Virus record (IMG/VR): IMGVR_UViG_3300025277_000014
Direction: 5' to 3' (one strand)
From: an uncultured virus (IMG/VR IMGVR_UViG_3300025277_000014)
Lineage: Duplodnaviria; Heunggongvirae; Uroviricota; Caudoviricetes
DNA length: 64,000 bases
The translations under genes were made by a program, and so were the position numbers. The notes under the pieces were generated by a model. It did no database searches. It worked only from the letters and a program-made list of their open reading frames with translations, and was not told the DNA's origin. Every line of letters begins with the position of its first letter. Position 1 is the stretch's first letter. Below are positions 1-64,000 of the stretch, piece by piece.

Positions 1-163
1 CGCAGAATGCGTCCTTTGTATAATCTGTTTCTTTTTTCTTGAGTATTCTCACTTCCTTCATGCATGAGGACAGTGATTCCATTGGAACATACTGCGTCAT
101 TCTATGCTCCTGATCGTTCATATTACCGAATATAAACATAACGATGACGCTAATTACTTCCAT
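1..163 (-). CDS. 5' part of hypothetical protein ([17 protein letters not shown]...), truncated by window edge; near-copy of 63310..63624
   Basis: ATG at 161-163; sequence aligns by eye with 63462-63624 with mostly third-position differences. Confidence 0.8.
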   Translation of the reverse strand, partial: MEVISVIVMFIFGNMNDQEHRMTQYVPMESLSSCMKEVRILKKKETDYTKDAFC

Positions 164-540
164 TTGATTCCCTCAATTTATCCTTGAGCTTCTCCACGTC
201 ATTAAGCAATCGCTCTATGTCCTGCTGCGCTCTCTTTATGTTCACGGAATTTGACATCATTGACTCCATATCAGACTGCATAGACTCAATTTGAGAACTA
301 AGAAATTCTATGAGAAGGTCCTGCTGAGCGTCCGCGGGGAGGGACCCTAATTCACCTCGCGGCCATTTTATGCGGAATTCCGTGTTTTTCGTGAGGTCTG
401 ATTCGGATAAGGTTACACGCGTCTCAAGCGTATTTAGGCGCTCCTGGATCCCAAAAAAGGCCCAGACGCCGACCGCTGTGGCCGATAATATGGCCAAAAG
501 GTTGCGCATAGGCATGCTGATCGCTGTGCGGTCCGATACA
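1..540. repeat. Imperfect direct repeat of 63462..64000 (offset about 63,461 bp)
   Basis: Same two genes at both window ends; about 15 mismatches in the first 163 nt by manual comparison. Confidence 0.9.
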
Positions 541-560
541 TCGAATCTATCATTTGCCAT
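150..560 (-). CDS. Membrane-anchored coiled-coil protein
   Basis: N-terminal hydrophobic helix LLAILSATAVGVWAFFGI followed by heptad-rich region; near-copy at 63611-64000. Confidence 0.8.
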   Translation of the reverse strand: MANDRFDVSDRTAISMPMRNLLAILSATAVGVWAFFGIQERLNTLETRVTLSESDLTKNTEFRIKWPRGELGSLPADAQQDLLIEFLSSQIESMQSDMESMMSNSVNIKRAQQDIERLLNDVEKLKDKLRESNGSN

Positions 561-637
561 TACACCACCACCATTACAAATATTATTACTGTGAGAACTG
601 CTAAAGTTATAGATGATTTATCAAACCAATCAAACAT
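560..637 (-). CDS. 25-aa membrane peptide (MFDWFDKSSITLAVLTVIIFVMVVV)
   Basis: Fills the gap exactly with TAATG overlaps on both sides; below ORF-track cutoff. Confidence 0.6.
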   Translation of the reverse strand: MFDWFDKSSITLAVLTVIIFVMVVV

Positions 638-1005
638 TAGTCGCCATAAGAGTAGGAACCACCTTTAGTCTGGTTCTGTTGAATCATATTATTAGACCCT
701 CCCTGCAACATTTCGAAGAGATCCTTATGCTGGCGCTCTATGGATTTATTTTGCTTAACTATTTCTTTGTCTTTTTTATTCATCTGCTTCATTTCTCTTT
801 GCAACTCCTTGACATCTGCGATGAGATTTTCCAAATCAATTTTCATTTTGACCTGATTTTCGATGACTTCTTTTTTATTCTCCTCTTCGAAGCTTTTGTA
901 CATCTGGTCCACCCGAGAATCAAGTTTCGAGACGTACCATATGACTGCCACACCCTGAATCAGCACAAACGCCACGACGGCGAATGATATTTTTAGCCCG
1001 TTCAT
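637..1005 (-). CDS. Membrane-anchored coiled-coil protein (start revised to MNGLKISF)
   Basis: TM helix plus coiled coil; ATGA overlap with upstream small ORF. Confidence 0.7.
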   Translation of the reverse strand: MNGLKISFAVVAFVLIQGVAVIWYVSKLDSRVDQMYKSFEEENKKEVIENQVKMKIDLENLIADVKELQREMKQMNKKDKEIVKQNKSIERQHKDLFEMLQGGSNNMIQQNQTKGGSYSYGD

Positions 1006-1073
1006 TGCTGTGCCACCATCACAATTACTCCCCCCACAATCCAAATAGCATATACAGTTATAATCAATTCCAT
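1002..1073 (-). CDS. 23-aa membrane peptide (MELIITVYAIWIVGGVIVMVAQQ)
   Basis: Fills the gap between 1075 and 1005; hydrophobic; translationally coupled. Confidence 0.55.
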   Translation of the reverse strand: MELIITVYAIWIVGGVIVMVAQQ

Positions 1074-1074
1074 T

Positions 1075-1284
1075 TTATTCCTTCCATACAAACTCCTGTT
1101 TCACGGTTATCTGCATTGAATCCTTTCTCTGATCTTTTTTGTCATTATCCTTGTCCACTTCATCTTGTCCATAGGTTGTAGTGACACTTGTTTTATGGGG
1201 TTTCATAGACATACCCGAATATACATTACATCCATACATACTGAGCGCACTAATGATAGCCAAGCTAAACATTAGCTTGTACAT
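1075..1284 (-). CDS. Small putative lipoprotein
   Basis: Signal peptide ending in lipobox-like SMYGC. Confidence 0.6.
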   Translation of the reverse strand: MYKLMFSLAIISALSMYGCNVYSGMSMKPHKTSVTTTYGQDEVDKDNDKKDQRKDSMQITVKQEFVWKE

Positions 1285-1580
1285 TAGCCTTTTTGATAAA
1301 GGATGGTTCCGTAGATAACTGTTGTAAATGTATATTTTAAGCTTGTATCAACTTTAATTCCATCGCCAGGAAATTCAATATAATTTGAATTTTCTGTTGT
1401 AGCGCCATCTGGTATTTGTATTTTAAATACCTCAGTTGTATCATCATATAATATGATTGTGCCAGTAGCTTCAGTATTCATATAATAAACACCTAAAATT
1501 CTAGCAGGACCATTATATATAGTTTGACCTGAGCCAACTGAAGTAACCGAGAACGAACTTATGGATCCTTGAATACTCAT
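1284..1580 (-). CDS. Putative small virion protein
   Basis: Beta-rich 98-aa ORF downstream of capsid genes; GGAG RBS. Confidence 0.65.
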   Translation of the reverse strand: MSIQGSISSFSVTSVGSGQTIYNGPARILGVYYMNTEATGTIILYDDTTEVFKIQIPDGATTENSNYIEFPGDGIKVDTSLKYTFTTVIYGTILYQKG

Positions 1581-1636
1581 CTTTTTTATCTCCTATAAAA
1601 GGTAGGGCTTTTACACCCTACCTTGGTTAATTGTTA

Positions 1637-2548
1637 TTACTTAGTAGATGAACTACCAAAGCTTCTAGAACTAATCGCTTTAACATAATCAACCCACATA
1701 ATAGCTGCGGTTGTTGTATTGTTTTTAGTTCCCATCATAAGTCCTAATGCCAAATCATCAGGTAAATTAGTAGTTGCAATTGAGGCAACAGGCAAAGGCT
1801 GTTTTCCAACAGGACCTAAGTATGCTTGAATCACAGCAGTATTTACATTACCATTTAATCCTTTAGGAACAATGTTAAATCCAGCAATAAATGAATTACT
1901 TGGAGTCGCTAATTGAGTAGCACTAGCTGTTTGCAAGGCACCATCTTCAATTACAAAAGTATCACCAGTGTATGGATCAACTAATGCATCACTTGAAGTT
2001 ACCGTTCCATTTTTTTCAGCGTGAAGGTATAAACCAGTTCCAGCCGTAATTGAAGTAGGATCAGCAAAGTTAGAGAAATATACTCCGTCAGTAATATTTA
2101 CTACTCCTGAAGTTACATCTGTATCAACAAATCCAAAAACAATTTCTGTTGCTGAAATATCTTCAACTGCTACTCTAGCTTCAAAACCAGCATTCATACC
2201 TGTATTTAGTTGAAAAGCAGTAAAAGTATTAATTTGGTTATAAGCATCATCAGTTGCATTTACTTCATCTAGTTGTAACCATCCACCATGAGCGTCTGCT
2301 ACTGGTGTAGCGGTTTGAGTACTAGCAGTTTGGCTCAGGTACCATCCTGGTGAACCTCTTCCATTATTACTTGTATTGGTTCTTGTAATGGCTGAATAAA
2401 AATCATCCATAAACGAAGTTTGGCCTAGAAAGTCATATCCGCCACCTTGCGTATTGGTAACCGGAAATGGATCAGGCATCATTGCGTTCTTTAACGGGCT
2501 TTTATCTTTAACCACGTTAGTAACGCCATTGTTAAAATGTGTTGTCAT
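1637..2548 (-). CDS. Putative capsid decoration/head fibre protein
   Basis: Follows major capsid gene; T/G/N-rich beta-type composition; GGAG RBS. Confidence 0.6.
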   Translation of the reverse strand: MTTHFNNGVTNVVKDKSPLKNAMMPDPFPVTNTQGGGYDFLGQTSFMDDFYSAITRTNTSNNGRGSPGWYLSQTASTQTATPVADAHGGWLQLDEVNATDDAYNQINTFTAFQLNTGMNAGFEARVAVEDISATEIVFGFVDTDVTSGVVNITDGVYFSNFADPTSITAGTGLYLHAEKNGTVTSSDALVDPYTGDTFVIEDGALQTASATQLATPSNSFIAGFNIVPKGLNGNVNTAVIQAYLGPVGKQPLPVASIATTNLPDDLALGLMMGTKNNTTTAAIMWVDYVKAISSRSFGSSSTK

Positions 2549-2628
2549 GTCAGTCTCCTTTTAATTTGACCAGTAAATACACCGTCCTTATGACGTGTAT
2601 TCACCAACATTAACACTTTAGTTGTAAA

Positions 2629-2657
2629 ACAAAAAAGGCGCTCTTTCAAGCGCCTTC
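2629..2657 (-). terminator. Intrinsic terminator after major capsid gene
   Basis: AAGGCGCT/AGCGCCTT stem followed by a T-run on the minus strand. Confidence 0.75.
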
Positions 2658-2684
2658 TTCTATCTGGGAGGATCCAGTGTAAGT

Positions 2685-3587
2685 TTATGAACCTTGTGAT
2701 CCGTATACACAACGAGGATCAGAGTAACCAAAGCTATATCTCTCACGTGCTTTGTATCTCATGTTTCCTGTATCGAAATCGCCTTCCATGCCAGTGGCAA
2801 GGGCGGCTCTTACGAAATGCTTGAATCCATTAGGGCAATCAGTTTTCACGAACCACGCGTCTGTGTCAGTTAAGTAGTGATTCACTACATAACCTTCAGG
2901 TAGCATACCCATGTTTTTGATTGCATTAATATCATTATCAGCCGTACCGACTCTAAGAGTGGATTCTAAGATCCTATCGGCTACAAATTGAATGTTGACA
3001 GGGATAATCATTTTTCTGCCTTTCATTGCAACTTTTAAGCCTCTTTCATCGATAAAGCCAGCGATGTCAATCAATGCCTGCTCTAATGAGGTTTCGTTAA
3101 GGTCAGCATCGGTAGCACTTCTGTTTGACCAGTTTCCACCGAATGTTGTTGGGTGAGTAGTTGATGCTAAAGTTGCACCATCACCGCCAGTAGTCGCGAA
3201 CGCAGTGTTCAGGATATTGGCTCCCCTAACTTGTTTAGTATAAGCCATAGATCTCGCTAGTGCTTTAGTGTAACGAGCAGATAAAGTATCGTAAAGGTTA
3301 TCTTCCACCGCTTCTTCCGTTAACGCAAATGCCAAAGCAATTGTGTCGTGAACGTATCTTGCAGTGAAGGATTCTTTTGCAGTATCAAAATCAACTGCAG
3401 CGCCTTCCGGTTTTACCGCCGCTTCACCAAAACCAACTAACATTACTTCTTCTTCAAAAGCTCTGTCGCTTGATTCTTGACTAAATATTTGTGCCGCCTC
3501 GTTCTCATAACGAGCGTACTCCAGTCCAAACAATGCGTTAAGACCAGGTTCTAGCTCTTTGGCGAGCTGGGCTCTATTAATAGCCAT
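2685..3587 (-). CDS. Major capsid protein
   Basis: MAINRAQLAKELEPGLNALFGLEY N-terminus and GDFDTGNMRYKARERYSFG C-terminus recognised from marine podovirus capsid proteins; strong RBS; own terminator. Confidence 0.9.
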   Translation of the reverse strand: MAINRAQLAKELEPGLNALFGLEYARYENEAAQIFSQESSDRAFEEEVMLVGFGEAAVKPEGAAVDFDTAKESFTARYVHDTIALAFALTEEAVEDNLYDTLSARYTKALARSMAYTKQVRGANILNTAFATTGGDGATLASTTHPTTFGGNWSNRSATDADLNETSLEQALIDIAGFIDERGLKVAMKGRKMIIPVNIQFVADRILESTLRVGTADNDINAIKNMGMLPEGYVVNHYLTDTDAWFVKTDCPNGFKHFVRAALATGMEGDFDTGNMRYKARERYSFGYSDPRCVYGSQGS

Positions 3588-3603
3588 TATTTAATCTCCT
3601 AGT

Positions 3604-4188
3604 CTACACGCCCAGCGTACCAGTACCACCCATAAGTTGAGAGTTGTTGATTTTTACGACAAGAATTGAATTGTTCGCAGTAGTGTTATTACTTGGAACA
3701 TTGTAAAAATCTATTAGTCTCACTTGAAGAGTAGCAGTAGTGTCCGCTGAACTTGAATCTATTTCTACGCCAGACACACCCGTAGTGGTATTGCCTGCGC
3801 CGAAAATGAGATCCGCATTTTCATTTAGATTGGCTGCAACTATATTACTGACAACAGAATCCTGCTGAGCAATAAATGTTTGCATTGGATTATCCCATAC
3901 AAATGCTTTCGCATCCCCTGGAGCTAAGCTCGCAGGAAAATATGGGGACCAGGTTGGTTTGCTTGTTGTAGGGTCCGTATAAAAACAGCCTCCAAACACG
4001 CCCAATAGAGGGTTCGTCGCCGCCGCTACTTCAATGGTTCCGTCACTTTTATATTTAACGGGGTCCCCTGTGAAGATAGCTGTGCTTTGAGTGTCTCCGA
4101 TCGGGTACTGTGATTGTCCACCATTATTATCCGTTTGTCCCTGACATGCAACTGGTATCAGCCCGAAGGCCGCATCAATGTTTGCCAT
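3604..4188 (-). CDS. Capsid-associated (cement/minor capsid) protein
   Basis: Immediately upstream of capsid gene; beta-rich 194 aa. Confidence 0.65.
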   Translation of the reverse strand: MANIDAAFGLIPVACQGQTDNNGGQSQYPIGDTQSTAIFTGDPVKYKSDGTIEVAAATNPLLGVFGGCFYTDPTTSKPTWSPYFPASLAPGDAKAFVWDNPMQTFIAQQDSVVSNIVAANLNENADLIFGAGNTTTGVSGVEIDSSSADTTATLQVRLIDFYNVPSNNTTANNSILVVKINNSQLMGGTGTLGV

Positions 4189-4229
4189 ATTGACATCCTT
4201 TTAATAATGTTTGGTGACGCCTTTCCAAC

Positions 4230-4700
4230 CTATTTGGACTTGGCACCTCCACCAAAAGTTACTCTGCTTTGCCGTTCTTTTGAGATTGGCATCGCTGGAT
4301 GCTCGTCTTTCATTAAATCATTCTCAATAGATGCTTGCTGATCGGCAGTGAGATTCTTAAAATAATCATCTCTATCCTGTTTTACTTCGATCGGACATCT
4401 CATCAAGATCAATCCTCCAACTCCTATAACACCTTTATACTTACCTTCAGCAATCGCCGGTAGATCCAATCGATCTGGATATTCACTAGCTTTCACTGGT
4501 TCATATCCGCTTCGTATGCGTCCCATAACGTTTTTTTCGTCCTGGGTGCCTCGAAACTCGAATCGTATCCATCGATGATGAAAGCCTTCAGGTGGTTCCG
4601 GTGCCTCTAAGTTGGATGGAGGAACCCATCCTCTTTTACGAGCAACCTTTTCACGGGTTTCAGCTTTGCGTGAGGTTTTCAGTTTTGTTTTTACAGTCAT
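4230..4700 (-). CDS. Conserved head-module hypothetical protein
   Basis: Between scaffold and capsid genes; GGAGG RBS. Confidence 0.7.
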   Translation of the reverse strand: MTVKTKLKTSRKAETREKVARKRGWVPPSNLEAPEPPEGFHHRWIRFEFRGTQDEKNVMGRIRSGYEPVKASEYPDRLDLPAIAEGKYKGVIGVGGLILMRCPIEVKQDRDDYFKNLTADQQASIENDLMKDEHPAMPISKERQSRVTFGGGAKSK

Positions 4701-4701
4701 A

Positions 4702-5652
4702 TTACGCCTCCTTCACGTGTTTTGCGTATTCTTCCAAGGGCACACCAAGTTTTTTTGCGATAGCTACTTGTGAAGGTGTGAGTCTCACAGTGCGGCGCCC
4801 AGAAGGCGATGTTCTAACGGCCGAAGCAACTTTTTGTTTCGGCTTTGTTACGGTCCCCCCATCAAATTTATGAGGAAATTCTTTTCGTATACGTTTGTCT
4901 ATCTCACTATAATACTCATCTGTCCTAGGATCAACCCCTTCTTCAACTAATTCCCTATGAATATCGTATGCTGTGTAGGTCATTGCATTCTGAGTTCCAA
5001 ACCAATCATTATTTGATGCCCACTTTTCAGCTTTCAAATCACGGGGAGGAGGGGGTGGTTGATCCGCACTTCCTCCTTCAGACACTTGAGTGACTTCCTG
5101 TTGTTGTTGGGTTTTTCGTTGTATAGCCTTGGCTTTTGATACTTTCAAGCGTTCATCTTCAATGGTCAAACGAGCAATTTCCTGCTGAGCTGCAACTTGT
5201 TTTTCAACATCTTGCGCATTCATTGCGGCCTCAAGAGCTCTTTTTGCAAATTCACGTTGATTAGTAAGAGCCTTTTCTCTTTCCGCTAACATTGTGTCCG
5301 TTTGAACCAAAGTAGAACTTTTAAGTGTATCAAACTTCTTTTTCGCTGCTTCAGCATACTCGATAGCGGCGTGTTCGCGTCTTTCCGCTTCACGCATTTT
5401 TTTAGTTAATTTATCAATTCGTTTTTTTACCCCCGCGCTGTATTCTTCCAGTTCTTCTTCTTTAGTTTCTTGGGGCTGTTCTTTTACTTCTACTTCTTCT
5501 TTTTCTTCTACTACTTCAACAATAGGAGCATCTTCTTTTGTTACTTCTTCAATACCTTTTTCTTTATCTTCTTTTAATGTTACATCAACAGAATTACCCG
5601 ACGTATCAATAGGTACTAATTTTTCTGATGATGATGATGTTGTTTCGGGCAT
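4702..5652 (-). CDS. Putative capsid scaffolding protein
   Basis: Acidic N-terminus, long coiled coil, C-terminal LTPSQVAIAKKLGVPLEEYAK helix; position upstream of capsid. Confidence 0.7.
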   Translation of the reverse strand: MPETTSSSSEKLVPIDTSGNSVDVTLKEDKEKGIEEVTKEDAPIVEVVEEKEEVEVKEQPQETKEEELEEYSAGVKKRIDKLTKKMREAERREHAAIEYAEAAKKKFDTLKSSTLVQTDTMLAEREKALTNQREFAKRALEAAMNAQDVEKQVAAQQEIARLTIEDERLKVSKAKAIQRKTQQQQEVTQVSEGGSADQPPPPPRDLKAEKWASNNDWFGTQNAMTYTAYDIHRELVEEGVDPRTDEYYSEIDKRIRKEFPHKFDGGTVTKPKQKVASAVRTSPSGRRTVRLTPSQVAIAKKLGVPLEEYAKHVKEA

Positions 5653-5664
5653 GGTGCCTCCATG

Positions 5665-6072
5665 TTATAAAATATTGGATGGCAAAATATCCCGTGGATC
5701 ATCCAGAACAGCGAGTACTTCGTCATCATTAATTATGCGTAGCTCTCCCCCTTCAATCTGAATGCGTGATCCTGAATACTTGGTAATCAAGACCCAATCT
5801 CCTTCTTTGCACCAAGGGCCAGTTGGAAATCGATCTTTATCTTTATATGCTTCAGAACCTATTCTTAAAACTTTACAAATATTTGTTGTTATCTGTGCCT
5901 GATCAATTGTCTCATCAGTGAGATGAATACCAGAAGAAGTTTTAGAATCCAGCTTTAAGGGAAATAGTACAATCCTAAACCCACATGGCGTAGGAATTTT
6001 ATCCAGTTCTTGTTTCTGTTTTTCTAATTTCTTACCGTCCCATACATGTTTGGGTACAATTAATTTATTCAT
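5665..6072 (-). CDS. groES: GroES/Cpn10-like co-chaperonin
   Basis: P-x-GFRIVL, KTSSGIHL mobile loop, GDWVLITKYSG and IINDDEVLAVL motifs. Confidence 0.85.
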   Translation of the reverse strand: MNKLIVPKHVWDGKKLEKQKQELDKIPTPCGFRIVLFPLKLDSKTSSGIHLTDETIDQAQITTNICKVLRIGSEAYKDKDRFPTGPWCKEGDWVLITKYSGSRIQIEGGELRIINDDEVLAVLDDPRDILPSNIL

Positions 6073-6259
6073 CTTCTAGCTCCGTTTTCTTTAGCAGGTC
6101 CGTGAGTTCCTGTTGTTCTTGTTCAAGGGCGTGTAATTTACCAGTCAAATACCGATATTCCGCCCAATCATTAGCGCCCGTCAATATAGCTTGTTTTACT
6201 TGGTCTTGTCTAGCATTTAATTGTTTCTTGTAATAAGTGAAAAAATTCTCAAATCTCAT
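6065..6259 (-). CDS. Small hypothetical protein
   Basis: Helical 64 aa, coupled to groES. Confidence 0.7.
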   Translation of the reverse strand: MRFENFFTYYKKQLNARQDQVKQAILTGANDWAEYRYLTGKLHALEQEQQELTDLLKKTELEDE

Positions 6260-6262
6260 GTA

Positions 6263-6688
6263 CTACATGCACTGTTTCATTATTTCAGAAAGTTCAGTAC
6301 ATCTTGCTGGCGTCTGTTTAGCCCAACGTGAGTCGAGCATCTGTACGTGGGCCTCAAAATAGTCTTTTTCTTCCAACGCCAAAAGCATCTTCTTAAAATT
6401 CCGAACGCCCTGGGTGCCCAATTGAAACACCATTTCAATTATGCAATTTTTTGCTTCGATATGCAGTTCCGTTATATGACCAACAAGTTGGTTGGCACCT
6501 TCTCGTGCTTTCTCCAGATCCTTATGAAAAAGATTCAGAAGTTCAGGTTTTGTGTATTCTATTCCTTCTTCAAAATTATCCTTTTCCGTGATGAGATGGC
6601 CGTAGCCTATGGTTTTTTTTCCAAGTGAATCTTTATAAATTTTTTTACGGAATCCTTCATGGTCCATGATTCGTTTTTCGAGCATCAT
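6263..6688 (-). CDS. Endolysin, T4-type lysozyme (GH24)
   Basis: HEGFRKKIYKDSLGKKTIGYGH with E-x8-D-x5-T triad; DSRWAKQTPAR. Confidence 0.88.
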   Translation of the reverse strand: MMLEKRIMDHEGFRKKIYKDSLGKKTIGYGHLITEKDNFEEGIEYTKPELLNLFHKDLEKAREGANQLVGHITELHIEAKNCIIEMVFQLGTQGVRNFKKMLLALEEKDYFEAHVQMLDSRWAKQTPARCTELSEIMKQCM

Positions 6689-6852
6689 ACGTAGAGTTTC
6701 GTCCTTGGCCTTTTTTCCGGAAGCATGCGCCCGAACCCGCGCGGGGTTATGATCACAGGGCCTCCCTTGTTATATTTCTTTGCCCACCTTTTAGCGATTT
6801 CAGGCTTGTTGGCAAATAAAAACTTCTTCTGCTTTTCAGACTTGAAAGGCAT
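6685..6852 (-). CDS. 55-aa basic protein (MPFKSEKQKKFLFANKPEIAKRWAKKYNKGG...)
   Basis: Translated by hand; ATGA overlap with lysozyme start; GAGG RBS. Confidence 0.75.
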   Translation of the reverse strand: MPFKSEKQKKFLFANKPEIAKRWAKKYNKGGPVIITPRGFGRMLPEKRPRTKLYV

Positions 6853-6862
6853 TTTTGCCTCT

Positions 6863-7276
6863 CTATGAAAAACCTTTGAGCGTTTCCGCTAACCGTGCAC
6901 GCTGTCCAAGTTTGCCTTTTTTCTTCGCAGCGGAAGCTAATGTTTTCGCTGGAATTGTTTTTCCTTTTTTAACTCCCAATGACGCACGTAGCGCCCCTGG
7001 TTTCTTGATGGCTTTTTGAATCCATTTACCGTCTTTTGCCTTAATGACCGATCCTTCTCGTGATCCTTTTGCCTTAGGCCCTGAGAGTGTGGATCCTTCT
7101 CGTGATCCTCTTACAGTTGCCCCTCTGATGACAGATGTTTCCGCCGAACTTGGGACAACTTTTCCACCACTCTTATATTTTTTAACCATTTTCTGTCCTG
7201 TCGTCTCAGCATGTTTTTTGGCCTTTTTAATTCCTACTTTGGTGTAGGGATATTTTTTATTTCCAACTATTGGCAT
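6863..7276 (-). CDS. Basic Lys-rich protein, possibly DNA-binding/internal
   Basis: WIQKAIKKPGALR motif, duplicated GSREGS, YKSGG motif. Confidence 0.7.
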   Translation of the reverse strand: MPIVGNKKYPYTKVGIKKAKKHAETTGQKMVKKYKSGGKVVPSSAETSVIRGATVRGSREGSTLSGPKAKGSREGSVIKAKDGKWIQKAIKKPGALRASLGVKKGKTIPAKTLASAAKKKGKLGQRARLAETLKGFS

Positions 7277-7420
7277 TTAATCCTCCTCTTCAGAAATTAT
7301 TTCTTCCATCTTCTCAACTATCTCCTCTTCCTTTTCATGAAGAGCTGCAAGCTTGTCCAATAACTTTTGAATTCTTTGAAGGGGTGTTTGTTTCTTTTTC
7401 TTAGTTTTTGACGTCATCAT
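7277..7420 (-). CDS. 47-aa hypothetical protein
   Basis: MMTSKTKKKKQTPLQRIQKLL...; AGGAG RBS; fills the gap exactly. Confidence 0.65.
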   Translation of the reverse strand: MMTSKTKKKKQTPLQRIQKLLDKLAALHEKEEEIVEKMEEIISEEED

Positions 7421-7426
7421 TTCTCC

Positions 7427-7837
7427 TTATTTGGTTAATCCTTTGGCTTTTTCGAAGGACCTCATTCCCGCTACGCCGAGCATTGAAGTGACGATTGCGA
7501 GCAAGGGGCCAGTTTGAATCTCCGGGGCTGTTAAGTTTAATCCTGCAAACTTACTGTACCATTCTATGCAGGGGGATAGAAGGAACTCGAATCCGAGAGC
7601 CAAGGCTCCCATCCAGCCGATCGCGGGCCGCCAGCCCGAAACAAATACGGACCGGTGACCAGCTTCTTTAGCGTTTACATCCAATTGCTTTTCAGCAAGT
7701 TTTTGCTGGATGCGTTGCATCAAAATCTTTTTATCTAATTTCTCTTCCTCTGAAGTATGTAACTCATCAATCACACCAGAGATTTGTTTTAAGGCTCCGT
7801 TTTTACCGCCTAACAATCCACTGATGAGGTTTAACAT
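7427..7837 (-). CDS. Holin (3TM, GTA-holin-like)
   Basis: SGWRPAIGW motif, TM helices, GMRSFEK C-terminus; near lysozyme. Confidence 0.78.
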   Translation of the reverse strand: MLNLISGLLGGKNGALKQISGVIDELHTSEEEKLDKKILMQRIQQKLAEKQLDVNAKEAGHRSVFVSGWRPAIGWMGALALGFEFLLSPCIEWYSKFAGLNLTAPEIQTGPLLAIVTSMLGVAGMRSFEKAKGLTK

Positions 7838-7968
7838 TATACAGCTCCTGAAATTTTTCCTAGAACTACAATTACTATAATGGCGACGATACCGGCTTTA
7901 ATCCAGTCTTTCATTCCCCATTCGCTCCACTCTTTTAAGTGTTGCCATATATCCTTTAAAAGTTTCAT
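7837..7968 (-). CDS. 43-aa membrane protein
   Basis: MKLLKDIWQHLKEWSEWGMKDWIKAGIVAIIVIVVLGKISGAV; AGGAGG RBS; TAATG coupling to holin. Confidence 0.75.
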   Translation of the reverse strand: MKLLKDIWQHLKEWSEWGMKDWIKAGIVAIIVIVVLGKISGAV

Positions 7969-8000
7969 AGAAACCTCCTTTTTAATTGAAAATGAATTTA

Positions 8001-8228
8001 CTAAAAAACGCCCTTAAAAGCAACCTTCTTAATTTGCATCTTACTACGTTGCCCTTTTGGTCCCTTACCTAAATTATCTACAACCTTTGGTCCAGGTATT
8101 GCAACCTGCGCTGTGGATACTTCGGATGTCTTGTTGACATTAGGGCCTGCATAAGGATTCATCTCGTTAGAGACAGTCATTTTCGCATTGGGATATTTAG
8201 ATCCATTTATATATTTTGCTGTAGCCAT
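8001..8228 (-). CDS. Hypothetical protein
   Basis: AGGAG RBS; C-terminal KKVAFKGVF. Confidence 0.7.
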   Translation of the reverse strand: MATAKYINGSKYPNAKMTVSNEMNPYAGPNVNKTSEVSTAQVAIPGPKVVDNLGKGPKGQRSKMQIKKVAFKGVF

Positions 8229-8236
8229 TTTTTCTC

Positions 8237-8485
8237 CTAGTGTATGGTTGGTTTTATCAGTTCAATAAAATCAGCCACATTGTTATCCATAACTTGCTGT
8301 CCCTGTTGCGGTCCTAATGTATCATAATACACAACTCGAGCGACACTCATCATAGCACCAGCTAAAAGTATACTATCTTCAGCACTTTTGGAAGTTTTTT
8401 CTACCATATTGAGTAAATTTTGAAAATAATGCTGTAACCTTAAATCCGCATTAGTCATAAACTCATCATTAGATTTATTTACCAC
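8237..8485 (-). CDS. Hypothetical protein (GTG start assumed)
   Basis: ORF-track frame; start moved past the portal stop to a GTG with purine-rich RBS. Confidence 0.6.
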   Translation of the reverse strand: MVNKSNDEFMTNADLRLQHYFQNLLNMVEKTSKSAEDSILLAGAMMSVARVVYYDTLGPQQGQQVMDNNVADFIELIKPTIH

Positions 8486-8501
8486 TTTTACCTTCCCAAC
8501 A

Positions 8502-10946
8502 TTAGTTATCAAAACGGACATTTTTCTGAACATCCACTCTTCTTGGACTTTTTTTACTCTTTTCAATCTCTTTTTGCTTAGTTAAGTTAACATTAGCCCG
8601 TAATTGAGCAATATCTTCCTGCGATTGTATCTTGTCTTGTGTTAATCTAGCATCTTGATCCAATTTATCCTGATCGATACCTATTTTAGCCTCATCGGCG
8701 CGAGTTTTTCGATCAATGTCCTGTTCACGAAGATTAATTTCTTGTTGTTTAAGGTCTATGAGTGGATCTTCTCCTAATACTTCCATCATTTCTTGTTCTT
8801 CTGTTACCATTTCCTCAATCATTGAAGCAATCTTCTCGGCTATCTGTTGTTCCATTGCTTCCTGGAACTGAATTTGCAGTTCTTGAGGTAATTGACCACC
8901 ATATTGTTGGGCTTGCTCTTGAATTGCTTGTGCATTTTCTTCTTCCACTTCCGCTCTAGCCTGTAAGCCCACATGTTCAACAATATGACCTTGTAAAATT
9001 GACATTACTTGAGGATTATTTTTAACTAAAATAGAAGACATGAACGCACGATGTGCATCAATATGAGCTAATTGGTTTTGTTGTCTAAATGCCAAAAGAG
9101 GCTCTCCTTTTAAGGAAGCTGCATTTTCTACTGCTGGATCTTTTGGTTGAGGCGGTTCAGGAACAGGTAAAATAGTATCAATGTCCTTTACTCCTAGTGC
9201 CTGATACATACGATGATAGGCTTCATACATATTATGAGCCTGAGGATCGGCTTGTGCTAATTGCAACTGTGTCTGTGCCAATGTCACACGCTGGGCCATG
9301 GAAAAAATATTTGGATCTGAAACAGGAATAATATCTATTTCATCACTAAAATCTTCTGCCTTTAAACTTGGAACCGCATCTTTTCCAACTTCATAGGGAT
9401 ACATTGGAGGAAGGGATTCTGCAAATATTTTTGCTAATAATTTAAATTCAATTTTTTGTGCATAATGTAGGCGCTTATGAATAGCTGACATAATACGAGC
9501 ACCTCGTTCCATGAGGGCCATTGTAGTTCCGACAGGTGCATTGGATGCAACACTGTCCCCGATCTTTTGATCAGCAACAGAAGCAAATCGTGTTCCCGCT
9601 TCTACAACGAAGCCTAATAAAGCAAATAAGGTTTGGCTTGGTTCTTTATAAGGTAAAGGTAGCAACCCTTGGCGAAGATCGCCCGAAGGGGCGTCTACAT
9701 CCCTGAATTCTCCTGGTTGGAGTGGATTGTCATCGTCTTTAATGCGCAGTCCTCGAGCTTTAAAACCCGCTGGGAGATTGGACAGCGTACCTGCATCGAT
9801 AAGTTGTCTAAGAGCTGACGTTGCGGTTCTTGATAAACCCCCGAGCATGTGGATAAGACCAAAACCGTAAAAGCTAAAGCCAGGTAAGAACTTATAATGA
9901 ACAAAATACTGTTTCTTTTTCTTCTTGGGATCTTCTTCATTGTAATTTCGGTAAATAGAAAGAACCTGTGCAGATCCCTCATCTAAGGTGACAATGTAAG
10001 GAACTTTAATTCCGTCTTCACTATCTATGCCTTCAATGTTTAAATCAACATGCATTTCCAATAATTGATAATCCTCTTTTTGATAGGATTTTTTCATTCC
10101 TGAAATCTGATCTTCTTTCTCCTGAACTCCTGTTTCCGTGGCGGATACCATGAGATCCACATCGCGGTACAGTCCCGCTACTTGTAATTTTCTTACTTCA
10201 TTTTTACTTCTACGAATAGTGTGAGTAACACGTTCGCATGACGGCAAGTCCGTTGCTAAGTAAGGAACATATAAATCATCTGAGGAAATAAATTTTGATA
10301 CAGCGCGTTCCAGTCCTTCATCATAATAGACTTTTTTAAATGCCGATCCTGACAAAGGTAAATAAAATAATAATGAATCCAGATCAGGATCATATTCTTC
10401 CATAACATGGGAAATTTGATAATTCATATAGTCCTTCACCCGTTGAGCCTGATCCTCTTTTTGAGTGGTAATGTGTCCTAGAATTTGTGTATTAACCGGT
10501 CCTCCTGGTGGCAATAATTCTTTATAGGCTTGCGCTTGGAATTGTGTAATGGCTTCAGACAGCATAGGGTGCGTGACACTGCTTGCTCCCGCAAAAGGCA
10601 TTGTTCGTTCCTGATATTTAAATCCTAAAAGATCCAGTCCCTTTTTGTAGGTGTCTTCCCAATCCTGTCGTGACGCCTTGTCGTCCTCAAAAGCTTCCCG
10701 CAGCTCGTTGGATATTCTTCCCAATTGGGACTCTTCCAGAACTTCAGCCAGATTCATATCAAAACTGGTTTCAATAGGTCTTTCCTGTTCTCCCACAATA
10801 GCGCTTCCATCATCCAACAATTCTATGTCAGGTCGCGTTCCATCCTCTACTTGCATTTCCACCATTTGCTGTATCGCTTGTTCCTGTTCTTCAGGAAATC
10901 CTGGTGGTGGGTTGGGAGTAAATCCAATAGGTCTGTCAATCGCCAT
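8502..10946 (-). CDS. Portal protein
   Basis: 814 aa; P22-like portal features (GSAFKKVYYD, FYGFGLIH, LRQLIDAGTLSNLP); coiled-coil C-terminus. Confidence 0.88.
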   Translation of the reverse strand: MAIDRPIGFTPNPPPGFPEEQEQAIQQMVEMQVEDGTRPDIELLDDGSAIVGEQERPIETSFDMNLAEVLEESQLGRISNELREAFEDDKASRQDWEDTYKKGLDLLGFKYQERTMPFAGASSVTHPMLSEAITQFQAQAYKELLPPGGPVNTQILGHITTQKEDQAQRVKDYMNYQISHVMEEYDPDLDSLLFYLPLSGSAFKKVYYDEGLERAVSKFISSDDLYVPYLATDLPSCERVTHTIRRSKNEVRKLQVAGLYRDVDLMVSATETGVQEKEDQISGMKKSYQKEDYQLLEMHVDLNIEGIDSEDGIKVPYIVTLDEGSAQVLSIYRNYNEEDPKKKKKQYFVHYKFLPGFSFYGFGLIHMLGGLSRTATSALRQLIDAGTLSNLPAGFKARGLRIKDDDNPLQPGEFRDVDAPSGDLRQGLLPLPYKEPSQTLFALLGFVVEAGTRFASVADQKIGDSVASNAPVGTTMALMERGARIMSAIHKRLHYAQKIEFKLLAKIFAESLPPMYPYEVGKDAVPSLKAEDFSDEIDIIPVSDPNIFSMAQRVTLAQTQLQLAQADPQAHNMYEAYHRMYQALGVKDIDTILPVPEPPQPKDPAVENAASLKGEPLLAFRQQNQLAHIDAHRAFMSSILVKNNPQVMSILQGHIVEHVGLQARAEVEEENAQAIQEQAQQYGGQLPQELQIQFQEAMEQQIAEKIASMIEEMVTEEQEMMEVLGEDPLIDLKQQEINLREQDIDRKTRADEAKIGIDQDKLDQDARLTQDKIQSQEDIAQLRANVNLTKQKEIEKSKKSPRRVDVQKNVRFDN

Positions 10947-13900
10947 TATGCTGCCTCAAATATATCAATTATCTCAGGAGTATACACCATGCCTCCATCT
11001 TTTCTATGAGTTTTATGTGGTAATAACATTTCCGGTGTCAACTTTATAGCAAAAGATTCAGTATATGTATCTGGTCCAGTTTTTACTTTTATTTTTTTTA
11101 CTTCTGAATTATTCTCTTTGGCCGCGCGTATTAATGCTTTTTCCAATACGGAAGTGTAATGTTTTGGCTCGGCCGCTTTTACTATGTAATCAGCTCCTCC
11201 TCCAAGTTCATGTGCATATTGTCTTGCCTCGTCTTTGGAAGCGAATTTTCCTTTTATCACTCTTCCATCGCGATCCACAATCTGCCACGTCTTTGGCGCC
11301 ACGGCGTTGGGACCGCCGTAAAACTCATCCATTCCTATTCCTTTCATGTCCTTTGTCCTTTGGGAAATCGGAACGGAAACGTCTCCTGCCTGACCGTAAC
11401 GATCTCTAATAAGTTTGCTTGGTGAAATGGCGTACCAGGTTGCCGCATCATCGGCCTTCTCGACAAACAATCTTTCCGCCGCCTGATACAAGTCGCGCTT
11501 GATGAGAGTTTCCCCCCACTCATTTCTGTCCTTGAACGGAACATTGGGTTGTAAGATCTTCATTGATTCTTCACTCAAGGACTTTTCTAATTCACCCAGC
11601 ATTTTTGTTTCCGTTACCCGTGCGGCCTCCGCTCGTTTCATCAGCTCCTTGGACGGCCACTTTCCTGCCGCCGCTAGCTCCGTGAAAATCTTCTGTGTCT
11701 TGGCGAACTCATCCATGAACATCTGCATCTCCTGCGCGGTCTGAAAGATCGGACGAAAGATAGTTTTGTTTTTAAGAAAATACTCAGCGACTTCGGGGTT
11801 CATGTTGTTGAAGCGTCCTTGATACCCTCTTGACTCTCTCAACATTTCCTGTTCCCTGAATATTTTATTCTTGTCTATGAGATCCCCCAAGGCCTCCTTG
11901 AACTTTTCCTCCATTCGCTTGGCGTTCTGCAAGACATCGGATTGAATCTCATCGGCGAATGTCACGCGGATCTCCTCCCCCTTTGACGCCTGTTTCATTT
12001 TATCCAGCTTGAATTTGTCGGCCGTCAGTTTGTCTTCAAACTGCTTTATTTGTTTGAGAAGGGGTTCGTCCAAAGCTTCCAGATCAAAGGTAAATTGATT
12101 AACAGTGTCTTTGATTTCCCTGCTGGTTAATTGATCTATAGGTCGTAGATCAATTTCTCCTTTTCTAAATAATTTACTGTAGGCCGACGCGTAGAGTCCA
12201 TTCACCTGACTTTGAACCTTATTCACATTTTTGGAAATAAGTTTCATCTGCTTAGGATCAATGGTCGTGGTAATTCCCTTTTCAACGGGAAGCTTCGCCA
12301 TGCGATCCGAGAGCCGCGACCAACCGATCACGTACCTCTCACTGAAACCATGAGTCGGTCCTTCAAATGTTGAAAGCTTTCCTGGATCCAGAGGAATGTG
12401 CTTAGGATCAAGATACAGAACGGATTCACGGTATGTTCCAGGAATCAATCCCGTCTCCATGTTTCCCCCGGCGTACTTCGCCTCCTTGTCTCCAAGCCAT
12501 CCGTAATTGACGGTTTCCACCTTACGCATCGGGGACTGGCGAATAATTTCCAGCATTTCATTCTTGATCAAAGGCGTTCCGTTCTTCTCCGCCATTGCAA
12601 CGTAGCGCGATAAAATATTGTCCTCCAGTTCCGGTTTGGAAATTCCACGCGTGTGTAAAAACTTAAACAATTCGTCGACTGTCGCAAAACTCTCCGGCGT
12701 GTTGGGATCCATCATCTTCGCTTCCACATTGGAATAGAACACTGACTCCGCCGCCTCGGGCGAATCCGAAATAGGCTTCAAGGGCTTTTTCTTCACTGCC
12801 GTGGTTGTGGTTGCTATATCCTCGACAACCTCCTCCACAGGCTTTTTAGCTGTTAAGCCCAGTTTCTCGGTGATTGTCCTGAGAATACCTTGTTCATTTT
12901 TAGTTAAATTCTGTGCGAGGATCTTGGCCTTTTCCACACCGCCCACGGCCCAGATAGGAACTTTTCCTAAAAGATTGGCCACTTCCACTTCTTCATAGCC
13001 CGCGTCCTTCGCCGCTTGAAAAACGTCCCTTTTACTTGGAATACTTGGAATCTTTTTAGTTTCCTCAAACAAGTCCAAGTCCTGAGGTAATTCAAATGGA
13101 CTAAGATCCAAATCCAATTCCTTTAAATCAAAATAAGGGTCATCCCCCGCAACCCCTGAACTCAATTCCTCGGGATCCCCTCCGTAAGCCAGACCAGGTG
13201 GTGGGCCAACAGCAGGTGTTGTGTCTTCACTGTACAGTACAATATCTTCCTTATCCGCCCATCCCTTGATGATCTCGTCCACATCTCCAGTTGGTTCTAT
13301 TGTTTGAGGACCTTCATGACTTTTGGAAGAAATCTCTGCTATATGGTCTGCCATTTTTTCTAATTCTTCTTCATTAATATTTGCTGTTGACGCCAATGTA
13401 TGTATCACATTAGCTCTCATTGGGTGTTTTGGATTTGTAAAGAAATTAAGCATTCCTTTTACACCGTATCCTTGAACTAACCATAAAGGCTCCAGAACTG
13501 GCAAGAACTCCGTAAGAAACTCCGTTGAAACGTGAAGCATTTTTTTCCAGGGAAGCTCTGTAACTTTAGATTTAAGACGAATGTCTTTAAAATCCTCGCT
13601 GGTCAATGCTCCTCCCATCCCTTCATTCATTTCAGCGACCTCTGCTTGTACAATCTCGTCCGTTGTCATGCCTTCCTTATATTTGTCGCTTCTTTCTCTA
13701 AAATGCTGTGCCGTATGACCAAATAGGGCTTCTGAAATATTCAAAAGCAATCGGGGAGAGGCTTGTGCGTAGGCGGATGCTTTCTGAACAGTAGATGATT
13801 CAGGGTCTTCGATAATTGCATCAAGCTCCGCAAATGTTCCTGGATCCCAGTCTTCTCCTGCTATTTTTTTAACAGGATTGGCTAGGCCTTCAAACACATT

Positions 13901-14101
13901 AGCAATACCTGTAGCAACACCGCCCTCCAATGTTTGTCGCGTTTTTTTGGCGTTTTGGTGTTTTTCCCAATCCGTCAACTCTCTTTGTCCCCAGAACTCG
14001 GGTTTTACACGAATGTCCTTTTTCAGCCATTCATTAATTTTTCCCAGTACGCCTGGTTCTTCCGTAATCTGTTCCTCAAAAATATCTACATCATCCGCCA
14101 T
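10946..14101 (-). CDS. Large putative ejected/internal virion protein
   Basis: 1051 aa; FYS...GISKPEL, YRESVL and DEIQSD motifs seen in large phage polyvalent-type proteins; DIFE and KDGG motifs. Confidence 0.6.
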   Translation of the reverse strand: MADDVDIFEEQITEEPGVLGKINEWLKKDIRVKPEFWGQRELTDWEKHQNAKKTRQTLEGGVATGIANVFEGLANPVKKIAGEDWDPGTFAELDAIIEDPESSTVQKASAYAQASPRLLLNISEALFGHTAQHFRERSDKYKEGMTTDEIVQAEVAEMNEGMGGALTSEDFKDIRLKSKVTELPWKKMLHVSTEFLTEFLPVLEPLWLVQGYGVKGMLNFFTNPKHPMRANVIHTLASTANINEEELEKMADHIAEISSKSHEGPQTIEPTGDVDEIIKGWADKEDIVLYSEDTTPAVGPPPGLAYGGDPEELSSGVAGDDPYFDLKELDLDLSPFELPQDLDLFEETKKIPSIPSKRDVFQAAKDAGYEEVEVANLLGKVPIWAVGGVEKAKILAQNLTKNEQGILRTITEKLGLTAKKPVEEVVEDIATTTTAVKKKPLKPISDSPEAAESVFYSNVEAKMMDPNTPESFATVDELFKFLHTRGISKPELEDNILSRYVAMAEKNGTPLIKNEMLEIIRQSPMRKVETVNYGWLGDKEAKYAGGNMETGLIPGTYRESVLYLDPKHIPLDPGKLSTFEGPTHGFSERYVIGWSRLSDRMAKLPVEKGITTTIDPKQMKLISKNVNKVQSQVNGLYASAYSKLFRKGEIDLRPIDQLTSREIKDTVNQFTFDLEALDEPLLKQIKQFEDKLTADKFKLDKMKQASKGEEIRVTFADEIQSDVLQNAKRMEEKFKEALGDLIDKNKIFREQEMLRESRGYQGRFNNMNPEVAEYFLKNKTIFRPIFQTAQEMQMFMDEFAKTQKIFTELAAAGKWPSKELMKRAEAARVTETKMLGELEKSLSEESMKILQPNVPFKDRNEWGETLIKRDLYQAAERLFVEKADDAATWYAISPSKLIRDRYGQAGDVSVPISQRTKDMKGIGMDEFYGGPNAVAPKTWQIVDRDGRVIKGKFASKDEARQYAHELGGGADYIVKAAEPKHYTSVLEKALIRAAKENNSEVKKIKVKTGPDTYTESFAIKLTPEMLLPHKTHRKDGGMVYTPEIIDIFEAA

Positions 14102-15740
14102 TATTATATCCTATCACTTCTTCAATCGAAGCGAAACCCCCATCTGCGTATTCAAATAATTGTTTAGCTATGTCTGGAGGTAACTCTCCACCAGCGGCAT
14201 CAATGAAAGGTTGGTACATCTGACCGACTTCTTCCGCTGTTTTTTCTAGTGATTTTCCAGCGCTAGGCAGATTCTTCTCATATACAATGAAATCAGTTTC
14301 AATGAGTTTTTTAGTAGTATCATCTAATTGCAAATAATCTATCAAGCGTACATTAGAGGCTGTATTGTCCCCTGTCTTGACTACAACGTGAGGCATTCCA
14401 ATTCCAAAATCTGTGTTTGGATTTGTTTTTTTAAAATTATTAACAATAGTTTGTATGTCCTGTTTTATATCCAGTGCTTCTCTGTACTTTTTATTTATTA
14501 CTAAGTTAATCATTTTTTCATTAAGTTTAAAAACCTCGTCTTCCATAGCACTTTTATTTTTCACTGCGGCGTTCACTGGTGTCATACCAGGTGCGAGTGT
14601 TTCCCCCTTATGGGATCCTTTTATAATCAGTCGTAAATTAGGTTTCTGATTTGTTCCACCAAAACGAATAGGTGTAATATGATCAATATCAAACCCTCCT
14701 GCTACATTTTTCTTAATAGGCTCTAAAAAATCACTTATTATAGGATCACGGTATATGGAAGATTTAGCGGAATTCCATGTTCCATCAAGATCCAGTAATT
14801 GGGTTTTTGCGTGCTTTAAGGCCAATCCCGTTGTCCTGTCCCCTATGGCAGTTTGTTCCCAAGCAGCTTTATTGGATTGTATGCCTCCTCTGGTTATATC
14901 TTTTTGTACACCACTTGCACCATAGCGCAGGGTGGTGGGAAGATGCTCTAGTTTTATATTGCTTCCTTGAAAGTCAAGCATTAGTTGCGCCAAATCTCTA
15001 TCAGTCTGATATTTATTACTGCCTCCCGTCCCCTTAAAGGTACCGGGAAATATTTGTTTATATTCATTTGCAAATGCTCTACTAAACTCCTGGTCACTCC
15101 ATTTATAATTTTCTGGTTGTAAAGCTTTGGTATTTTCCAAAATTTCAAGAATCTTTCTTTTTGTGTGTAGGGAAGGTATTTTCATTACATACCCCGTATC
15201 TGGATCTATTCGTTCGGGCGTCAACGCCTTTATAATTTCTTTATTATCTTGAGTTGTACTTTTAACTTTAAACTCTTGTGAAAGTATACCGCTCTGAGGT
15301 TGAGTTTTAATCCAGTCCTTGTATTTTATGCCAGCAGCATTTTCTACGCTCTTCCAATTATGACCAACATAACCGAGCTCATTGGCCACCGCTTCTTTTG
15401 TTTTTTGACCGGAAGCTATTAACTCAAACTGTTCCAGTAAATGTTTTTGTTTATCTTCAACACTTAAAGCGTGCCAGGGTTCTCTTTTCTTTGGATCAAC
15501 CTTGGCTTTGGCTCTTTGATACTTTTCTTGTGCAGGTGTCTTAATGATTTTTTCTTCAAAGATATCTACAATATCTTCCGTAGCGGGTTTTGTTTCAACC
15601 TTGGTTTTCGCCGGTAATTTTTCCACAGTGGAAGGCTTTTTTTTAAATCCTTTAATTAAATCTATTAAAGCATCCAGGCCATGTTTTGCAACCGGAGCAA
15701 CGGCTTCAACATATTTTAGTAAGGGGTATGGGTTTCCCAT
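14091..15740 (-). CDS. Putative internal protein with an HNH nuclease motif
   Basis: DIDHITPIRFGGTNQKPNLRLI matches HNH DH-x-x-P-x3-GG-x6-NL pattern; YADGG near C-terminus. Confidence 0.65.
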   Translation of the reverse strand: MGNPYPLLKYVEAVAPVAKHGLDALIDLIKGFKKKPSTVEKLPAKTKVETKPATEDIVDIFEEKIIKTPAQEKYQRAKAKVDPKKREPWHALSVEDKQKHLLEQFELIASGQKTKEAVANELGYVGHNWKSVENAAGIKYKDWIKTQPQSGILSQEFKVKSTTQDNKEIIKALTPERIDPDTGYVMKIPSLHTKRKILEILENTKALQPENYKWSDQEFSRAFANEYKQIFPGTFKGTGGSNKYQTDRDLAQLMLDFQGSNIKLEHLPTTLRYGASGVQKDITRGGIQSNKAAWEQTAIGDRTTGLALKHAKTQLLDLDGTWNSAKSSIYRDPIISDFLEPIKKNVAGGFDIDHITPIRFGGTNQKPNLRLIIKGSHKGETLAPGMTPVNAAVKNKSAMEDEVFKLNEKMINLVINKKYREALDIKQDIQTIVNNFKKTNPNTDFGIGMPHVVVKTGDNTASNVRLIDYLQLDDTTKKLIETDFIVYEKNLPSAGKSLEKTAEEVGQMYQPFIDAAGGELPPDIAKQLFEYADGGFASIEEVIGYNNGG

Positions 15741-17182
15741 TAGTAATACTGTCTTGGTTCGATATACATCGGCTCATCCTTGTAGTCGGATTCGAGTTGA
15801 ACAAAATTTCCCTGACGGAAGCGCAGGAGAGCCTGCGTGGTTGAATCCACTAAATCATCATGCTCACCATAAGGGAAAGCGGCGCATTCTTCAATCACTT
15901 CCTCCGCCCACCTCTCGTCCGGACACCATATGTGCCCCGCCTCGAAAAGGGGAGCGACCGAGTTGACGCGGACATGCTTGTCCTGTCCCTTGCTCGGCGT
16001 ATAGGTCACAACGGGTATGCCCACCTGGCGCAGCTCGTGCGTCAATGGCAGTCCGCTGGCCTTGGCCTCAATCAGAATTGTTTCGGGTTCCCAGTACTTG
16101 TACTGTTCCAGCGCGATCCTTTTCAGTTCGGGAAAATCCCACCTTCCCTTTCGCATCGCCACCAGGATCAGGTGAGGCGGTCCGTGCTCCACGGGACGGA
16201 AAACACCCCACGTGGTAATGGCACTAAAGTCCGCCGTTTCCTTTTTCGAATAGGCTGTATCCAGGCTCTGGATGACATGCACCAAATCGGGAATCTTCTC
16301 CCTTGTCCACATCTTCCACCATTCCCGCTTGATGATTGATCCTTCCTCACTCGTCGGAGCCTGCTGCCACTGGGCTTGCCACTTCTGCTCGGACAGGGAC
16401 GCTTTCACGCCTTCCAGTTCCTTCAGATTCCAGTACTCAGGCCACATCGGCTTGTCATTAAGGATGGCCGGAAACTCCACAATCTCCCACTGATCCGCCT
16501 TCGGCTCGCTCTGGGCTTTGAGAAGCATTCCCGTCAAATCCTTCATGCTCCATCTCGTCATGACAATAACGATGGCACCACCAGGCTGAAGCCTCTGCCT
16601 CGGTCCTGAGGTATACCATTCCCATGCGTTGTCCAAAGCTGTCTCAGAAAGGGCATCCTGCTCGGAGTGGGGATCATCAATGACCAGCAAATCGGCTCCA
16701 CGACCGGTGATCGCGCCCCCCGTTCCCGCAGCGAAGTACTCCCCGCCCTTGTTTGTCTCCCAACGGCCCGCGGCCTTGGAATCCTGTGATAAAGTCACAC
16801 CAGGGAAAACATCCTTAAAATCCTGTTGCTCAAAAAGATTACGCACTTTTCTACCAAATCGATAGGAAAGCTCTGCGGTATGGGTAGTTTGAATAATTTT
16901 TAATTTAGGGTTCAGCCCCATCATCCAACCAGGAAACAAATTAGAAGCAAACTCTGATTTGGTATGTCTAGGAGGCATATTAACAATTAAGCGTTTAATC
17001 TCTCCACGTGAAACAGCTTCAAGTTTTTTTGCAATAACACGATGATGTGAACCTACAATAAATTCAGGCCATACTTTTTTTACAAAAGTTAAGAAGGAGG
17101 AACGGGACTCCTTAGCCACTTTTAGTTGAAGATTCCTTAATTCATATTTTAATAAGTCAGTTGGAATTGTTTTTGAAATCAT
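15740..17182 (-). CDS. terL: Terminase large subunit
   Basis: NMPPRHTKS Walker A, LLVIDDP Walker B, SLDTAYS and HDDLVD RNase H-like nuclease motifs. Confidence 0.93.
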   Translation of the reverse strand: MISKTIPTDLLKYELRNLQLKVAKESRSSFLTFVKKVWPEFIVGSHHRVIAKKLEAVSRGEIKRLIVNMPPRHTKSEFASNLFPGWMMGLNPKLKIIQTTHTAELSYRFGRKVRNLFEQQDFKDVFPGVTLSQDSKAAGRWETNKGGEYFAAGTGGAITGRGADLLVIDDPHSEQDALSETALDNAWEWYTSGPRQRLQPGGAIVIVMTRWSMKDLTGMLLKAQSEPKADQWEIVEFPAILNDKPMWPEYWNLKELEGVKASLSEQKWQAQWQQAPTSEEGSIIKREWWKMWTREKIPDLVHVIQSLDTAYSKKETADFSAITTWGVFRPVEHGPPHLILVAMRKGRWDFPELKRIALEQYKYWEPETILIEAKASGLPLTHELRQVGIPVVTYTPSKGQDKHVRVNSVAPLFEAGHIWCPDERWAEEVIEECAAFPYGEHDDLVDSTTQALLRFRQGNFVQLESDYKDEPMYIEPRQYY

Positions 17183-17358
17183 AAAAAAGTTATAACATAA
17201 TCTCTGTTCGTGTAAAACTCTCCACTAAAGGGAAACTCTCGAGCGACCAGCTGCATTTAGGGGGTGTAGGGGTGTTAACATACTGTATTTGGTGTTTGAA
17301 GTCGATCGTAAGTACCTAAAGCTCTGGAGGAAGCAGGCGGAGTTGCCTGTTCAGGCAT

Positions 17359-17384
17359 AAAAAAAGGGCGGATAAACCGCCCTT
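17359..17384 (-). terminator. Intrinsic terminator
   Basis: AAGGGCGG/CCGCCCTT stem with a T-run on the minus strand. Confidence 0.8.
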
Positions 17385-17405
17385 CTGCCAGTCCCCTAGA
17401 GGAAA

Positions 17406-17573
17406 CTATTCAGTATCGTGTACAAATTCATAGGACTTGATCCAACAAATAGATAAAATTATCAACACTACATCATTAAGTAGTGTGTATTTCATAAAGT
17501 TATAGTCGGTTAATAGGAAAGCGATCATTAAAGAGCAAACCATTAACATAATCATTTTAATATGTTTATTCAT
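17406..17573 (-). CDS. 55-aa two-helix membrane protein
   Basis: MNKHIKMIMLMVCSLMIAFLLTDYNFMKYTLLNDVVLIILSICWIK...; ATGA overlap with upstream stop. Confidence 0.6.
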   Translation of the reverse strand: MNKHIKMIMLMVCSLMIAFLLTDYNFMKYTLLNDVVLIILSICWIKSYEFVHDTE

Positions 17574-17851
17574 CTGTTTTGAAACTCCCTCATCTTAGCT
17601 TGACCATTAGCAATTAAATTCTCTGCCCAAGCCTTAACCTCTGCACTTGCATTGGGGTTAAGTATTAATTCCTCAACCTCTGACTCTAACCATTTATAGA
17701 GTGCTTTCCAATTCAAATTAATAGTAATACTTTCTTGTTGGTTATCAACATCAGTATTATTAGGATTAGTTGGTTGAGTGTTTTGTCTTAAACCGATTGT
17801 CTGATTTAAAACTGTTAGTCTATTTTGTAAGTCATTATTATTATCTGGCAT
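17570..17851 (-). CDS. Early hypothetical protein
   Basis: Own promoter and GAGG RBS. Confidence 0.75.
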   Translation of the reverse strand: MPDNNNDLQNRLTVLNQTIGLRQNTQPTNPNNTDVDNQQESITINLNWKALYKWLESEVEELILNPNASAEVKAWAENLIANGQAKMREFQNR

Positions 17852-17875
17852 TTATGACCTCTCTTTCTATCTACC

Positions 17876-17904
17876 TTATTAATCCCATTACATTTGATAG
17901 TCAA
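17876..17904 (-). promoter_or_regulatory. Sigma70-type early promoter
   Basis: TTGACT-N17-TAATAA with TGGGA in the spacer. Confidence 0.65.
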
Positions 17905-17959
17905 ACTTTAATTTATCTTTTTTCTTTTTATTTTTTTACTTGACAAAAGTCAGAACGCC

Positions 17960-18176
17960 GTGCGGGGAACTTTACTATACTATAGTACTCCAAGTTTCTT
18001 GGGTGACAATGGAATGGAGGTCAGCTGCTGCCAGCTGCGCGGGAACACTACTACTATAAAGCAAGGAATTCCCTGGTTTCAATGGAATGGAGGAACACAA
18101 TCTTCCACACCCCCTGGGGAAGCCTTAACTATACTAATACCCACTTCCAAGTTTCTTGATCGACAATGCAATGGAC
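17960..18176. repeat. Dual-motif repeat block 1 (3 units)
   Basis: ACTATACTA-like at 17974, 18047, 18128; CAATG(G/C)AATGGA at 18007, 18080, 18164. Confidence 0.9.
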
Positions 18177-18178
18177 AT

Positions 18179-18210
18179 AAAAAAAGGGCAAAGTTTCCTT
18201 TGCCCTTTTT
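18179..18210 (-). terminator. Intrinsic terminator (possibly bidirectional)
   Basis: AAAAAGGGCAAAG/CTTTGCCCTTTTT inverted repeat. Confidence 0.85.
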
Positions 18211-18225
18211 CACCAGAAAATAATA

Positions 18226-18639
18226 TTAAACAGCTAATTGAAAATCAGATAATTCTCTAGTTGAGTAACGACCAGAATCTATAGCCACTCGCTTGTCATC
18301 TATTGCCATAGCTTGAATAGTTTTATATTGTGTTGGAACTTTGCATTTGTGGTATTCCAACTCGCCAAGTTTTTCTTTTACTAAAGCAGTATCAATCTTT
18401 GCACCAATCTTTTGAGAGATATGTAAAGAGTAATCTTTGCCATGTAAGAGGTTGGCGTTTTCGCTGATACCCATATCAATTAATAATTGACGATTTACTT
18501 TTAAGAAGTCAGCGATGATCTTTTGCATTATTAACGCTCTGCCATAAGCGTCTGCAATTTGCATTTTAGCTTTCTTGCTCATATTCTTACCTTGATGAGC
18601 TTTTTCTAAAACACTTAATATATTAACAGCTTTTGTCAT
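18226..18639 (-). CDS. Early hypothetical protein
   Basis: 137 aa with own promoter, AAGGA RBS and terminator. Confidence 0.78.
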   Translation of the reverse strand: MTKAVNILSVLEKAHQGKNMSKKAKMQIADAYGRALIMQKIIADFLKVNRQLLIDMGISENANLLHGKDYSLHISQKIGAKIDTALVKEKLGELEYHKCKVPTQYKTIQAMAIDDKRVAIDSGRYSTRELSDFQLAV

Positions 18640-18674
18640 TTGTTATCCTTTCGACTTTCTAGTTAATTATATCC

Positions 18675-18703
18675 CTTATATATTATCCCACTTCATTTGT
18701 CAA
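18675..18703 (-). promoter_or_regulatory. Sigma70-type early promoter
   Basis: TTGACA-N17-TATAAG, AT-rich UP-like tract, TGGGA in spacer. Confidence 0.8.
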
Positions 18704-18739
18704 TAAAATAATTTATTTATTTTTCCAACCGACCTTCCA

Positions 18740-19038
18740 CTCACCTGCTGGGCTTCGGTATACTATACTAGACGAGGAAATTCACCGAGTTCCAATGGAA
18801 TGGAGGTAGCTGCGCCCGGGGAAGCACAGTCATCACGCAAATAAGGGCGGAAATCCACGAATGTAGCTGATGGAGATGTTCTCTTCATGCCTGGTCGGCG
18901 AAGACTCACCATACTAAAGGGCAGAAAACAACGAAACGTGGTCAATGGAATGGAGCGACTGAAGTGCCGGTTCCCGTGGGCCCATCCTAAACTATACTAT
19001 AGACAGGGGAAATTCGCCCGATGTACAATGGAATGGAG
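18740..19038. repeat. Dual-motif repeat block 2 (4 units, one degenerate)
   Basis: AC(T/C)ATACTA at 18762, 18908, 18991; CAATGGAATGGAG at 18793, 18943, 19026; degenerate ATGGAG at 18870. Confidence 0.9.
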
Positions 19039-19048
19039 ATATTCTCTT

Positions 19049-19087
19049 TATGCGTGATCCCGTAAATACTTTTCGGGATCACGCATA
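19049..19087. terminator. Perfect 14-bp hairpin, probable terminator
   Basis: TATGCGTGATCCCG / CGGGATCACGCATA with 11-nt loop, downstream of 19108 ORF. Confidence 0.6.
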
Positions 19088-19107
19088 GGAAATAGTTTAC
19101 TATGCAG

Positions 19108-19248
19108 CTACGGCGACCAGGGAATCGTAGTCCAGTCCACCAGGTTCATGAGCCCAGCAGCCAGCAGGATGGTAAACGCCAGGACCGGCTGCGGGAAGCA
19201 GAGAAATGCGCCAATGTAAACAATTAAAAGAATGTAGAAGTAATGCAA
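19108..19248 (-). CDS. 46-aa membrane protein (TTG start)
   Basis: Hydrophobic HYFYILLIVYIGAFLCFPQPVLAFTILLAAGL; GGAGG RBS. Confidence 0.6.
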   Translation of the reverse strand: MHYFYILLIVYIGAFLCFPQPVLAFTILLAAGLMNLVDWTTIPWSP

Positions 19249-19249
19249 A

Positions 19250-19582
19250 TTAAGTCGCCTCCACCATATCTTCCAGATGACTCCACGCTTCAGCATGCTG
19301 CTGCGGGCTCAGGGTCACCTTAGCACCGTCGTACCAGTCCAGGTACCAGTATTCAATGCGATGGACACTCTTATCCGGATTAATGTAGATCCTGAACTCA
19401 TCGCCAGGGCCTCCCCAGGAGAGCTGCCAACGCCAGTAGCCTTCAAGTTGGTCGTCCCAGGTCTTCGGCTCCACGTAATCAAAGCAAAGCCCCTCCACTG
19501 TCTTGAGATCTTTCAACCTGTCTTCAAATTCTCCTTGAACCAGCTGCGCGCAGCTATGTAAACGTTTTGTACTTGTGTTCAT
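19250..19582 (-). CDS. Early hypothetical protein (WQLSWGGP motif)
   Basis: YWRWQLSWGGPGDEFRIY motif; own promoter. Confidence 0.8.
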   Translation of the reverse strand: MNTSTKRLHSCAQLVQGEFEDRLKDLKTVEGLCFDYVEPKTWDDQLEGYWRWQLSWGGPGDEFRIYINPDKSVHRIEYWYLDWYDGAKVTLSPQQHAEAWSHLEDMVEAT

Positions 19583-19699
19583 TCTTTTCCTTCCTGTTTT
19601 AATGCGTCCTTTTCACGGTATATTAAACGGTTTCTAGAAGCGGACGCAGTCTCCTGGTCTTCAGGCCTAGGCTATTAGTGCTCACCTGATCCTGTTACT

Positions 19700-19728
19700 T
19701 ATATAGTCCCACTTTATCCGTTAGTCAA
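19700..19728 (-). promoter_or_regulatory. Sigma70-type early promoter
   Basis: TTGACT-N11-TGGGAC-TATATA. Confidence 0.75.
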
Positions 19729-19754
19729 GGGTAAAACCAAAAGAACTTCCGTCA

Positions 19755-19835
19755 CCCCAGTCAGCTGCTGCGTGCGTTGAGAGCTCCTTAACTATACTAT
19801 ACTAGCCACCGAAGGCGAGCAATGGACAATGGACA
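19755..19835. repeat. Dual-motif repeat block 3 (1 unit)
   Basis: CAGCTGCTG at 19762, ACTATACTATACTA at 19791, CAATGGACAATGGA at 19820. Confidence 0.85.
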
Positions 19836-19837
19836 AT

Positions 19838-19865
19838 AAAAAAGGCGAGGATTGACCTCGCCTTT
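19838..19865 (-). terminator. Intrinsic terminator
   Basis: AAAGGCGAGG/CCTCGCCTTT stem with a T-run on the minus strand. Confidence 0.8.
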
Positions 19866-19892
19866 AAGGAGTTAATAGTGAAAAAATATTTT

Positions 19893-20111
19893 TTAGTTTT
19901 CGATATAGCCTCCCCCATTTTGAATTTCAGCTTCCCGATTTATTCGGTTGGCTCTGTCTGCTCCCTCTTTCATGGGAGGAACAACAGAATTATAATGCCC
20001 TAGAATCTTTTCCAGCGTTGCATTATTTCTATTGAGAGCTTCGGTAATGCCTTTTAATGTGGCACATACCATGTCCATATTTTCATCAGATAATACCATA
20101 TCTTTCTCCAT
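19893..20111 (-). CDS. Early hypothetical protein
   Basis: 72 aa between promoter and terminator. Confidence 0.7.
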   Translation of the reverse strand: MEKDMVLSDENMDMVCATLKGITEALNRNNATLEKILGHYNSVVPPMKEGADRANRINREAEIQNGGGYIEN

Positions 20112-20129
20112 TTCTGATTATTAGATTTC

Positions 20130-20158
20130 TTTATACTCCCATCTTATCCCATAGTCAA
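20130..20158 (-). promoter_or_regulatory. Sigma70-type early promoter
   Basis: TTGACT-N11-TGGGAG-TATAAA with A-tract upstream. Confidence 0.8.
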
Positions 20159-20179
20159 GTTTTATTTTTTTTATTTTTC

Positions 20180-20716
20180 CTGACTGAAGTGCCAGTCCTG
20201 CACAGGGACCATCCCTGACTATACTACAGTAGAGTGGCGAGAAACTCGGGCAATGGACAATGGAGATCCCTGACCAGCTGCGCGCTGCTGCGTCCGGATC
20301 GTCGCTCATCACCCTTGAAGATGGCGGAAATCAGCCAATGCAAATTCAACAACCACCTGCTTCCCCGGGAGGGACTGGGCTGGGGAGCTGCACCTAAATA
20401 ACAAATAAGTGGCGGAAAACGGCGACAATGCGTAATGGAAATGGACACTTCCCGTGCGGCATCCTGCCTGGTACGCCGGACTCACCTTATACTACCGCAG
20501 TTCGTGGCTGTTTTTCGCCAATGGACAATGGAGAACATCTCCTGACACAGGATGCGCCCGGAAGACCGTCCCATTTTATTACTGACTAGGACTGGGCTGG
20601 GGGAATGGGCAATGCAGAATGGAGGAAGAGGGACGCCAGCTGCTCCCTGGGCCAGGGAACCAGTGGGAATGACCAACTGGGCGTGGCCAATGCGCCTTCG
20701 CTCGCAATGGAATGGA
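20180..20716. repeat. Dual-motif repeat block 4 (about 6 units, last two inside nuclease ORF)
   Basis: CAATG-type boxes at 20251, 20336, 20426, 20519, 20610, 20705; TATACTA boxes at 20218 and 20487. Confidence 0.85.
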
Positions 20717-20999
20717 CAACGGCTCCTGGAAAGACACAGAGTAAGCTCTGAGAGAGGGTCTGGGCCATGATAAAACTTCTGCCACCACGCAAACTATACT
20801 TATAGTTCCACATTATTTGGTGAGGCCGTAAATTAATCTTCTTACTTGTAATTACTTTTAGTTCCACCCAGAAAGGAATGCTGTCTTTTATTCCATGAAC
20901 ATCAGGAACACCAGGTGTAGCCCAATTCTCAAAACGAGTCCAAAATATATCTGGCATATTTTCTTTCATCAAATGCCAAAGTTTAGACTCTGGTTTCAT
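20586..20999 (-). CDS. PD-(D/E)XK nuclease (VRR-NUC/Holliday-junction-resolvase-like)
   Basis: E...TPGVPD...FWVELK...LRPHQ catalytic pattern; start revised to MKPESKLW (TAATG coupling). Confidence 0.82.
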   Translation of the reverse strand: MKPESKLWHLMKENMPDIFWTRFENWATPGVPDVHGIKDSIPFWVELKVITSKKINLRPHQIMWNYKYSLRGGRSFIMAQTLSQSLLCVFPGAVVHSIASEGALATPSWSFPLVPWPREQLASLFLHSALPIPPAQS

Positions 21000-21157
21000 T
21001 AAAAAATTAAAACTAAAATTACAATAATGACAAAAAGTATTTTCCAGCTGCCCCACATCAAAGAAGCAATAATCAACGTCCACCACTCCCTGTCAACATC
21101 AGCAGTTATTTTATCTTTGCAATCCCCTAAAGGAATTGAATCTCTTTTATCTACCAT
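20999..21157 (-). CDS. 52-aa membrane protein
   Basis: GGAGG RBS; hydrophobic C-terminal half. Confidence 0.6.
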   Translation of the reverse strand: MVDKRDSIPLGDCKDKITADVDREWWTLIIASLMWGSWKILFVIIVILVLIF

Positions 21158-21341
21158 GCGCATACCTCCTCTTGTCAATATTCTTGGACAACTCATATAG
21201 TTTATCCGTCCACATAGCACAACCAACTACATCACCTACTAATCCTCTGGCTTTTATCATTTTCTTTAAACGCTTTACACGCCACCAGAATAACACTTCC
21301 TCCTTATCCATAGGGGAAATAATTTTACCATTGGTACTCAT
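21147..21341 (-). CDS. Hypothetical protein
   Basis: Coupled ORF in operon. Confidence 0.6.
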   Translation of the reverse strand: MSTNGKIISPMDKEEVLFWWRVKRLKKMIKARGLVGDVVGCAMWTDKLYELSKNIDKRRYAHGR

Positions 21342-21556
21342 TTACTATTTGCTCCAACAATTTCCTGTGCTTTGGTTAAAGCGTCATTCCAGCCCTTATT
21401 GTATTCACTTGTTTTTTGATCTGCTACCATTTTATCGAGTTCGTCTAGCACATTTTGATATTCCTCCTCTGGTGTATAATCAGCGTGTGCCCAATTAACC
21501 CGAGTATTGGTTTCAAGCATCTCTCTTATTTTTTCAATTATTTCTTTGTCCGTCAT
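21338..21556 (-). CDS. Hypothetical protein
   Basis: GGGAG RBS; first ORF after the 21711 promoter. Confidence 0.7.
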   Translation of the reverse strand: MTDKEIIEKIREMLETNTRVNWAHADYTPEEEYQNVLDELDKMVADQKTSEYNKGWNDALTKAQEIVGANSK

Positions 21557-21710
21557 GACTTTCTCCCTTTTTAATGATGCCTGGCAACAGACTTTGGTCT
21601 AGGCCACCCTTGCAGTTTTATCCTAGCTTCATCTAGCTGGGTGCAAAAAAAGTACCAGGCACCGTGTTTACTGTCTTTTTTTTATATGTGCTACAGCTAC
21701 ACATGATTAG

Positions 21711-21739
21711 TATATACTCCCACTTTATTAGATAGTCAA
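21711..21739 (-). promoter_or_regulatory. Sigma70-type early promoter overlapping terS stop
   Basis: TTGACT-N11-TGGGAG-TATATA. Confidence 0.75.
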
Positions 21740-22284
21740 GACTTTTTTTCAACTTTTTTCATTTCCTTTAAAACCTCGAAATCAGCTGCAATACTGTACT
21801 GTTCTTTAAGCTGTTGCAACTTAGCCTCAACATCATCCCGGCTCATTGAATCAATCGTTCCTGTAAGAATTTCTTTTTTGTCAACATACAATCCTGCGAT
21901 CTGACCTCTCCGAGTCTCTGCCGTCACCGCAGCATTCCAATTCCCTGACGTACTGGCCTGATCCCTAATTCTTGCTAATGTAGAAAGTGATCTTTCCTGT
22001 GTGCATTTGTACCTTTCAACAATGGCCCTTCGCTCATCTTCAATGGCTTTTGCAACCAATGGAAACTTCTGAGGATTCTGCAGCTCCGATGCACGAACCA
22101 CGGCAGATCCTTTTGCGTATCCAGCCTCAATGGCACAATGCATGGCAGTTTTTAATCCCTCAGAATGGACTAACAATATAATAAATTTTCTTTGTTTCCC
22201 TGTAATCTTGGGATCAAACAAAGAATCCGACAAACCAGAGGGAATAGTCACTTCTTTTGTTTCAGTTTGTTTCTGTTGTTCCAT
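21736..22284 (-). CDS. terS: Terminase small subunit
   Basis: ITGKQRKF...AIEAGYA...ASEL HTH pattern; AAVTAETRRGQIAGLYVDKKEI C-terminal region. Confidence 0.8.
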   Translation of the reverse strand: MEQQKQTETKEVTIPSGLSDSLFDPKITGKQRKFIILLVHSEGLKTAMHCAIEAGYAKGSAVVRASELQNPQKFPLVAKAIEDERRAIVERYKCTQERSLSTLARIRDQASTSGNWNAAVTAETRRGQIAGLYVDKKEILTGTIDSMSRDDVEAKLQQLKEQYSIAADFEVLKEMKKVEKKS

Positions 22285-22369
22285 AAAAGCTTATTTATAT
22301 AGGTGTTTTTTACCAGACATTTGCATAAAATGCAAAAAATCAAGCTTTCTGTTTTCGGTTTGCTAAAAA

Positions 22370-22460
22370 GGATACTTTTGGATACCTCTAATAATTGTTA
22401 AAAGTAACCTTTTTTTGGTAGCTGATAAGGGATGACACCTGGATACCTCAGATACCTCTA
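22370..22460. repeat. Cluster of GATACCT-like direct repeats
   Basis: GGATACT 22370, GGATACCTCTA 22380, GACACCT 22434, GGATACCTCA 22441, GATACCTCTA 22451; AT-rich flank. Confidence 0.75.
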
Positions 22461-22521
22461 TTTCTGGTAAAAAATAAAAAAATATTTTTCTCTCAGTAAA
22501 AACAGCTATAGGAAACCCCTA

Positions 22522-22722
22522 TTATGAAAAGAATACGGGATTTTCCCTTACATTCTGTAATAATCTATCTAAAACTTCTCTGCCTTCAGTAAGAATTATT
22601 TCCCACTCATTTTTTGTATAGGCGCGGTCGTGGATAGGGTTGTAAAATTTAATGGATATGGTGCCACACTTAGTGCAGCTAAATATTTTTCTTACCGGGC
22701 TGTTTGGTAGGGATGTTGACAT
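22522..22722 (-). CDS. Small CxxC hypothetical protein
   Basis: CTKC motif; coupled ORF. Confidence 0.6.
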   Translation of the reverse strand: MSTSLPNSPVRKIFSCTKCGTISIKFYNPIHDRAYTKNEWEIILTEGREVLDRLLQNVRENPVFFS

Positions 22723-22906
22723 TTAATCTTCTCACCTTGTGTAATGGAAATGGAATAACATTGTCAGGCAAATCTTTCCTGAAATACACGGTATCCATAA
22801 GTTTAAGAGATTCTTCTCGTTCGCGGTCCGAGAGCCGCGTAGCAAGCATCGTGTCCAACAAATCCCGCTGGGCTATGCTTTCCAAAATTTCCTTGTTACT
22901 TTTCAT
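22679..22906 (-). CDS. Hypothetical protein
   Basis: GGAGG RBS; DNVIPFP motif. Confidence 0.65.
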   Translation of the reverse strand: MKSNKEILESIAQRDLLDTMLATRLSDREREESLKLMDTVYFRKDLPDNVIPFPLHKVRRLNVNIPTKQPGKKNI

Positions 22907-23014
22907 AACGCCTCCTCTAGATACTGCCCCCCGTAAGATTCTTCATCTGAACAGGGGCAGTAAATTAGAAATGAACGGCGTTAGTATAGCCTAAATCCTA
23001 TTTTATTTCAATGG

Positions 23015-23323
23015 CTACATTCCATAGGGGAGACGCCGACGGCATGAATCACAAAACCGATCAAAACGGGAATGGATCTTGAACTCCTTGAGACAGATGT
23101 TGCAGTCCCTTTTCCCGATGACAGGCCCTTTGTAGACTCGGGCCATGTTGTTTTTTCTCGTTGTTTTGGGAGCAGTTCCCCACTTGACGCGAAGCCTGTG
23201 AATCTTTCCAATCACCGCATTCCTGGACATGGTCAGTTTATCGGCGATCTCTCTGGATGAGAGTCCCGTGTCCATCAGGTTTTCCAGGTCTTTTGTTTTC
23301 TCCTCTGACCAGTTCTCTCTCAT
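23015..23323 (-). CDS. gcrA: GcrA-like regulator (HTH plus Zn finger)
   Basis: WSEEKT..L..L..GLSSREIADKL-MSRNAVIGKIHRL matches the GcrA N-terminal HTH; C-terminal CxxC...FCxxC. Confidence 0.78.
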   Translation of the reverse strand: MRENWSEEKTKDLENLMDTGLSSREIADKLTMSRNAVIGKIHRLRVKWGTAPKTTRKNNMARVYKGPVIGKRDCNICLKEFKIHSRFDRFCDSCRRRLPYGM

Positions 23324-23586
23324 GAAGTGTCCCGAAAAGTATTTACGGGATTATGTATGATCCTGAGTTTGCGAAACAAGGTATGATCGAGGCACGGGCC
23401 GTGGTAGTAGGTCGTTGACCACTTGTTCTTCCAGTTCTTATCCTCATACGTTTGGGAAAAAAACTTGTCCGCGGGGACTTCTCCCTTGGAGCTGCAGGCC
23501 TTGCATTGAGCCGTTGTTTTCTCCGCCTCGAACGTGTGCCTGGTGAAGCCATTTCCCTTGCAGTTGGGGCAAATCATCTTTGTCAT
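23320..23586 (-). CDS. DnaJ-type Zn-finger small protein
   Basis: CPNCKGNG and CKACSSKG motifs. Confidence 0.7.
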   Translation of the reverse strand: MTKMICPNCKGNGFTRHTFEAEKTTAQCKACSSKGEVPADKFFSQTYEDKNWKNKWSTTYYHGPCLDHTLFRKLRIIHNPVNTFRDTS

Positions 23587-23741
23587 ATTTCCTTCCTCTC
23601 GTAGCGTTTAAACAGTATGCAATGAATGCGGTCATGTCTCCATCGGTCGGCTACCTGGTTCCAGGTTCGCGGTTCGCGAAGGGCAATCTTGTCCAGCCGA
23701 ACTTTCTCTTTCTCCAGTCTCTGTCGCAGCGTTCTTTTCAT
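23583..23741 (-). CDS. 52-aa basic hypothetical protein (MKRTLRQRLEKEKVRLDKIAL...)
   Basis: AGGAG RBS; ATGA overlap with next gene. Confidence 0.6.
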   Translation of the reverse strand: MKRTLRQRLEKEKVRLDKIALREPRTWNQVADRWRHDRIHCILFKRYERKEI

Positions 23742-23865
23742 TCTTTCTCCTATTGTAGCATCGGATGCAAAACAACAATTCCAGGGATCTGTCCCTTATA
23801 AGGTTCTCCCTGATGTATTCCTTTCCACAATCCTCGCACGGTTGTACTTTATCCTCATCAAACAT
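23632..23865 (-). CDS. Small Zn-finger protein
   Basis: CEDC...CIRC; its C-terminal part overlaps the 23583 ORF. Confidence 0.5.
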   Translation of the reverse strand: MFDEDKVQPCEDCGKEYIRENLIRDRSLELLFCIRCYNRRKNEKNAATETGERESSAGQDCPSRTANLEPGSRPMET

Positions 23866-24127
23866 TGATGACGAGCCTTCGATCGGCGTTCGATCGAGTC
23901 CACTTTGACGATGGCACAATGCTCCACATGATGGAATTGTAGTCCTCGTTGTTGCAAAACTGCTCCAATGACATCTGCGTTCCTATCTTGTATTTTAGCA
24001 TGTGCTTGATGCGCGCCTTGGCGGCGTCCTCGCCGTTAAGGGGAGTGGGGAATGCGAGCCCGTCAACCTTGATGATCGTCATAAAGTCATTCTCATCAAT
24101 CATCCAGGAAATCTTTCCCGCACTCAC
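23858..24127 (-). CDS. Hypothetical protein
   Basis: AGGAG RBS, GTG start overlapping upstream stop. Confidence 0.6.
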   Translation of the reverse strand: MSAGKISWMIDENDFMTIIKVDGLAFPTPLNGEDAAKARIKHMLKYKIGTQMSLEQFCNNEDYNSIMWSIVPSSKWTRSNADRRLVINV

Positions 24128-24276
24128 GCTGCTCTCCTGCGTTGTCGTTTATCTTCTTTTTCCACCAGGTGCGTAATTTGCATTCCAGCGGAGCGGTTGT
24201 CCTTTTGAGCTAGCTTTTTAAGTATGTTGTATGTCTGAACTCGAACAGCCACCGATTTAAATTTTTGAGTATTCAA
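24124..24276 (-). CDS. Ribbon-helix-helix-like DNA-binding protein (start uncertain)
   Basis: FKSVAV beta ribbon, then YNILKKLA helix, RS, and MQITHLVEKE helix. Confidence 0.65.
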   Translation of the reverse strand: MNTQKFKSVAVRVQTYNILKKLAQKDNRSAGMQITHLVEKEDKRQRRRAA

Positions 24277-24277
24277 T

Positions 24278-24586
24278 TTACCCTGCCTTTCTGACATCGA
24301 ACTGATTCTCATCAGGCTCGCTGTCAATTATTTTTTCTGGATCCCCGAAATCTAACACGGGTTGCTCAGGCTCTAGTGCCACCTCTGGGCAAAATTTCCT
24401 TCCAGCATTATGAGCGAGATCACTCCATTGTTTTGCAGCTTCGGCATAAAATGTAGCCATGACTGTATCGCCAAGCTCCCTTGCATCCTTTGCTTGCGCA
24501 TATAAGATTTTAGCCCGCACCAAACGCTGGCCGAGCCTAAAACCCTCCTTGAAGGTGCTCTCAAAATCTTTCTTTAAAAGTGTCAT
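24278..24586 (-). CDS. Hypothetical protein
   Basis: AGGAG RBS; coupled ORF. Confidence 0.65.
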   Translation of the reverse strand: MTLLKKDFESTFKEGFRLGQRLVRAKILYAQAKDARELGDTVMATFYAEAAKQWSDLAHNAGRKFCPEVALEPEQPVLDFGDPEKIIDSEPDENQFDVRKAG

Positions 24587-24855
24587 AACTTTCTCCTTTT
24601 TAACGGTTTCTTTAATGCTTTAGCCAAGTGTCTTTTTCCTGTTCCTTCTGGCATGTTATATTGCATAGGACCCATTCCTCTTTTTTTTGCTAGGTTAGGT
24701 ATATCTACCAATACATCTCTAGGTTTATTAGCTCCTGGTACCATTTCAATAGGTCTGCCATCTGAAGCGTGCGTTTTAGCTATTCTAGTATCATGCTTAA
24801 AAGGTTTTAAAATTTCTTCTGGTTGTTTTTTTCTTCTTCCTAAATGCACACCCAT
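24583..24855 (-). CDS. Basic hypothetical protein (MGVHLGRRKK...)
   Basis: AAGGAG RBS upstream of ATG at 24853-24855. Confidence 0.65.
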   Translation of the reverse strand: MGVHLGRRKKQPEEILKPFKHDTRIAKTHASDGRPIEMVPGANKPRDVLVDIPNLAKKRGMGPMQYNMPEGTGKRHLAKALKKPLKRRKL

Positions 24856-24874
24856 ACTTTCTCCTTTTTTGTTA

Positions 24875-25040
24875 AGTGAGTAGGGGGATTCTTTGACTAC
24901 CCCCAACCTTTTCCCGACAAATCAACATTCCTGAAGATAACGGTACTTCAGTACCACCCCCTGGAATATCAGCCATTTGGCCATACTTTCCAGAAAATGT
25001 GCCTTACAACTTTGTGATTGTTGTTCAGCCATACTCTACT
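24875..25040 (-). ncRNA. Candidate structured non-coding RNA or leader
   Basis: Intergenic; stems ACAAC/GTTGT, CTGGAA/TTCCAG, GGTAC-TGAA-GTACC, GGGGG/CCCCC, 5'AGTAG/3'CTACT. Confidence 0.5.
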
Positions 25041-25078
25041 ACTATGCATAGTAGCTATTTAAATGGGAATCTACAGTA

Positions 25079-25636
25079 CTAAGCTGGCGTTGTCAAGTGG
25101 AAAATAGTGGGATATGTCCTATGCAAGTATGCAACGGTGTCCTTGACCTTGTAGGCGTAGAATGGATCAATGGCATATTGGCGCAAGGCATCCACCACGT
25201 CATCAATGTCCATTTTCCCGGTCATAAACTGTTTTAGTCGCAACTGGCGGTATTCCTTGAAATTGTCATGGGTGTTGAGAAGGGTGATGTAATTGGCCAC
25301 GCTTTCACACTTGTCGTTATAGACCTTTATCAGGACGGTGGGATCATCAAGGGCCTTTATGTGAGGTTTCTCTGGATTAGACTCAATAATACCGTAGAAG
25401 TTATTACCCAATTGAGCAAAGCGTGAGTTACCCCAGTCGGATTCCAGCCCAGCCTGGGCCACACTAATGACAATGACCACACGATGCTCGGGAGGAATGA
25501 CCGCATTAAATGCTTGTGTACACTCCACAATGCCCCTAACGAATTGATCCTGATTGTCATATTTAAAATCAAAATTACTAATAATCGTCTGGCAAAGCAA
25601 CAGCAACGTCACACAGATACCTGAAATAATATTCAT
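25079..25636 (-). CDS. Exported GH73-like glucosaminidase (Bax/FlgJ-like)
   Basis: AQAGLESDWGNSRFA...NNFYGI...YAIDPFY motifs; N-terminal signal or anchor. Confidence 0.82.
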   Translation of the reverse strand: MNIISGICVTLLLLCQTIISNFDFKYDNQDQFVRGIVECTQAFNAVIPPEHRVVIVISVAQAGLESDWGNSRFAQLGNNFYGIIESNPEKPHIKALDDPTVLIKVYNDKCESVANYITLLNTHDNFKEYRQLRLKQFMTGKMDIDDVVDALRQYAIDPFYAYKVKDTVAYLHRTYPTIFHLTTPA

Positions 25637-25802
25637 ATTTTACAAATTTACACTTTATCCGGGACAAAGTACAACACACTTTACCGTGTGAATGCTCTTT
25701 TTTATTGTATTCTTGTTAAGGTGTAAATAGTGTCAATCTATGGAAGAAACAATCAAGATCCTGTCAGACATGACGAAAAGGGACGTGGAGAGACTATCTA
25801 CT

Positions 25803-26354
25803 TTAGTGAACCCAACTGATAATGGAATGACGATCCCCTTGATAAATGGGAGTGATCGAATGAGGAAAGCAAGGATTACTGGGAAACACTACCGCACTAT
25901 AAGCTAACCTGGAAATAACATGTTCTCCCCCAAAGAAACTAAAGTTTCCTCCCTGATAGTCATCATTAAGAAGGAGTGAACAACTTAGAACTCTAGGCTT
26001 CATGAACTGAGAATGATCAACATGCTCTTTATATTCATGAGATTCCTCTGCCTTGTAGAGAAGATGATCATATCCACTGTCCTCCATTTTTAATCCATCA
26101 AAGAATTTAAGTTCCTGAATGTATGATTTAAAGAGGTCCTTAAAAATGGTAGAAATTTTCTCCTTGAATTTTGGTTCAAGCTCTTTGACGTAACAACGGC
26201 GTGCCTCATTAGTCTTTCCCCCTCCCGCAGTAGCGGGAAAGAATTTTAAATCAGGTTGCGTTATGATCTCGTTAGCGAGCTCAGGGGAAATAATATTACG
26301 ATATTCTTTAACATAGTAGGGTAGCAACAGCTTTAAATGTTTTTCACTAGTCAT
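25803..26354 (-). CDS. 2OG-Fe(II) oxygenase (prolyl-4-hydroxylase-like)
   Basis: HVD...LNDDYQGG...H...R-x-S facial triad; paralog of 55033..55569. Confidence 0.85.
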   Translation of the reverse strand: MTSEKHLKLLLPYYVKEYRNIISPELANEIITQPDLKFFPATAGGGKTNEARRCYVKELEPKFKEKISTIFKDLFKSYIQELKFFDGLKMEDSGYDHLLYKAEESHEYKEHVDHSQFMKPRVLSCSLLLNDDYQGGNFSFFGGEHVISRLAYSAVVFPSNPCFPHSITPIYQGDRHSIISWVH

Positions 26355-26503
26355 TTGTTAATTTTTCCTTCTGGTCCATTTAAAAAATCTATCAGTTCCT
26401 TGCTAGTATATTGACTGTCCTTTTTATTTCTTTTATCCTTTACTATGCGCTTTTGATATTTTGGTGTGCGCAACTCTTTCGCGACGGGGTTTCGTTTTTT
26501 CAT
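26351..26503 (-). CDS. 50-aa basic protein (MKKRNPVAKELRTPKYQKRIVKDK...)
   Basis: ATGA overlaps at both ends, linking polA to the oxygenase. Confidence 0.7.
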   Translation of the reverse strand: MKKRNPVAKELRTPKYQKRIVKDKRNKKDSQYTSKELIDFLNGPEGKINK

Positions 26504-28377
26504 TTTCCAGCATCCCCCCAGCTTTTCCCTATTTCTATGTCAACCCTGCTCGGTACTAATAGTTCAACAGATGTTTCCATGATCTCTTTTATTCTTTCCT
26601 GGTCTTTTTTACTACTGATGGAAAAATCTAGTTCATCGTGGACTTGGATATGCGCCATATAGCCCTCTTTAGAGAGCTCCAGCATAGCTTTTTTTGTTTG
26701 ATCCGCAGCTGATCCTTGAATTAATCTATTGAGAGCCTTATAAGTCCAGGCGCGTTTAATCATATGTTCGCCATATTCGTCTTTCGCTTGTTGTAGCGGA
26801 AGAGCTTTTGAGCCCCATTCATTAGTTGGTTCCCATAAATCAAAACGGCATCGTCTTCCCAGAAGTGTGCGTAAGTATCCTTTTTTTCCAGCCTTATACA
26901 TTGTGTCCTTCATCAATTGCTTAACAAAAGGAACCCTTCCATGATATGTGGCCAGTATTTCTTCAGCGTCTTCTAAATTAAGGCCTAATTGTGACATCAG
27001 TTTTCCTTTTCCCATACCATAAAACAATCCTAAATTAATTGATTTAGCCTGTTTTCGTGGAATGTTAGCAATGTCAGCGACGAGTTGATGAAAATCCGTT
27101 GTGTCATCTTCTTGATAAGCATCCAAGAATTTTGATGCTCCGGAGAATTCTTGCAGGGCTGCATAGTGGACCACGAGCCGTGGTTCCTGTTGCGAGTAGT
27201 CAAATATACCCCACTCACAATCCTGTTCTGGTACAAAAATGGAACGAATTAATGGACCAAGTATGGCATTGCGAGCGGGGATCTGCTGTAAGTTCGGATT
27301 CGAGTAGGAAAACCGTCCAGTGACGGTACCACCCTGATCCGATCTCATTTGGTGTATTTCTGCGTGAATCCGTGCTTGGTGCGAATGATTGGAGATACTT
27401 CCAATGAAGGCTGTTCGCGCCTTGTTGATCTCCCTAGCTTCCACCACCATCTTTGCCAAAGGGCTTTCATGACTTGATAAAAAGTTTTTATCGAACTTTG
27501 GTTTGCCCGTTGGAGTGCTGTCGTAAGGGATACCTTGGGTTTTAAAAGCTTTCGCCACCGATGCTGCTGCCCATATTTCCACACTCTGACCTGTGAGCCT
27601 CTTAATTGAAGCCAGAATCTTATTCTCTTTAGATAATAAATCATTTTTTATCCTTTCCGCTTTGTCAAGATCGACCCGTACTCCTTTTTGTTTCATTTTG
27701 AACAAAACGGGAAAGAGGTCTATCTCGAGTTCAAAAATACTTAATAAGTTCTGTGATATGATTTCTTTTTTAAGGTGATGCCATAGGCGTAGCGTTACAG
27801 CCGCGTCCTGTTCTGCGTACTCGCCTACGTGTGAGGCGGGAAGCTTCCACAACTCCGATTTCGGATTGATGCCCCACATTTTTGCCGCTTCGTAGAGTTG
27901 GGTTTCCGATTTCGATTCCTGTAAATAGTCCTTTCCTAATGAATTTAGATCGAAACGAAACCTGTTCTCATCTACCAATGGTGCGGCAATCAAAGTGTCG
28001 ATTATTTTTCCTCGGATGTCAATACCTAAAGTGGATAACCAGCCTACATCATAAAAAGCATTGTGAAAGACGTAGTTCATGTATTCGTAAGAACATTGTT
28101 TTTTCAACCATTTAGTCACAATTTTTTTATCCATGTTGGGCGGTGTGTCGTGGGCTATGGGAAAATATCCACACCAGCCATCCACCGCAACGGCAATCCC
28201 CACCACTTCTCCGTGTTTGGACACCCATCCTGGACCTAGTGTTTTTAGTCCTGGGTCACGTGTTTCCAAGTCAATAGCTATTTCCGTATACTCAGAGAGA
28301 TCGGGAAAGTGATCGGGCATTACCCACTCGCTGGGCATTACATGAACTTTAGGAAACCAGTTTGGCTGTTCTTTCAT
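26500..28377 (-). CDS. polA: DNA polymerase family A with 3'-5' exonuclease
   Basis: DLET ExoI, HNAFYD, YAEQD; TGRFS..NPNLQQIP, DYSQQEPR (motif A), RKQAKSINLGLFYG (motif B), QVHDE (motif C). Confidence 0.95.
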   Translation of the reverse strand: MKEQPNWFPKVHVMPSEWVMPDHFPDLSEYTEIAIDLETRDPGLKTLGPGWVSKHGEVVGIAVAVDGWCGYFPIAHDTPPNMDKKIVTKWLKKQCSYEYMNYVFHNAFYDVGWLSTLGIDIRGKIIDTLIAAPLVDENRFRFDLNSLGKDYLQESKSETQLYEAAKMWGINPKSELWKLPASHVGEYAEQDAAVTLRLWHHLKKEIISQNLLSIFELEIDLFPVLFKMKQKGVRVDLDKAERIKNDLLSKENKILASIKRLTGQSVEIWAAASVAKAFKTQGIPYDSTPTGKPKFDKNFLSSHESPLAKMVVEAREINKARTAFIGSISNHSHQARIHAEIHQMRSDQGGTVTGRFSYSNPNLQQIPARNAILGPLIRSIFVPEQDCEWGIFDYSQQEPRLVVHYAALQEFSGASKFLDAYQEDDTTDFHQLVADIANIPRKQAKSINLGLFYGMGKGKLMSQLGLNLEDAEEILATYHGRVPFVKQLMKDTMYKAGKKGYLRTLLGRRCRFDLWEPTNEWGSKALPLQQAKDEYGEHMIKRAWTYKALNRLIQGSAADQTKKAMLELSKEGYMAHIQVHDELDFSISSKKDQERIKEIMETSVELLVPSRVDIEIGKSWGDAGK

Positions 28378-29029
28378 TTTTTTCCTTTAATTTAATATAA
28401 TAATCTTTAACGGCTTCAGATCTTTTCCTAATATGTTCTTCTGATTGTTTTCGTCCTTTCCAATAATTTTTATATTTGTCTATAAAAGCTTTGGTTTGAG
28501 GCCTGCCTGCCATTTTTTTCTTAAATTCTGGGGTTCCTCTTTTTGATCGATTTGCTTCTCTCTTTTTGGTTACCTCTCCTGTATAACCACGTAAAAGATT
28601 ATATTCTTTAATGTTTTCTTTAACATAAACTTTATGAAGTGGAAGATTTCTTCTTCCTTTTTTAATATACTTCCGTGCGAACATTCCTTGTTTTCTTCTT
28701 CCTTCAATAGTTGGAGGAATAAGTTCCCCTTTAGCAATTCTTTCTTTTGCATTATCTGAATGTATCTCACGTGTTTCATTGCATATTAATGATTTACCCC
28801 ACAATATACCGTATTTTTTTTTATAATCATTAATACTTGTTTCATGAGATATATTAAGGTGGACACCAAGTGATCTGTAGTGCTTGCCGCATAGAAGACA
28901 GATGATACTGTCTCCAACAAAATATTTCTTGTATTCATCATAATTTTTAAAAACGAAATCTTTTGGATAGCCTGGCATAACTCGTCTTCTAGCTTCTTTA
29001 TTCTTTTGTGATGCAAATGGACTAGGCAT
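28349..29029 (-). CDS. Ros/MucR-like Zn-finger protein with C-terminal NUMOD3-like motif
   Basis: IICLLCGKHYRSLGVHLNISHETSINDYKKKYG; WKGRKQSEEHIRKRSEA; visibly more AT-rich than neighbours. Confidence 0.7.
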   Translation of the reverse strand: MPSPFASQKNKEARRRVMPGYPKDFVFKNYDEYKKYFVGDSIICLLCGKHYRSLGVHLNISHETSINDYKKKYGILWGKSLICNETREIHSDNAKERIAKGELIPPTIEGRRKQGMFARKYIKKGRRNLPLHKVYVKENIKEYNLLRGYTGEVTKKREANRSKRGTPEFKKKMAGRPQTKAFIDKYKNYWKGRKQSEEHIRKRSEAVKDYYIKLKEKNERTAKLVS

Positions 29030-29033
29030 TATT

Positions 29034-29432
29034 TTAATTATGGGGACAAGGTATTGGTTCTAGTTCATCCTGCAGCTCTTCTGAGGGTGTTTTGTTTAAT
29101 GATTTAATGTATTCCTCCGTCTTTCTTCCTCGTCGTTCCCCTTCGGATTCAAAAGATTGATCTTTCGTTTCACTGCGGGCTTCTATTTCCCCGGCAATGG
29201 CGGCGTAGGCAGCCATATCAATGTAGCTGTCTTTTTTATGTTGGTGCATGAGCCGTGCTACTTTTACCAAGGCCATGCACACCGCTACGTTATGCGCCGT
29301 TATTTTTGTTTGGAGGAAGATCGACCACAACGCAGCGATGTTCTTGTGATTGGTTACCTTGTCGCCATAGTCCTTATGACGATCGGTACCAATTAAATTC
29401 TGTGCTTCTTTTAAAATGTCCTTTGATATCAT
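29034..29432 (-). CDS. DUF6378-like protein
   Basis: IGTDRHKDYG...IAALWS...MALVKVAR...DSYIDMAAYAA. Confidence 0.78.
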   Translation of the reverse strand: MISKDILKEAQNLIGTDRHKDYGDKVTNHKNIAALWSIFLQTKITAHNVAVCMALVKVARLMHQHKKDSYIDMAAYAAIAGEIEARSETKDQSFESEGERRGRKTEEYIKSLNKTPSEELQDELEPIPCPHN

Positions 29433-31072
29433 GCTACCTGACTTGCATAGTGAAAGATGGGTTCATATTCATATGTCCCCTCTGTTCGGTGAATAATATA
29501 TAGTTCTTCTTTGGCTCTTGTTGCGCCGACGTAAAAAACTCTTGCTTCATCATCTCTTCCTTGTTGGCTTTCTGTATACGACCTGTAAGGGGCATAGGAT
29601 AAGTCGGTTAATAACATAACTTTTTGTCTTTCACCACCCTTGGATGCGTGAATGGTTGACACTTCAATACGGGGAATAGCGTCAAGCTTGTTGCCAGATC
29701 GCATTACCGCACGTAAATAGGTTTTACGGCGTTGCAATCCCTTGGAATTCAGCATGTCATACCAGGCTATCTCCCTGGTGCTGAGTTCCTTTTCTTTTGA
29801 TAATTTAATTGTTTCCCGCAGGCCATAATCTTTAATAAGATCTTCCAGGCTATATGTTCCTTCGGGTTGTCCCTTGAACACTCCGTAATTTCTCTTGATA
29901 CGCGTACTGTCCATATGATGATAAATGACATCACATACCACTCCTGAGATAGACTTCCCGTTTTGAAGCGTGGTCCACGCTCTGATGGCCTCGATGTACT
30001 TAAAACTGATGGTTGGAAATCCATACCGTTTATAAATCCATCCATATGTTTCCAGTGTCTCACACACCTGCTTTACAACTTCGTGAGTCCTGCATAAAAT
30101 TAACCACTCACCTTCCTTCAATCCTTGATGTAAAGGTCTGATATTTAGGACTTTTCTTATCCCCATTTCATCTCTTGGTTTGTATTGTTTTGGGATGCGT
30201 TGGGATATTGACTGTCCAAGTTTTGTGGCAAGACTGTGAACGCTGATGGGAATGCGATATGACTGAGTAAGGGGAATGATGGTATTCAGATTATTTCTGT
30301 CCGCCATTTTAATGAAATGTTCAATGTCCGCTCCCGCCCATCTGAAGATGGCTTGATCATCATCTCCTGCTATGTAAGTTTCAAGCGCTCCGGATTTCTC
30401 CTGGATCATGTCCACTACATTCCACTGTTGTGCGCTCAGATCTTGCGCTTCATCAATGAATAGATATTTCAAAGGAGGAGGATTTTGTTTCTTGAGAAAG
30501 TTAAAAAAATAATCAACATATTCATACTTGTCTCTGTCTTTTTTAAATTTTCTTAAATCTAAATCCATTTGTTCAATGAGCTTTCTCGCTCCATAGTTAT
30601 TTAAGGTGGTGTCTCTAAAAACTTTATATAAACGATCATTGTCATCAGGATATTTAGCGTATGCTAGATTAATCAGATCTTGGTATTCACTCTTTGCTGA
30701 CGGCATAGCAATATCTACACCATTTCCTTTTTTCATTTTATTGACATATTCGTGGCCCGTGATCCGTGATAACTCCTCATAGTCATAATCGTCCATGATC
30801 TGCGCTTGCTGAAGCTGCAGACGACGATATGCCAGGGAGTGTAACGTGGAGAAATAGGGATACATAATCTTAACTGTTTCCTTCGTGCATTTCTGCTTAG
30901 AGTCCTTGACGATGCGATCACGTATTTCTTCCGCCGCTCTCACGGTGAAACTAAAGTAGCCTATATCCTTTGGGGTGCATATGCCCGCGTTAAGAAGCTC
31001 TTCCACCCTATCTTTTAGATAAGTGGTCTTTCCCGTGCCAGGTGGCCCTATGATAACGTGTCTATGCATCAA
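29429..31072 (-). CDS. Superfamily 1 (UvrD/Rep-like) helicase
   Basis: GPPGTGKT, IDEAQD, GDDDQAIFRW, QSYR, STIHASKGGE, FYVGATRAK. Confidence 0.92.
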   Translation of the reverse strand: MMHRHVIIGPPGTGKTTYLKDRVEELLNAGICTPKDIGYFSFTVRAAEEIRDRIVKDSKQKCTKETVKIMYPYFSTLHSLAYRRLQLQQAQIMDDYDYEELSRITGHEYVNKMKKGNGVDIAMPSAKSEYQDLINLAYAKYPDDNDRLYKVFRDTTLNNYGARKLIEQMDLDLRKFKKDRDKYEYVDYFFNFLKKQNPPPLKYLFIDEAQDLSAQQWNVVDMIQEKSGALETYIAGDDDQAIFRWAGADIEHFIKMADRNNLNTIIPLTQSYRIPISVHSLATKLGQSISQRIPKQYKPRDEMGIRKVLNIRPLHQGLKEGEWLILCRTHEVVKQVCETLETYGWIYKRYGFPTISFKYIEAIRAWTTLQNGKSISGVVCDVIYHHMDSTRIKRNYGVFKGQPEGTYSLEDLIKDYGLRETIKLSKEKELSTREIAWYDMLNSKGLQRRKTYLRAVMRSGNKLDAIPRIEVSTIHASKGGERQKVMLLTDLSYAPYRSYTESQQGRDDEARVFYVGATRAKEELYIIHRTEGTYEYEPIFHYASQVA

Positions 31073-32048
31073 GTGCCTCCAGGATTGAAAGTGCGATACA
31101 ATAGGGAATGTGCGGGACTAAACTATTCCCTAACGCTTTAAGTCTGTCCACCCTTCTGGGTATCCCATGATCCACTCTACCCACGTCGGGTTCAACTGCC
31201 CACCAACTTTCTCCCCAAGGTTGCCTTTGCCCCTGTCCGTCGTGCTGTCCTTGTACATGAACTCTCTGGGTGTCGGCCACATCAAATTGGGATGCTTCAC
31301 CTGGTCGTTGAGTGATATTGGCATTTTCTTTTTCAATTTTAATTTCATTCTTTTCTCTGATGAAGGTCCCCTGTCGCAGTGAGCGTCGGGCGTTCTCCAG
31401 AGATTCCATCTTGGTTTCTGATCCTTGTTGGGTGACAGTCGAATCTGCTCCATCAGGGAACCAGGAGGAACTGTCGTCCTGCCTATTGCCAGTCTCTTTT
31501 TCATTTTTCTTTCCAAGGCTTCCTGACTTCTCTGGTTGATTCCTACTGCCGTTGGCGTTTGCCACAATCCAGACTCTTTCTCTTTTGTGGTTGGCGCCGA
31601 TGCTAGCAGCTGAAATACTAAACGTCCTTGTGGCGTAACCTTCACTCTCCAGGTCCGCGAGCACGGAGTCAAGACCGAGTTTAAGATGTCCACTAACGTT
31701 CTCTCCAATGACGAAAGAAGGCCGACACTCTTTGATAAGCCTAAGATACTCTGGCCAAAGGTGTCGCGGATCTTGCTCACCTTTTTTTCTACCTGCTTGG
31801 GAGAATGGTTGGCAAGGATATCCTCCAGTGATAATGTCGATAGATCCAAGTCCATCTGCTTTGAGTTTGTCATAAGTCAGCTCCTTTATATCTTTATATT
31901 GTTTAACATGTGGCCAATGCTTTTGCAGCACTTGCCTTGGAAATTCTTCAATTTCACAGAATGCCACCGTTTCAAAACCACCCGTGGCCTCGAGCCCCAA
32001 GCTAAAGCCACCAATTCCACTGAATAGATCCAAATGTCTTAGCATCAA
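31062..32048 (-). CDS. DNA cytosine-5 methyltransferase, alpha polypeptide
   Basis: DLFSGIGG (I), GYPCQPFS (IV), ENV (VI), HKRERVWIV (VIII), LGNSLVP (X); motif IX absent from this frame. Confidence 0.92.
   Translation of the reverse strand: MMLRHLDLFSGIGGFSLGLEATGGFETVAFCEIEEFPRQVLQKHWPHVKQYKDIKELTYDKLKADGLGSIDIITGGYPCQPFSQAGRKKGEQDPRHLWPEYLRLIKECRPSFVIGENVSGHLKLGLDSVLADLESEGYATRTFSISAASIGANHKRERVWIVANANGSRNQPEKSGSLGKKNEKETGNRQDDSSSWFPDGADSTVTQQGSETKMESLENARRSLRQGTFIREKNEIKIEKENANITQRPGEASQFDVADTQRVHVQGQHDGQGQRQPWGESWWAVEPDVGRVDHGIPRRVDRLKALGNSLVPHIPYCIALSILEALDA
31130..31873 (-). CDS. Nested alternate-frame C5 methyltransferase beta polypeptide
   Basis: 247-aa ORF wholly inside the MTase gene; AAGGAG RBS 7 nt before ATG; ends with motif-IX-like LNPTWVEWIMGYPEGWT. 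Confidence 0.8.
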   Translation of the reverse strand: MTNSKQMDLDLSTLSLEDILANHSPKQVEKKVSKIRDTFGQSILGLSKSVGLLSSLERTLVDILNSVLTPCSRTWRVKVTPQGRLVFQLLASAPTTKEKESGLWQTPTAVGINQRSQEALERKMKKRLAIGRTTVPPGSLMEQIRLSPNKDQKPRWNLWRTPDAHCDRGPSSEKRMKLKLKKKMPISLNDQVKHPNLMWPTPREFMYKDSTTDRGKGNLGEKVGGQLNPTWVEWIMGYPEGWTDLKR

Positions 32049-33571
32049 TACACCTCATCCGTTTCTTTGAAATCTCTTTCCTTCAGTTCGTATTCAGTCT
32101 CTTGAATATCAATTGGTATTTTCCAACAGTGCGTGGAATGTCCCTCAATCTTGAGCTTGTCTGTTGATCCTTTAAGTTCATTGAATATTTTCATTTGGTG
32201 TGTTTCATTTATTTTGGTAAAGCGTTTGGTTTTTAAGAATTCACGAAAGGACTGAGGCTTAAAATAAAAATATCCTTCGTGCTCATATGTTTGACCCAGA
32301 CGAATTTCATCACGGTCTTTAGCTCCTTTTGTATTGCCAATGAATGTTTGAAGATGGGAAAGGAATTGTCCTTTCACTGTCACTTCTCCTGGAAGGATGA
32401 CATAATCTTTTTTCTCTTTCATTATGGCTAAAAGTTCATCCACTCTTTGCGCCCAAACTAAAGGGCCGACGGGCCGTGGGCTTGTATCCGCTTGTGCAAT
32501 ACAGGCTTTACGGTAAGCGGGATGATCCGCTAGTTGATCCACATTGAGAATAACGACTTGTCCGTTATGAGTCAGTTCATACATAGGATTATCCGATACC
32601 CATTTCTTCAGGCTGGAAATGTCATCCGTTGCCGAGTTTCCAATTCCATACTTGTGCGTCTTGCATTTAATTTTCTCACACACCGCTTTAAAAGTAGGTT
32701 CCTCGCATCGATAAAAATACTTATCGTCCCCGACTTGTTTACAAATAGTCAGAACTTCACGTGAGGGGAGAGGAGGTTTAAAATACTTGGTATTGTACTC
32801 ATCCAATTTTGCTTCCACTTTATCGGGAAATCGTTCCCGCAAATAGATCCCCACTTGAAAGAGGCATTGGTTACGGGATCCTTCGCTGAATCCTTGTTCA
32901 GCCAAAGTTACGATGCACGGAGGAGCGCCTTTGAAATCTTCTTTGGTATCAACTGTTTTAGGAATATCAACATTGCTAACTTGCAATATGACTTTTGTTT
33001 CATAGTATTCTATAAACTTTCTTAACGTATCTAATGCATTACCTTCATCATCGAACGCATATCTTGTTGGATGTTCTTCATGGTTATAGGGTAAGTTTAA
33101 AAAATTACCTGTGGCTTTGGGGTTCAGCTCAATTTGTTTTGGGAATATCTCTGAATCAGCGTAGCCTAACCATGCAGCTATCTCTGTTAATTTTAGTTGC
33201 ATATCTTTGGCAGTTGCTGGTTCGCGTACAAATAAATATATATGTGCGCCACCACTTTTTGATCTACATACAACCAGTGGTAATTTCTTTTCGACAATTT
33301 TTTTAATTAATTTCTTGTGGTCTAGACCATCATAGGAGTCAATATCAATAGCTCCCCAATTACAGGTATTACCTTCCCGAATAGGAATGATCCCTAGGCT
33401 CGGTTCACGACCTTCTAAATGGTCATACCATTTTTCTTTTGTTAATTGTTCTTTTTGAATCCAGGACTTGGCTTCAATTTTGCCAGCCTCATTTTTTGCA
33501 CGACTTTGTGTCTGACCATAGGCTCTTTCCAAGCCACTAAATATTTGTATAAATTTTTCTTTGTCGTCCAT
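32045..33571 (-). CDS. Primase (AEP/PrimPol-like with PriCT-type domain)
   Basis: AIDID, SKSGGAHIY motifs; GSRNQCLF...PPLPSREV. Confidence 0.8.
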   Translation of the reverse strand: MDDKEKFIQIFSGLERAYGQTQSRAKNEAGKIEAKSWIQKEQLTKEKWYDHLEGREPSLGIIPIREGNTCNWGAIDIDSYDGLDHKKLIKKIVEKKLPLVVCRSKSGGAHIYLFVREPATAKDMQLKLTEIAAWLGYADSEIFPKQIELNPKATGNFLNLPYNHEEHPTRYAFDDEGNALDTLRKFIEYYETKVILQVSNVDIPKTVDTKEDFKGAPPCIVTLAEQGFSEGSRNQCLFQVGIYLRERFPDKVEAKLDEYNTKYFKPPLPSREVLTICKQVGDDKYFYRCEEPTFKAVCEKIKCKTHKYGIGNSATDDISSLKKWVSDNPMYELTHNGQVVILNVDQLADHPAYRKACIAQADTSPRPVGPLVWAQRVDELLAIMKEKKDYVILPGEVTVKGQFLSHLQTFIGNTKGAKDRDEIRLGQTYEHEGYFYFKPQSFREFLKTKRFTKINETHQMKIFNELKGSTDKLKIEGHSTHCWKIPIDIQETEYELKERDFKETDEVY

Positions 33572-33591
33572 AAATCTTTCTCATTCATTAA

Positions 33592-33625
33592 AGAAGGGGC
33601 GAGGTTACCACAGATCGCCCCTTCT
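33592..33625. terminator. Hairpin between SSB-like gene and primase
   Basis: AGAAGGGGCGA / TCGCCCCTTCT. Confidence 0.6.
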
Positions 33626-33670
33626 TATTTTCGAAGATTACACATTCTAAAAGAATATATAACTTAAGCT

Positions 33671-34453
33671 TTAGTAAGGAGTTTTTTCCCCAGTGTCAAC
33701 CTCGTCTTCTTCATGCTTAACTTTTATTTCACCTTTGTCCACGCTTTCCGCAAACGCTTTCGCTTGATGATAAATGTTAGCATCTTCAACAGGTCCGACA
33801 CGGGTAATGTCCCAACCAAACCAATTACCTAAATCATTCGACTCCGAAATCGTTTTCAATAGGTAAACATGAGAGTACGACGGAGGAGTGAATAAACCTT
33901 TCGTGCCCTTCATTTTAAGACCCAGCATCAAAGAATTCCATCTCTTTGATTTTTTTCGCTGAGTACTTTTCATAGCAACGAGTACTTGGGAATAAGTACC
34001 ATCATTGCTAAGAATCAAGCAAAAGTGATTAGCGGTATCTTCAATGTAGTTACCGTTACCCAATCGATCTTTTTTTTGATCATCGCGAGTGGTTTGCGAA
34101 AGAATATTACTTTCGGCTGGATAAATATTTACAGGAGCTCCTGTGCCTTTTCCTCTATCCATCCACTCAATATATTGACGCTGATAAGCGCACGGAATAA
34201 CTTTTACTCCTGCCTCACCATCGTATATTTCTTTTGTAAGCGTGTTGTAGACCATTCCACTTTCCGCTCCCTCTATGTAAAGAGGATCCCTTTTCTTTAT
34301 CTGTGGTGACGTGTCACTCAGAATACGAAGAAAAGGAATAGCTAAATCGTCCATCCCGAGATTATTCAATCCTGCATTTGCATCTTTTTCAAAGATGGTA
34401 GGATCGAACTCTATGATGTTCGTTTTTTCTTTTTTCTTTATTGCGTTTGCCAT
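33671..34453 (-). CDS. Putative ssDNA-binding protein
   Basis: Replication-module position; acidic C-terminal tail ending in PY. Confidence 0.55.
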   Translation of the reverse strand: MANAIKKKEKTNIIEFDPTIFEKDANAGLNNLGMDDLAIPFLRILSDTSPQIKKRDPLYIEGAESGMVYNTLTKEIYDGEAGVKVIPCAYQRQYIEWMDRGKGTGAPVNIYPAESNILSQTTRDDQKKDRLGNGNYIEDTANHFCLILSNDGTYSQVLVAMKSTQRKKSKRWNSLMLGLKMKGTKGLFTPPSYSHVYLLKTISESNDLGNWFGWDITRVGPVEDANIYHQAKAFAESVDKGEIKVKHEEDEVDTGEKTPY

Positions 34454-34461
34454 ATTTTCTC

Positions 34462-35022
34462 CTAGCTTTTTCGCGTTATTTTTGTCTTCTGCCCGATAAA
34501 CAAATTAAACATATTGTCTGGGACAGATCTTCCTTCCTCATGCCACTTTCTAAAGGTGGCTTTCAGTGTTGAAGGATGCACTGAAACTTTTACTTCGGGA
34601 ATATACCCGAGTGTATCTTTAATATAATCTTGTAATTTTATCGCTTGTTTTCTTTCCCCCATTCCAAAGGCAATCCCTACTTGGTTCTTTATGATGTCAC
34701 CAAGTCCGTTGTCCGTGAGCCATTGATAGCAGTCCGATGATTTTTTAGCGTCTTTGGGAATAGAGACATAAATATCTTCAACCACTTGTACTTTTGAACC
34801 GTCTAACATTTCAGTAGCCGTTAAGCCGAGTTCCGCCATTTTAGTGGGAATAGTCTCTCCTGATAATTTACGTAAATTTTCTTTTTGTATTTTTACAGTT
34901 TCTTCTAGGGACTCTATTAATTCTTCTAGTTTTAATTGCTCTTGTAATAAGTTTGCAACAGATTGCAAACTTTCCTGTTTTATATTGGTAACAGCGTCAC
35001 CTTCAAAGTTTATCTTGCTCAT
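34462..35022 (-). CDS. Conserved replication-module protein
   Basis: WL..NGLGDIIKN and VHPSTLKA motifs; start revised to MSKINF. Confidence 0.7.
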   Translation of the reverse strand: MSKINFEGDAVTNIKQESLQSVANLLQEQLKLEELIESLEETVKIQKENLRKLSGETIPTKMAELGLTATEMLDGSKVQVVEDIYVSIPKDAKKSSDCYQWLTDNGLGDIIKNQVGIAFGMGERKQAIKLQDYIKDTLGYIPEVKVSVHPSTLKATFRKWHEEGRSVPDNMFNLFIGQKTKITRKS

Positions 35023-35374
35023 TAATTTCGCCTTTCTCATTAATGTTAATACTTACGGAATAATATCTCTTTTGTATTTTATCCCATTTTAATATTTTAA
35101 ATCTTCCTCTGTTTATATCAGAAGCGATACAGCATGCAATACCCATTGCGGCCGGATCTCCCATCATAAGTAAATGGTCATTATCGTCAAAATCTTTAAG
35201 TTTTCTGCGTAATTTCCTTATGGCAGGCTGTGGACTAAACATGATTTGTTGCCCACTCTCAAATAGTAAAACAATGTCGCCATATTCCTGGGCGCTTAAT
35301 ACATTTATATAGGGATTTTCTTGAACTAAAAATACCGTGGGCTTTTTTTCTTCTTTATCCTGCTTGAATTCCAT
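35003..35374 (-). CDS. Hypothetical protein
   Basis: DHLLMMGDP motif; first gene of the leftward replication operon. Confidence 0.7.
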   Translation of the reverse strand: MEFKQDKEEKKPTVFLVQENPYINVLSAQEYGDIVLLFESGQQIMFSPQPAIRKLRRKLKDFDDNDHLLMMGDPAAMGIACCIASDINRGRFKILKWDKIQKRYYSVSININEKGEINEQDKL

Positions 35375-35444
35375 CTTTCTGCGAGTCCTTTATCTCTTGT
35401 TTTTTCTTTCCGCAAGTATTATATAGCTATTTTAGAAAGTTATT

Positions 35445-36881
35445 ATGAACTATAGATTTAAAACGAAGCCTTTTCAACATCAATTAGATGCTTTGGACGA
35501 GAGCTGGAACAAGGAAGTATGGGCCTTATTCATGGAGATGGGTACAGGTAAAACCAAGGTATGCATTGATAATGTAGCTATTTTATATGATAAAGGAAAA
35601 ATTAATGCGGCTTTAATTGTTGTTCCCAACGGAATTAAGCGCAATTGGCGCAATGAATTACATATCCATATGGCGGATCATGTTTCTTACAGAGTGGGAA
35701 TATGGTCTTCCTCACCACGAAAACTAGAGAAAGAGGAACTTGATCAGTTGTCCGTGATCAGTGATGACTTGTCCATCTTGATTATGAACATTGAAGCGTT
35801 TTCCACCAAGAAGGGATATCAGTTCGCTTACAGCTTTCTTTTACGCAACGCCGCTTTATTATGCGTGGATGAATCCACTACCATAAAAAATCATAACGCT
35901 TCCCGTACAAAAAATATTTTAAAATTACGCCATATGGCAAAGTATCGTCGCATCATGACGGGATCTCCTGTCACTAAATCTCCTTTAGATTTATTTAGTC
36001 AGGTGCAGTTTCTTGACCCCTGGTTGATTGATCAGCAAAGTTACTATAGCTTCAGGGCTAGATATGCGGTGGTCGTGCAACGCAGTGTTGGATCTCATTC
36101 CTTTCAGCACGTGGCGAAGTATCAACGACTCGATGAGCTGCAGGAAAAGATAAAAAGCTTTTCCACGCGGATTCTAAAAAGTGAATGCCTTGACCTTCCC
36201 GAAAAGCTCTATACAAAAAGAACAGTGGCGATGACGATGGAACAAATGAAAGCTTATACAGAAATGAAAAAAGCAGCCATGACCTTCCTGGAAAATGAAA
36301 AGATGATGAGTGCTACCACAGTCCTGACGCAATTAATACGACTTCATCAAATAACATGCGGCCACGTTAAGACGGACGAGGGCGATGTTATGGCTATAAA
36401 AAATAATCGTATTCAAGAACTATTAAACATACTGGAGGAAACAAATGGTAAAGTTATTATATGGGCTGTTTATCGCTATGATATACAGGCTATTGAAAAA
36501 GCAATCGGAGATATTTATGGTAAGGGAAGTGTGGCGTCTTATTATGGTGATACCAAGGATGTTGATCGTCAGCATATTGTGGATCGCTTTCAGGACAGCG
36601 ATAGCTCTCTCCGCTTTTTTGTTGGAAATCCAAAAACGGGAGGCTATGGGCTCACTCTTACTGCTTCTCACACTGTCATTTATTATTCTAATGATTACAG
36701 TTTAGAAGTACGCATGCAGTCCGAGGACCGCGCTCATCGCATCAGTCAGACAAGTAAAGTGACGTATGTTGATCTTATTGCGGAGGGAACTGTTGATGAG
36801 AGAATTGTAAAGGCTCTCAATAACAAGATTGATCTGGCCAGTCAGGTTATGGGCGAAGATCCAAAAAAAATATTATTTTAG
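35445..36881 (+). CDS. SNF2-family helicase
   Basis: MEMGTGKT, DES, MTGSP, GGYGLTL, QSEDRAHRI. Confidence 0.92.
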   Translation: MNYRFKTKPFQHQLDALDESWNKEVWALFMEMGTGKTKVCIDNVAILYDKGKINAALIVVPNGIKRNWRNELHIHMADHVSYRVGIWSSSPRKLEKEELDQLSVISDDLSILIMNIEAFSTKKGYQFAYSFLLRNAALLCVDESTTIKNHNASRTKNILKLRHMAKYRRIMTGSPVTKSPLDLFSQVQFLDPWLIDQQSYYSFRARYAVVVQRSVGSHSFQHVAKYQRLDELQEKIKSFSTRILKSECLDLPEKLYTKRTVAMTMEQMKAYTEMKKAAMTFLENEKMMSATTVLTQLIRLHQITCGHVKTDEGDVMAIKNNRIQELLNILEETNGKVIIWAVYRYDIQAIEKAIGDIYGKGSVASYYGDTKDVDRQHIVDRFQDSDSSLRFFVGNPKTGGYGLTLTASHTVIYYSNDYSLEVRMQSEDRAHRISQTSKVTYVDLIAEGTVDERIVKALNNKIDLASQVMGEDPKKILF

Positions 36882-36964
36882 GGGGTATCTGCCCTACCAC
36901 TCATGTGCTACAAACGCTCTGTAGGGCTTTATATTGATAAAAATTTTCGCAGTAATCAGTAATT

Positions 36965-37183
36965 TTACCTGTCGATGTCTTTTATCAGTATATCGAGCAT
37001 TACTTCCAATTTTATCACTCGTTCCTTTATTTCTGGAATATCTCGTAGCACTACTTGTTCTATTGTGCGCTGTTGTTCTTCTAATGCTCGCACTTTTTGT
37101 GACAGCATGCCATACACACTGCCAGCACTTATTAGAATCATGGAGATCCAGACGACGTTCCGAAAATTAAAATCTTTTTCCAT
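36965..37183 (-). CDS. Small membrane-anchored coiled-coil protein
   Basis: TM helix plus heptads; TAATG coupling. Confidence 0.65.
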   Translation of the reverse strand: MEKDFNFRNVVWISMILISAGSVYGMLSQKVRALEEQQRTIEQVVLRDIPEIKERVIKLEVMLDILIKDIDR

Positions 37184-37740
37184 TATCCGTACCTTCCTCT
37201 TCCTCTTCCTCCGAAAAGAGAACTTAATCCACCAAACATTGAATAAGGATTAAATCCACCGTAAAATGAACGAGGAGGTTGTTGCTGCATTGGTGATGAT
37301 TTATTTAAACCGGCAATTCCTTCTTCTATCTTGCCCAAGCGGTCACTAATGCTACTGAACTGCTCTCCAAATCCACCCATTTGTTCTCCTAGTCCTCCTA
37401 AAGTGGATTCAAATCCACCCAGTCTTTCTCCGTAGCCTCCCATTTGTTCTCCTAGTCCCCCAAGTGTTTCTTCAAATCCTCCTAGTTGCTCACCGTATCC
37501 TCCAAGTGTTTCACCAAATCCTGTTACCTGCTCGCCCATTCCTTTAATTCCCCACGGATCCTGATTCAGTATTTGTGGCGGCTGTTGGTAAGGGTGTTGA
37601 GGTTGTCTTGGCCGTCCTGGATATTGAGTGAATTTTGGTCCCCCCATGAAACCAGCCAGTCCACCAAGTCCAGATATACCAGCTCCCACAGATTGTATTA
37701 AGGGATTAAAAGCTCTTCTTTCGTTAGGATCGAACTGCAT
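37183..37740 (-). CDS. Gly-rich protein with tandem 7-aa repeats
   Basis: GFGETLG/GYGEQLG/GFEETLG/GLGEQMG... units. Confidence 0.75.
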   Translation of the reverse strand: MQFDPNERRAFNPLIQSVGAGISGLGGLAGFMGGPKFTQYPGRPRQPQHPYQQPPQILNQDPWGIKGMGEQVTGFGETLGGYGEQLGGFEETLGGLGEQMGGYGERLGGFESTLGGLGEQMGGFGEQFSSISDRLGKIEEGIAGLNKSSPMQQQPPRSFYGGFNPYSMFGGLSSLFGGRGRGRYG

Positions 37741-37742
37741 TG

Positions 37743-39434
37743 TTATCCCTCGGCTATGGAATCATTGATCGCTTTTAATTTCTCAAAGGTTGACATGTTG
37801 GCGTAGCCGCCGTCATCATATTGCTTTAAATATCCCCCGTCCGCTTGACCTAAACTATTTAAAATGTCAAAGGCCTCTTTTTCACTGGCAGAAGGTGTAT
37901 TCCCATATGTATTTATTGCGTCGAGTGCAAAACTACGGGGACCTTTTACTTCAGTTCCAAATATGTTCATCGCTGGAAAACTTCCTACGTTAAAATCATT
38001 TGTGGTCTTACCATAATAAGGAGTTCCATCCGTATACTTTTCTTTTGTTTGAGTTAAAGGTTGATCAGCAAATCCTGTAATTATATTGTCTTGGGTAATA
38101 ACATCTTGAGGATCGATGGATTGATCGCCTCCGATATTAAATATATCTTCTTGGGGGGTTAAATCTATCGTTCCCGCTGTTGGCTTCTTTTCAAAGCTTC
38201 CTGTTTCTGGATTCCATACTTCACCTTTCTCTTCATGACTGCGAACCATAATATAGGTGGAATCAATTCGCCCGTCAGAAAATGTAGACATGTCGTGCCC
38301 TGTTGCCCGTTCAATATGGGCTAATTTGTTCGCCCGCTCATCTCTTATTTCTTCAACATTTGCCGATGGTGCATAGAAGAGATCGGGTATGCTCTCAGGG
38401 GGGTTGGTGAGATAATTGTATGGCCAGTGTCTTGATTCCGCTAAAAGATCGTCTAAGTCTGTTGAAATTGTTTCAGCAGATCTGTCAGTTATCAAGGCAT
38501 CGAGTTCGTCTAAAATATCAGGAGGTTGATATTCAATGTCAGTCCGTGGGATAAACCCGATTGACCTTCTTGGATCATAGGCGATGTCTTGAGCTGCATC
38601 AACCGTTTCCGTCCCCACTAGATCTTCCAGTATTGCGTCCTGAGTATCTTCAAGGGTTTTCTCACCTTCTACAAGGTCTGCCTGTGCAGTTGTTTCTTCA
38701 TCCTTGATGATGTCAAGATTGGCTTTTTGTGTTTGATCAAGATTTTGATCAAGTTTTCCAGTCAGCAACGCCTTGCCATGTCTCGCAAAGCCACTAGGGA
38801 CTCCTTTTAACTCCTCCCATATTTTCTGTACACCAGGTCCCATATCCTTTCTTATTTGCTTGGGAACAATGTTCGTCAGTCCTGATTGTGCATACTTGGC
38901 AAGGTCGCCTATTATTTTTAAAGGCGCGGGCGCCAGGGCGTTGAATGCTGCGGGAATTCCCAGATTAAGTGCTCCTCCTATAGGAAAACGGTCAAGATAT
39001 GCGTCGCGGGCTTCAGGGCTTGATTTAATAAACTTGTCAAGATCGCGTTGATAATCGCTTCTGCCGTCCGAGTAGAAATCAAGTACTACTTGCGCCGCTG
39101 AATTAAGCGAGCCGTCTTTTCTTCTATTTCGGTTGATGAAATCCTGTTGTTTTTTTGTCATGCCTCCAATGACTGTGCTCGGAGAGGAGATACCTGATCT
39201 GTAACCTTGATCCTGGTGTCCTTGCGTAACAAGCCTGTCTAAGTCTCCACTTTTTATCATTCGGTTTAATTCTCTTGCTGTTGTCTTTTGGCTTTTTTTA
39301 TCGCCTTTATTTCCAGCGGCTGTTCCCTTTCTGCTGCCTGTTTTATAAGCCGAAGGTCCTGCTACGTAATCTTTATGTTGCGCTGAACCTGAACCTGGTG
39401 GTCCCCCTCCTTGCAATTTCATAATACCGTACAT
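37743..39434 (-). CDS. Putative internal virion protein
   Basis: Basic N-terminal half, acidic C-terminal half; LQGGG, QADGG, YDDGG motifs. Confidence 0.55.
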   Translation of the reverse strand: MYGIMKLQGGGPPGSGSAQHKDYVAGPSAYKTGSRKGTAAGNKGDKKSQKTTARELNRMIKSGDLDRLVTQGHQDQGYRSGISSPSTVIGGMTKKQQDFINRNRRKDGSLNSAAQVVLDFYSDGRSDYQRDLDKFIKSSPEARDAYLDRFPIGGALNLGIPAAFNALAPAPLKIIGDLAKYAQSGLTNIVPKQIRKDMGPGVQKIWEELKGVPSGFARHGKALLTGKLDQNLDQTQKANLDIIKDEETTAQADLVEGEKTLEDTQDAILEDLVGTETVDAAQDIAYDPRRSIGFIPRTDIEYQPPDILDELDALITDRSAETISTDLDDLLAESRHWPYNYLTNPPESIPDLFYAPSANVEEIRDERANKLAHIERATGHDMSTFSDGRIDSTYIMVRSHEEKGEVWNPETGSFEKKPTAGTIDLTPQEDIFNIGGDQSIDPQDVITQDNIITGFADQPLTQTKEKYTDGTPYYGKTTNDFNVGSFPAMNIFGTEVKGPRSFALDAINTYGNTPSASEKEAFDILNSLGQADGGYLKQYDDGGYANMSTFEKLKAINDSIAEG

Positions 39435-42343
39435 TATATTCTCCTCTGTGATCCGAGGGCCAAGGCCTCATCAAGGTTGCCCCCGGCCAACGCCACGCGC
39501 TGATCTGGACTTAAGGGTTGTGTCGCCCCTCCCGTTGGAACGGTCTGGGTCATCTCTTCAAAATCCACGTTCAAGAAAGGATCCTTCTCTAACGTTTTAA
39601 AAGGGCCTTTCGTTGCTGGCTGTCTTGGAGCTTTAGCTTGTTCTTGAACCTCATCCACCATAATCTTCTGTCCTGTTTCCTGTCCGTCCTGACTGAAGGT
39701 CGGTTTACTGTCAGCCTTGACAATGTCAAGGCCTGTCGCATAGCCCGCGTCATCAGTCTTAATGATCATTTGCTCGTTTCCAGGGAAGGCGCTTTGGTTT
39801 TCAGAGAAAATAAGATACTTCATAACATCGATTGGATTGCCAGAATCAAAATTATCTCTTACCTCAGGAGGAAGATTTTCATCCCCTCTTACATCATCCC
39901 ATCTCATGCGACCAAGAGTCATTAACGCCTGTCGTTTTGCGAGATCGCTGATAGTTGGGTTCATCACCGTTGTAATATTTTTCAGGAATTTTGGATCAGC
40001 CAGGGTGGTCATCCCATACCGTGCCATCAGCATCAGTCCGAGATTTCCAAAAGGATTGGAGGCCAGCATACCGCCTGTAATCAGGTTGGTAATAGCATTC
40101 GCTCCGCCCAAGAAACCACGACGCTTGACGAAATCGGAAACATCGCCGAAGCTTGTCTGTTGCACCTGTCCCGCCAGATCCAACACGTTTTCCATTTCCT
40201 TGTATACTTTTTCACCAAGAATTTCCTTCATGCCCGCGACCCTGTTTTTCCCTGATTCCCCCATTCCAAATATCGTTTTCATTTGTTCTACGTCTAAAAT
40301 AGGAACATTGAATTGCGCTGTTCCAGTTGTTCCCCACTTCGTTGCTTGTTGGCGGTGCGCCCCAAAGCCTTCCGTTCCTGGAATCCATCGTGTAATTCGT
40401 TCTCCCCATGTTTGTCCGCCTGAAGTCAGTTTTACTTTACCGCTGATGTAGCGGGTGGCAACTCTCATTTTATCATCTAGAACAGACCGTGCTACTGCAT
40501 CAAAAACATTTACATTTGTTTTGACGCCATTAATCATTACATCAGCGTTTCCTAACGCTAATCTCATTTCCTTAATGGCCATAGGTGATGACATGCTTTT
40601 GCTGTCCAATAGTATTTCCGCCAATTGATCGGCTTTCAGCCATCCAGGTTGACCAACAGCTCCTGGCTTTGCCACATTCAAATCGGCAAGTGCCAGAACT
40701 TGCGCCGTTCGGTCTTTTAAACTGTCAATATTATCCGTGAAAAACTTATTCGCCATTGTATAGCGATTGGCAAAAGCGTCCTTGAGAGCGTTTTTTGCGG
40801 GATCATTAAGATCGGCAAAGCCCTTGAAATCATTGATAGCGGTGACCATTGCTTGTGTGAATGGCTCGACACGGTGACTAATGGCGGATCCTGCCGCTCC
40901 AGCCTCACCCGCATGCTGTAGAATGTCATTGAGGCTTGTCTGAAGCATATCAAACTGTCTCGCATTCATATAGTCTCCCTTTATAAACTGAAGGGCTGGA
41001 AGAATTTTTTCAAATGCTCCTTGTGTTTTAAGGGTTGGAATAGTTGCCAGTAATTCTTCAAAATCGATTGCCTGTGCACCATAATCTCCTGGAAGATCAA
41101 GCATGATTTTTCGCTGATCCAGACCAAGACGCTTGGACAACTTAAAGGCCTCCTCTTTTATTTGTGCTGTGGGAATAAACTTATCCCCAATTTCATCGCC
41201 GATGTCTAAAGCGCTCTTATAAAGCGTTTCCTTGGTGGAGGCAAATTTTGCCACGCCTTCTCTAAAATTCTTATCCGCGAGCATTCCTGCGTCATTCAAT
41301 AAACTAATAGGAGAATAATTGTTCAGTGTCCTATTAATTGATTGAGCCATAGCTACTTGTTGCGCGTTTTGGGCCTGTCGTGCCTTGGTCGCCACAAAGG
41401 GGAAAAGACCGATGACTTTTCCTGCCCCTTTAACAATATTGGATTCCGTTACAGAGAACACATTCATGGGAACACCGTACTGCACTCCTTTTTTCATCAT
41501 ATCAATACCTCCCTTGGTCACTCCCACAAGAGGTGCGAATCCTCGTTTAATAAACGGCCACATCTGCGACAGTCCTACAGCCCCTCCCGACCATAAAAGC
41601 TCGTTGCGCATGTCATAGAGATTGCGTAGGGTTTCATCCTTTTCCATCGCCTCTGTCAGATTAGGAATGTCACTTAGGTAACGCGTTATTTGATTAAGCA
41701 TGTCATATGTTTCGTTGGCTGCGCCCCGTGCAAATATGTTCATTGCTGTTAAGGCCGTTGCCGATTTGGCAGGACTGTTCTTCACTGCATTGGAGATTAA
41801 GGCGTTGTCCATCACACGCTTTCCCGCAACTCCTCTGCTCAACAATGACGCGCCCACGACATCGGAAGCAATGACAGCGACGTCTCCCAAGGTTGCCTTG
41901 GGGTCCTTGCTGGTCAGCTTGGTTGCTCCAAAATTAAGAATGCCTTGCAGTAGTTTTCCTGGTTCAAAGGGATCACCTCCTGGTGGAAGATCCAGTAGTT
42001 CCCCCATTCCTTCTATCAGTCCCGGGCCTGTCTTGGCTTTCTCTTGTTGCTGACGCATATAATATCCTATGGGATCTTTTATTTTCGCTTGTCTTTCTTG
42101 AATTTTCTTTTCGTAAGCCTCTAAGTCAGCCATAACGTTTCCTGAAACATTCCCCGCTGCTTTTTGATATGCCGTTACCTTTTTCAGAGCATCAATTAAT
42201 TGTTGCTGTTCAGCCTCATTACGTGGCCAGTCGCTTACAGGTTTTCCTTCTACCTCCCCTGCCTCAATTCCACCAATGGTAACCGGACCTATGCCCTGAA
42301 TTCCGTATTTTGTTAAATCTAATTGTATTGTTGTAGTTGCCAT
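39434..42343 (-). CDS. Large putative ejection (internal core) protein
   Basis: 969 aa, helical, in coupled operon of long ORFs typical of podovirus ejection proteins. Confidence 0.6.
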   Translation of the reverse strand: MATTTIQLDLTKYGIQGIGPVTIGGIEAGEVEGKPVSDWPRNEAEQQQLIDALKKVTAYQKAAGNVSGNVMADLEAYEKKIQERQAKIKDPIGYYMRQQQEKAKTGPGLIEGMGELLDLPPGGDPFEPGKLLQGILNFGATKLTSKDPKATLGDVAVIASDVVGASLLSRGVAGKRVMDNALISNAVKNSPAKSATALTAMNIFARGAANETYDMLNQITRYLSDIPNLTEAMEKDETLRNLYDMRNELLWSGGAVGLSQMWPFIKRGFAPLVGVTKGGIDMMKKGVQYGVPMNVFSVTESNIVKGAGKVIGLFPFVATKARQAQNAQQVAMAQSINRTLNNYSPISLLNDAGMLADKNFREGVAKFASTKETLYKSALDIGDEIGDKFIPTAQIKEEAFKLSKRLGLDQRKIMLDLPGDYGAQAIDFEELLATIPTLKTQGAFEKILPALQFIKGDYMNARQFDMLQTSLNDILQHAGEAGAAGSAISHRVEPFTQAMVTAINDFKGFADLNDPAKNALKDAFANRYTMANKFFTDNIDSLKDRTAQVLALADLNVAKPGAVGQPGWLKADQLAEILLDSKSMSSPMAIKEMRLALGNADVMINGVKTNVNVFDAVARSVLDDKMRVATRYISGKVKLTSGGQTWGERITRWIPGTEGFGAHRQQATKWGTTGTAQFNVPILDVEQMKTIFGMGESGKNRVAGMKEILGEKVYKEMENVLDLAGQVQQTSFGDVSDFVKRRGFLGGANAITNLITGGMLASNPFGNLGLMLMARYGMTTLADPKFLKNITTVMNPTISDLAKRQALMTLGRMRWDDVRGDENLPPEVRDNFDSGNPIDVMKYLIFSENQSAFPGNEQMIIKTDDAGYATGLDIVKADSKPTFSQDGQETGQKIMVDEVQEQAKAPRQPATKGPFKTLEKDPFLNVDFEEMTQTVPTGGATQPLSPDQRVALAGGNLDEALALGSQRRI

Positions 42344-44112
42344 TATTTTATAAGCGTTACGCCACTCCCCTCTGGATTAACTTCAAAATGAAACTCAATT
42401 TTAGGGCCTGCCGCTTCCTCTCCTGTCTGTCCTATTTTACGAATTCTATCCAGATCAATGGTATCATATCCCAGTTCCTTCATTCGGTTAAAGGACTCCT
42501 CGAACGCAGGAATGACAGCCAAATCGCTGTAGGACTGCATACGCGCTCGTCGTAAATCGCTTTCCAAGAATTCAAGTTTCTTGATAACGGAGACAGAGGA
42601 TGTCCAACCAAAAAGGTTCAAGTCCATCGCCGCACGCTCAACGTCATCCAAGTTCAATCGTCCTGATGACTTACGCGCTCTTGCAATTGCATAAATGATC
42701 GCATTGGCACGTGCCTGGTTCAATGGAAGATCTTCATCAAACCATTTAAGCTTGTTCATAATCTTATCCTGCTCGGCCGCGCTTTCAAAAAGATCTCGTC
42801 CCAACGCATCCTGATTTCCATAAACAACATTTCCGCCAGGGGCTGTGAAGTCCGCTCGCATTTCCGCCTGCCCCGCAGCTCCTATCTGGTTGAATGTGCT
42901 TTGAAGACCTCTGAGAGCCGCGATGTCCTCTTCCTGAACAGTACCGTTTGCAATGTCTTTCTGGGTGTCGGGATCCAGTAAGTATTGGTCAATGAAATCA
43001 CTAATGAGAACAAGTTTTGTATTGGGTTGAATTCCCTTTTCATAGCCAACGCCTTGTACATTTGGATTGCCACTCTTGAAAAAGTCATTGAAGGTATAGT
43101 TCATCGTATCCGTCCATATTTGCCCAAAATCCTGTGCACGCATTTGTAGTCCTGCAAGGAAACCAGCACGCCTTGGATTTTCAGCGATTGATGCGCGAAG
43201 ATCACTTAAATACATGATATTTCTGTCATAGGTGTCCAGCTTGTTTTTAATGTCCAGGATCGGTCCGATTCCACGAGAGGTGGCATAATCGGAAGGCGTT
43301 CCTGACATCGCAGTCGTCATTTCCTGTATGCCTGCCACATCGGTCATGAGTTCAAGAACGGGCAAGCCGTCCTCTCCCAGCTGATCCGAGGGGCGATAGA
43401 ATTGAATCTGTTCTCCTGGTTCCTGAACAGTATAGGCAACGAACGGATCAGACCATTCGCCGTTTTCCAACGGAAGCCTGAACTGTCCTTTCTTCGGCTT
43501 AAACGCCTCGATTTCATAATCAAGAGCTTTGAGCTTTGCCGCCTTCATTTGATCGTTATAGGCCGTCATTTTTGCCTTATCAGAAGCGATGTCTTGATCG
43601 TATTTCTTATTTAAAATATTTAGCCTTAGACCTCTATCGGAATCATAAACCGCTTTGGCATCAGCTATCTCTTGCCCTCTTTTTTGTAATTTAGCGGTAA
43701 GGACGCCGCGTTGTCGCTCCTTTTCCTCCGCTCGTTGCAGTTGTTTTATCTTGGAAAGGTTCTGGGTGAAGACTTGTCCCGCCTGACTGATTGCAGGCGC
43801 CATTTTTCCTCCGCGTGTCGGTGCCATCAGGCCAAAGCCGAATTGGGCGAGTGCCAGTCTCTTGTCTCTTGAATAATCAGAAGGCGCGTACATCGCCTCA
43901 ATCTGTTCATCGGTCAGGGTCGGGGTTCCATATTCCTCGAGATAGGACTTATCTAAAAATAAATCTTTGAAGTACTGCTCGGGGTCGGGGTTTTGCAGGA
44001 TAGGGGCATCCGGAAACATGCTCCCTGGCAATGAAGTAGGCATTACTTTTGGAGTTGGTACGGTTACCTCTAGATCTTCATCTTCAAAAATGTCAATATT
44101 TTCGTAAGCCAT
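42343..44112 (-). CDS. Putative ejection protein
   Basis: LAQFGFGLMAP hydrophobic segment followed by coiled coil; N-terminal NIDIFED. Confidence 0.6.
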   Translation of the reverse strand: MAYENIDIFEDEDLEVTVPTPKVMPTSLPGSMFPDAPILQNPDPEQYFKDLFLDKSYLEEYGTPTLTDEQIEAMYAPSDYSRDKRLALAQFGFGLMAPTRGGKMAPAISQAGQVFTQNLSKIKQLQRAEEKERQRGVLTAKLQKRGQEIADAKAVYDSDRGLRLNILNKKYDQDIASDKAKMTAYNDQMKAAKLKALDYEIEAFKPKKGQFRLPLENGEWSDPFVAYTVQEPGEQIQFYRPSDQLGEDGLPVLELMTDVAGIQEMTTAMSGTPSDYATSRGIGPILDIKNKLDTYDRNIMYLSDLRASIAENPRRAGFLAGLQMRAQDFGQIWTDTMNYTFNDFFKSGNPNVQGVGYEKGIQPNTKLVLISDFIDQYLLDPDTQKDIANGTVQEEDIAALRGLQSTFNQIGAAGQAEMRADFTAPGGNVVYGNQDALGRDLFESAAEQDKIMNKLKWFDEDLPLNQARANAIIYAIARARKSSGRLNLDDVERAAMDLNLFGWTSSVSVIKKLEFLESDLRRARMQSYSDLAVIPAFEESFNRMKELGYDTIDLDRIRKIGQTGEEAAGPKIEFHFEVNPEGSGVTLIK

Positions 44113-45149
44113 TATACTAATCCGAACGCTCCACCAGATCCGCCTTGCCCACTTAGGATGCCGTAGGCACCCAGTCCCATGCCCAGTGCTCCGAGCATCG
44201 GATTAGTGTATGGAAGTGGTTTTTGCGTTAATGTTTGTGAAACGGACGGTACTCCCGCCATCACGTCGCCGAAGTAGCTTAGTCGCCCGTATGGTTCCAT
44301 ACGTTTTGCTTCTGCCATTCTGTATTGTTCGTTAAGTGCCGCTTGTTGTTGTGCTTGTTCTGCCCCTCCGAACTGGAATAGGGTTCCAAGACCTTGTTGT
44401 CCTAGACCATATTGCTGTTGAGCGAGGTTAGCCCCCATCATTCCCATTTGTCCTTGTTGGGCTCCCATTTGTGCTTGTTGGGCTCCTAGTTGCCCAAAAA
44501 TACCAGCCCCTTGGAGTTGCCTTGCCCTTGCAGACTCGGAAGTGCCAATTGCTTTTTGTTGCGCTTGCTCAAAGTTTTGAGCCAGATCCTGGAATATTCT
44601 CCTGGATTTAATGTCTTGTAGATTCTTGTCAAGTTCGGCTGATTCAACGCCAAATCGTGATCCCCCGAAGGCTCCTGCCTGTTGAGCGGTATCTGCTGTA
44701 CGTTTCCGTGCGACAGCTGCCTGCTCATCCATTTGTTTAAGAGCTTCTTGAGTTACATCCCCCTGGTATTGATTGAAAAAATCCGAATAGTTGCTTGTGC
44801 TGGGGTCATACTGCTGTGTTGCCCCTTGAAGTGCTGGAATTCCCATCCCTGTTGTGGCTATTCCTGCTCCTGTCGTGGCTTGTCCCGCACCCAAGGCGTT
44901 GAAAGCCGTGGCGAAAGCCGGATCATATTGAGCACCTGTTCCCGTAGGAAGACCTGTTGTAGGGTCAATCCCCATCATTCCCGCTGCTCCAGCGATGGCT
45001 CCCGTCTGAAGAGGATCAAATCCTGCAATGCCCTGAGGCGTGACAGTGCCTGGCACTTGAGTCACATCAAATGCCCCCTGAAGCAGTTTCCGTCTCCAGT
45101 CCTCTAGATAGGGTGCTTCACGCGTTCCTTGCCAATAAGTTTCGGGCAT
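44112..45149 (-). CDS. Putative ejection/pilot protein
   Basis: Q/G/A-rich; AGAFGGSRFGV motif; Gly-rich hydrophobic C-terminus. Confidence 0.65.
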   Translation of the reverse strand: MPETYWQGTREAPYLEDWRRKLLQGAFDVTQVPGTVTPQGIAGFDPLQTGAIAGAAGMMGIDPTTGLPTGTGAQYDPAFATAFNALGAGQATTGAGIATTGMGIPALQGATQQYDPSTSNYSDFFNQYQGDVTQEALKQMDEQAAVARKRTADTAQQAGAFGGSRFGVESAELDKNLQDIKSRRIFQDLAQNFEQAQQKAIGTSESARARQLQGAGIFGQLGAQQAQMGAQQGQMGMMGANLAQQQYGLGQQGLGTLFQFGGAEQAQQQAALNEQYRMAEAKRMEPYGRLSYFGDVMAGVPSVSQTLTQKPLPYTNPMLGALGMGLGAYGILSGQGGSGGAFGLV

Positions 45150-46309
45150 TATACTATTCCTCTTCCTCGAGATGAGTCAGGATCTAGCCTGTTCATCAGG
45201 TTATACATTGATTTTGGTCCTCCCGCATTGTCAACGGCTTTTGCCGTCATGACGAACTCGCCGTCACTGAGCATCGCCGGTATCTTGTCCTCTTTCGGCC
45301 CTCCCGGTCCTCTGATCGAGCCAAATTTTCTTGGAAAAAATTGGGCAATTCCCGGATTCTCTTCCAGCCTGTCGGCTAAATCTCCAGCGGTTGAACCGCC
45401 ATTTGCGCGTGTGATATAACGGGGATTATACCCCATAATGCTTTCAACAGTGGGATCTTTTCGTCCTGGCATTCCTCCCCCCAATGTTCCTCGGTTAGGA
45501 TCAATGTAAGGTATTCCTCCCCCCTGATAACCTGTAATGCTCCTTGCTGTCGGGTCGGGGGACCGTCCCCTTGGATTCATTCCTCCTCCTAAAGACCCGC
45601 TGATGCGATTTCGATTCATGAAAGGATTTCCTCCCCCTTGCAGTCCTACGATTCCCCCCTCATTAACGCCAAGCGACGGACGACGATCAGGATCAATAAT
45701 AATCCCTTCTTCATCCACCTCGAAATCCTTATATTTATTGCCAGCAACATCATACTCCTTAACATCATAAGACGTGTCGGTGATAGGATCATAATGAAGC
45801 CCCCTGAAACGGTCTGTTGCTCTTTGCGGTCCTCCTGTTATGTCGTTATATTTTAAATCAATCTCGGATAGGCGATCCTCTTTACTCAGAGGTCCTTCTT
45901 TCTCATCCTCAAACTGTTTCTTGGCCAGCATGGACATAATAAGACTCATAAGCCCAGCCCCAGAATCAAATCCTTCTCCCTTTTTTCCTGATCCTCCTAA
46001 TAATGACCCTCCGGCTCCAGCAATATTCTTGAGAATTCCTGCAAGTCCAGATGCGTCTGTTCCTTGTTGATGAGTTAAAGGACCAGTAGATTTTGTACCA
46101 AAAGTCCCCAACATGTTCTTCATGAAATTCCCAAATCCGGATCCGCCAGTTGTCGTACTAGCACCGCCCATCATCGCGGGTATGCCATACATTGCTGCCA
46201 GAGCCATTAACATTTCAGGATTGTTCCTGAAAATATCCTTCCCACCGCTGAAGACATCTCGACCGGCTTTTTTTACCCGATCACGTATTTTTCTAAAAAA
46301 CTTTTGCAT
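45149..46309 (-). CDS. Putative internal virion protein with tape-measure-like C-terminal motif
   Basis: GPGGPKEDKIPAMLSDGEFVMTAKAV; several xxxGG motifs. Confidence 0.65.
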   Translation of the reverse strand: MQKFFRKIRDRVKKAGRDVFSGGKDIFRNNPEMLMALAAMYGIPAMMGGASTTTGGSGFGNFMKNMLGTFGTKSTGPLTHQQGTDASGLAGILKNIAGAGGSLLGGSGKKGEGFDSGAGLMSLIMSMLAKKQFEDEKEGPLSKEDRLSEIDLKYNDITGGPQRATDRFRGLHYDPITDTSYDVKEYDVAGNKYKDFEVDEEGIIIDPDRRPSLGVNEGGIVGLQGGGNPFMNRNRISGSLGGGMNPRGRSPDPTARSITGYQGGGIPYIDPNRGTLGGGMPGRKDPTVESIMGYNPRYITRANGGSTAGDLADRLEENPGIAQFFPRKFGSIRGPGGPKEDKIPAMLSDGEFVMTAKAVDNAGGPKSMYNLMNRLDPDSSRGRGIV

Positions 46310-46426
46310 AATCTCCTAATTCCGCAATTTATGTGATTGTTATTGGCAAGAAGGCTACGCTTGTAATTTTAGCCAATTTTATTCTATATTTATAGTCAAA
46401 TTCTTGGTATATGACAACAAGTAAAT

Positions 46427-47161
46427 ATGGCAAAGAAAGTTAAGACAGAATCAGCAGCACTTTTCAATCATAAGTTTGAAGCCATTAGGCCATTTGGTCC
46501 TACTGTTATTAAAGGAACAGTTCCCATGGATCTTATTCACTTACTGGATAAGAAAGCATCAAAATTGCTAGGAAGTAAGCAACTTTCCAAAGAATTTAAT
46601 CATGCACCCAATCTGGCGGGAAATGTTCACAAAGAAGTTCGTTATCCTTCATCGTGGATGAGTACCGAAGAATTCAAGCCGATGGTTGAGTTCATTGGAG
46701 AAATGGTAAAAGCTTATATCTCCATTCCCCCTGCAAGTGAAACCATCAGTCCTGAGTTTGTGGGCAAGCTCGTCATTCAATCAATGTGGACCGTGAGCCA
46801 GTGGGCGGGAGACTTTAATCCTTTTCACATTCATGAAGGACAACTGTCAGGAGTTATTTATTTACGCATTCCACCTGGATTAAAAGAAGAATACGAAAAA
46901 GAGGATCATTACCCAACAGTGGGAGATATTGTTTTTTATCACGGTCAAGCGGCGACGTTCAGCGGACATAAGTTGCAGTACACCCCTAAAGTGGGTGATG
47001 TATTCTTATTTCCCAATTGGCTCACACACGGCGTCTATCCTTTTAGAACCAAGAGACAGGAAAGACGATCTGTTTCCTTCAATCTTGAACTTATTAAGAA
47101 GGAGGGTTCAACAAGTGGAAACGCTGAAACATTACGTAACCAACAATTTTATAAAAAATAA
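46427..47161 (+). CDS. 2OG-Fe(II) oxygenase (HxH type)
   Basis: FNPFHIH..LSGVIY...HGVYPF...RRSVSFN. Confidence 0.85.
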   Translation: MAKKVKTESAALFNHKFEAIRPFGPTVIKGTVPMDLIHLLDKKASKLLGSKQLSKEFNHAPNLAGNVHKEVRYPSSWMSTEEFKPMVEFIGEMVKAYISIPPASETISPEFVGKLVIQSMWTVSQWAGDFNPFHIHEGQLSGVIYLRIPPGLKEEYEKEDHYPTVGDIVFYHGQAATFSGHKLQYTPKVGDVFLFPNWLTHGVYPFRTKRQERRSVSFNLELIKKEGSTSGNAETLRNQQFYKK

Positions 47162-47499
47162 TGAAAAAAGTGGCTCTTCCGAAGAAAGTCAATGCGGGAC
47201 CTTTTGAAGTAGAACTTATTCTTATTCCCCATGAGGTGGCTTATGAATCATCGGACTACCAAGGAAGTTTCGTTAGTAAGCCTCCCTTAAAAATTTATCT
47301 GGATGAGGACATAATTAATCTAGGGGGAAAGGATGCCATTAATGTGGTGATGCATGAAATGCTTCATGTGGGTTATTATCAATACCATCTCAAGGACAAG
47401 GAGGAGGAAACTCTGGTAAATTCTGTAGCCAATTTTTTAACGGAACTGCTGTCGCGTTCAGAATTGAAAGAGTGGATAATAGACAACATGAATAAATGA
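47161..47499 (+). CDS. HEXXH metallopeptidase-like protein
   Basis: MHEMLH followed by EEETLVN. Confidence 0.65.
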   Translation: MKKVALPKKVNAGPFEVELILIPHEVAYESSDYQGSFVSKPPLKIYLDEDIINLGGKDAINVVMHEMLHVGYYQYHLKDKEEETLVNSVANFLTELLSRSELKEWIIDNMNK

Positions 47500-48335
47500 A
47501 TAATTCATCCCTTAAAACTAAATCCAATGACAGTATTACTCCCCCCTCTATAAGAGTGTTTGTAGCCACTCCGTGTTATGGAGGGATGATCACCGTCAAT
47601 TATTTTGAAAGTTGCATGAAATTAATGGCCGAGTCCATACGAAAAGGAGTGGGGTTGCAGTTTGCCACCATTGGAAATGAATCATTGGTGACTAGGGCTC
47701 GTAACACACTGGTTCAGTTGTTTATGGATGATAAAAAAGAATACACGCATTTGATGTTTATTGACGCCGATATTGGTTTTGATTACAACACGATCTTTCG
47801 TATGTTGGACATAGACAAGGAAGTGGTGGCTTCCATCTATCCCCGCAAGGCTATTGATTGGAGAAAGGTAAAAAAGAAAGCTCAAGAAAAACCTGATGTC
47901 ACACCCGATGAACTCCACGCTTTTTCATTAGAATATAATTTAAATGTTAAGAATCCCGAACGTGTTGAAATGAAACAAGGTTTTATTGAAGTTATGGATG
48001 CCCCAACAGGCTTTATGCTCATAAAACGAAATGTCTTTAATAAAATGAAAATGGCCTATCCTGATCTCAAGTTCACCAATGACCAGCATTTGGGACAGCC
48101 TCATGAAACCAAGTTCAAGTACCATGACACATCGGACTGGAACTACGCCTTTTTCGACACAATGATTGATCCAGATTCCAAAAGATACTTGTCAGAAGAC
48201 TATGCATTCTGTAGATTATGGCAGAAGATTGGTGGTACCGTTTATGCGGACATAATGAGCGGACTAACGCATTATGGAACCTATGCTTTCAAAGGAAATG
48301 TAGGCACTCAATTCTTGCCACCAGAGAAGAAGTAA
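47496..48335 (+). CDS. Glycosyltransferase-like protein (GT-A fold)
   Basis: VATPCYGG, SLVTRARN, FIDAD (DxD), TGFMLIKR, YLSEDYAFC. Confidence 0.78.
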   Translation: MNNSSLKTKSNDSITPPSIRVFVATPCYGGMITVNYFESCMKLMAESIRKGVGLQFATIGNESLVTRARNTLVQLFMDDKKEYTHLMFIDADIGFDYNTIFRMLDIDKEVVASIYPRKAIDWRKVKKKAQEKPDVTPDELHAFSLEYNLNVKNPERVEMKQGFIEVMDAPTGFMLIKRNVFNKMKMAYPDLKFTNDQHLGQPHETKFKYHDTSDWNYAFFDTMIDPDSKRYLSEDYAFCRLWQKIGGTVYADIMSGLTHYGTYAFKGNVGTQFLPPEKK

Positions 48336-48351
48336 CTTATTATACACTATT

Positions 48352-50199
48352 ATGGAACTGACCGATTTAAAATTTCAACCAGGAATAGACAAGCAGGATT
48401 CACCTTATGCGGCCGGTGATGATCGACGCTATGTGAACTCTGATTTTGTTCGGTTTCATTACGGAAAACCAGAGCGTTGGAACGGATGGGATTATCTTCC
48501 TAATCCTAATACAACAATCGTGGGCGTGGTCCGTGATACGCATGCGTGGCTAAGTCTGGACGGAACAAGGCATCTTGCCTTGGGAACCGACAGGAAACTT
48601 TATGTTTTTACGGGAGGAGTGTTTAATGACATTACCCCCATACGATCAGGACCAGATTCCCTTACCAATCCTTTCACGACCAACGGTACGACGACCGTTT
48701 CCGTAGCTGATGCGGCGCATGGAGCTAGTCAGGGAGATTTTGTGACTTTTGATTCATTCTCCACCCTTGACGGCTTGGACATGAATAATGAATTTGAAAT
48801 CACCACCATCACGGATACGGATAACTACACCGTTACCCATACAGACACAGCCTCGGGATCCACGTCAGGTGGAGGAGGAACAGGAAATGCTAATTATCAA
48901 CTCTCTATTGGAGAATCAACATCCACTTTTGGATATGGATGGGGTACCTCCACATGGGGAGCCAGTACATGGGGAACAGCCCGTTCATCATCTAGTGTGG
49001 TAATTTACGCACGAAACTGGTCACTTGATAATTTTGGGGAGGACTTGATTGCAACGGTCATTAATGGCGGAACTTATAAATGGGATCTTTCAGGAGGTGT
49101 CTCTAACAGAGCGGCAGTTGTTACCAACGCGCCGACAGCGTCTCGGTTTAGTTTAGTATCGGCCGATACAAGACATTTGTTTTGTTTAGGAACAGAGACA
49201 ACGATCGCAAATACAGCCACGCAGGATGACTTATTCTTTAGGTGGTCGGATAGGGAAGACCTTACGGATTGGACTCCCGTGGCGGCCAATGAAGCGGGAT
49301 CTCTTCGTATTGCGGATGGATCAAGAATTATTGGAGCGGTCAAATCAACAGGACAAATACTTGTGTGGACGGATAAATCCTTGCACGGTATCCAATTTGT
49401 TGGAACACCTTATACTTTTGGACAGCGTCAATTAGGTGCTAATTGCGGATTAATCGCTCAGCATGCCTGCATAGATGTAAACGGTAGAGCTTACTGGATG
49501 GGAGAAAATTCCTTTTACATGTATGATGGTGTGGTTAAAAAAATGCCTTGTTCCGTACAGGACTTTGTGTTTGATGACATCAGTTTCACTAATAAAAATG
49601 ACATTGCATGTGGACTAAACACCGAGTTTAATGAAATTTTTTGGTACTATGCTACCGCCAGTGCCACTCAAATTGACGCAGGGGTTGTCTATAATTATTT
49701 GGAAAACACATGGTATACCATCAGCCTTGACCGTACGAGTTGGTTAGCCGCTGAAATATATGAACAGCCTATCGCCACTCAATACAGTACAACTTTAACG
49801 GCTAATTCCGCGACTATTATGGGTTTAACGGCGGGAGCCTCTTATACATATGAACACGAGAAAGGAAATAATCAGGCCGATGGTACGGCGATTAGTGCAA
49901 GCCTGACTACGGGCTCCATTGAAATTGCCTCAGGGGATAATCTCATGTCTGTCAGCAAATTCGTTCCTGACTTTACTAATCTAACAAATAATGTTGCTGT
50001 TACATTGACTCTGGAACAATATCCACAATCAGCATCTAATGTGACAACAACAGGAAACGTCACGTCTTCAACACAGAAAATTGACATACGGGGAAGGGGA
50101 AGGTCCGTGAACCTCGCTTTTGTATCCAATACTGTGGATGATACGAACTGGAGGCTCGGCTCCATGAAACTGCAGCTTAGACCAGACGGGAGGAGATAA
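48352..50199 (+). CDS. Tail nozzle/DNA-stabilisation protein (P22 gp10-like)
   Basis: 615 aa beta-propeller-like; RWSDRED, PDGRR C-terminus. Confidence 0.7.
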   Translation: MELTDLKFQPGIDKQDSPYAAGDDRRYVNSDFVRFHYGKPERWNGWDYLPNPNTTIVGVVRDTHAWLSLDGTRHLALGTDRKLYVFTGGVFNDITPIRSGPDSLTNPFTTNGTTTVSVADAAHGASQGDFVTFDSFSTLDGLDMNNEFEITTITDTDNYTVTHTDTASGSTSGGGGTGNANYQLSIGESTSTFGYGWGTSTWGASTWGTARSSSSVVIYARNWSLDNFGEDLIATVINGGTYKWDLSGGVSNRAAVVTNAPTASRFSLVSADTRHLFCLGTETTIANTATQDDLFFRWSDREDLTDWTPVAANEAGSLRIADGSRIIGAVKSTGQILVWTDKSLHGIQFVGTPYTFGQRQLGANCGLIAQHACIDVNGRAYWMGENSFYMYDGVVKKMPCSVQDFVFDDISFTNKNDIACGLNTEFNEIFWYYATASATQIDAGVVYNYLENTWYTISLDRTSWLAAEIYEQPIATQYSTTLTANSATIMGLTAGASYTYEHEKGNNQADGTAISASLTTGSIEIASGDNLMSVSKFVPDFTNLTNNVAVTLTLEQYPQSASNVTTTGNVTSSTQKIDIRGRGRSVNLAFVSNTVDDTNWRLGSMKLQLRPDGRR

Positions 50200-50366
50200 T
50201 GGCTAAAATTACCATTACACGTTTACCTAACGCGACACCCGAGTATGAAAGTGGTCAGTTTGATCAAATGATCCGTCTTTTGGAGCAAATTATCTTGGTG
50301 CTTAATACTTCCTATGCTCAGGACATAGAAGAACAAAGTAGCGGAAGGAGTTGGTTCCTTGGCTGA
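50199..50366 (+). CDS. 55-aa putative virion protein (MAKITITRLPNATPEY...)
   Basis: TAATG coupling, GGAG RBS; translated by hand. Confidence 0.75.
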   Translation: MAKITITRLPNATPEYESGQFDQMIRLLEQIILVLNTSYAQDIEEQSSGRSWFLG

Positions 50367-50727
50367 TACATATAAAAATATTGGCCTAGATATGACCACT
50401 ACTGGTCCTACAACCATTTACACTGTTCCAACGGCTAATCCAGGGGCATTACCCCCTGTTTTTCCAACCACAGCCGTAGTTAAATCTATCCTCATATGCA
50501 ATGATTCTGCTAACACCACCGAGTATACCATAGAATGGACTGACAGTAGTGCTTCGGCAACCTATAAAATTACCAACGATAAGACCATTGCTACCGATAC
50601 GACCTATGAAGTTTTATTACAGCCTCTGGTTCTGGAGGAATCGGACTTAATTAAAATAACTGCGAATGCCGCCAATGAGATTCACATTACAATGAGCTTT
50701 TTAGAAACAACAAAAGGAGCACTCTAA
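50359..50727 (+). CDS. Putative virion structural protein
   Basis: TIYTVP...KSILICN...PLVLEESD beta-sandwich pattern; AGGAG RBS with TTG start. Confidence 0.7.
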   Translation: MADTYKNIGLDMTTTGPTTIYTVPTANPGALPPVFPTTAVVKSILICNDSANTTEYTIEWTDSSASATYKITNDKTIATDTTYEVLLQPLVLEESDLIKITANAANEIHITMSFLETTKGAL

Positions 50728-51320
50728 TCGAACTTCATTCATTATTTATTACCCCTGTTTTTTCAGTAAATTTCACCACTGGCGATTATGGTGACTTAAT
50801 TAAAGCCATCCGAGAGGTTCAAAAAGAAGATCCAAAAGGGATTCAAAAAACAAATCAAGGAGGATGGCATAGTCGTGACGATCTTCAAGAGGACAAGCGT
50901 TTTGGTGTCATTAAAGCGGATATCATTCACTACTGCATAGAAGCATTGGATCATTTAAGGGTAGAGGATCACTGTGAACCTGAGCTTACTGGTATGTGGG
51001 CCATGATCAATGGTCCAGGAACCTATAACAAATTGCATTCTCACCCCCATAATTATCTCTCGGGAGCTTTTTATCTGCAAGTTCCAGAGAACAGCGGAAA
51101 ATTAACTTTTCATAATCCTCGCCCCCAATCTGAAGTTCTTGCCCCTCCTATGAAGACGGATCAATCCATTCATTTAGCCCCACGCGTGGGGTGGCAGCCA
51201 AAAGTTAAGGACTTGCTTATTTTTCCAGCATGGCTTAATCATGAAGTGGAAATTAACAATTCAAAAGAGGATAGAATTATGTTAAGTTTTAATGCTAAAA
51301 TACAAAGGAAATTAAATTAG
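50727..51320 (+). CDS. 2OG-Fe(II) oxygenase (TIGR02466-like), apparent ATC start
   Basis: Frame open from 50727: IELHSLFITPVF...NQGGWHS...HSH...H..R; AAAGGAG 7 nt upstream of ATC. Confidence 0.8.
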   Translation: MELHSLFITPVFSVNFTTGDYGDLIKAIREVQKEDPKGIQKTNQGGWHSRDDLQEDKRFGVIKADIIHYCIEALDHLRVEDHCEPELTGMWAMINGPGTYNKLHSHPHNYLSGAFYLQVPENSGKLTFHNPRPQSEVLAPPMKTDQSIHLAPRVGWQPKVKDLLIFPAWLNHEVEINNSKEDRIMLSFNAKIQRKLN

Positions 51321-51578
51321 ATGGCTAAAATCGTAGAACCAGCAGAACTTCTAGGGCATATGGATACATCGGATGGGAGAAGAATTCCGCGCTATAAGTG
51401 TAAAAGTGAAACTACTCTTACCAATACAGTAACGGGAGAGGAATATGATTCAGAAAACGCCATGCAATCAGATGTTGATAATCCTTCCACAGCGACACAA
51501 GAGGGGCATATTAGACGAGATGTTAAGATTTTTGCACCATCACTGGCGGATATGGTAGGGGAAGTTCCTAAAGATTAG
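51321..51578 (+). CDS. Hypothetical protein
   Basis: NTVTGEEY...IRRDVKI; abuts upstream stop. Confidence 0.7.
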   Translation: MAKIVEPAELLGHMDTSDGRRIPRYKCKSETTLTNTVTGEEYDSENAMQSDVDNPSTATQEGHIRRDVKIFAPSLADMVGEVPKD

Positions 51579-51790
51579 GCACTACAAGCTTCACATTCAA
51601 TCTCAGTTTCATTGCCGTTAAGCATTACTTTTTCATCAGAAGTATCATGACATCCGCACCCTTTAAGGTGTTTGGACAGTGTCTTTTCTAGTCTTAAATT
51701 ATCTCTCTCCGTAGCTAATAAACGTTCGTGGTAGCGGCTCACCTTGTCAGCGAGGACAGCTATAGCCTTCAATACTTCCTGATTTTCCAT
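51575..51790 (-). CDS. 71-aa coiled-coil protein ending in ECEACSA
   Basis: AGGAG RBS; CGC and terminal CxxC. Confidence 0.7.
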   Translation of the reverse strand: MENQEVLKAIAVLADKVSRYHERLLATERDNLRLEKTLSKHLKGCGCHDTSDEKVMLNGNETEIECEACSA

Positions 51791-51926
51791 TTTTTTCTCC
51801 TGATTTAAATTTTTGGGTGAGAACCAATTTAAACACATCTTTGATCTAAATCAAGACGATTAATGTCAAATTATGATAATAGTTTTCTTGACAAAGAAAT
51901 TATGCTATGGAAGGGGCAGAAATAGG

Positions 51927-52469
51927 ATGACAGAATTAAAGACAATAGACGAATTAATTCTAAAGAAAATAAGTGTATACTATACCTCTTTAGAGAACAT
52001 GCATTTGTTGGAAACAGTGCATTCCTATATTGAGAATAACAAAGATAAGTTTACCGAAAAATCATGGAACTGTAATATTAAAACCTCTAAAACAATATCC
52101 CAAAATATTTTGTATGACATAGAAGAGTTTAATCATTTAGCCACTAGTTTAGAAAATATTATTAAAGAACTTTTATATAAAAATTTTAAAAAATACACCC
52201 CGTTTATGATTTTTGAATCATGGATAAATATTTTAGGGGAGCATGGTTATCAAGAACCCCACCTACATGGCGACTGCGGATCTGCTGTTTTATATCTAAC
52301 AGAGAATAATTCTGAAATTGAATTTATTATTTACCCAGAGGATTTACGAAAAGCAATAGTCCCTAAAAAAGGTGCTGTTTTATTGTTTGACGGAACCACC
52401 TATCATAGAGTTGTAGAATCAAAACACGAAAGAATGTCTCTGGCTTTTAACTTTAATTTATTAAAATGA
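51927..52469 (+). CDS. 2OG-Fe(II) oxygenase (HxH type)
   Basis: WIN...YQEPHLH...HRV...RMSLAFN. Confidence 0.85.
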   Translation: MTELKTIDELILKKISVYYTSLENMHLLETVHSYIENNKDKFTEKSWNCNIKTSKTISQNILYDIEEFNHLATSLENIIKELLYKNFKKYTPFMIFESWINILGEHGYQEPHLHGDCGSAVLYLTENNSEIEFIIYPEDLRKAIVPKKGAVLLFDGTTYHRVVESKHERMSLAFNFNLLK

Positions 52470-53065
52470 AAGCAGAAGTTATTACAGATTCTTTTTTTAT
52501 TGGCCATTATAAAATAGCCAATAAATACATTAAAGATCTTAATAAAAGATATGAAGCTGCGAAGGACGGTTTAAAGAGTTACGGTCCCCGTTTAGCGGGG
52601 AGACTGGATAGTGAATTAGAAATGTTAAACATTATACAATCAACGGATTCTTTTCCTCAAATTGTTAAATGCATGGACAAACATATGAAACAAAGCATTG
52701 AATTTAAATGCCTACCCCGTAAATCTTATGATTTGGATATTATAGGATGCTGGATAAATGATATGAAAGCGGGGGAATATAATCCTCCCCATACTCACCA
52801 TGACGGATCTGGCTGGTCAACAGTTTTATTTTTAAAGGTTCCCGAATTCATTAACGATGCAAAAGATCCCCATAAATTCAAGGATGGGGCGCTGTGTTTT
52901 ATAATGGGAGGAGACACCACTTATTATGTTACCCCTAAAGTTGGGGATTTTTATATCTTTCACGCCCGTCACCAACATTGTGTAATGCCCTTTAAAACCA
53001 AGGGCGCTAAAGCAGTTCGTCGATCCATGTCTTTTAATTTTATTGCAAAGAAGGAGGAGAAATAA
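52466..53065 (+). CDS. 2OG-Fe(II) oxygenase (HxH type)
   Basis: EYNPPHTH...HCVMPF...RRSMSFN. Confidence 0.85.
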   Translation: MKAEVITDSFFIGHYKIANKYIKDLNKRYEAAKDGLKSYGPRLAGRLDSELEMLNIIQSTDSFPQIVKCMDKHMKQSIEFKCLPRKSYDLDIIGCWINDMKAGEYNPPHTHHDGSGWSTVLFLKVPEFINDAKDPHKFKDGALCFIMGGDTTYYVTPKVGDFYIFHARHQHCVMPFKTKGAKAVRRSMSFNFIAKKEEK

Positions 53066-53692
53066 ATGAAAACAAACAATATTCCTCCCCCTTTCGTGAA
53101 GCAAATGATGTTTGGCACTTTGGTCATGGAGTTTAATTTGAAGATAACATGCCCAGAAGTGAGAGAGCCCTTATTAAAGGAAATAAAGAAATGGATTAAA
53201 AAAGACCCTGGGGTGGTAATTTCAAACATGGGGGGATGGCACTCCCCACTGACGCATACGGGAGTCTTGGGGAAGCTAACTAAAATCATTGCTGATGAAT
53301 ACGCACCAATTTATGGACAGGCGATGGGATGGGATCTTGATAATAGAAAATTTTTTTCAGAAAGCGGGGCGTGGGCCAATGTCAATCCACCGGGAGCATC
53401 AAACAACACCCATGTCCACTGCAACAGCGTTCTCGCGGCAATTTATTACGTGGAAACGCACGGACCTGAACAAGGATCTCTTTTTTTTGAAGATCCTCGG
53501 TCATCCGCTGTACAGAATCTTCCTGCGATAAAGGAGTTTAATTACCTAAATACCCGTAGTATCGAACGCGTTCCCCAAGACCATGACTTACTTCTCTTTC
53601 CCCCTTGGCTTCCTCACAGAGTGGCGCTTAACAAAAGCAAGAAAAGAAGAATATCCGTATCTGTTAATTTTAGCGTGGGGGCACCAGTATGA
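53066..53692 (+). CDS. 2OG-Fe(II) oxygenase (TIGR02466-like)
   Basis: SNMGGWHS, WANVN, HVH, WLPHRV, RISVSVN. Confidence 0.88.
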   Translation: MKTNNIPPPFVKQMMFGTLVMEFNLKITCPEVREPLLKEIKKWIKKDPGVVISNMGGWHSPLTHTGVLGKLTKIIADEYAPIYGQAMGWDLDNRKFFSESGAWANVNPPGASNNTHVHCNSVLAAIYYVETHGPEQGSLFFEDPRSSAVQNLPAIKEFNYLNTRSIERVPQDHDLLLFPPWLPHRVALNKSKKRRISVSVNFSVGAPV

Positions 53693-54348
53693 GATACCCC
53701 CCAAGCAATTTATTGGAGGAGGGAATGAATCTTGAAATAATTAAACATAATATTTTTATTGACGAAGCATGGTCTTTTACAATGCCTAATCACGAAAAGT
53801 GGAGGAAAGAAATTAAAAATATAATACTCGTAGAAAACAATAAAGAAATACATAAGCACACAACAATTCCAGAAGAAGACTGTAACGTTAAAGCTAGAAG
53901 AACCGCATGGGATTCTCATTTTCGATATCCTCAGATACGATCCTTAACTGATGAATTATCAAACATTATAGGGGGTTGGGTTAAGAAAGAAAATTTTGAT
54001 GCTCCTTCGATCTTGATACAAGACTGTTGGATTAATTGGTATAATAAAAATGATCATGCAGTGCCCCACGATCATCCATCCCATTTATCATTAGTCTATT
54101 TTGTAGAGGTGGAAGGTTCAGGAGCAGAGTTTTTATTTCACAAACCTGGTAGATTTGCATTAATAAGAAAAGAAAACAATGAAACATTTTGTAATAATAT
54201 TCAATCCGTGAAAGTAAAAAATGGAACTGTACTCATGTTTAATGGGTCTTTAGCACACGCCGTCACTCCTAATTTATCTAATAGCCCTCGTATAACTTTC
54301 GCTGCCAATTATGAAGTAAGGTATCACGAAAAAAGGGAGGATTATTAA
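53689..54348 (+). CDS. 2OG-Fe(II) oxygenase (HxH type)
   Basis: WINWY...PHDH...HAVTPN...RITFAAN. Confidence 0.85.
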   Translation: MRYPPSNLLEEGMNLEIIKHNIFIDEAWSFTMPNHEKWRKEIKNIILVENNKEIHKHTTIPEEDCNVKARRTAWDSHFRYPQIRSLTDELSNIIGGWVKKENFDAPSILIQDCWINWYNKNDHAVPHDHPSHLSLVYFVEVEGSGAEFLFHKPGRFALIRKENNETFCNNIQSVKVKNGTVLMFNGSLAHAVTPNLSNSPRITFAANYEVRYHEKREDY

Positions 54349-55032
54349 ATGTTTGAAAAGAAAATAACTTTCATTGCCACTGATAAAGATTATGAAAATA
54401 TATGGCCTCATCCCCGAGCTGCAAATCATTTTATTCCGCAAAATTATAAAAATTTAAAACGTCATGAGGATAAGAATCTTCACAAACCAACGGTTAAGAC
54501 ATGCATCCCTTTTTTAGATGCCTTAACTTTTGGATATATTATTCCTTTTGACCAAGATTATATTGTGGATGCAACGGAGACTGATTTAAGTATTTCATCT
54601 GCCAACAAAGAACCTGAACCTGCGGGATTTCATAGTAAGACCCAACTTCCGTTAGGAGATGACAAGGGAAAAGAAAACGCAGGAAAATTTCATAACAAAT
54701 GGCTAATTAGAACCCCACCAGGATATAGCTGTTTATTTATTCAACCCCTTAATCGGACAGAAGAACGTTTTGAAGTCATATCAGGAGTGGTGGATACGGA
54801 TACGTACATTAATGTAATTAATTTTCCTTTTCATTGGAAAAAATGGACTCAGCAAACCATTTTGAAAAAAGGAGAATCCATGGTTCAAGTAATTCCATTT
54901 AAACGAGAGTCATGGAAAAAATGGTCTGGCTTTGTAATGGAAGTAGCCCATGGTCAAACCCTTCGACTTCTGGAAAGTAAGTTTATGGATCGGTATAAAA
55001 AAATGTTCTGGAATAAAAAAAGTTTTAAATAA
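54349..55032 (+). CDS. DUF6065-like protein
   Basis: TVKTCIPFLDA, W.IRTPPGYS, GVVDTD, QVIPFKRE. Confidence 0.65.
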   Translation: MFEKKITFIATDKDYENIWPHPRAANHFIPQNYKNLKRHEDKNLHKPTVKTCIPFLDALTFGYIIPFDQDYIVDATETDLSISSANKEPEPAGFHSKTQLPLGDDKGKENAGKFHNKWLIRTPPGYSCLFIQPLNRTEERFEVISGVVDTDTYINVINFPFHWKKWTQQTILKKGESMVQVIPFKRESWKKWSGFVMEVAHGQTLRLLESKFMDRYKKMFWNKKSFK

Positions 55033-55569
55033 ATGAAAAAATTAAGTGATTTTGTGAGATGCTACGAAAATGTAATTGACAAGAAGTTATGTGAAAAAAT
55101 TGTCAATCAAAAAGATCTTACATTTTCACCCGCTACTACGGGAGGATATGATAAAGTAAATCCTGATTATAGGAGGTGCTATATGAAATACTTAGATAAT
55201 AAATTTGATAAAAATATTTTTAATATAATAGGTAAAATTATTATTAAATATAAAAAGGAAATCCCAGATTTTTACACAGGACTAACGATTACAGACACAG
55301 GGTATGAGCATCTTTTATACAGGGGAAGTGAAAAAGGAGAATATAAAGAACACACTGATAATTCGGATACATCTCCTCGTGTTTTAAGCTGTTCTTTAAT
55401 TTTAAATGATGATTATGAAGGAGGCAATTTTGCGTTTTTCGGAGGAGAATACATAGTTCCCAAGAAAGCTGGTAGTGCTGTTGTTTTTCCGAGTAATTTC
55501 TGTTTTCCCCATGCAGTCACCCCTGTTACAAAAGGAAATCGACACGCCGTCATCACTTGGATTCACTAA
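55033..55569 (+). CDS. 2OG-Fe(II) oxygenase (prolyl-4-hydroxylase-like)
   Basis: HTD...LNDDYEGG...HAVTPV..G.R. Confidence 0.88.
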   Translation: MKKLSDFVRCYENVIDKKLCEKIVNQKDLTFSPATTGGYDKVNPDYRRCYMKYLDNKFDKNIFNIIGKIIIKYKKEIPDFYTGLTITDTGYEHLLYRGSEKGEYKEHTDNSDTSPRVLSCSLILNDDYEGGNFAFFGGEYIVPKKAGSAVVFPSNFCFPHAVTPVTKGNRHAVITWIH

Positions 55570-56315
55570 TGAATTTTAAAAAACTAATTTATCCTATGGG
55601 ACTCGAAGAGTTTCTTTTAAAATACAACAACAATGAATCCTTTATTATAAAAGGACATAAAGACAAATTTTCTAATTTAATTACTTTGGAGGAAATAGAA
55701 TCTACCATTAATAATGGTTGTAATATTAATTCCCCCATGCAAATTATTAAAGATGGCGTCCGACACTATTATATCCAACAAAATTTAAAATGGAGTCAAG
55801 TGGCGCTTCAGAAGTCTGTTATAAAAAAATTACTTGAAGAAAAACATAGTTTTATGATGATGAATCAAACACAAATCAATAAAAAAGTATCTGAACTCAT
55901 AGACACAATTGAATCTACTTTCACTAATTCTCATGCAGATCTACACTTGTATATTTCACCAAAAACGGCATCAACAGGATATGATGCCCATCGAGATCGT
56001 CCGCAGCATAAAATTTATATGCAAATAATAGGTATGACCCATTGGAAAATATATAAAATAATAAAAGAAATGCTAGAGGAGACAATAGCTTTTGAAGAAA
56101 AAGATGAAAAAGTGTATCTAGAGGAAGAAAAGAATTTTACTCTTGAACCAGGGGATCTGCTCTATATGCCTTCAGGAACATTCCATAAAGTGAGGAATGA
56201 AGAGGGTCCGCGAGTCTCGTTCAGCATTCCTTTCGTAATAGAAGAGAAAAAGAGTGAATATATGGATAGAACATATATTCCCTTTAAAGAACTTTTTGAC
56301 ACCTCTAGGGAATGA
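55569..56315 (+). CDS. JmjC/cupin-4 (YcfD-like) oxygenase
   Basis: LYISP...GYDAHRD...QIIG..HW...LEPGDLLYMPSGTFH. Confidence 0.85.
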   Translation: MNFKKLIYPMGLEEFLLKYNNNESFIIKGHKDKFSNLITLEEIESTINNGCNINSPMQIIKDGVRHYYIQQNLKWSQVALQKSVIKKLLEEKHSFMMMNQTQINKKVSELIDTIESTFTNSHADLHLYISPKTASTGYDAHRDRPQHKIYMQIIGMTHWKIYKIIKEMLEETIAFEEKDEKVYLEEEKNFTLEPGDLLYMPSGTFHKVRNEEGPRVSFSIPFVIEEKKSEYMDRTYIPFKELFDTSRE

Positions 56316-56854
56316 AAAATAAATATATATATGTCAAAAACATGCTGTCCATGGATTTGGTAGAATACATCTCTACTTGGCATTTAAAAAACTATGAAAA
56401 AACAGCCAAAGATAGTCAAGTTCCTCTCGCTTTTTCAATTCATTCCAAGGACTCAGAAATTTATTATCATTTACTTCATCATTTACTCCCCATTATGGAA
56501 AAAGAAACTAATTTAAAGTTAAAGCCTATATACAGTTATAGCAGAATTTATTTAGGTGGCGCCGAATTAAAAAAACATACCGACAGACAGGCTTGTGAAA
56601 TAAGCGCTTCTATAACTTTAAAATATTTTTACCATAATAAAGAATATCAATGGCCTCTTTGCATGGAAAATATACCCATAAATATTAAGTCAGGTGACGG
56701 GGTTATTTATAAAGGAGAGGAGATAGAGCATTGGAGGCCTATTTTTCAACAGCCAAAAAAATATTGGCATCATCAAGTTTTCGTGCATTATGTTGATTTA
56801 AATGGTCCTTATTCTGATGAGAAAGAGGAAGTTAATGTCAAAAGTATTTGTTAA
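56312..56854 (+). CDS. 2OG-Fe(II) oxygenase
   Basis: YSRIY...LKKHTDR..CEIS...HWR...QVFVHYV. Confidence 0.82.
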   Translation: MKNKYIYVKNMLSMDLVEYISTWHLKNYEKTAKDSQVPLAFSIHSKDSEIYYHLLHHLLPIMEKETNLKLKPIYSYSRIYLGGAELKKHTDRQACEISASITLKYFYHNKEYQWPLCMENIPINIKSGDGVIYKGEEIEHWRPIFQQPKKYWHHQVFVHYVDLNGPYSDEKEEVNVKSIC

Positions 56855-57353
56855 AGAAAATTTTTTTCCATTAGAGATTTATAATTTTATTGTGAAAGAA
56901 ATACTATCTGTTGAATATAAACCTCCTCCTAAAGAGTCAAGAGAACAGTATCAAGGTAATTACTGGAATACTCATTATTTACCAAAAGGATGCGAGCTGC
57001 AAACAAAAATGAAAGAACTTGTCGCAGAACATTTTTATTTTGATGATTTTAGTTATATAGATTCTTGCTACACAATGGTGGGAGCAGCAGATAAACCTAG
57101 ACCTCACATCGATCAGTCAATAGGAGCAACTCATCAACTTTTAATTTACATGCATGGCGAAGAATCTAGAAACAACGGAACAGGTTTTTATCATGTTACC
57201 GATGATGATCAATTAGAATTAAGTTATCATGTGGGTTTTAAAAAAAACAGAGCAGTTTTTTGGACCTCTGATATATATCATGCTCCTCTTCAATGGGCTG
57301 GAGGTGGTTCTTTTAGATACTCTATTGCTAGTTTTTTAAAAAAATCAAGTTAA
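56835..57353 (+). CDS. 2OG-Fe(II) oxygenase
   Basis: PHID...GTGFY...NRAVFW...YH...R; start revised to MSKVFV. Confidence 0.8.
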   Translation: MSKVFVKENFFPLEIYNFIVKEILSVEYKPPPKESREQYQGNYWNTHYLPKGCELQTKMKELVAEHFYFDDFSYIDSCYTMVGAADKPRPHIDQSIGATHQLLIYMHGEESRNNGTGFYHVTDDDQLELSYHVGFKKNRAVFWTSDIYHAPLQWAGGGSFRYSIASFLKKSS

Positions 57354-57784
57354 GAATAGTTAGGATCGTAATCAATCCAAGTTTTATTCCAATCCCAAGC
57401 CAAAGGCGCTTCAACGTCGTTAAAAGTTTCTATTGAGTTTCCCGCATCCACCCAGGCAATTCCCGCATTTTCAAAAGCATTATCATAGTCCATTACAGCT
57501 TCGAGAATCTGGCTTTTTCTTGTTTCACTCCAAGTTAATAATTCTTGAATTGTTGTGGAGCCCACGGAATCAGAGACATCTGATAACACAATATTCCCCG
57601 CCATTTCAGGGGGGTCACTGTCCGCTACCTTAGTTTGAATTTCCTTCTGTCCTGAAGTCCATAAAATATAATGAACGGTATTCTCTAGTGCAGGCATGGC
57701 GTTTCCCTTATCCGCCCATTTAATAATATAAGAATCATCTATGTTAGTATAGTCGTTATTTGATACTACAATATGAGTGGCCAT
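57350..57784 (-). CDS. Putative tail-fibre-associated protein
   Basis: Directly downstream of tail fibre gene; acidic. Confidence 0.55.
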   Translation of the reverse strand: MATHIVVSNNDYTNIDDSYIIKWADKGNAMPALENTVHYILWTSGQKEIQTKVADSDPPEMAGNIVLSDVSDSVGSTTIQELLTWSETRKSQILEAVMDYDNAFENAGIAWVDAGNSIETFNDVEAPLAWDWNKTWIDYDPNYS

Positions 57785-57793
57785 AAATATTCC

Positions 57794-58450
57794 TTAGTGT
57801 TTTATAATGTAGTTAACCACCACGTAAGGTGAAAAAGTATTGTTTCCCGCTGCCGTTACCGTTCCTGTAAGTGTAGAAGCTACTGCCACAGTACCTGTCA
57901 GTGTTCCCGCCAAGGTGTGAGCATGATTGTGCCCCGTTCCTGAACCTGAATTTTCCGTGTTCCGTGGGCTTTGCGGGTGTACGAAGCCTTCTTGTTGTCC
58001 CCCTTGTCCTGGCCCTCTTCCTGGGTCGACTGTATTTTGGAACCATATTACGTAATCATGATCATGAGAGGCTAGTTGAGCCGTGGTGAGTGATGTATTG
58101 GAAATAGATCCCGTTACCGTTACCGCTTGGTTATTGGTAACAGTATTAGTTGCCGCTTGGTTATTGGTAACAGCCACGGTTACCGTATTAGCACCGCCCG
58201 TTGCCGCTAGGTTATAAGTGTTTCCATCGTATCCTTGTGGAGTTTTACCTTGTAGTTGGGGAACATTAAAAGTTGTTGATCCGTTGCCCGCTCCATAGGT
58301 ATCTCCAAGAACCACATAAAGTTCCGCATAGGTTGTTCGTGATACAGCGGTTCCGTCGCATAATAAATATCCGCTGGGAGCCGTAGTTTTTCCCCAAGGC
58401 TTGATTGTACCTACTTCGCTTCTGTTTGTAAAATCCTGTAGATTAGTCAT
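57794..58450 (-). CDS. Short tail fibre with tail-collar domain
   Basis: VGTIKPW...PSGYLLCDG.AVSRTTYAEL...FNVP; HxH motifs; VVNYIIK C-terminus. Confidence 0.88.
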   Translation of the reverse strand: MTNLQDFTNRSEVGTIKPWGKTTAPSGYLLCDGTAVSRTTYAELYVVLGDTYGAGNGSTTFNVPQLQGKTPQGYDGNTYNLAATGGANTVTVAVTNNQAATNTVTNNQAVTVTGSISNTSLTTAQLASHDHDYVIWFQNTVDPGRGPGQGGQQEGFVHPQSPRNTENSGSGTGHNHAHTLAGTLTGTVAVASTLTGTVTAAGNNTFSPYVVVNYIIKH

Positions 58451-59180
58451 TGTACTTTAGCCTCCAACCATTTGTTGAATCGTAGTATACCAAAGAAACC
58501 CCTGCACTGTTAGTTGAAATTGTCATATCGGCTGCATCTCCTTGAACTTTTTCAGCTCCTCCATCAATAGTAATATTATTGGTTCCCGCACTTCCTGTAC
58601 CATCAATGACTTTTACTTGCATTCCAATTGTAGGAGAGGCGGGTAATGTTATTGTGACTACGTCACTTGAGCAGTCAACAAAAATATTATCGCCGTCTGA
58701 GGCTGTATAAGGGGAATCACTATCAGTTTTTTCCACCCATGCTTCGCCTAATCCAGCTAAAGAAAAAATATCGTACCAGTTGGTACCATCAGTAGAAACT
58801 AAACGGTACTTACCATTTGCAATACTCATAGTATTGCCTGTAGCTCCTAATCTGGCAGTGATAGTGGCACCACCACTAATATTATTATAAAGTCCGTAAG
58901 TTTTTTGAGTTTCTGGAAATTGAATTGTCTGAGTTGCCGAAACAGTCCCTGAGAAAAGTAATGTATTTTGTCTGGCTTGGTTGTTGGCCGCGGTATCGGG
59001 TCCGTCGGCATTGGTTAATGTTATCCCAGTTCCTGTTGTAAGAGCAGGTACTGCATATACACCAGCAATAGCGAATTCAAAAACCTGGGAAAAGTTATTG
59101 TTGGTAATGGTTCCCCATGTACCTGAATTTTCCCCTGTTACTTGTAATTCCGTTCTAAGACCAGTTGAATACGTTACCAT
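58443..59180 (-). CDS. Tail/baseplate-like structural protein
   Basis: TGENSGTWG.ITN.N N-terminus; TITLPASP C-terminal module. Confidence 0.7.
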   Translation of the reverse strand: MVTYSTGLRTELQVTGENSGTWGTITNNNFSQVFEFAIAGVYAVPALTTGTGITLTNADGPDTAANNQARQNTLLFSGTVSATQTIQFPETQKTYGLYNNISGGATITARLGATGNTMSIANGKYRLVSTDGTNWYDIFSLAGLGEAWVEKTDSDSPYTASDGDNIFVDCSSDVVTITLPASPTIGMQVKVIDGTGSAGTNNITIDGGAEKVQGDAADMTISTNSAGVSLVYYDSTNGWRLKYND

Positions 59181-59210
59181 TTAATCTCCTAATACCTTTT
59201 TTTAATGATT

Positions 59211-60329
59211 TTATGCAGCCTTGTCAACTTCTACCCAAACGGCTGTTTGCGAGTCATCCACTTCTTGCCAGAAGGTACCTCGTAATGTTCCTGTACTACT
59301 TGTAGCAGAAACCCCTGTTATTGTAAAGACAACATCTGTTTGAATATTCAAGGTTCCTGGGCTCGAAGTTAATAAATTTCCTGTAGCTGCATAGCTTGAT
59401 TCCTGCCCTGCATCCCCAATATTGGATGTCATGGCTTGGCCAGTAACGGTGATATCAAAATCCGCCGTTCCCGTTGCATCGCCTTCTGATGAAGTTAAAT
59501 CATTACCATCAACGTCCACATCAACATCAATGTTAATGGTTTCTTCCCCTAGAGAGGAAGTCAGTCCCGCCGCTGTGAGAGTAACATTACAGTCTCCCGT
59601 AATGGTGGATGATCCCAATGATCCAGTTGCCACTGTTCCCGTGGGATAAACACCTGGGCTGATGGCAATTAATGGAGCCCCTAAACTTACATCTAATTCT
59701 GGTTCACTAGCAGCTACAACCGTTATTGTTGCATCAGCCGTAATTGAGTATGTTCCAATACTTGTTGCTGCTTGAACACCTGATGGGAAGGCAAAAGGAA
59801 TCATGACTCCCGCGGTAGATGTTGCACCTTGTCCTGTTACTGTAATATCAACATCGGCACTCGCAACAGCGTCACCAGCACTTGCTGTCGCACTGACTCC
59901 CGTTAAAGCGTATTCAGTTGCTAAAGTCCCCCAAAGATTATCCCCCCATCCAATTATTGTTCCCGTATCGGCATTGTAGCCCCGTCCCCAACCAGATTGT
60001 GCCACTCCTCCCGCCGTTTCCTCTCCTAAAATAGCGGTAAGACCATTAGCCGTGGGACTAACATCCGCATTAGCGGTAGTAGTTACATCATTAGTATTGG
60101 AAGTGAGTGTCTGTGATTGTACGACAGTAACATTAGCAATGCCTTCTGCGATGGCATCACCAGCAGTAGACGTACCATAGACGCCAGTAAGCGTGATATT
60201 ACAATCACCCGTAATAGTGGGCGTTGCAGCGCTTGACGTAAGGCCGTCACCTGTCGCGGCAACGGGTGCGTACTCTCCCCACGCGCCACTGCCCCAAGTC
60301 TCTCGGCCCCATCCTTGTAGAGAGGCCAT
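59211..60329 (-). CDS. Repetitive T/G/A-rich virion fibre protein
   Basis: GWGR..WG motifs and recurring roughly 24-aa V.(V/L)TG...T...G repeats. Confidence 0.7.
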   Translation of the reverse strand: MASLQGWGRETWGSGAWGEYAPVAATGDGLTSSAATPTITGDCNITLTGVYGTSTAGDAIAEGIANVTVVQSQTLTSNTNDVTTTANADVSPTANGLTAILGEETAGGVAQSGWGRGYNADTGTIIGWGDNLWGTLATEYALTGVSATASAGDAVASADVDITVTGQGATSTAGVMIPFAFPSGVQAATSIGTYSITADATITVVAASEPELDVSLGAPLIAISPGVYPTGTVATGSLGSSTITGDCNVTLTAAGLTSSLGEETINIDVDVDVDGNDLTSSEGDATGTADFDITVTGQAMTSNIGDAGQESSYAATGNLLTSSPGTLNIQTDVVFTITGVSATSSTGTLRGTFWQEVDDSQTAVWVEVDKAA

Positions 60330-60340
60330 GATTTATTCTC

Positions 60341-60790
60341 CTATGCGATCCTTAAAATTGCAGCAGTCGCTTCAGCTGCAGGAAACGTAATTGTAAATGT
60401 TCCTGAAGTCGAAGTTTTAACTCCACCAAAATCTAAAACACAAACAGCCGCATTGGTTGTTAAACCAGTTACTGTAGAACTGTTATAAATCACGGCAGCT
60501 TGTGCAGAAATAGTCGCACTTGTGAATGAAAGATCGGGTGAAAAATCACACACAGCCGTATCAGTTGATAACACGGGAGTCACCGATGTTAATGCTCCGC
60601 CACCAGCTGAATAAGTGCCTGAGTTACTTACCTCGTCGGGTGTGTCGTAGATAGTAGTTGATTTACTTAAAGTTGCTTCACTATCAAAAAGCGCCAATTT
60701 AAAAGTGTTCCCTGTCGTTGCCGTAAAATCATGCAAAGCTTTCAGGATCTCCACTTTAAAACTGTTACAAACAGCTTGTACTATAGCCAT
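60341..60790 (-). CDS. Virion structural protein
   Basis: SFKVEIL...FKLALF...VLDFGG.KT...FTI.FP pattern; AGGAGG RBS. Confidence 0.75.
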   Translation of the reverse strand: MAIVQAVCNSFKVEILKALHDFTATTGNTFKLALFDSEATLSKSTTIYDTPDEVSNSGTYSAGGGALTSVTPVLSTDTAVCDFSPDLSFTSATISAQAAVIYNSSTVTGLTTNAAVCVLDFGGVKTSTSGTFTITFPAAEATAAILRIA

Positions 60791-60801
60791 AATAACCTCC
60801 T

Positions 60802-61455
60802 TTAGGGGTTCCTTGATTCGAGAGGGACACGAATGACGCCGTCTCTATATTCGTCCCTACGATCACGCCCCATCTCATATGTGGCAAGATTCTGTACAGA
60901 CTGATTATATTTTTTATCATATAGTTGTATCATATCTGTCGGACCTTTCAAGTATCCAAGTCCTTCTAATATACAACCATATAACAGCACGTTGGGAGCA
61001 TTTTGACTGATCCACGTGGAGGTGTTGGACGCCGATAAGTTATCAGGCATCCTTAGATATGCAAGTTCAACAGCTATGTTGGCACTTGGTGTTGGCGCAA
61101 TATAATGCGTGTCTTGATCCCAATCAGCATAATACTTAGGAGTACCCGTTGCTGTTCTATCAGGCCAATACTCTGTCATAAATGAAATATCCTTCTGTAG
61201 CAAGGTTGTTCTTACATCCGAGACAACAATTTGAAGAAATCGAGTAGCCCTCCAGTCTCCTGGAAGGGAAAGAAAAGCGTTATCTACGGTTAAATTAGCC
61301 GTATCATATTTACGGTAATAACTGAGATCCACTTCCTTAAATAATTTATTTTCAACATTCACGATGAATGTATTAATGACAGCATCCGTGAGTACATCAC
61401 TGGATGTCTCCGTGTAATTTCTTACGTTTGTTAATAAATCAGAATAATCGGTCAT
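60802..61455 (-). CDS. Head-tail adaptor-like protein
   Basis: GTPKYYA, APTP, LLYGC, RRDEYRDG. Confidence 0.65.
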   Translation of the reverse strand: MTDYSDLLTNVRNYTETSSDVLTDAVINTFIVNVENKLFKEVDLSYYRKYDTANLTVDNAFLSLPGDWRATRFLQIVVSDVRTTLLQKDISFMTEYWPDRTATGTPKYYADWDQDTHYIAPTPSANIAVELAYLRMPDNLSASNTSTWISQNAPNVLLYGCILEGLGYLKGPTDMIQLYDKKYNQSVQNLATYEMGRDRRDEYRDGVIRVPLESRNP

Positions 61456-61853
61456 GTTGTAGTCACTGTAACCTTTCCTACAAAACTATGCAACAAAGTT
61501 GGCTTATTGGGTTGTTGAACCCCTAACGGTTGCATACTTCTTACAAAGCCTGGATAAGACACCCCATTGGCGTAGTAGAGAGTGACAGCTTCTTGCAGTG
61601 TTTCAAAACTATTTACGTTTGTGCCAATTCGTCCCACATAGACTGTGGAATTGGCAACTTGAGGCATTGCATGTTGCAACGCTTCAAAATCAGTAGGATG
61701 ATTTTTAGGATCGATCTGAGCGGCTTTTGGCTCAAATTCACTGTAGTGAACCCACACTCCATTCCATTCCTGTACCATTTCAGTGTAAGGATAGGCCATC
61801 CCATCACGATCGGAAATCCTTTGAGCGAACTTACCGGTAGCGTATTTACCCAT
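61452..61853 (-). CDS. Hypothetical structural-module protein
   Basis: YATGK.A..ISDRDG...EWNG..VH.SEFEPK. Confidence 0.7.
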   Translation of the reverse strand: MGKYATGKFAQRISDRDGMAYPYTEMVQEWNGVWVHYSEFEPKAAQIDPKNHPTDFEALQHAMPQVANSTVYVGRIGTNVNSFETLQEAVTLYYANGVSYPGFVRSMQPLGVQQPNKPTLLHSFVGKVTVTTT

Positions 61854-62548
61854 TAGTTAATCCATGTTTGCCGCGGAACCACACTATAACTAGCTTTCTC
61901 CACGTCTTCATTGGCCGCGCGCTGGAACTCCTCCTCATAGAGAGGTTTAAGTAAAGCGACACGATCTGGTTGATATTTCAATGCCATATAATAAGCCAAT
62001 CCCGCAACCATGCAGGGAATGAATCGAAATGGAATTTGTGCGTTATTCGTATAGCTGCCAGCATCAAACATACGAATTAAGGCATAATAAATAAAAGTAT
62101 AGTCACTTGAAGGTTCAGGGTACAGATAAACTGTTGGATTTATTGTTCGTTCAAAATAAAACTGTGTAGGACGTCCTGATGTTGATTTTACAGTATAATT
62201 CCAATAAGTGCTTCTGCCAATTCTCGTCATCGCAAAATCATTATTACTGCTGTCGCGCATCACACAATTGGTGATGTCAATAATGGTCTGGGTGTCCCCT
62301 CCCGTGAGCAAAGTCGCTCCTGACAAGGGATTAGTGAATCCTGCTGATGCAACAGCAATTTCTTGTTTTTGAATCGTCCATAGATTAAGGCCTCTATTCG
62401 CCCAATCGGCAAACATGATGTTAAGAGAACGGCGCGCGGTTTTTATTTCATAACCAGTACGGTCTTGCAAACCGCACCGTTCAAAAGCCTCTTCTACAAT
62501 ATCATCGATTGCAAGGTCGAAACTCGCTGTGGAAGCATATGTTGGCAT
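61853..62548 (-). CDS. Tail adaptor/tubular-protein-like
   Basis: EEAFERCG...ARRSLN...WANRGLNLW...GRPTQFY. Confidence 0.7.
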   Translation of the reverse strand: MPTYASTASFDLAIDDIVEEAFERCGLQDRTGYEIKTARRSLNIMFADWANRGLNLWTIQKQEIAVASAGFTNPLSGATLLTGGDTQTIIDITNCVMRDSSNNDFAMTRIGRSTYWNYTVKSTSGRPTQFYFERTINPTVYLYPEPSSDYTFIYYALIRMFDAGSYTNNAQIPFRFIPCMVAGLAYYMALKYQPDRVALLKPLYEEEFQRAANEDVEKASYSVVPRQTWIN

Positions 62549-62551
62549 CGA

Positions 62552-62953
62552 TTACTTCGCAATCCCCATACCACGCTTGGCTATTCCGCCTCCGCGACGT
62601 CTAATTGCTCCACCTTTCTTGTAGCCTCTGTTAAGTTCACCGATGACTCGTCTTTTCTCAGCTCTTCGATTAGGGTTCATGCGTTCTGCATCAATACGAC
62701 CTACTTCCTCTAGTAAATTCCTTCTTCCTGATCCACCTGCTTGACGCTTAATTGCGCCACCATCAGCTTTAGCAATGCCTTTTCCTCTTTTAGCGATGCC
62801 TCCACCTCGTTTATTGATAACACCTTTGCCTTTGCCACTACCAAATTTTCCGTAAGATTCATCAGCGCTTGCTTTTAGTTCTTTTGCAGTGCGAGGTTTT
62901 TTAATTCTCTCCGCAACAGACTCGTCTTTACGAGCTTTATATCCTTGTGCCAT
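62552..62953 (-). CDS. Highly basic Gly-rich protein
   Basis: Repeats RGGGIAKRG; ADGG and YKKGG motifs; AGGAGG RBS. Confidence 0.75.
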   Translation of the reverse strand: MAQGYKARKDESVAERIKKPRTAKELKASADESYGKFGSGKGKGVINKRGGGIAKRGKGIAKADGGAIKRQAGGSGRRNLLEEVGRIDAERMNPNRRAEKRRVIGELNRGYKKGGAIRRRGGGIAKRGMGIAK

Positions 62954-62954
62954 A

Positions 62955-63092
62955 TTAGCCTCCTTGGCGATTATACTTCTTCCAGGATCGTCGCTTGTGC
63001 TTATTCTTCGGCTTCGACCTAGGAGATCTTCCTATACTAGTCCTTTTTTTGACGGGTGTAAAGTATGATGAACGCGTGAATATTTGAACCAC
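62955..63092 (-). CDS. 45-aa basic protein (...KKRTSIGRSPRSKPKNKHKRRSWKKYNRQGG)
   Basis: GTG start overlapping csp stop; fills the gap exactly. Confidence 0.65.
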   Translation of the reverse strand: MVQIFTRSSYFTPVKKRTSIGRSPRSKPKNKHKRRSWKKYNRQGG

Positions 63093-63295
63093 TAGCCTAC
63101 AATTTTCCTGACGTTAATTGCGTTTTCTTTCCCCTTGTTCTCCCCTATCTCGAATTCTATCTCTTCTCCTTCTGTGAGTGTGTCAATACCCGCTTTTTCC
63201 AAAGCCGATACGTGCAAAAAGACATCCTTGCCTTCTTGTTCAATAAATCCATATCCTTTGGCGGGATTAAACCATTTAATTTTTCCTGTAGTCAT
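63092..63295 (-). CDS. cspA: Cold-shock protein
   Basis: GKIKWFN..KGYGFI (RNP1), DVFLH (RNP2). Confidence 0.93.
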
Positions 63296-63309
63296 TAGTT
63301 TCCTTATAG

Positions 63310-63624
63310 TTATTTATTATTCCATTTTTCCTTGGACCTAAGTGTCCATCTCTCAAATGCTTCTTTGCTTATTTCTTTCTTTATCATCTTCGCCCCTTCG
63401 GGGAGATCCGTATGTAATGTCAATATTTCCCCGTCATCACTCAATTCCACGAGTGCTGGTCCGCAGAATGCGTTCTTTGTATAATCTGTTTCCTTTTTCT
63501 TGAGTATTCTTACTTCCTTCATGCACGAAGAGAGTGATTCCATTGGAACATACTGCGTCATTCGATGCTCACTATCATTCATATTCCCGAATATGAACAT
63601 GACGATTACGCTAATTACTTCCAT
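63310..63624 (-). CDS. Hypothetical protein with hydrophobic N-terminus
   Basis: GGAGG RBS; near-copy truncated at window start. Confidence 0.75.
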
Positions 63625-64000
63625 TATTAGCCTCCCTTAGTTTATCCTTGAGCTTCTCCACGTCCCCCATTAAACGTTCTATGTCCTGCTGCGCTCTCTT
63701 TATATTTACGGAATTACTCATCATTGACTCCATTTCTTCCTGCATATGCTCAAGCTGAGATGCCATAAATTCAATTAATAAATCCTGCTGACTATCCGCA
63801 GGCAGGGAACCAAGCTCTCCGCGAGGCCATTTTATGCGGAATTCCGTGTTTTTTGTGAGGTCTGACTCGGACAGTGTTACACGCGTCTCAAGAGTATTTA
63901 GCCTCTCCTGGATTCCGAAAAACGCCCAGACGCCGACGGCTGTGGCCGATAATATGGCCAAAAGGTTCCGCATAGGCATGCTGATCGCCGTTTTATCCGA
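63611..64000 (-). CDS. Membrane-anchored coiled-coil protein, 5' end beyond window; near-copy of 150..560
   Basis: Protein nearly identical to the 150..560 product. Confidence 0.8.
   Translation of the reverse strand, partial: SDKTAISMPMRNLLAILSATAVGVWAFFGIQERLNTLETRVTLSESDLTKNTEFRIKWPRGELGSLPADSQQDLLIEFMASQLEHMQEEMESMMSNSVNIKRAQQDIERLMGDVEKLKDKLREANNGSN

Follow-up and report, generated by a model that had tools for sequence, protein, structure and literature searches.

Early gene cassettes and array blocks between the terminase genes

The window, the whole stretch of 64 kb analysed here, belongs to a marine podophage of the HTVC023P type, and its G+C content of 41.7% marks the phage as A+T-rich. 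The interval between the small and large terminase genes (terS and terL), in which the preliminary description had correctly placed the arrays, comprises a resolvase gene, cassettes of small genes on the minus strand (the gene strand) and four blocks of repeated units on the plus strand (the array strand). The features are as follows.

21736..22284, minus strand: small terminase subunit gene (terS)
from 21739: promoter-like TTGACT-17-TATATA, ahead of small ORFs and the resolvase gene
20586..20999, minus strand: Hjc/RecU-like PD-(D/E)XK Holliday-junction resolvase, 137 aa, assigned from its motif and fold model
20574..20716, plus strand: two unit-like stretches inside the resolvase ORF, true coding sequence; box A variant containing the resolvase stop codon at 20574-20589, box B at 20610-20623 (codons L-H-S-A-L) and 20705-20716 (codons V-H-S-I)
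20186..20585, plus strand: array block 4, non-coding part; box A at 20218-20229 and 20486-20494, box B at 20251-20264, 20336-20347 (degenerate), 20426-20445 and 20519-20532
19893..20111, minus strand: cassette gene p72, early-type; promoter TTGACT at 20158-20153, terminator at 19841-19865
19741..19835, plus strand: array block 3, one unit, from box A (19791-19805) and box B (19820-19833) matches
19108..19582, minus strand: cassette genes p110 (19250-19582) and p62 (19108-19296); promoter TTGACT at 19728-19723, hairpin with an 18-bp stem at 19049-19087
18736..19040, plus strand: array block 2, four units, from box A (18759-18771, 18908-18916, 18991-19002) and box B (18793-18805, 18866-18878 (degenerate), 18943-18955, 19026-19038) matches
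18226..18639, minus strand: cassette gene p137; promoter TTGACA at 18703-18698, terminator at 18181-18210
17947..18176, plus strand: array block 1, three units, from box A (17974-17985, 18047-18059 (degenerate), 18128-18136) and box B (18007-18019, 18080-18092, 18164-18175) matches
17406..17851, minus strand: last cassette, genes p93 (17570-17851) and p55 (17406-17573); promoter TTGACT at 17904-17899, terminator-like hairpins at 17465-17486 and about 17359-17385
15740..17182, minus strand: large terminase subunit gene (terL)

Four sigma-70-type promoters share one form, an A/T-rich upstream tract followed by TTGAC(T/A)-17/18-TAxAAx, and a block lies upstream of all but one of the region's five early-type TTGAC(T/A) promoters. 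Each of the four blocks extends from a gene end or terminator to the promoter of the next minus-strand gene: read on the gene strand, every block begins with box B in reverse complement (B'), 0-12 nt from the gene end or terminator, and runs as far as the A/T-rich upstream element of the strong promoter that follows. The single unit of block 3 is separated by 4 nt from the terminator of the upstream gene; more generally, in nine of 11 distinct cases a gap of 3-4 nt separates box B from the A-run of the gene-strand terminator, and in the other two a gap of 6 nt. This is the layout first described, with blocks 1-3 between a terminator or hairpin and the next promoter and block 4 running into ORF 20586-20999; the array is non-coding in blocks 1-3. 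No unit follows the p93/p55 cassette. Since this last cassette before terL has terminators but no unit, terL is not shielded by arrays.

Cassette content differs within the phage population. In two of four metagenome runs, contigs lack positions 19732-20174, comprising the p72 promoter core, gene, terminator and single unit, with a joint of 19731 to 20175 that falls in the promoter repeats; the unit thus travels together with its cassette. Matches to p72, p62 and p55 were found in the nearest relatives only.

Composition, origin and conservation of the units

The strict box B pattern, CAATG[G/C]N0-4ATGGA, was searched as a regular expression on both strands of the whole 64 kb and matched 13 times on the plus strand and never on the minus strand (starts 18007, 18080, 18164, 18793, 18943, 19026, 19354, 19820, 20251, 20426, 20519, 20610 and 20705). 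The match at 19354 lies within the gene at 19250-19582, outside any array. A stricter pattern gave five matches against 0.41 expected, and at least five were reached in none of 100 shuffles. Box A (ACTATACTA), allowing at most one mismatch, gave 27 matches against 9.8 expected, a count likewise reached in none of 100 shuffles, and is present as exact plus-strand copies at 17974, 18128, 18762, 18991, 19791, 19796 and 20218. The strand bias bears out the preliminary description of a real, oriented, bipartite repeat array; of the roughly 14 box B starts that it counted, 12 are strict matches and those at 18866 and 20336 are degenerate copies. The A-to-B start distance, first given as 29-36 bp, is 24-36 nt in the window. 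Units recur every 73-95 nt in the window, and over all units compared the spacing is 73-102 nt. The GC-rich segment with CAGCTG, given at first as a hint, proved to be a genuine third motif: the G+C-rich segments of 82 units contain 20 copies of CAGCTG (0.9 expected), 45 of GCTGC (4.3 expected) and 15 of CTCCTG (1.0 expected).

By its motif and predicted fold, the nuclease encoded in this interval is a Holliday-junction resolvase of the ordinary Hjc/RecU-like kind, and the whole phage group shares it. ORF 20586-20999 carries the catalytic E...PD...ExK motif, with residues E24, P32, D33, E46, K48 and Q61 invariant among 19 homologues, and its structure model (pLDDT 87.8) has an Hjc/RecU-like fold, the top Foldseek matches being Hjc, RecU and VRR-NUC (E from 2.4e-5); the Pfam Hjc match reaches an E-value of 0.28 only. 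The two units inside this ORF code for folded portions of the resolvase. Along the gene strand, a unit has, in order, box C' (GCAGCTG), corresponding to the helix codons, box B' (CTCCATTCCATTG), corresponding to the L-H-S codons, and, past some 20 variable nt, box A' (TAGTATAGTAA), corresponding to the stop region; the units and the last ~80 nt of the resolvase gene have this order in common. Each unit therefore looks like an old copy of the resolvase gene 3' end (~80 nt), and the array appears to start inside the nuclease gene because the units share the motif layout of its 3' end. The dedicated nuclease-plus-array module that had been suggested is not supported, the resolvase being of an ordinary kind that array-less relatives also carry, 250-420 bp upstream of terL.

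Within one genome, units are only 24-32% identical outside the boxes, as against 93% in CAATGG and 96% in TATACTA inside them. In the one orthologous block compared, block 4 of the window and of the close relative L003, identity is 91% along the length. Because identity is low outside the boxes, high inside them and 91% between orthologous blocks, the pattern is one of boxes under selection, with the rest of each copy drifted to random; and since the orthologous block is alike whereas units within a genome are dissimilar, the copies are old and independently evolving, with the boxes alone held. Box B itself turns over, from CAATGCGTAATGGAAATGGA in the window to CAATGGACAATGGAAATGCA in L003, with at least two ATGGA copies kept. 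By the strict pattern, blocks 1 and 2 each hold three box B copies in the window and one in L003; with a looser pattern, both blocks gain one further copy.

Arrays of this kind, oriented alike, were found in 18 IMG/VR contigs, always in the resolvase–terL interval (n=18). Arrays, taken as at least two box B copies, are found in 18 of 61 related loci, all 18 with TerL identity of at least 70%; upstream of terL in the 61 loci, box B occurs 101 times on the array strand and three times on the opposite strand. The units form tandem runs of 1-6 and are confined to the early region. In array-less relatives, the resolvase gene lies directly 5' of terL, with a gap of 250-420 bp. The clade that carries the arrays comprises very abundant marine phages, and the phage is probably lytic. 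A more distant subclade 2 retains box B at ~40% TerS and 33-40% nuclease identity to the window, so the covariation of array motif with nuclease or TerS sequence proposed as a check was not seen.

Possible roles of the arrays

We tentatively propose, as a possibility rather than a probability, that the arrays are DNA-level protein-binding "punctuation" sites behind early gene ends and ahead of the next strong promoter. The resolvase gene 3' end, to judge from the similarity, would have been copied to give the units, which then drifted outside the boxes while the boxes were kept. These boxes may be bound, as double-stranded DNA, by a sequence-specific protein, and occupied sites would separate tandem early transcription units of the host-takeover type. 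The sites could be a polar roadblock or insulator against read-through polymerase, a holding site beside promoters, or both; in mycobacteriophages, repressor sites halt elongation in an orientation-dependent manner (PMC9283540). In favour of punctuation are the single orientation and the placing of the boxes, their retention in otherwise drifted units, the lack of RNA-structure and coding signals, the position of the blocks between terminators and promoters, the loss of a unit together with its cassette, the promoter-like features of the gene strand, and the co-occurrence of arrays with p93 and the MucR-like gene. Several observations count against such punctuation: unit spacing shows no helical phasing (Rayleigh p ~0.11 at 10.5 bp), the cassette next to terL has no unit, the units make poor sigma-70 promoters, box A is degenerate in subclade 2, and one lineage (L110, L115) has small genes between resolvase and terL without an array. 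Additionally, the two ATGGA cores of box B are spaced a variable 5-8 nt apart and the A-to-B spacing varies by ~12 nt, a latitude that would be uncommon in a rigid binder of double-stranded DNA and that accords better with recognition of single strands.

Three candidate binders may be named. Host RNA polymerase holoenzyme is suggested by the resemblance of A' to a -10 element and by the TTG that closes B' at about the distance of a -35. The second is the clade-specific p93 protein, whose family occurs in 43 loci of the array clade, is absent from every other locus compared, has no match in the phage collection and gives a low-confidence structure model (pLDDT 57.8). The third, for the TpA-rich box A, is the phage's Ros/MucR-like zinc-finger protein; MucR binds TpA-containing AT-rich sites dozens of nt apart and bridges DNA, as described in parts of PMC5881533 and PMC11662661. 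The MucR-like gene is present in the window lineage and L131, both array-bearing, and is absent from one complete array-less contig and from all phage records searched, hence from four array-less isolates. Against this candidate, the phage is A+T-rich, so a MucR-type protein would meet TpA-rich sites everywhere. The co-occurrence of p93 and MucR with arrays reflects one or two lineages, not independent events.

Rather doubtful, in our view, is the alternative that the arrays are duplication-prone recombination modules with no other function, by-products and substrates of cassette gain, loss and shuffling at a resolvase–terL hot spot, with boxes persisting as homology or through fresh copies from the coding copy. 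The resemblance of the units to resolvase 3'-end copies, the short resolvase–terL distance of array-less relatives (just 250-420 bp), the different unit numbers of the window and L003, the cassette-plus-unit deletion and a back-joint of 20590 to 20514 (77 nt) at the resolvase gene end in metagenome contigs would all be explained, and shuffling of promoter early stem-loop (PeSL) cassettes of T4-like phages is documented (PMC2839356 and PMC4122927). However, neutral copies should decay evenly, whereas here the boxes alone are retained, and the dissimilarity of units within one genome beside a 91% identical orthologous block leaves no sign of concerted evolution. The boxes, at 10-16 nt, are short for homologous recombination, the observed deletion joint lies outside them in the promoter repeats, and the window's 80 ORFs, which cover part of the genome, gave no match to a recombinase or integrase family. 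In addition, the box A of the coding copy (TTATTACTGACTAG) is unlike that common to the copies.

It is improbable that the units serve the gene strand as a tandem series of weak promoters or binding sites for host polymerase, with the TTG of B' as -35 and TAGTAT/TATAGT of A' as -10, which would restart or concentrate transcription after terminators and might help reel in the DNA of a polymerase-less phage. HTVC027P has no polymerase of its own (PMC12753301), and the halovirus HF2 intergenic repeats carry promoters (PMC8707807). Box A retains the -10 hexamer pattern xATAxT/TAxTAT, TAnnnT lies 16-18 nt past the TTG of B' in 38 of 82 units (15-19 nt in 47), a promoter scan lists units 1 and 2 as sigma-70-like, the unit length of 73-102 nt is about one polymerase footprint, and TAGTATAAAG lies ~15 nt 5' of the terL start in array-less relatives. 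The match to a promoter is nonetheless loose: spacers spread over 13-25 nt, -35 positions 4-6 are mostly a mismatched CCN, and gene-strand scores peak at 7-8 of 12 in 45 of 70 scored units and nowhere exceed 10. Moreover, the conserved B' runs at least 10 nt past the TTG, a stretch that sigma-70 leaves unexplained.

Also unlikely is that the motifs act as RNA, either as unstructured protein-binding or base-pairing UCCAUU repeats in gene-strand read-through or 3'-trailer RNA, or as a plus-strand AUGGA/GGAG sponge for an RNA-binding protein or 30S subunits. Variable core spacing of 5-8 nt is typical of single-strand recognition, box B has two ANGGA/GGAG-like cores, the terminator at the end of block 1 is two-way in the window, and block 4 follows the resolvase gene without a terminator, so its gene-strand transcription is expected. 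Blocks 1-3, however, lie behind gene-strand terminators. All 11 box-B-adjacent terminators have a run of 5-8 A serving the gene strand, and only four of the 11 have at least five T in the 8 nt past the stem on the array strand. A plus-strand promoter would be without a -35, with best totals of 6-9 of 12. Folding energies carried no structure signal for whole units (mean z -0.23 on the plus and -0.20 on the minus strand) or unit parts (mean z -0.56 to -0.01), Rfam gave no match at E up to 1 over 15000-23000 on both strands, a tRNA/tmRNA search found none, and unit spacing (n=33) has no 3-nt periodicity. CsrA is uncommon in Alphaproteobacteria. The suggestion of small RNAs made at the outset thus finds no structure, family match or plus-strand -35 in its favour.

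Polar DNA sites in the wide sense, the other suggestion made at the outset, may still hold, although a role for TerS is unlikely. Finally, sites of this polar kind that serve packaging, ejection or the genome ends (TerS sites, pac-like signals, or repeats beside terminal repeats as in T7) would suit the terS–terL location, the single orientation and the many related contigs that break just 5' of terL, but are very unlikely, as the units are scattered over 2.8 kb among genes with their own promoters and another conserved non-coding stretch (CTAGGTACTTA ... CCCCCACCCCCCTAAA) lies just 5' of terL in relatives with and without arrays. A pac or TerS-binding array was rejected, the site sequence not following TerS: box B is common to subclades 1 and 2 at ~40% TerS identity, and array-less HTVC027P has TerS and nuclease as distant from the window as those of subclade 2.

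More broadly, the cassette-borne 3' "trailer" units born from the resolvase end could, on a speculative and rather unlikely view, constitute a dedicated, undescribed cis-acting system in the most abundant group of marine phages, with a clade-specific reader (a p93-family protein, the MucR-like zinc-finger protein, or the resolvase on preferred sequences), serving either polar gating of host-takeover gene transcription or a gene capture and exchange platform without a classical recombinase. The early genes of HTVC027P are all of unknown function (PMC12753301). Conserved, oriented motifs bracketing the early cassettes of one clade offer a handle on early-gene control in the absence of an own RNA polymerase, and the arrays offer one on the gain and loss of host-takeover genes. 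A regulatory repeat family born from the 3' end of a protein-coding gene would be an instructive evolutionary case.

Comparison with known systems

A literature search found no published description of such arrays. In CRISPR arrays, direct repeats of 21-48 nt that hardly differ from one another alternate with unique spacers of comparable length, and cas genes usually lie close by; here, only boxes of 10-16 nt are conserved, identity elsewhere is 24-32% and a Pfam scan of 80 ORFs gave no match to a cas family, so this class was rejected. TIGR-Tas arrays, in which conserved and variable short segments likewise alternate, are made of ~36-nt units that carry box C/D-like motifs, and are accompanied by a Tas protein with a Nop domain; this class was also rejected, as the units here are 73-102 nt apart with degenerate copies, no RNA structure signal and no Nop-domain match among the same ORFs. 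The preliminary description was therefore right to report neither cas genes nor a Nop-domain protein and to set the array apart from the TIGR layout.

Integrons have a tyrosine recombinase (IntI) beside the array, and attC sites are imperfect hairpins with paired R and L boxes. The attC sites and Vibrio cholerae repeats resemble the present units as same-orientation repeats of ~60-140 bp with conserved ends and a variable middle, 3' of cassettes; the stop codon of the upstream ORF is sometimes inside the repeat, and ORF-less units exist. In contrast, the present cassettes have their own promoters and terminators, and an integron cassette array was rejected for want of an integrase among the 80 ORFs and of a conserved attC-like hairpin (z -0.23/-0.20). 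The SPO1 host-takeover module and the T5 and T7 early regions share small early genes, strong host-type promoters and terminators; to our knowledge, no comparable bipartite unit arrays have been described for them.

The intergenic repeats of halovirus HF2 are also tens of bp long with AT-rich motifs and carry promoters, but belong to an archaeal virus and are single repeats directly upstream of genes, not gene-end copies (PMC8707807). Closer are the stoperators of cluster A mycobacteriophages such as L5, short asymmetric repeated sites in one orientation at gene ends and in gaps (PMC9283540); the present sites are likewise asymmetric, single-oriented (13 against 0; 101 against 3) and at gene ends. 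Stoperators, however, are single sites of 13-14 bp spread genome-wide in temperate phages with a known repressor, whereas here bi- or tripartite units in tandem runs of 1-6 occupy only the early region of a probably lytic phage.

PeSL cassettes of T4-like phages consist of small genes of unknown function with their own strong early promoter and terminator (PMC2839356 and PMC4122927), forming a plastic cluster between conserved genes that varies among close relatives. Correspondingly, the small genes here are flanked by an early promoter and a stem-loop terminator (18181-18210, 19841-19865, 19049-19087), and cassette content varies between close relatives, with the population joint in promoter repeats in two of four runs and p72, p62 and p55 in the nearest relatives only. 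Whereas a PeSL is the promoter and stem-loop itself, an extra array of 73-102 nt units lies here between the terminator and the next promoter, and these units look as if they derive from the end of a coding gene.

Genome setting and layout of the array

From position 1 to ~35 kb, every gene of the window lies on the minus strand, termed here the gene strand; the plus strand is termed the array strand. Family searches assigned the following genes.

8502–10946, minus strand: portal
15740–17182, minus strand: large terminase (terL)
21736–22284, minus strand: small terminase (terS)
26500–28377, minus strand: family A DNA polymerase
23015–23323 (minus) and 28349–29029 (minus): GcrA-like and Ros/MucR-like proteins
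46427–56315 (plus) and 25803–26354 (minus): about nine paralogous 2OG-Fe(II) oxygenase/JmjC-type genes, the majority in a single plus-strand run
Within the window: primase, helicases and C5 methyltransferase

Since TerL shares 60–63% identity with its counterparts in Pelagibacter phages HTVC027P and HTVC023P and in phages 023Pt_psg01 and DSL-LC04, we assign the window to an HTVC023P-type podophage. Megablast returned no near-identical phage record. DNA of the array region is present, at 67–95% word identity, in 20 marine runs from 18 studies, and none of the 24 runs listed as carrying the region is RNA. The middle of terL (15800–16800) has 53–57% G+C versus 34–38% at its ends and neighbours, a mosaic composition like that of p110 and the arrays.

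A pattern search of the 64 kb for box B (CAATG[G/C]N0-4ATGGA) found 13 sites, all on the plus strand; 12 fall within four blocks spanning 18007 to 20716 and one inside gene 19250–19582, with none in the rest of the 64 kb. Box A (TTACTATACTA) lies 24–36 nt ahead of box B where it is clear, and shuffled sequence never equalled the counts of either box. The blocks have 52–55% G+C, their surroundings 35–38%. Of 33 distinct pairs of neighbouring units, 30 have a spacing of 73–102 nt. Across 82 units, the G+C-rich part harbors a third motif, with CAGCTG occurring 20 times (0.9 expected), GCTGC 45 times (4.3 expected), CTCCTG 15 times (1.0 expected) and GCAGC 21 times.

Between the resolvase ORF (20586–20999) and terL lie small early-type gene cassettes (p72, p110/p62, p137 and p93/p55). 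Five promoter-like sites of a single type, TTGAC(T/A)-17/18-TAxAAx, lie in the stretch from 21739 down to ~17360, and A/T-rich upstream tracts are found at the four cassette promoters; hairpin and promoter/terminator scans also located hairpin terminators in the region.

21739: promoter-like site, start of TTGAC
20158: promoter-like site, start of TTGAC
19728: promoter-like site, start of TTGAC
18703: promoter-like site, start of TTGAC
17904: promoter-like site, start of TTGAC

Read on the gene strand, each block opens with B′ (CTCCATTCCATTG) directly behind a gene end or terminator. A′ (TAGTATAGTAA) and then the G+C-rich part follow, this series being present singly or in repetition, and the block stops at the upstream tract of the following promoter. 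Behind the last cassette (p93/p55) there are terminators and no unit. The oriented array of the preliminary description is real, given box B on the plus strand only and at counts above those of shuffles, and its G+C-rich segment with CAGCTG and its placement of blocks 1–3 between a terminator or hairpin and the next promoter are likewise upheld. Genes of the corresponding region in HTVC027P (gp33, gp34 and gp30) are reported to be expressed early to mid infection, in a phage described as having no RNA polymerase of its own (PMC12753301).

Terminators beside box B were counted by eye, the hairpin scan being too noisy. All 11 distinct examples have a run of 5–8 A serving the gene strand. On the array strand, four show at least five T among the first 8 nt past the stem, so that some relatives could also terminate plus-strand transcripts there, although this is not a general feature.

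Relation of the units to the resolvase gene

Residues E24, P32-D33, E46-x-K48 and Q61 of the protein encoded at 20586–20999 are invariant in 19 homologues, and its confident structure model (pLDDT 87.8) has its best structural matches in the Hjc, RecU and VRR-NUC Holliday-junction resolvases (E from 2.4e-5). The gene is found throughout the phage group, and in simpler relatives it lies 250–420 bp upstream of terL; the ~3.4 kb of cassettes and arrays were therefore inserted at this place in the array clade.

The array had been described as reaching into this ORF. The plus-strand motifs are indeed present there, but the last two "units" are real coding sequence, because boxes, CAGCTG and stop coincide with codons of the conserved C-terminal part, which is folded in the model and includes helix 118–127 (REQLASLFLH). 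Box B at 20610 corresponds to codons L-H-S-A-L and that at 20705 to V-H-S-I, the CAGCTG of the 20705 unit encodes Q-L of the resolvase helix, and the stop codon lies inside a box A variant. In subclade 2, one of two groups of array-bearing relatives, the resolvase gene ends with K-L-H-stop inside B′. A second, unrelated gene of 59 aa likewise enters a B′ with the codons S-I-L-H-S. The resemblance persists in non-coding units: in the resolvase frame, two of them translate as AQLAAAD-LHSI... and GPREPALQS-LHSI..., against PREQLASLF-LHSA... in the gene. On the basis of this similarity and of motif order, we infer that the units probably arose long ago as duplicates of the terminal ~80 nt of the resolvase gene. 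A dedicated nuclease-plus-array system, as first proposed, is not borne out: the link to the nuclease is one of origin and position only, and the gene also occurs in the simpler relatives. Family searches of 80 ORFs of the window matched no recombinase, and the absence of cas and Nop families noted earlier holds for the same set.

Conceivably, the units could serve the resolvase tail as silent cassettes or in gene conversion, but they show neither frame conservation nor evidence of mosaics. Coding units were also rejected, as the lengths in the 33 distinct neighbour pairs show no 3-nt periodicity. A stop in A′, seen in many units in the L-H-S frame, is uninformative as a coding sign since two of the three frames of A′ contain stops, and CAGCTG, in frame in 7 of 13 cases, gives no coding signal either.

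Conservation, turnover and possible roles

The two-box pattern matched 33 IMG/VR loci, 23 of which, from 18 contigs, have at least three box B on one strand and at most one on its complement. Box B was then counted in 61 of 80 TerL-related loci, the other 19 being omitted (8 start inside terL, 10 have ~0.3–1.6 kb upstream, and L084 has 3.6 kb), giving 101 sites on the array strand and 3 on the opposite strand. Arrays (at least two box B) occur in 18 of these 61 loci, all with TerL at least 70% identical. Two subclades can be told apart. In subclade 1, TerS shares at least 73% identity with that of the window, box B is of the CAATGGAATGGAG type and box A is clear; in subclade 2, TerS identity is ~40%, box B is TAATGGAGAATGGAGA and box A is degenerate. 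For bacterial genomes, a single contig scan gave two matches, both unrelated repeats in MAG contigs, so that no genome among the bacterial species representatives was found to carry the array.

Within the window, units outside the boxes share 24–32% mutual identity, while CAATGG and TATACTA are 93% and 96% identical between units. Block 4 is nevertheless 91% identical along its length to its orthologue in L003, a relative with 96% TerL identity, and the copies are therefore old and independently evolving, with only the boxes kept. Between these two genomes, box B in block 4 maintains its number of good ATGGA cores although their places shift. Unit number turns over rapidly; with the strict pattern, blocks 1 and 2 each have three box B in the window versus one in L003, and a looser pattern adds one in each of these blocks. 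The array is conserved and under selection. We tentatively propose that the arrays are DNA-level punctuation of the early cassettes, with the boxes as putative protein-binding sites. Unit spacing shows no significant 10.5-bp helical phasing in the 33 neighbour pairs. Chi-like sites were rejected as an explanation: outside the arrays, AATGGA and TCCATT occur 22 and 34 times on the plus strand, with no array-like strand bias.

A doubtful alternative is that the arrays are by-products of recombination. Among DNA contigs from four metagenome runs, those of two contain a joint from 19731 to 20175 that deletes the p72 promoter core, gene and terminator together with the one unit that makes up block 3. 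A back-joint (20590 to 20514) sits where the resolvase gene ends; other joints, including those at 19741 and 20158, shuffle these promoter repeats. Observed breakpoints fall in promoter repeats, not boxes, and the unit is lost or kept together with the cassette upstream of it. The p72 cassette is a presence/absence polymorphism in marine metagenomes.

Weak promoters on the gene strand are an unlikely reading. Box A resembles a −10 element on both strands, and 38 of 82 units have a TAnnnT hexamer 16–18 nt past the TTG of B′; however, spacer length varies from 13 to 25 nt and the remainder of the −35 is mismatched. A −35 for an array-strand promoter is absent, the best totals being 6–9 of 12. 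Equally improbable is an RNA-level role for the motifs. Structured RNA was rejected, as the array region matches no Rfam family or tRNA, units on either strand have the folding energy of shuffles, and middle hairpins seen by eye are unconserved; the 5′ leader of p110 gives no structure signal (z −0.72).

Packaging or ejection sites are very unlikely. Conserved non-coding elements occur upstream of terL (17183–17325) and in the same place in the related loci L038–L062, L041–L057, L064, L107 and L110.

17321–17308: conserved element, CTTTAGGTACTTAC
17275–17257: conserved element, CCCCTACACCCCCTAAA
17216–17211 and 17194–17189: conserved pair TTTACA and TATAAC, 16 nt apart, then TTTTTT and ATG

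Array-less relatives share these elements, which might function as a late promoter or a packaging signal. With TTTTTT and then ATG after TATAAC, and no Shine–Dalgarno sequence, the terL message looks leaderless.

Candidate partners and repeats of related phages

Two proteins are leads as partners of the arrays. The first, p93 (17570–17851, minus strand), is encoded by the last cassette before terL; its family occurs in 27 loci of subclade 1, in 16 of subclade 2 and in none of the other loci compared, with no match in the phage collection and no usable match in Atlas. The structure model (pLDDT 57.8) is too poor to interpret. Members are helical proteins of 81–93 aa with the N-terminus MP(D/N)NN, always encoded by the last gene ahead of terL.

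The second is the Ros/MucR-like protein, found in the window lineage and in L131, a related locus whose array lies 6–7.5 kb downstream of the gene. No match was obtained among HTVC023P-type phage records, so the four array-less isolates are without the gene, as is one complete contig that has no array; co-occurrence covers these genomes, the subclade 2 contigs being fragments or breaking off within the polymerase gene. MucR proteins are reported to bridge DNA and to bind AT-rich, TpA-containing sites that are dozens of nucleotides apart (PMC5881533, PMC11662661). GcrA-like and Ros/MucR-like proteins are both typical of Alphaproteobacteria, and one review describes Pelagibacterales as lacking MucR (PMC7710501); the host may lie outside SAR11, or the phage may bring its own MucR copy.

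The array is apparently undescribed, as we found no description in print. Promoters and intergenic regions of this phage group are unmentioned in the main texts of PMC12753301, PMC9599517 and a 2019 bioRxiv preprint. The latter two main texts contain nothing on its repeats, the few uses of "repeat" in PMC9599517 all concerning curli fibres, and a limited literature search yielded nothing relevant on such arrays.

The boxes of the array clade are absent from more distant relatives. Five of these (L034, L035, L036, L106 and L112) have different G+C-rich short repeats of their own in the terS–terL region: (CAAGCY)n abutting TTGACA in HTVC027P (L036), GGGTGGGCCC with (CGAGC)n in 023Pt_psg01, and GCGCGTACCAGG, four in tandem, in L112. 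Between the HTVC027P resolvase homologue and terL, an unannotated G+C-rich stretch of ~450 nt behind a TTGACA promoter contains a full-length match to Rfam RF02976 (Flavobacterium-1 RNA) at 4247–4367, minus strand (90.2 bits, gathering score 58.9; E 3.5e-16); this family is not matched in the window. The homologue itself (2710–3078, plus strand) is unannotated in the record, and its 3′ part is overlapped on the opposite strand by annotated gp32 (2993–3241), made up largely of (CAAGCY)n. As in the window, the resolvase ORF of HTVC027P runs into the repeat.
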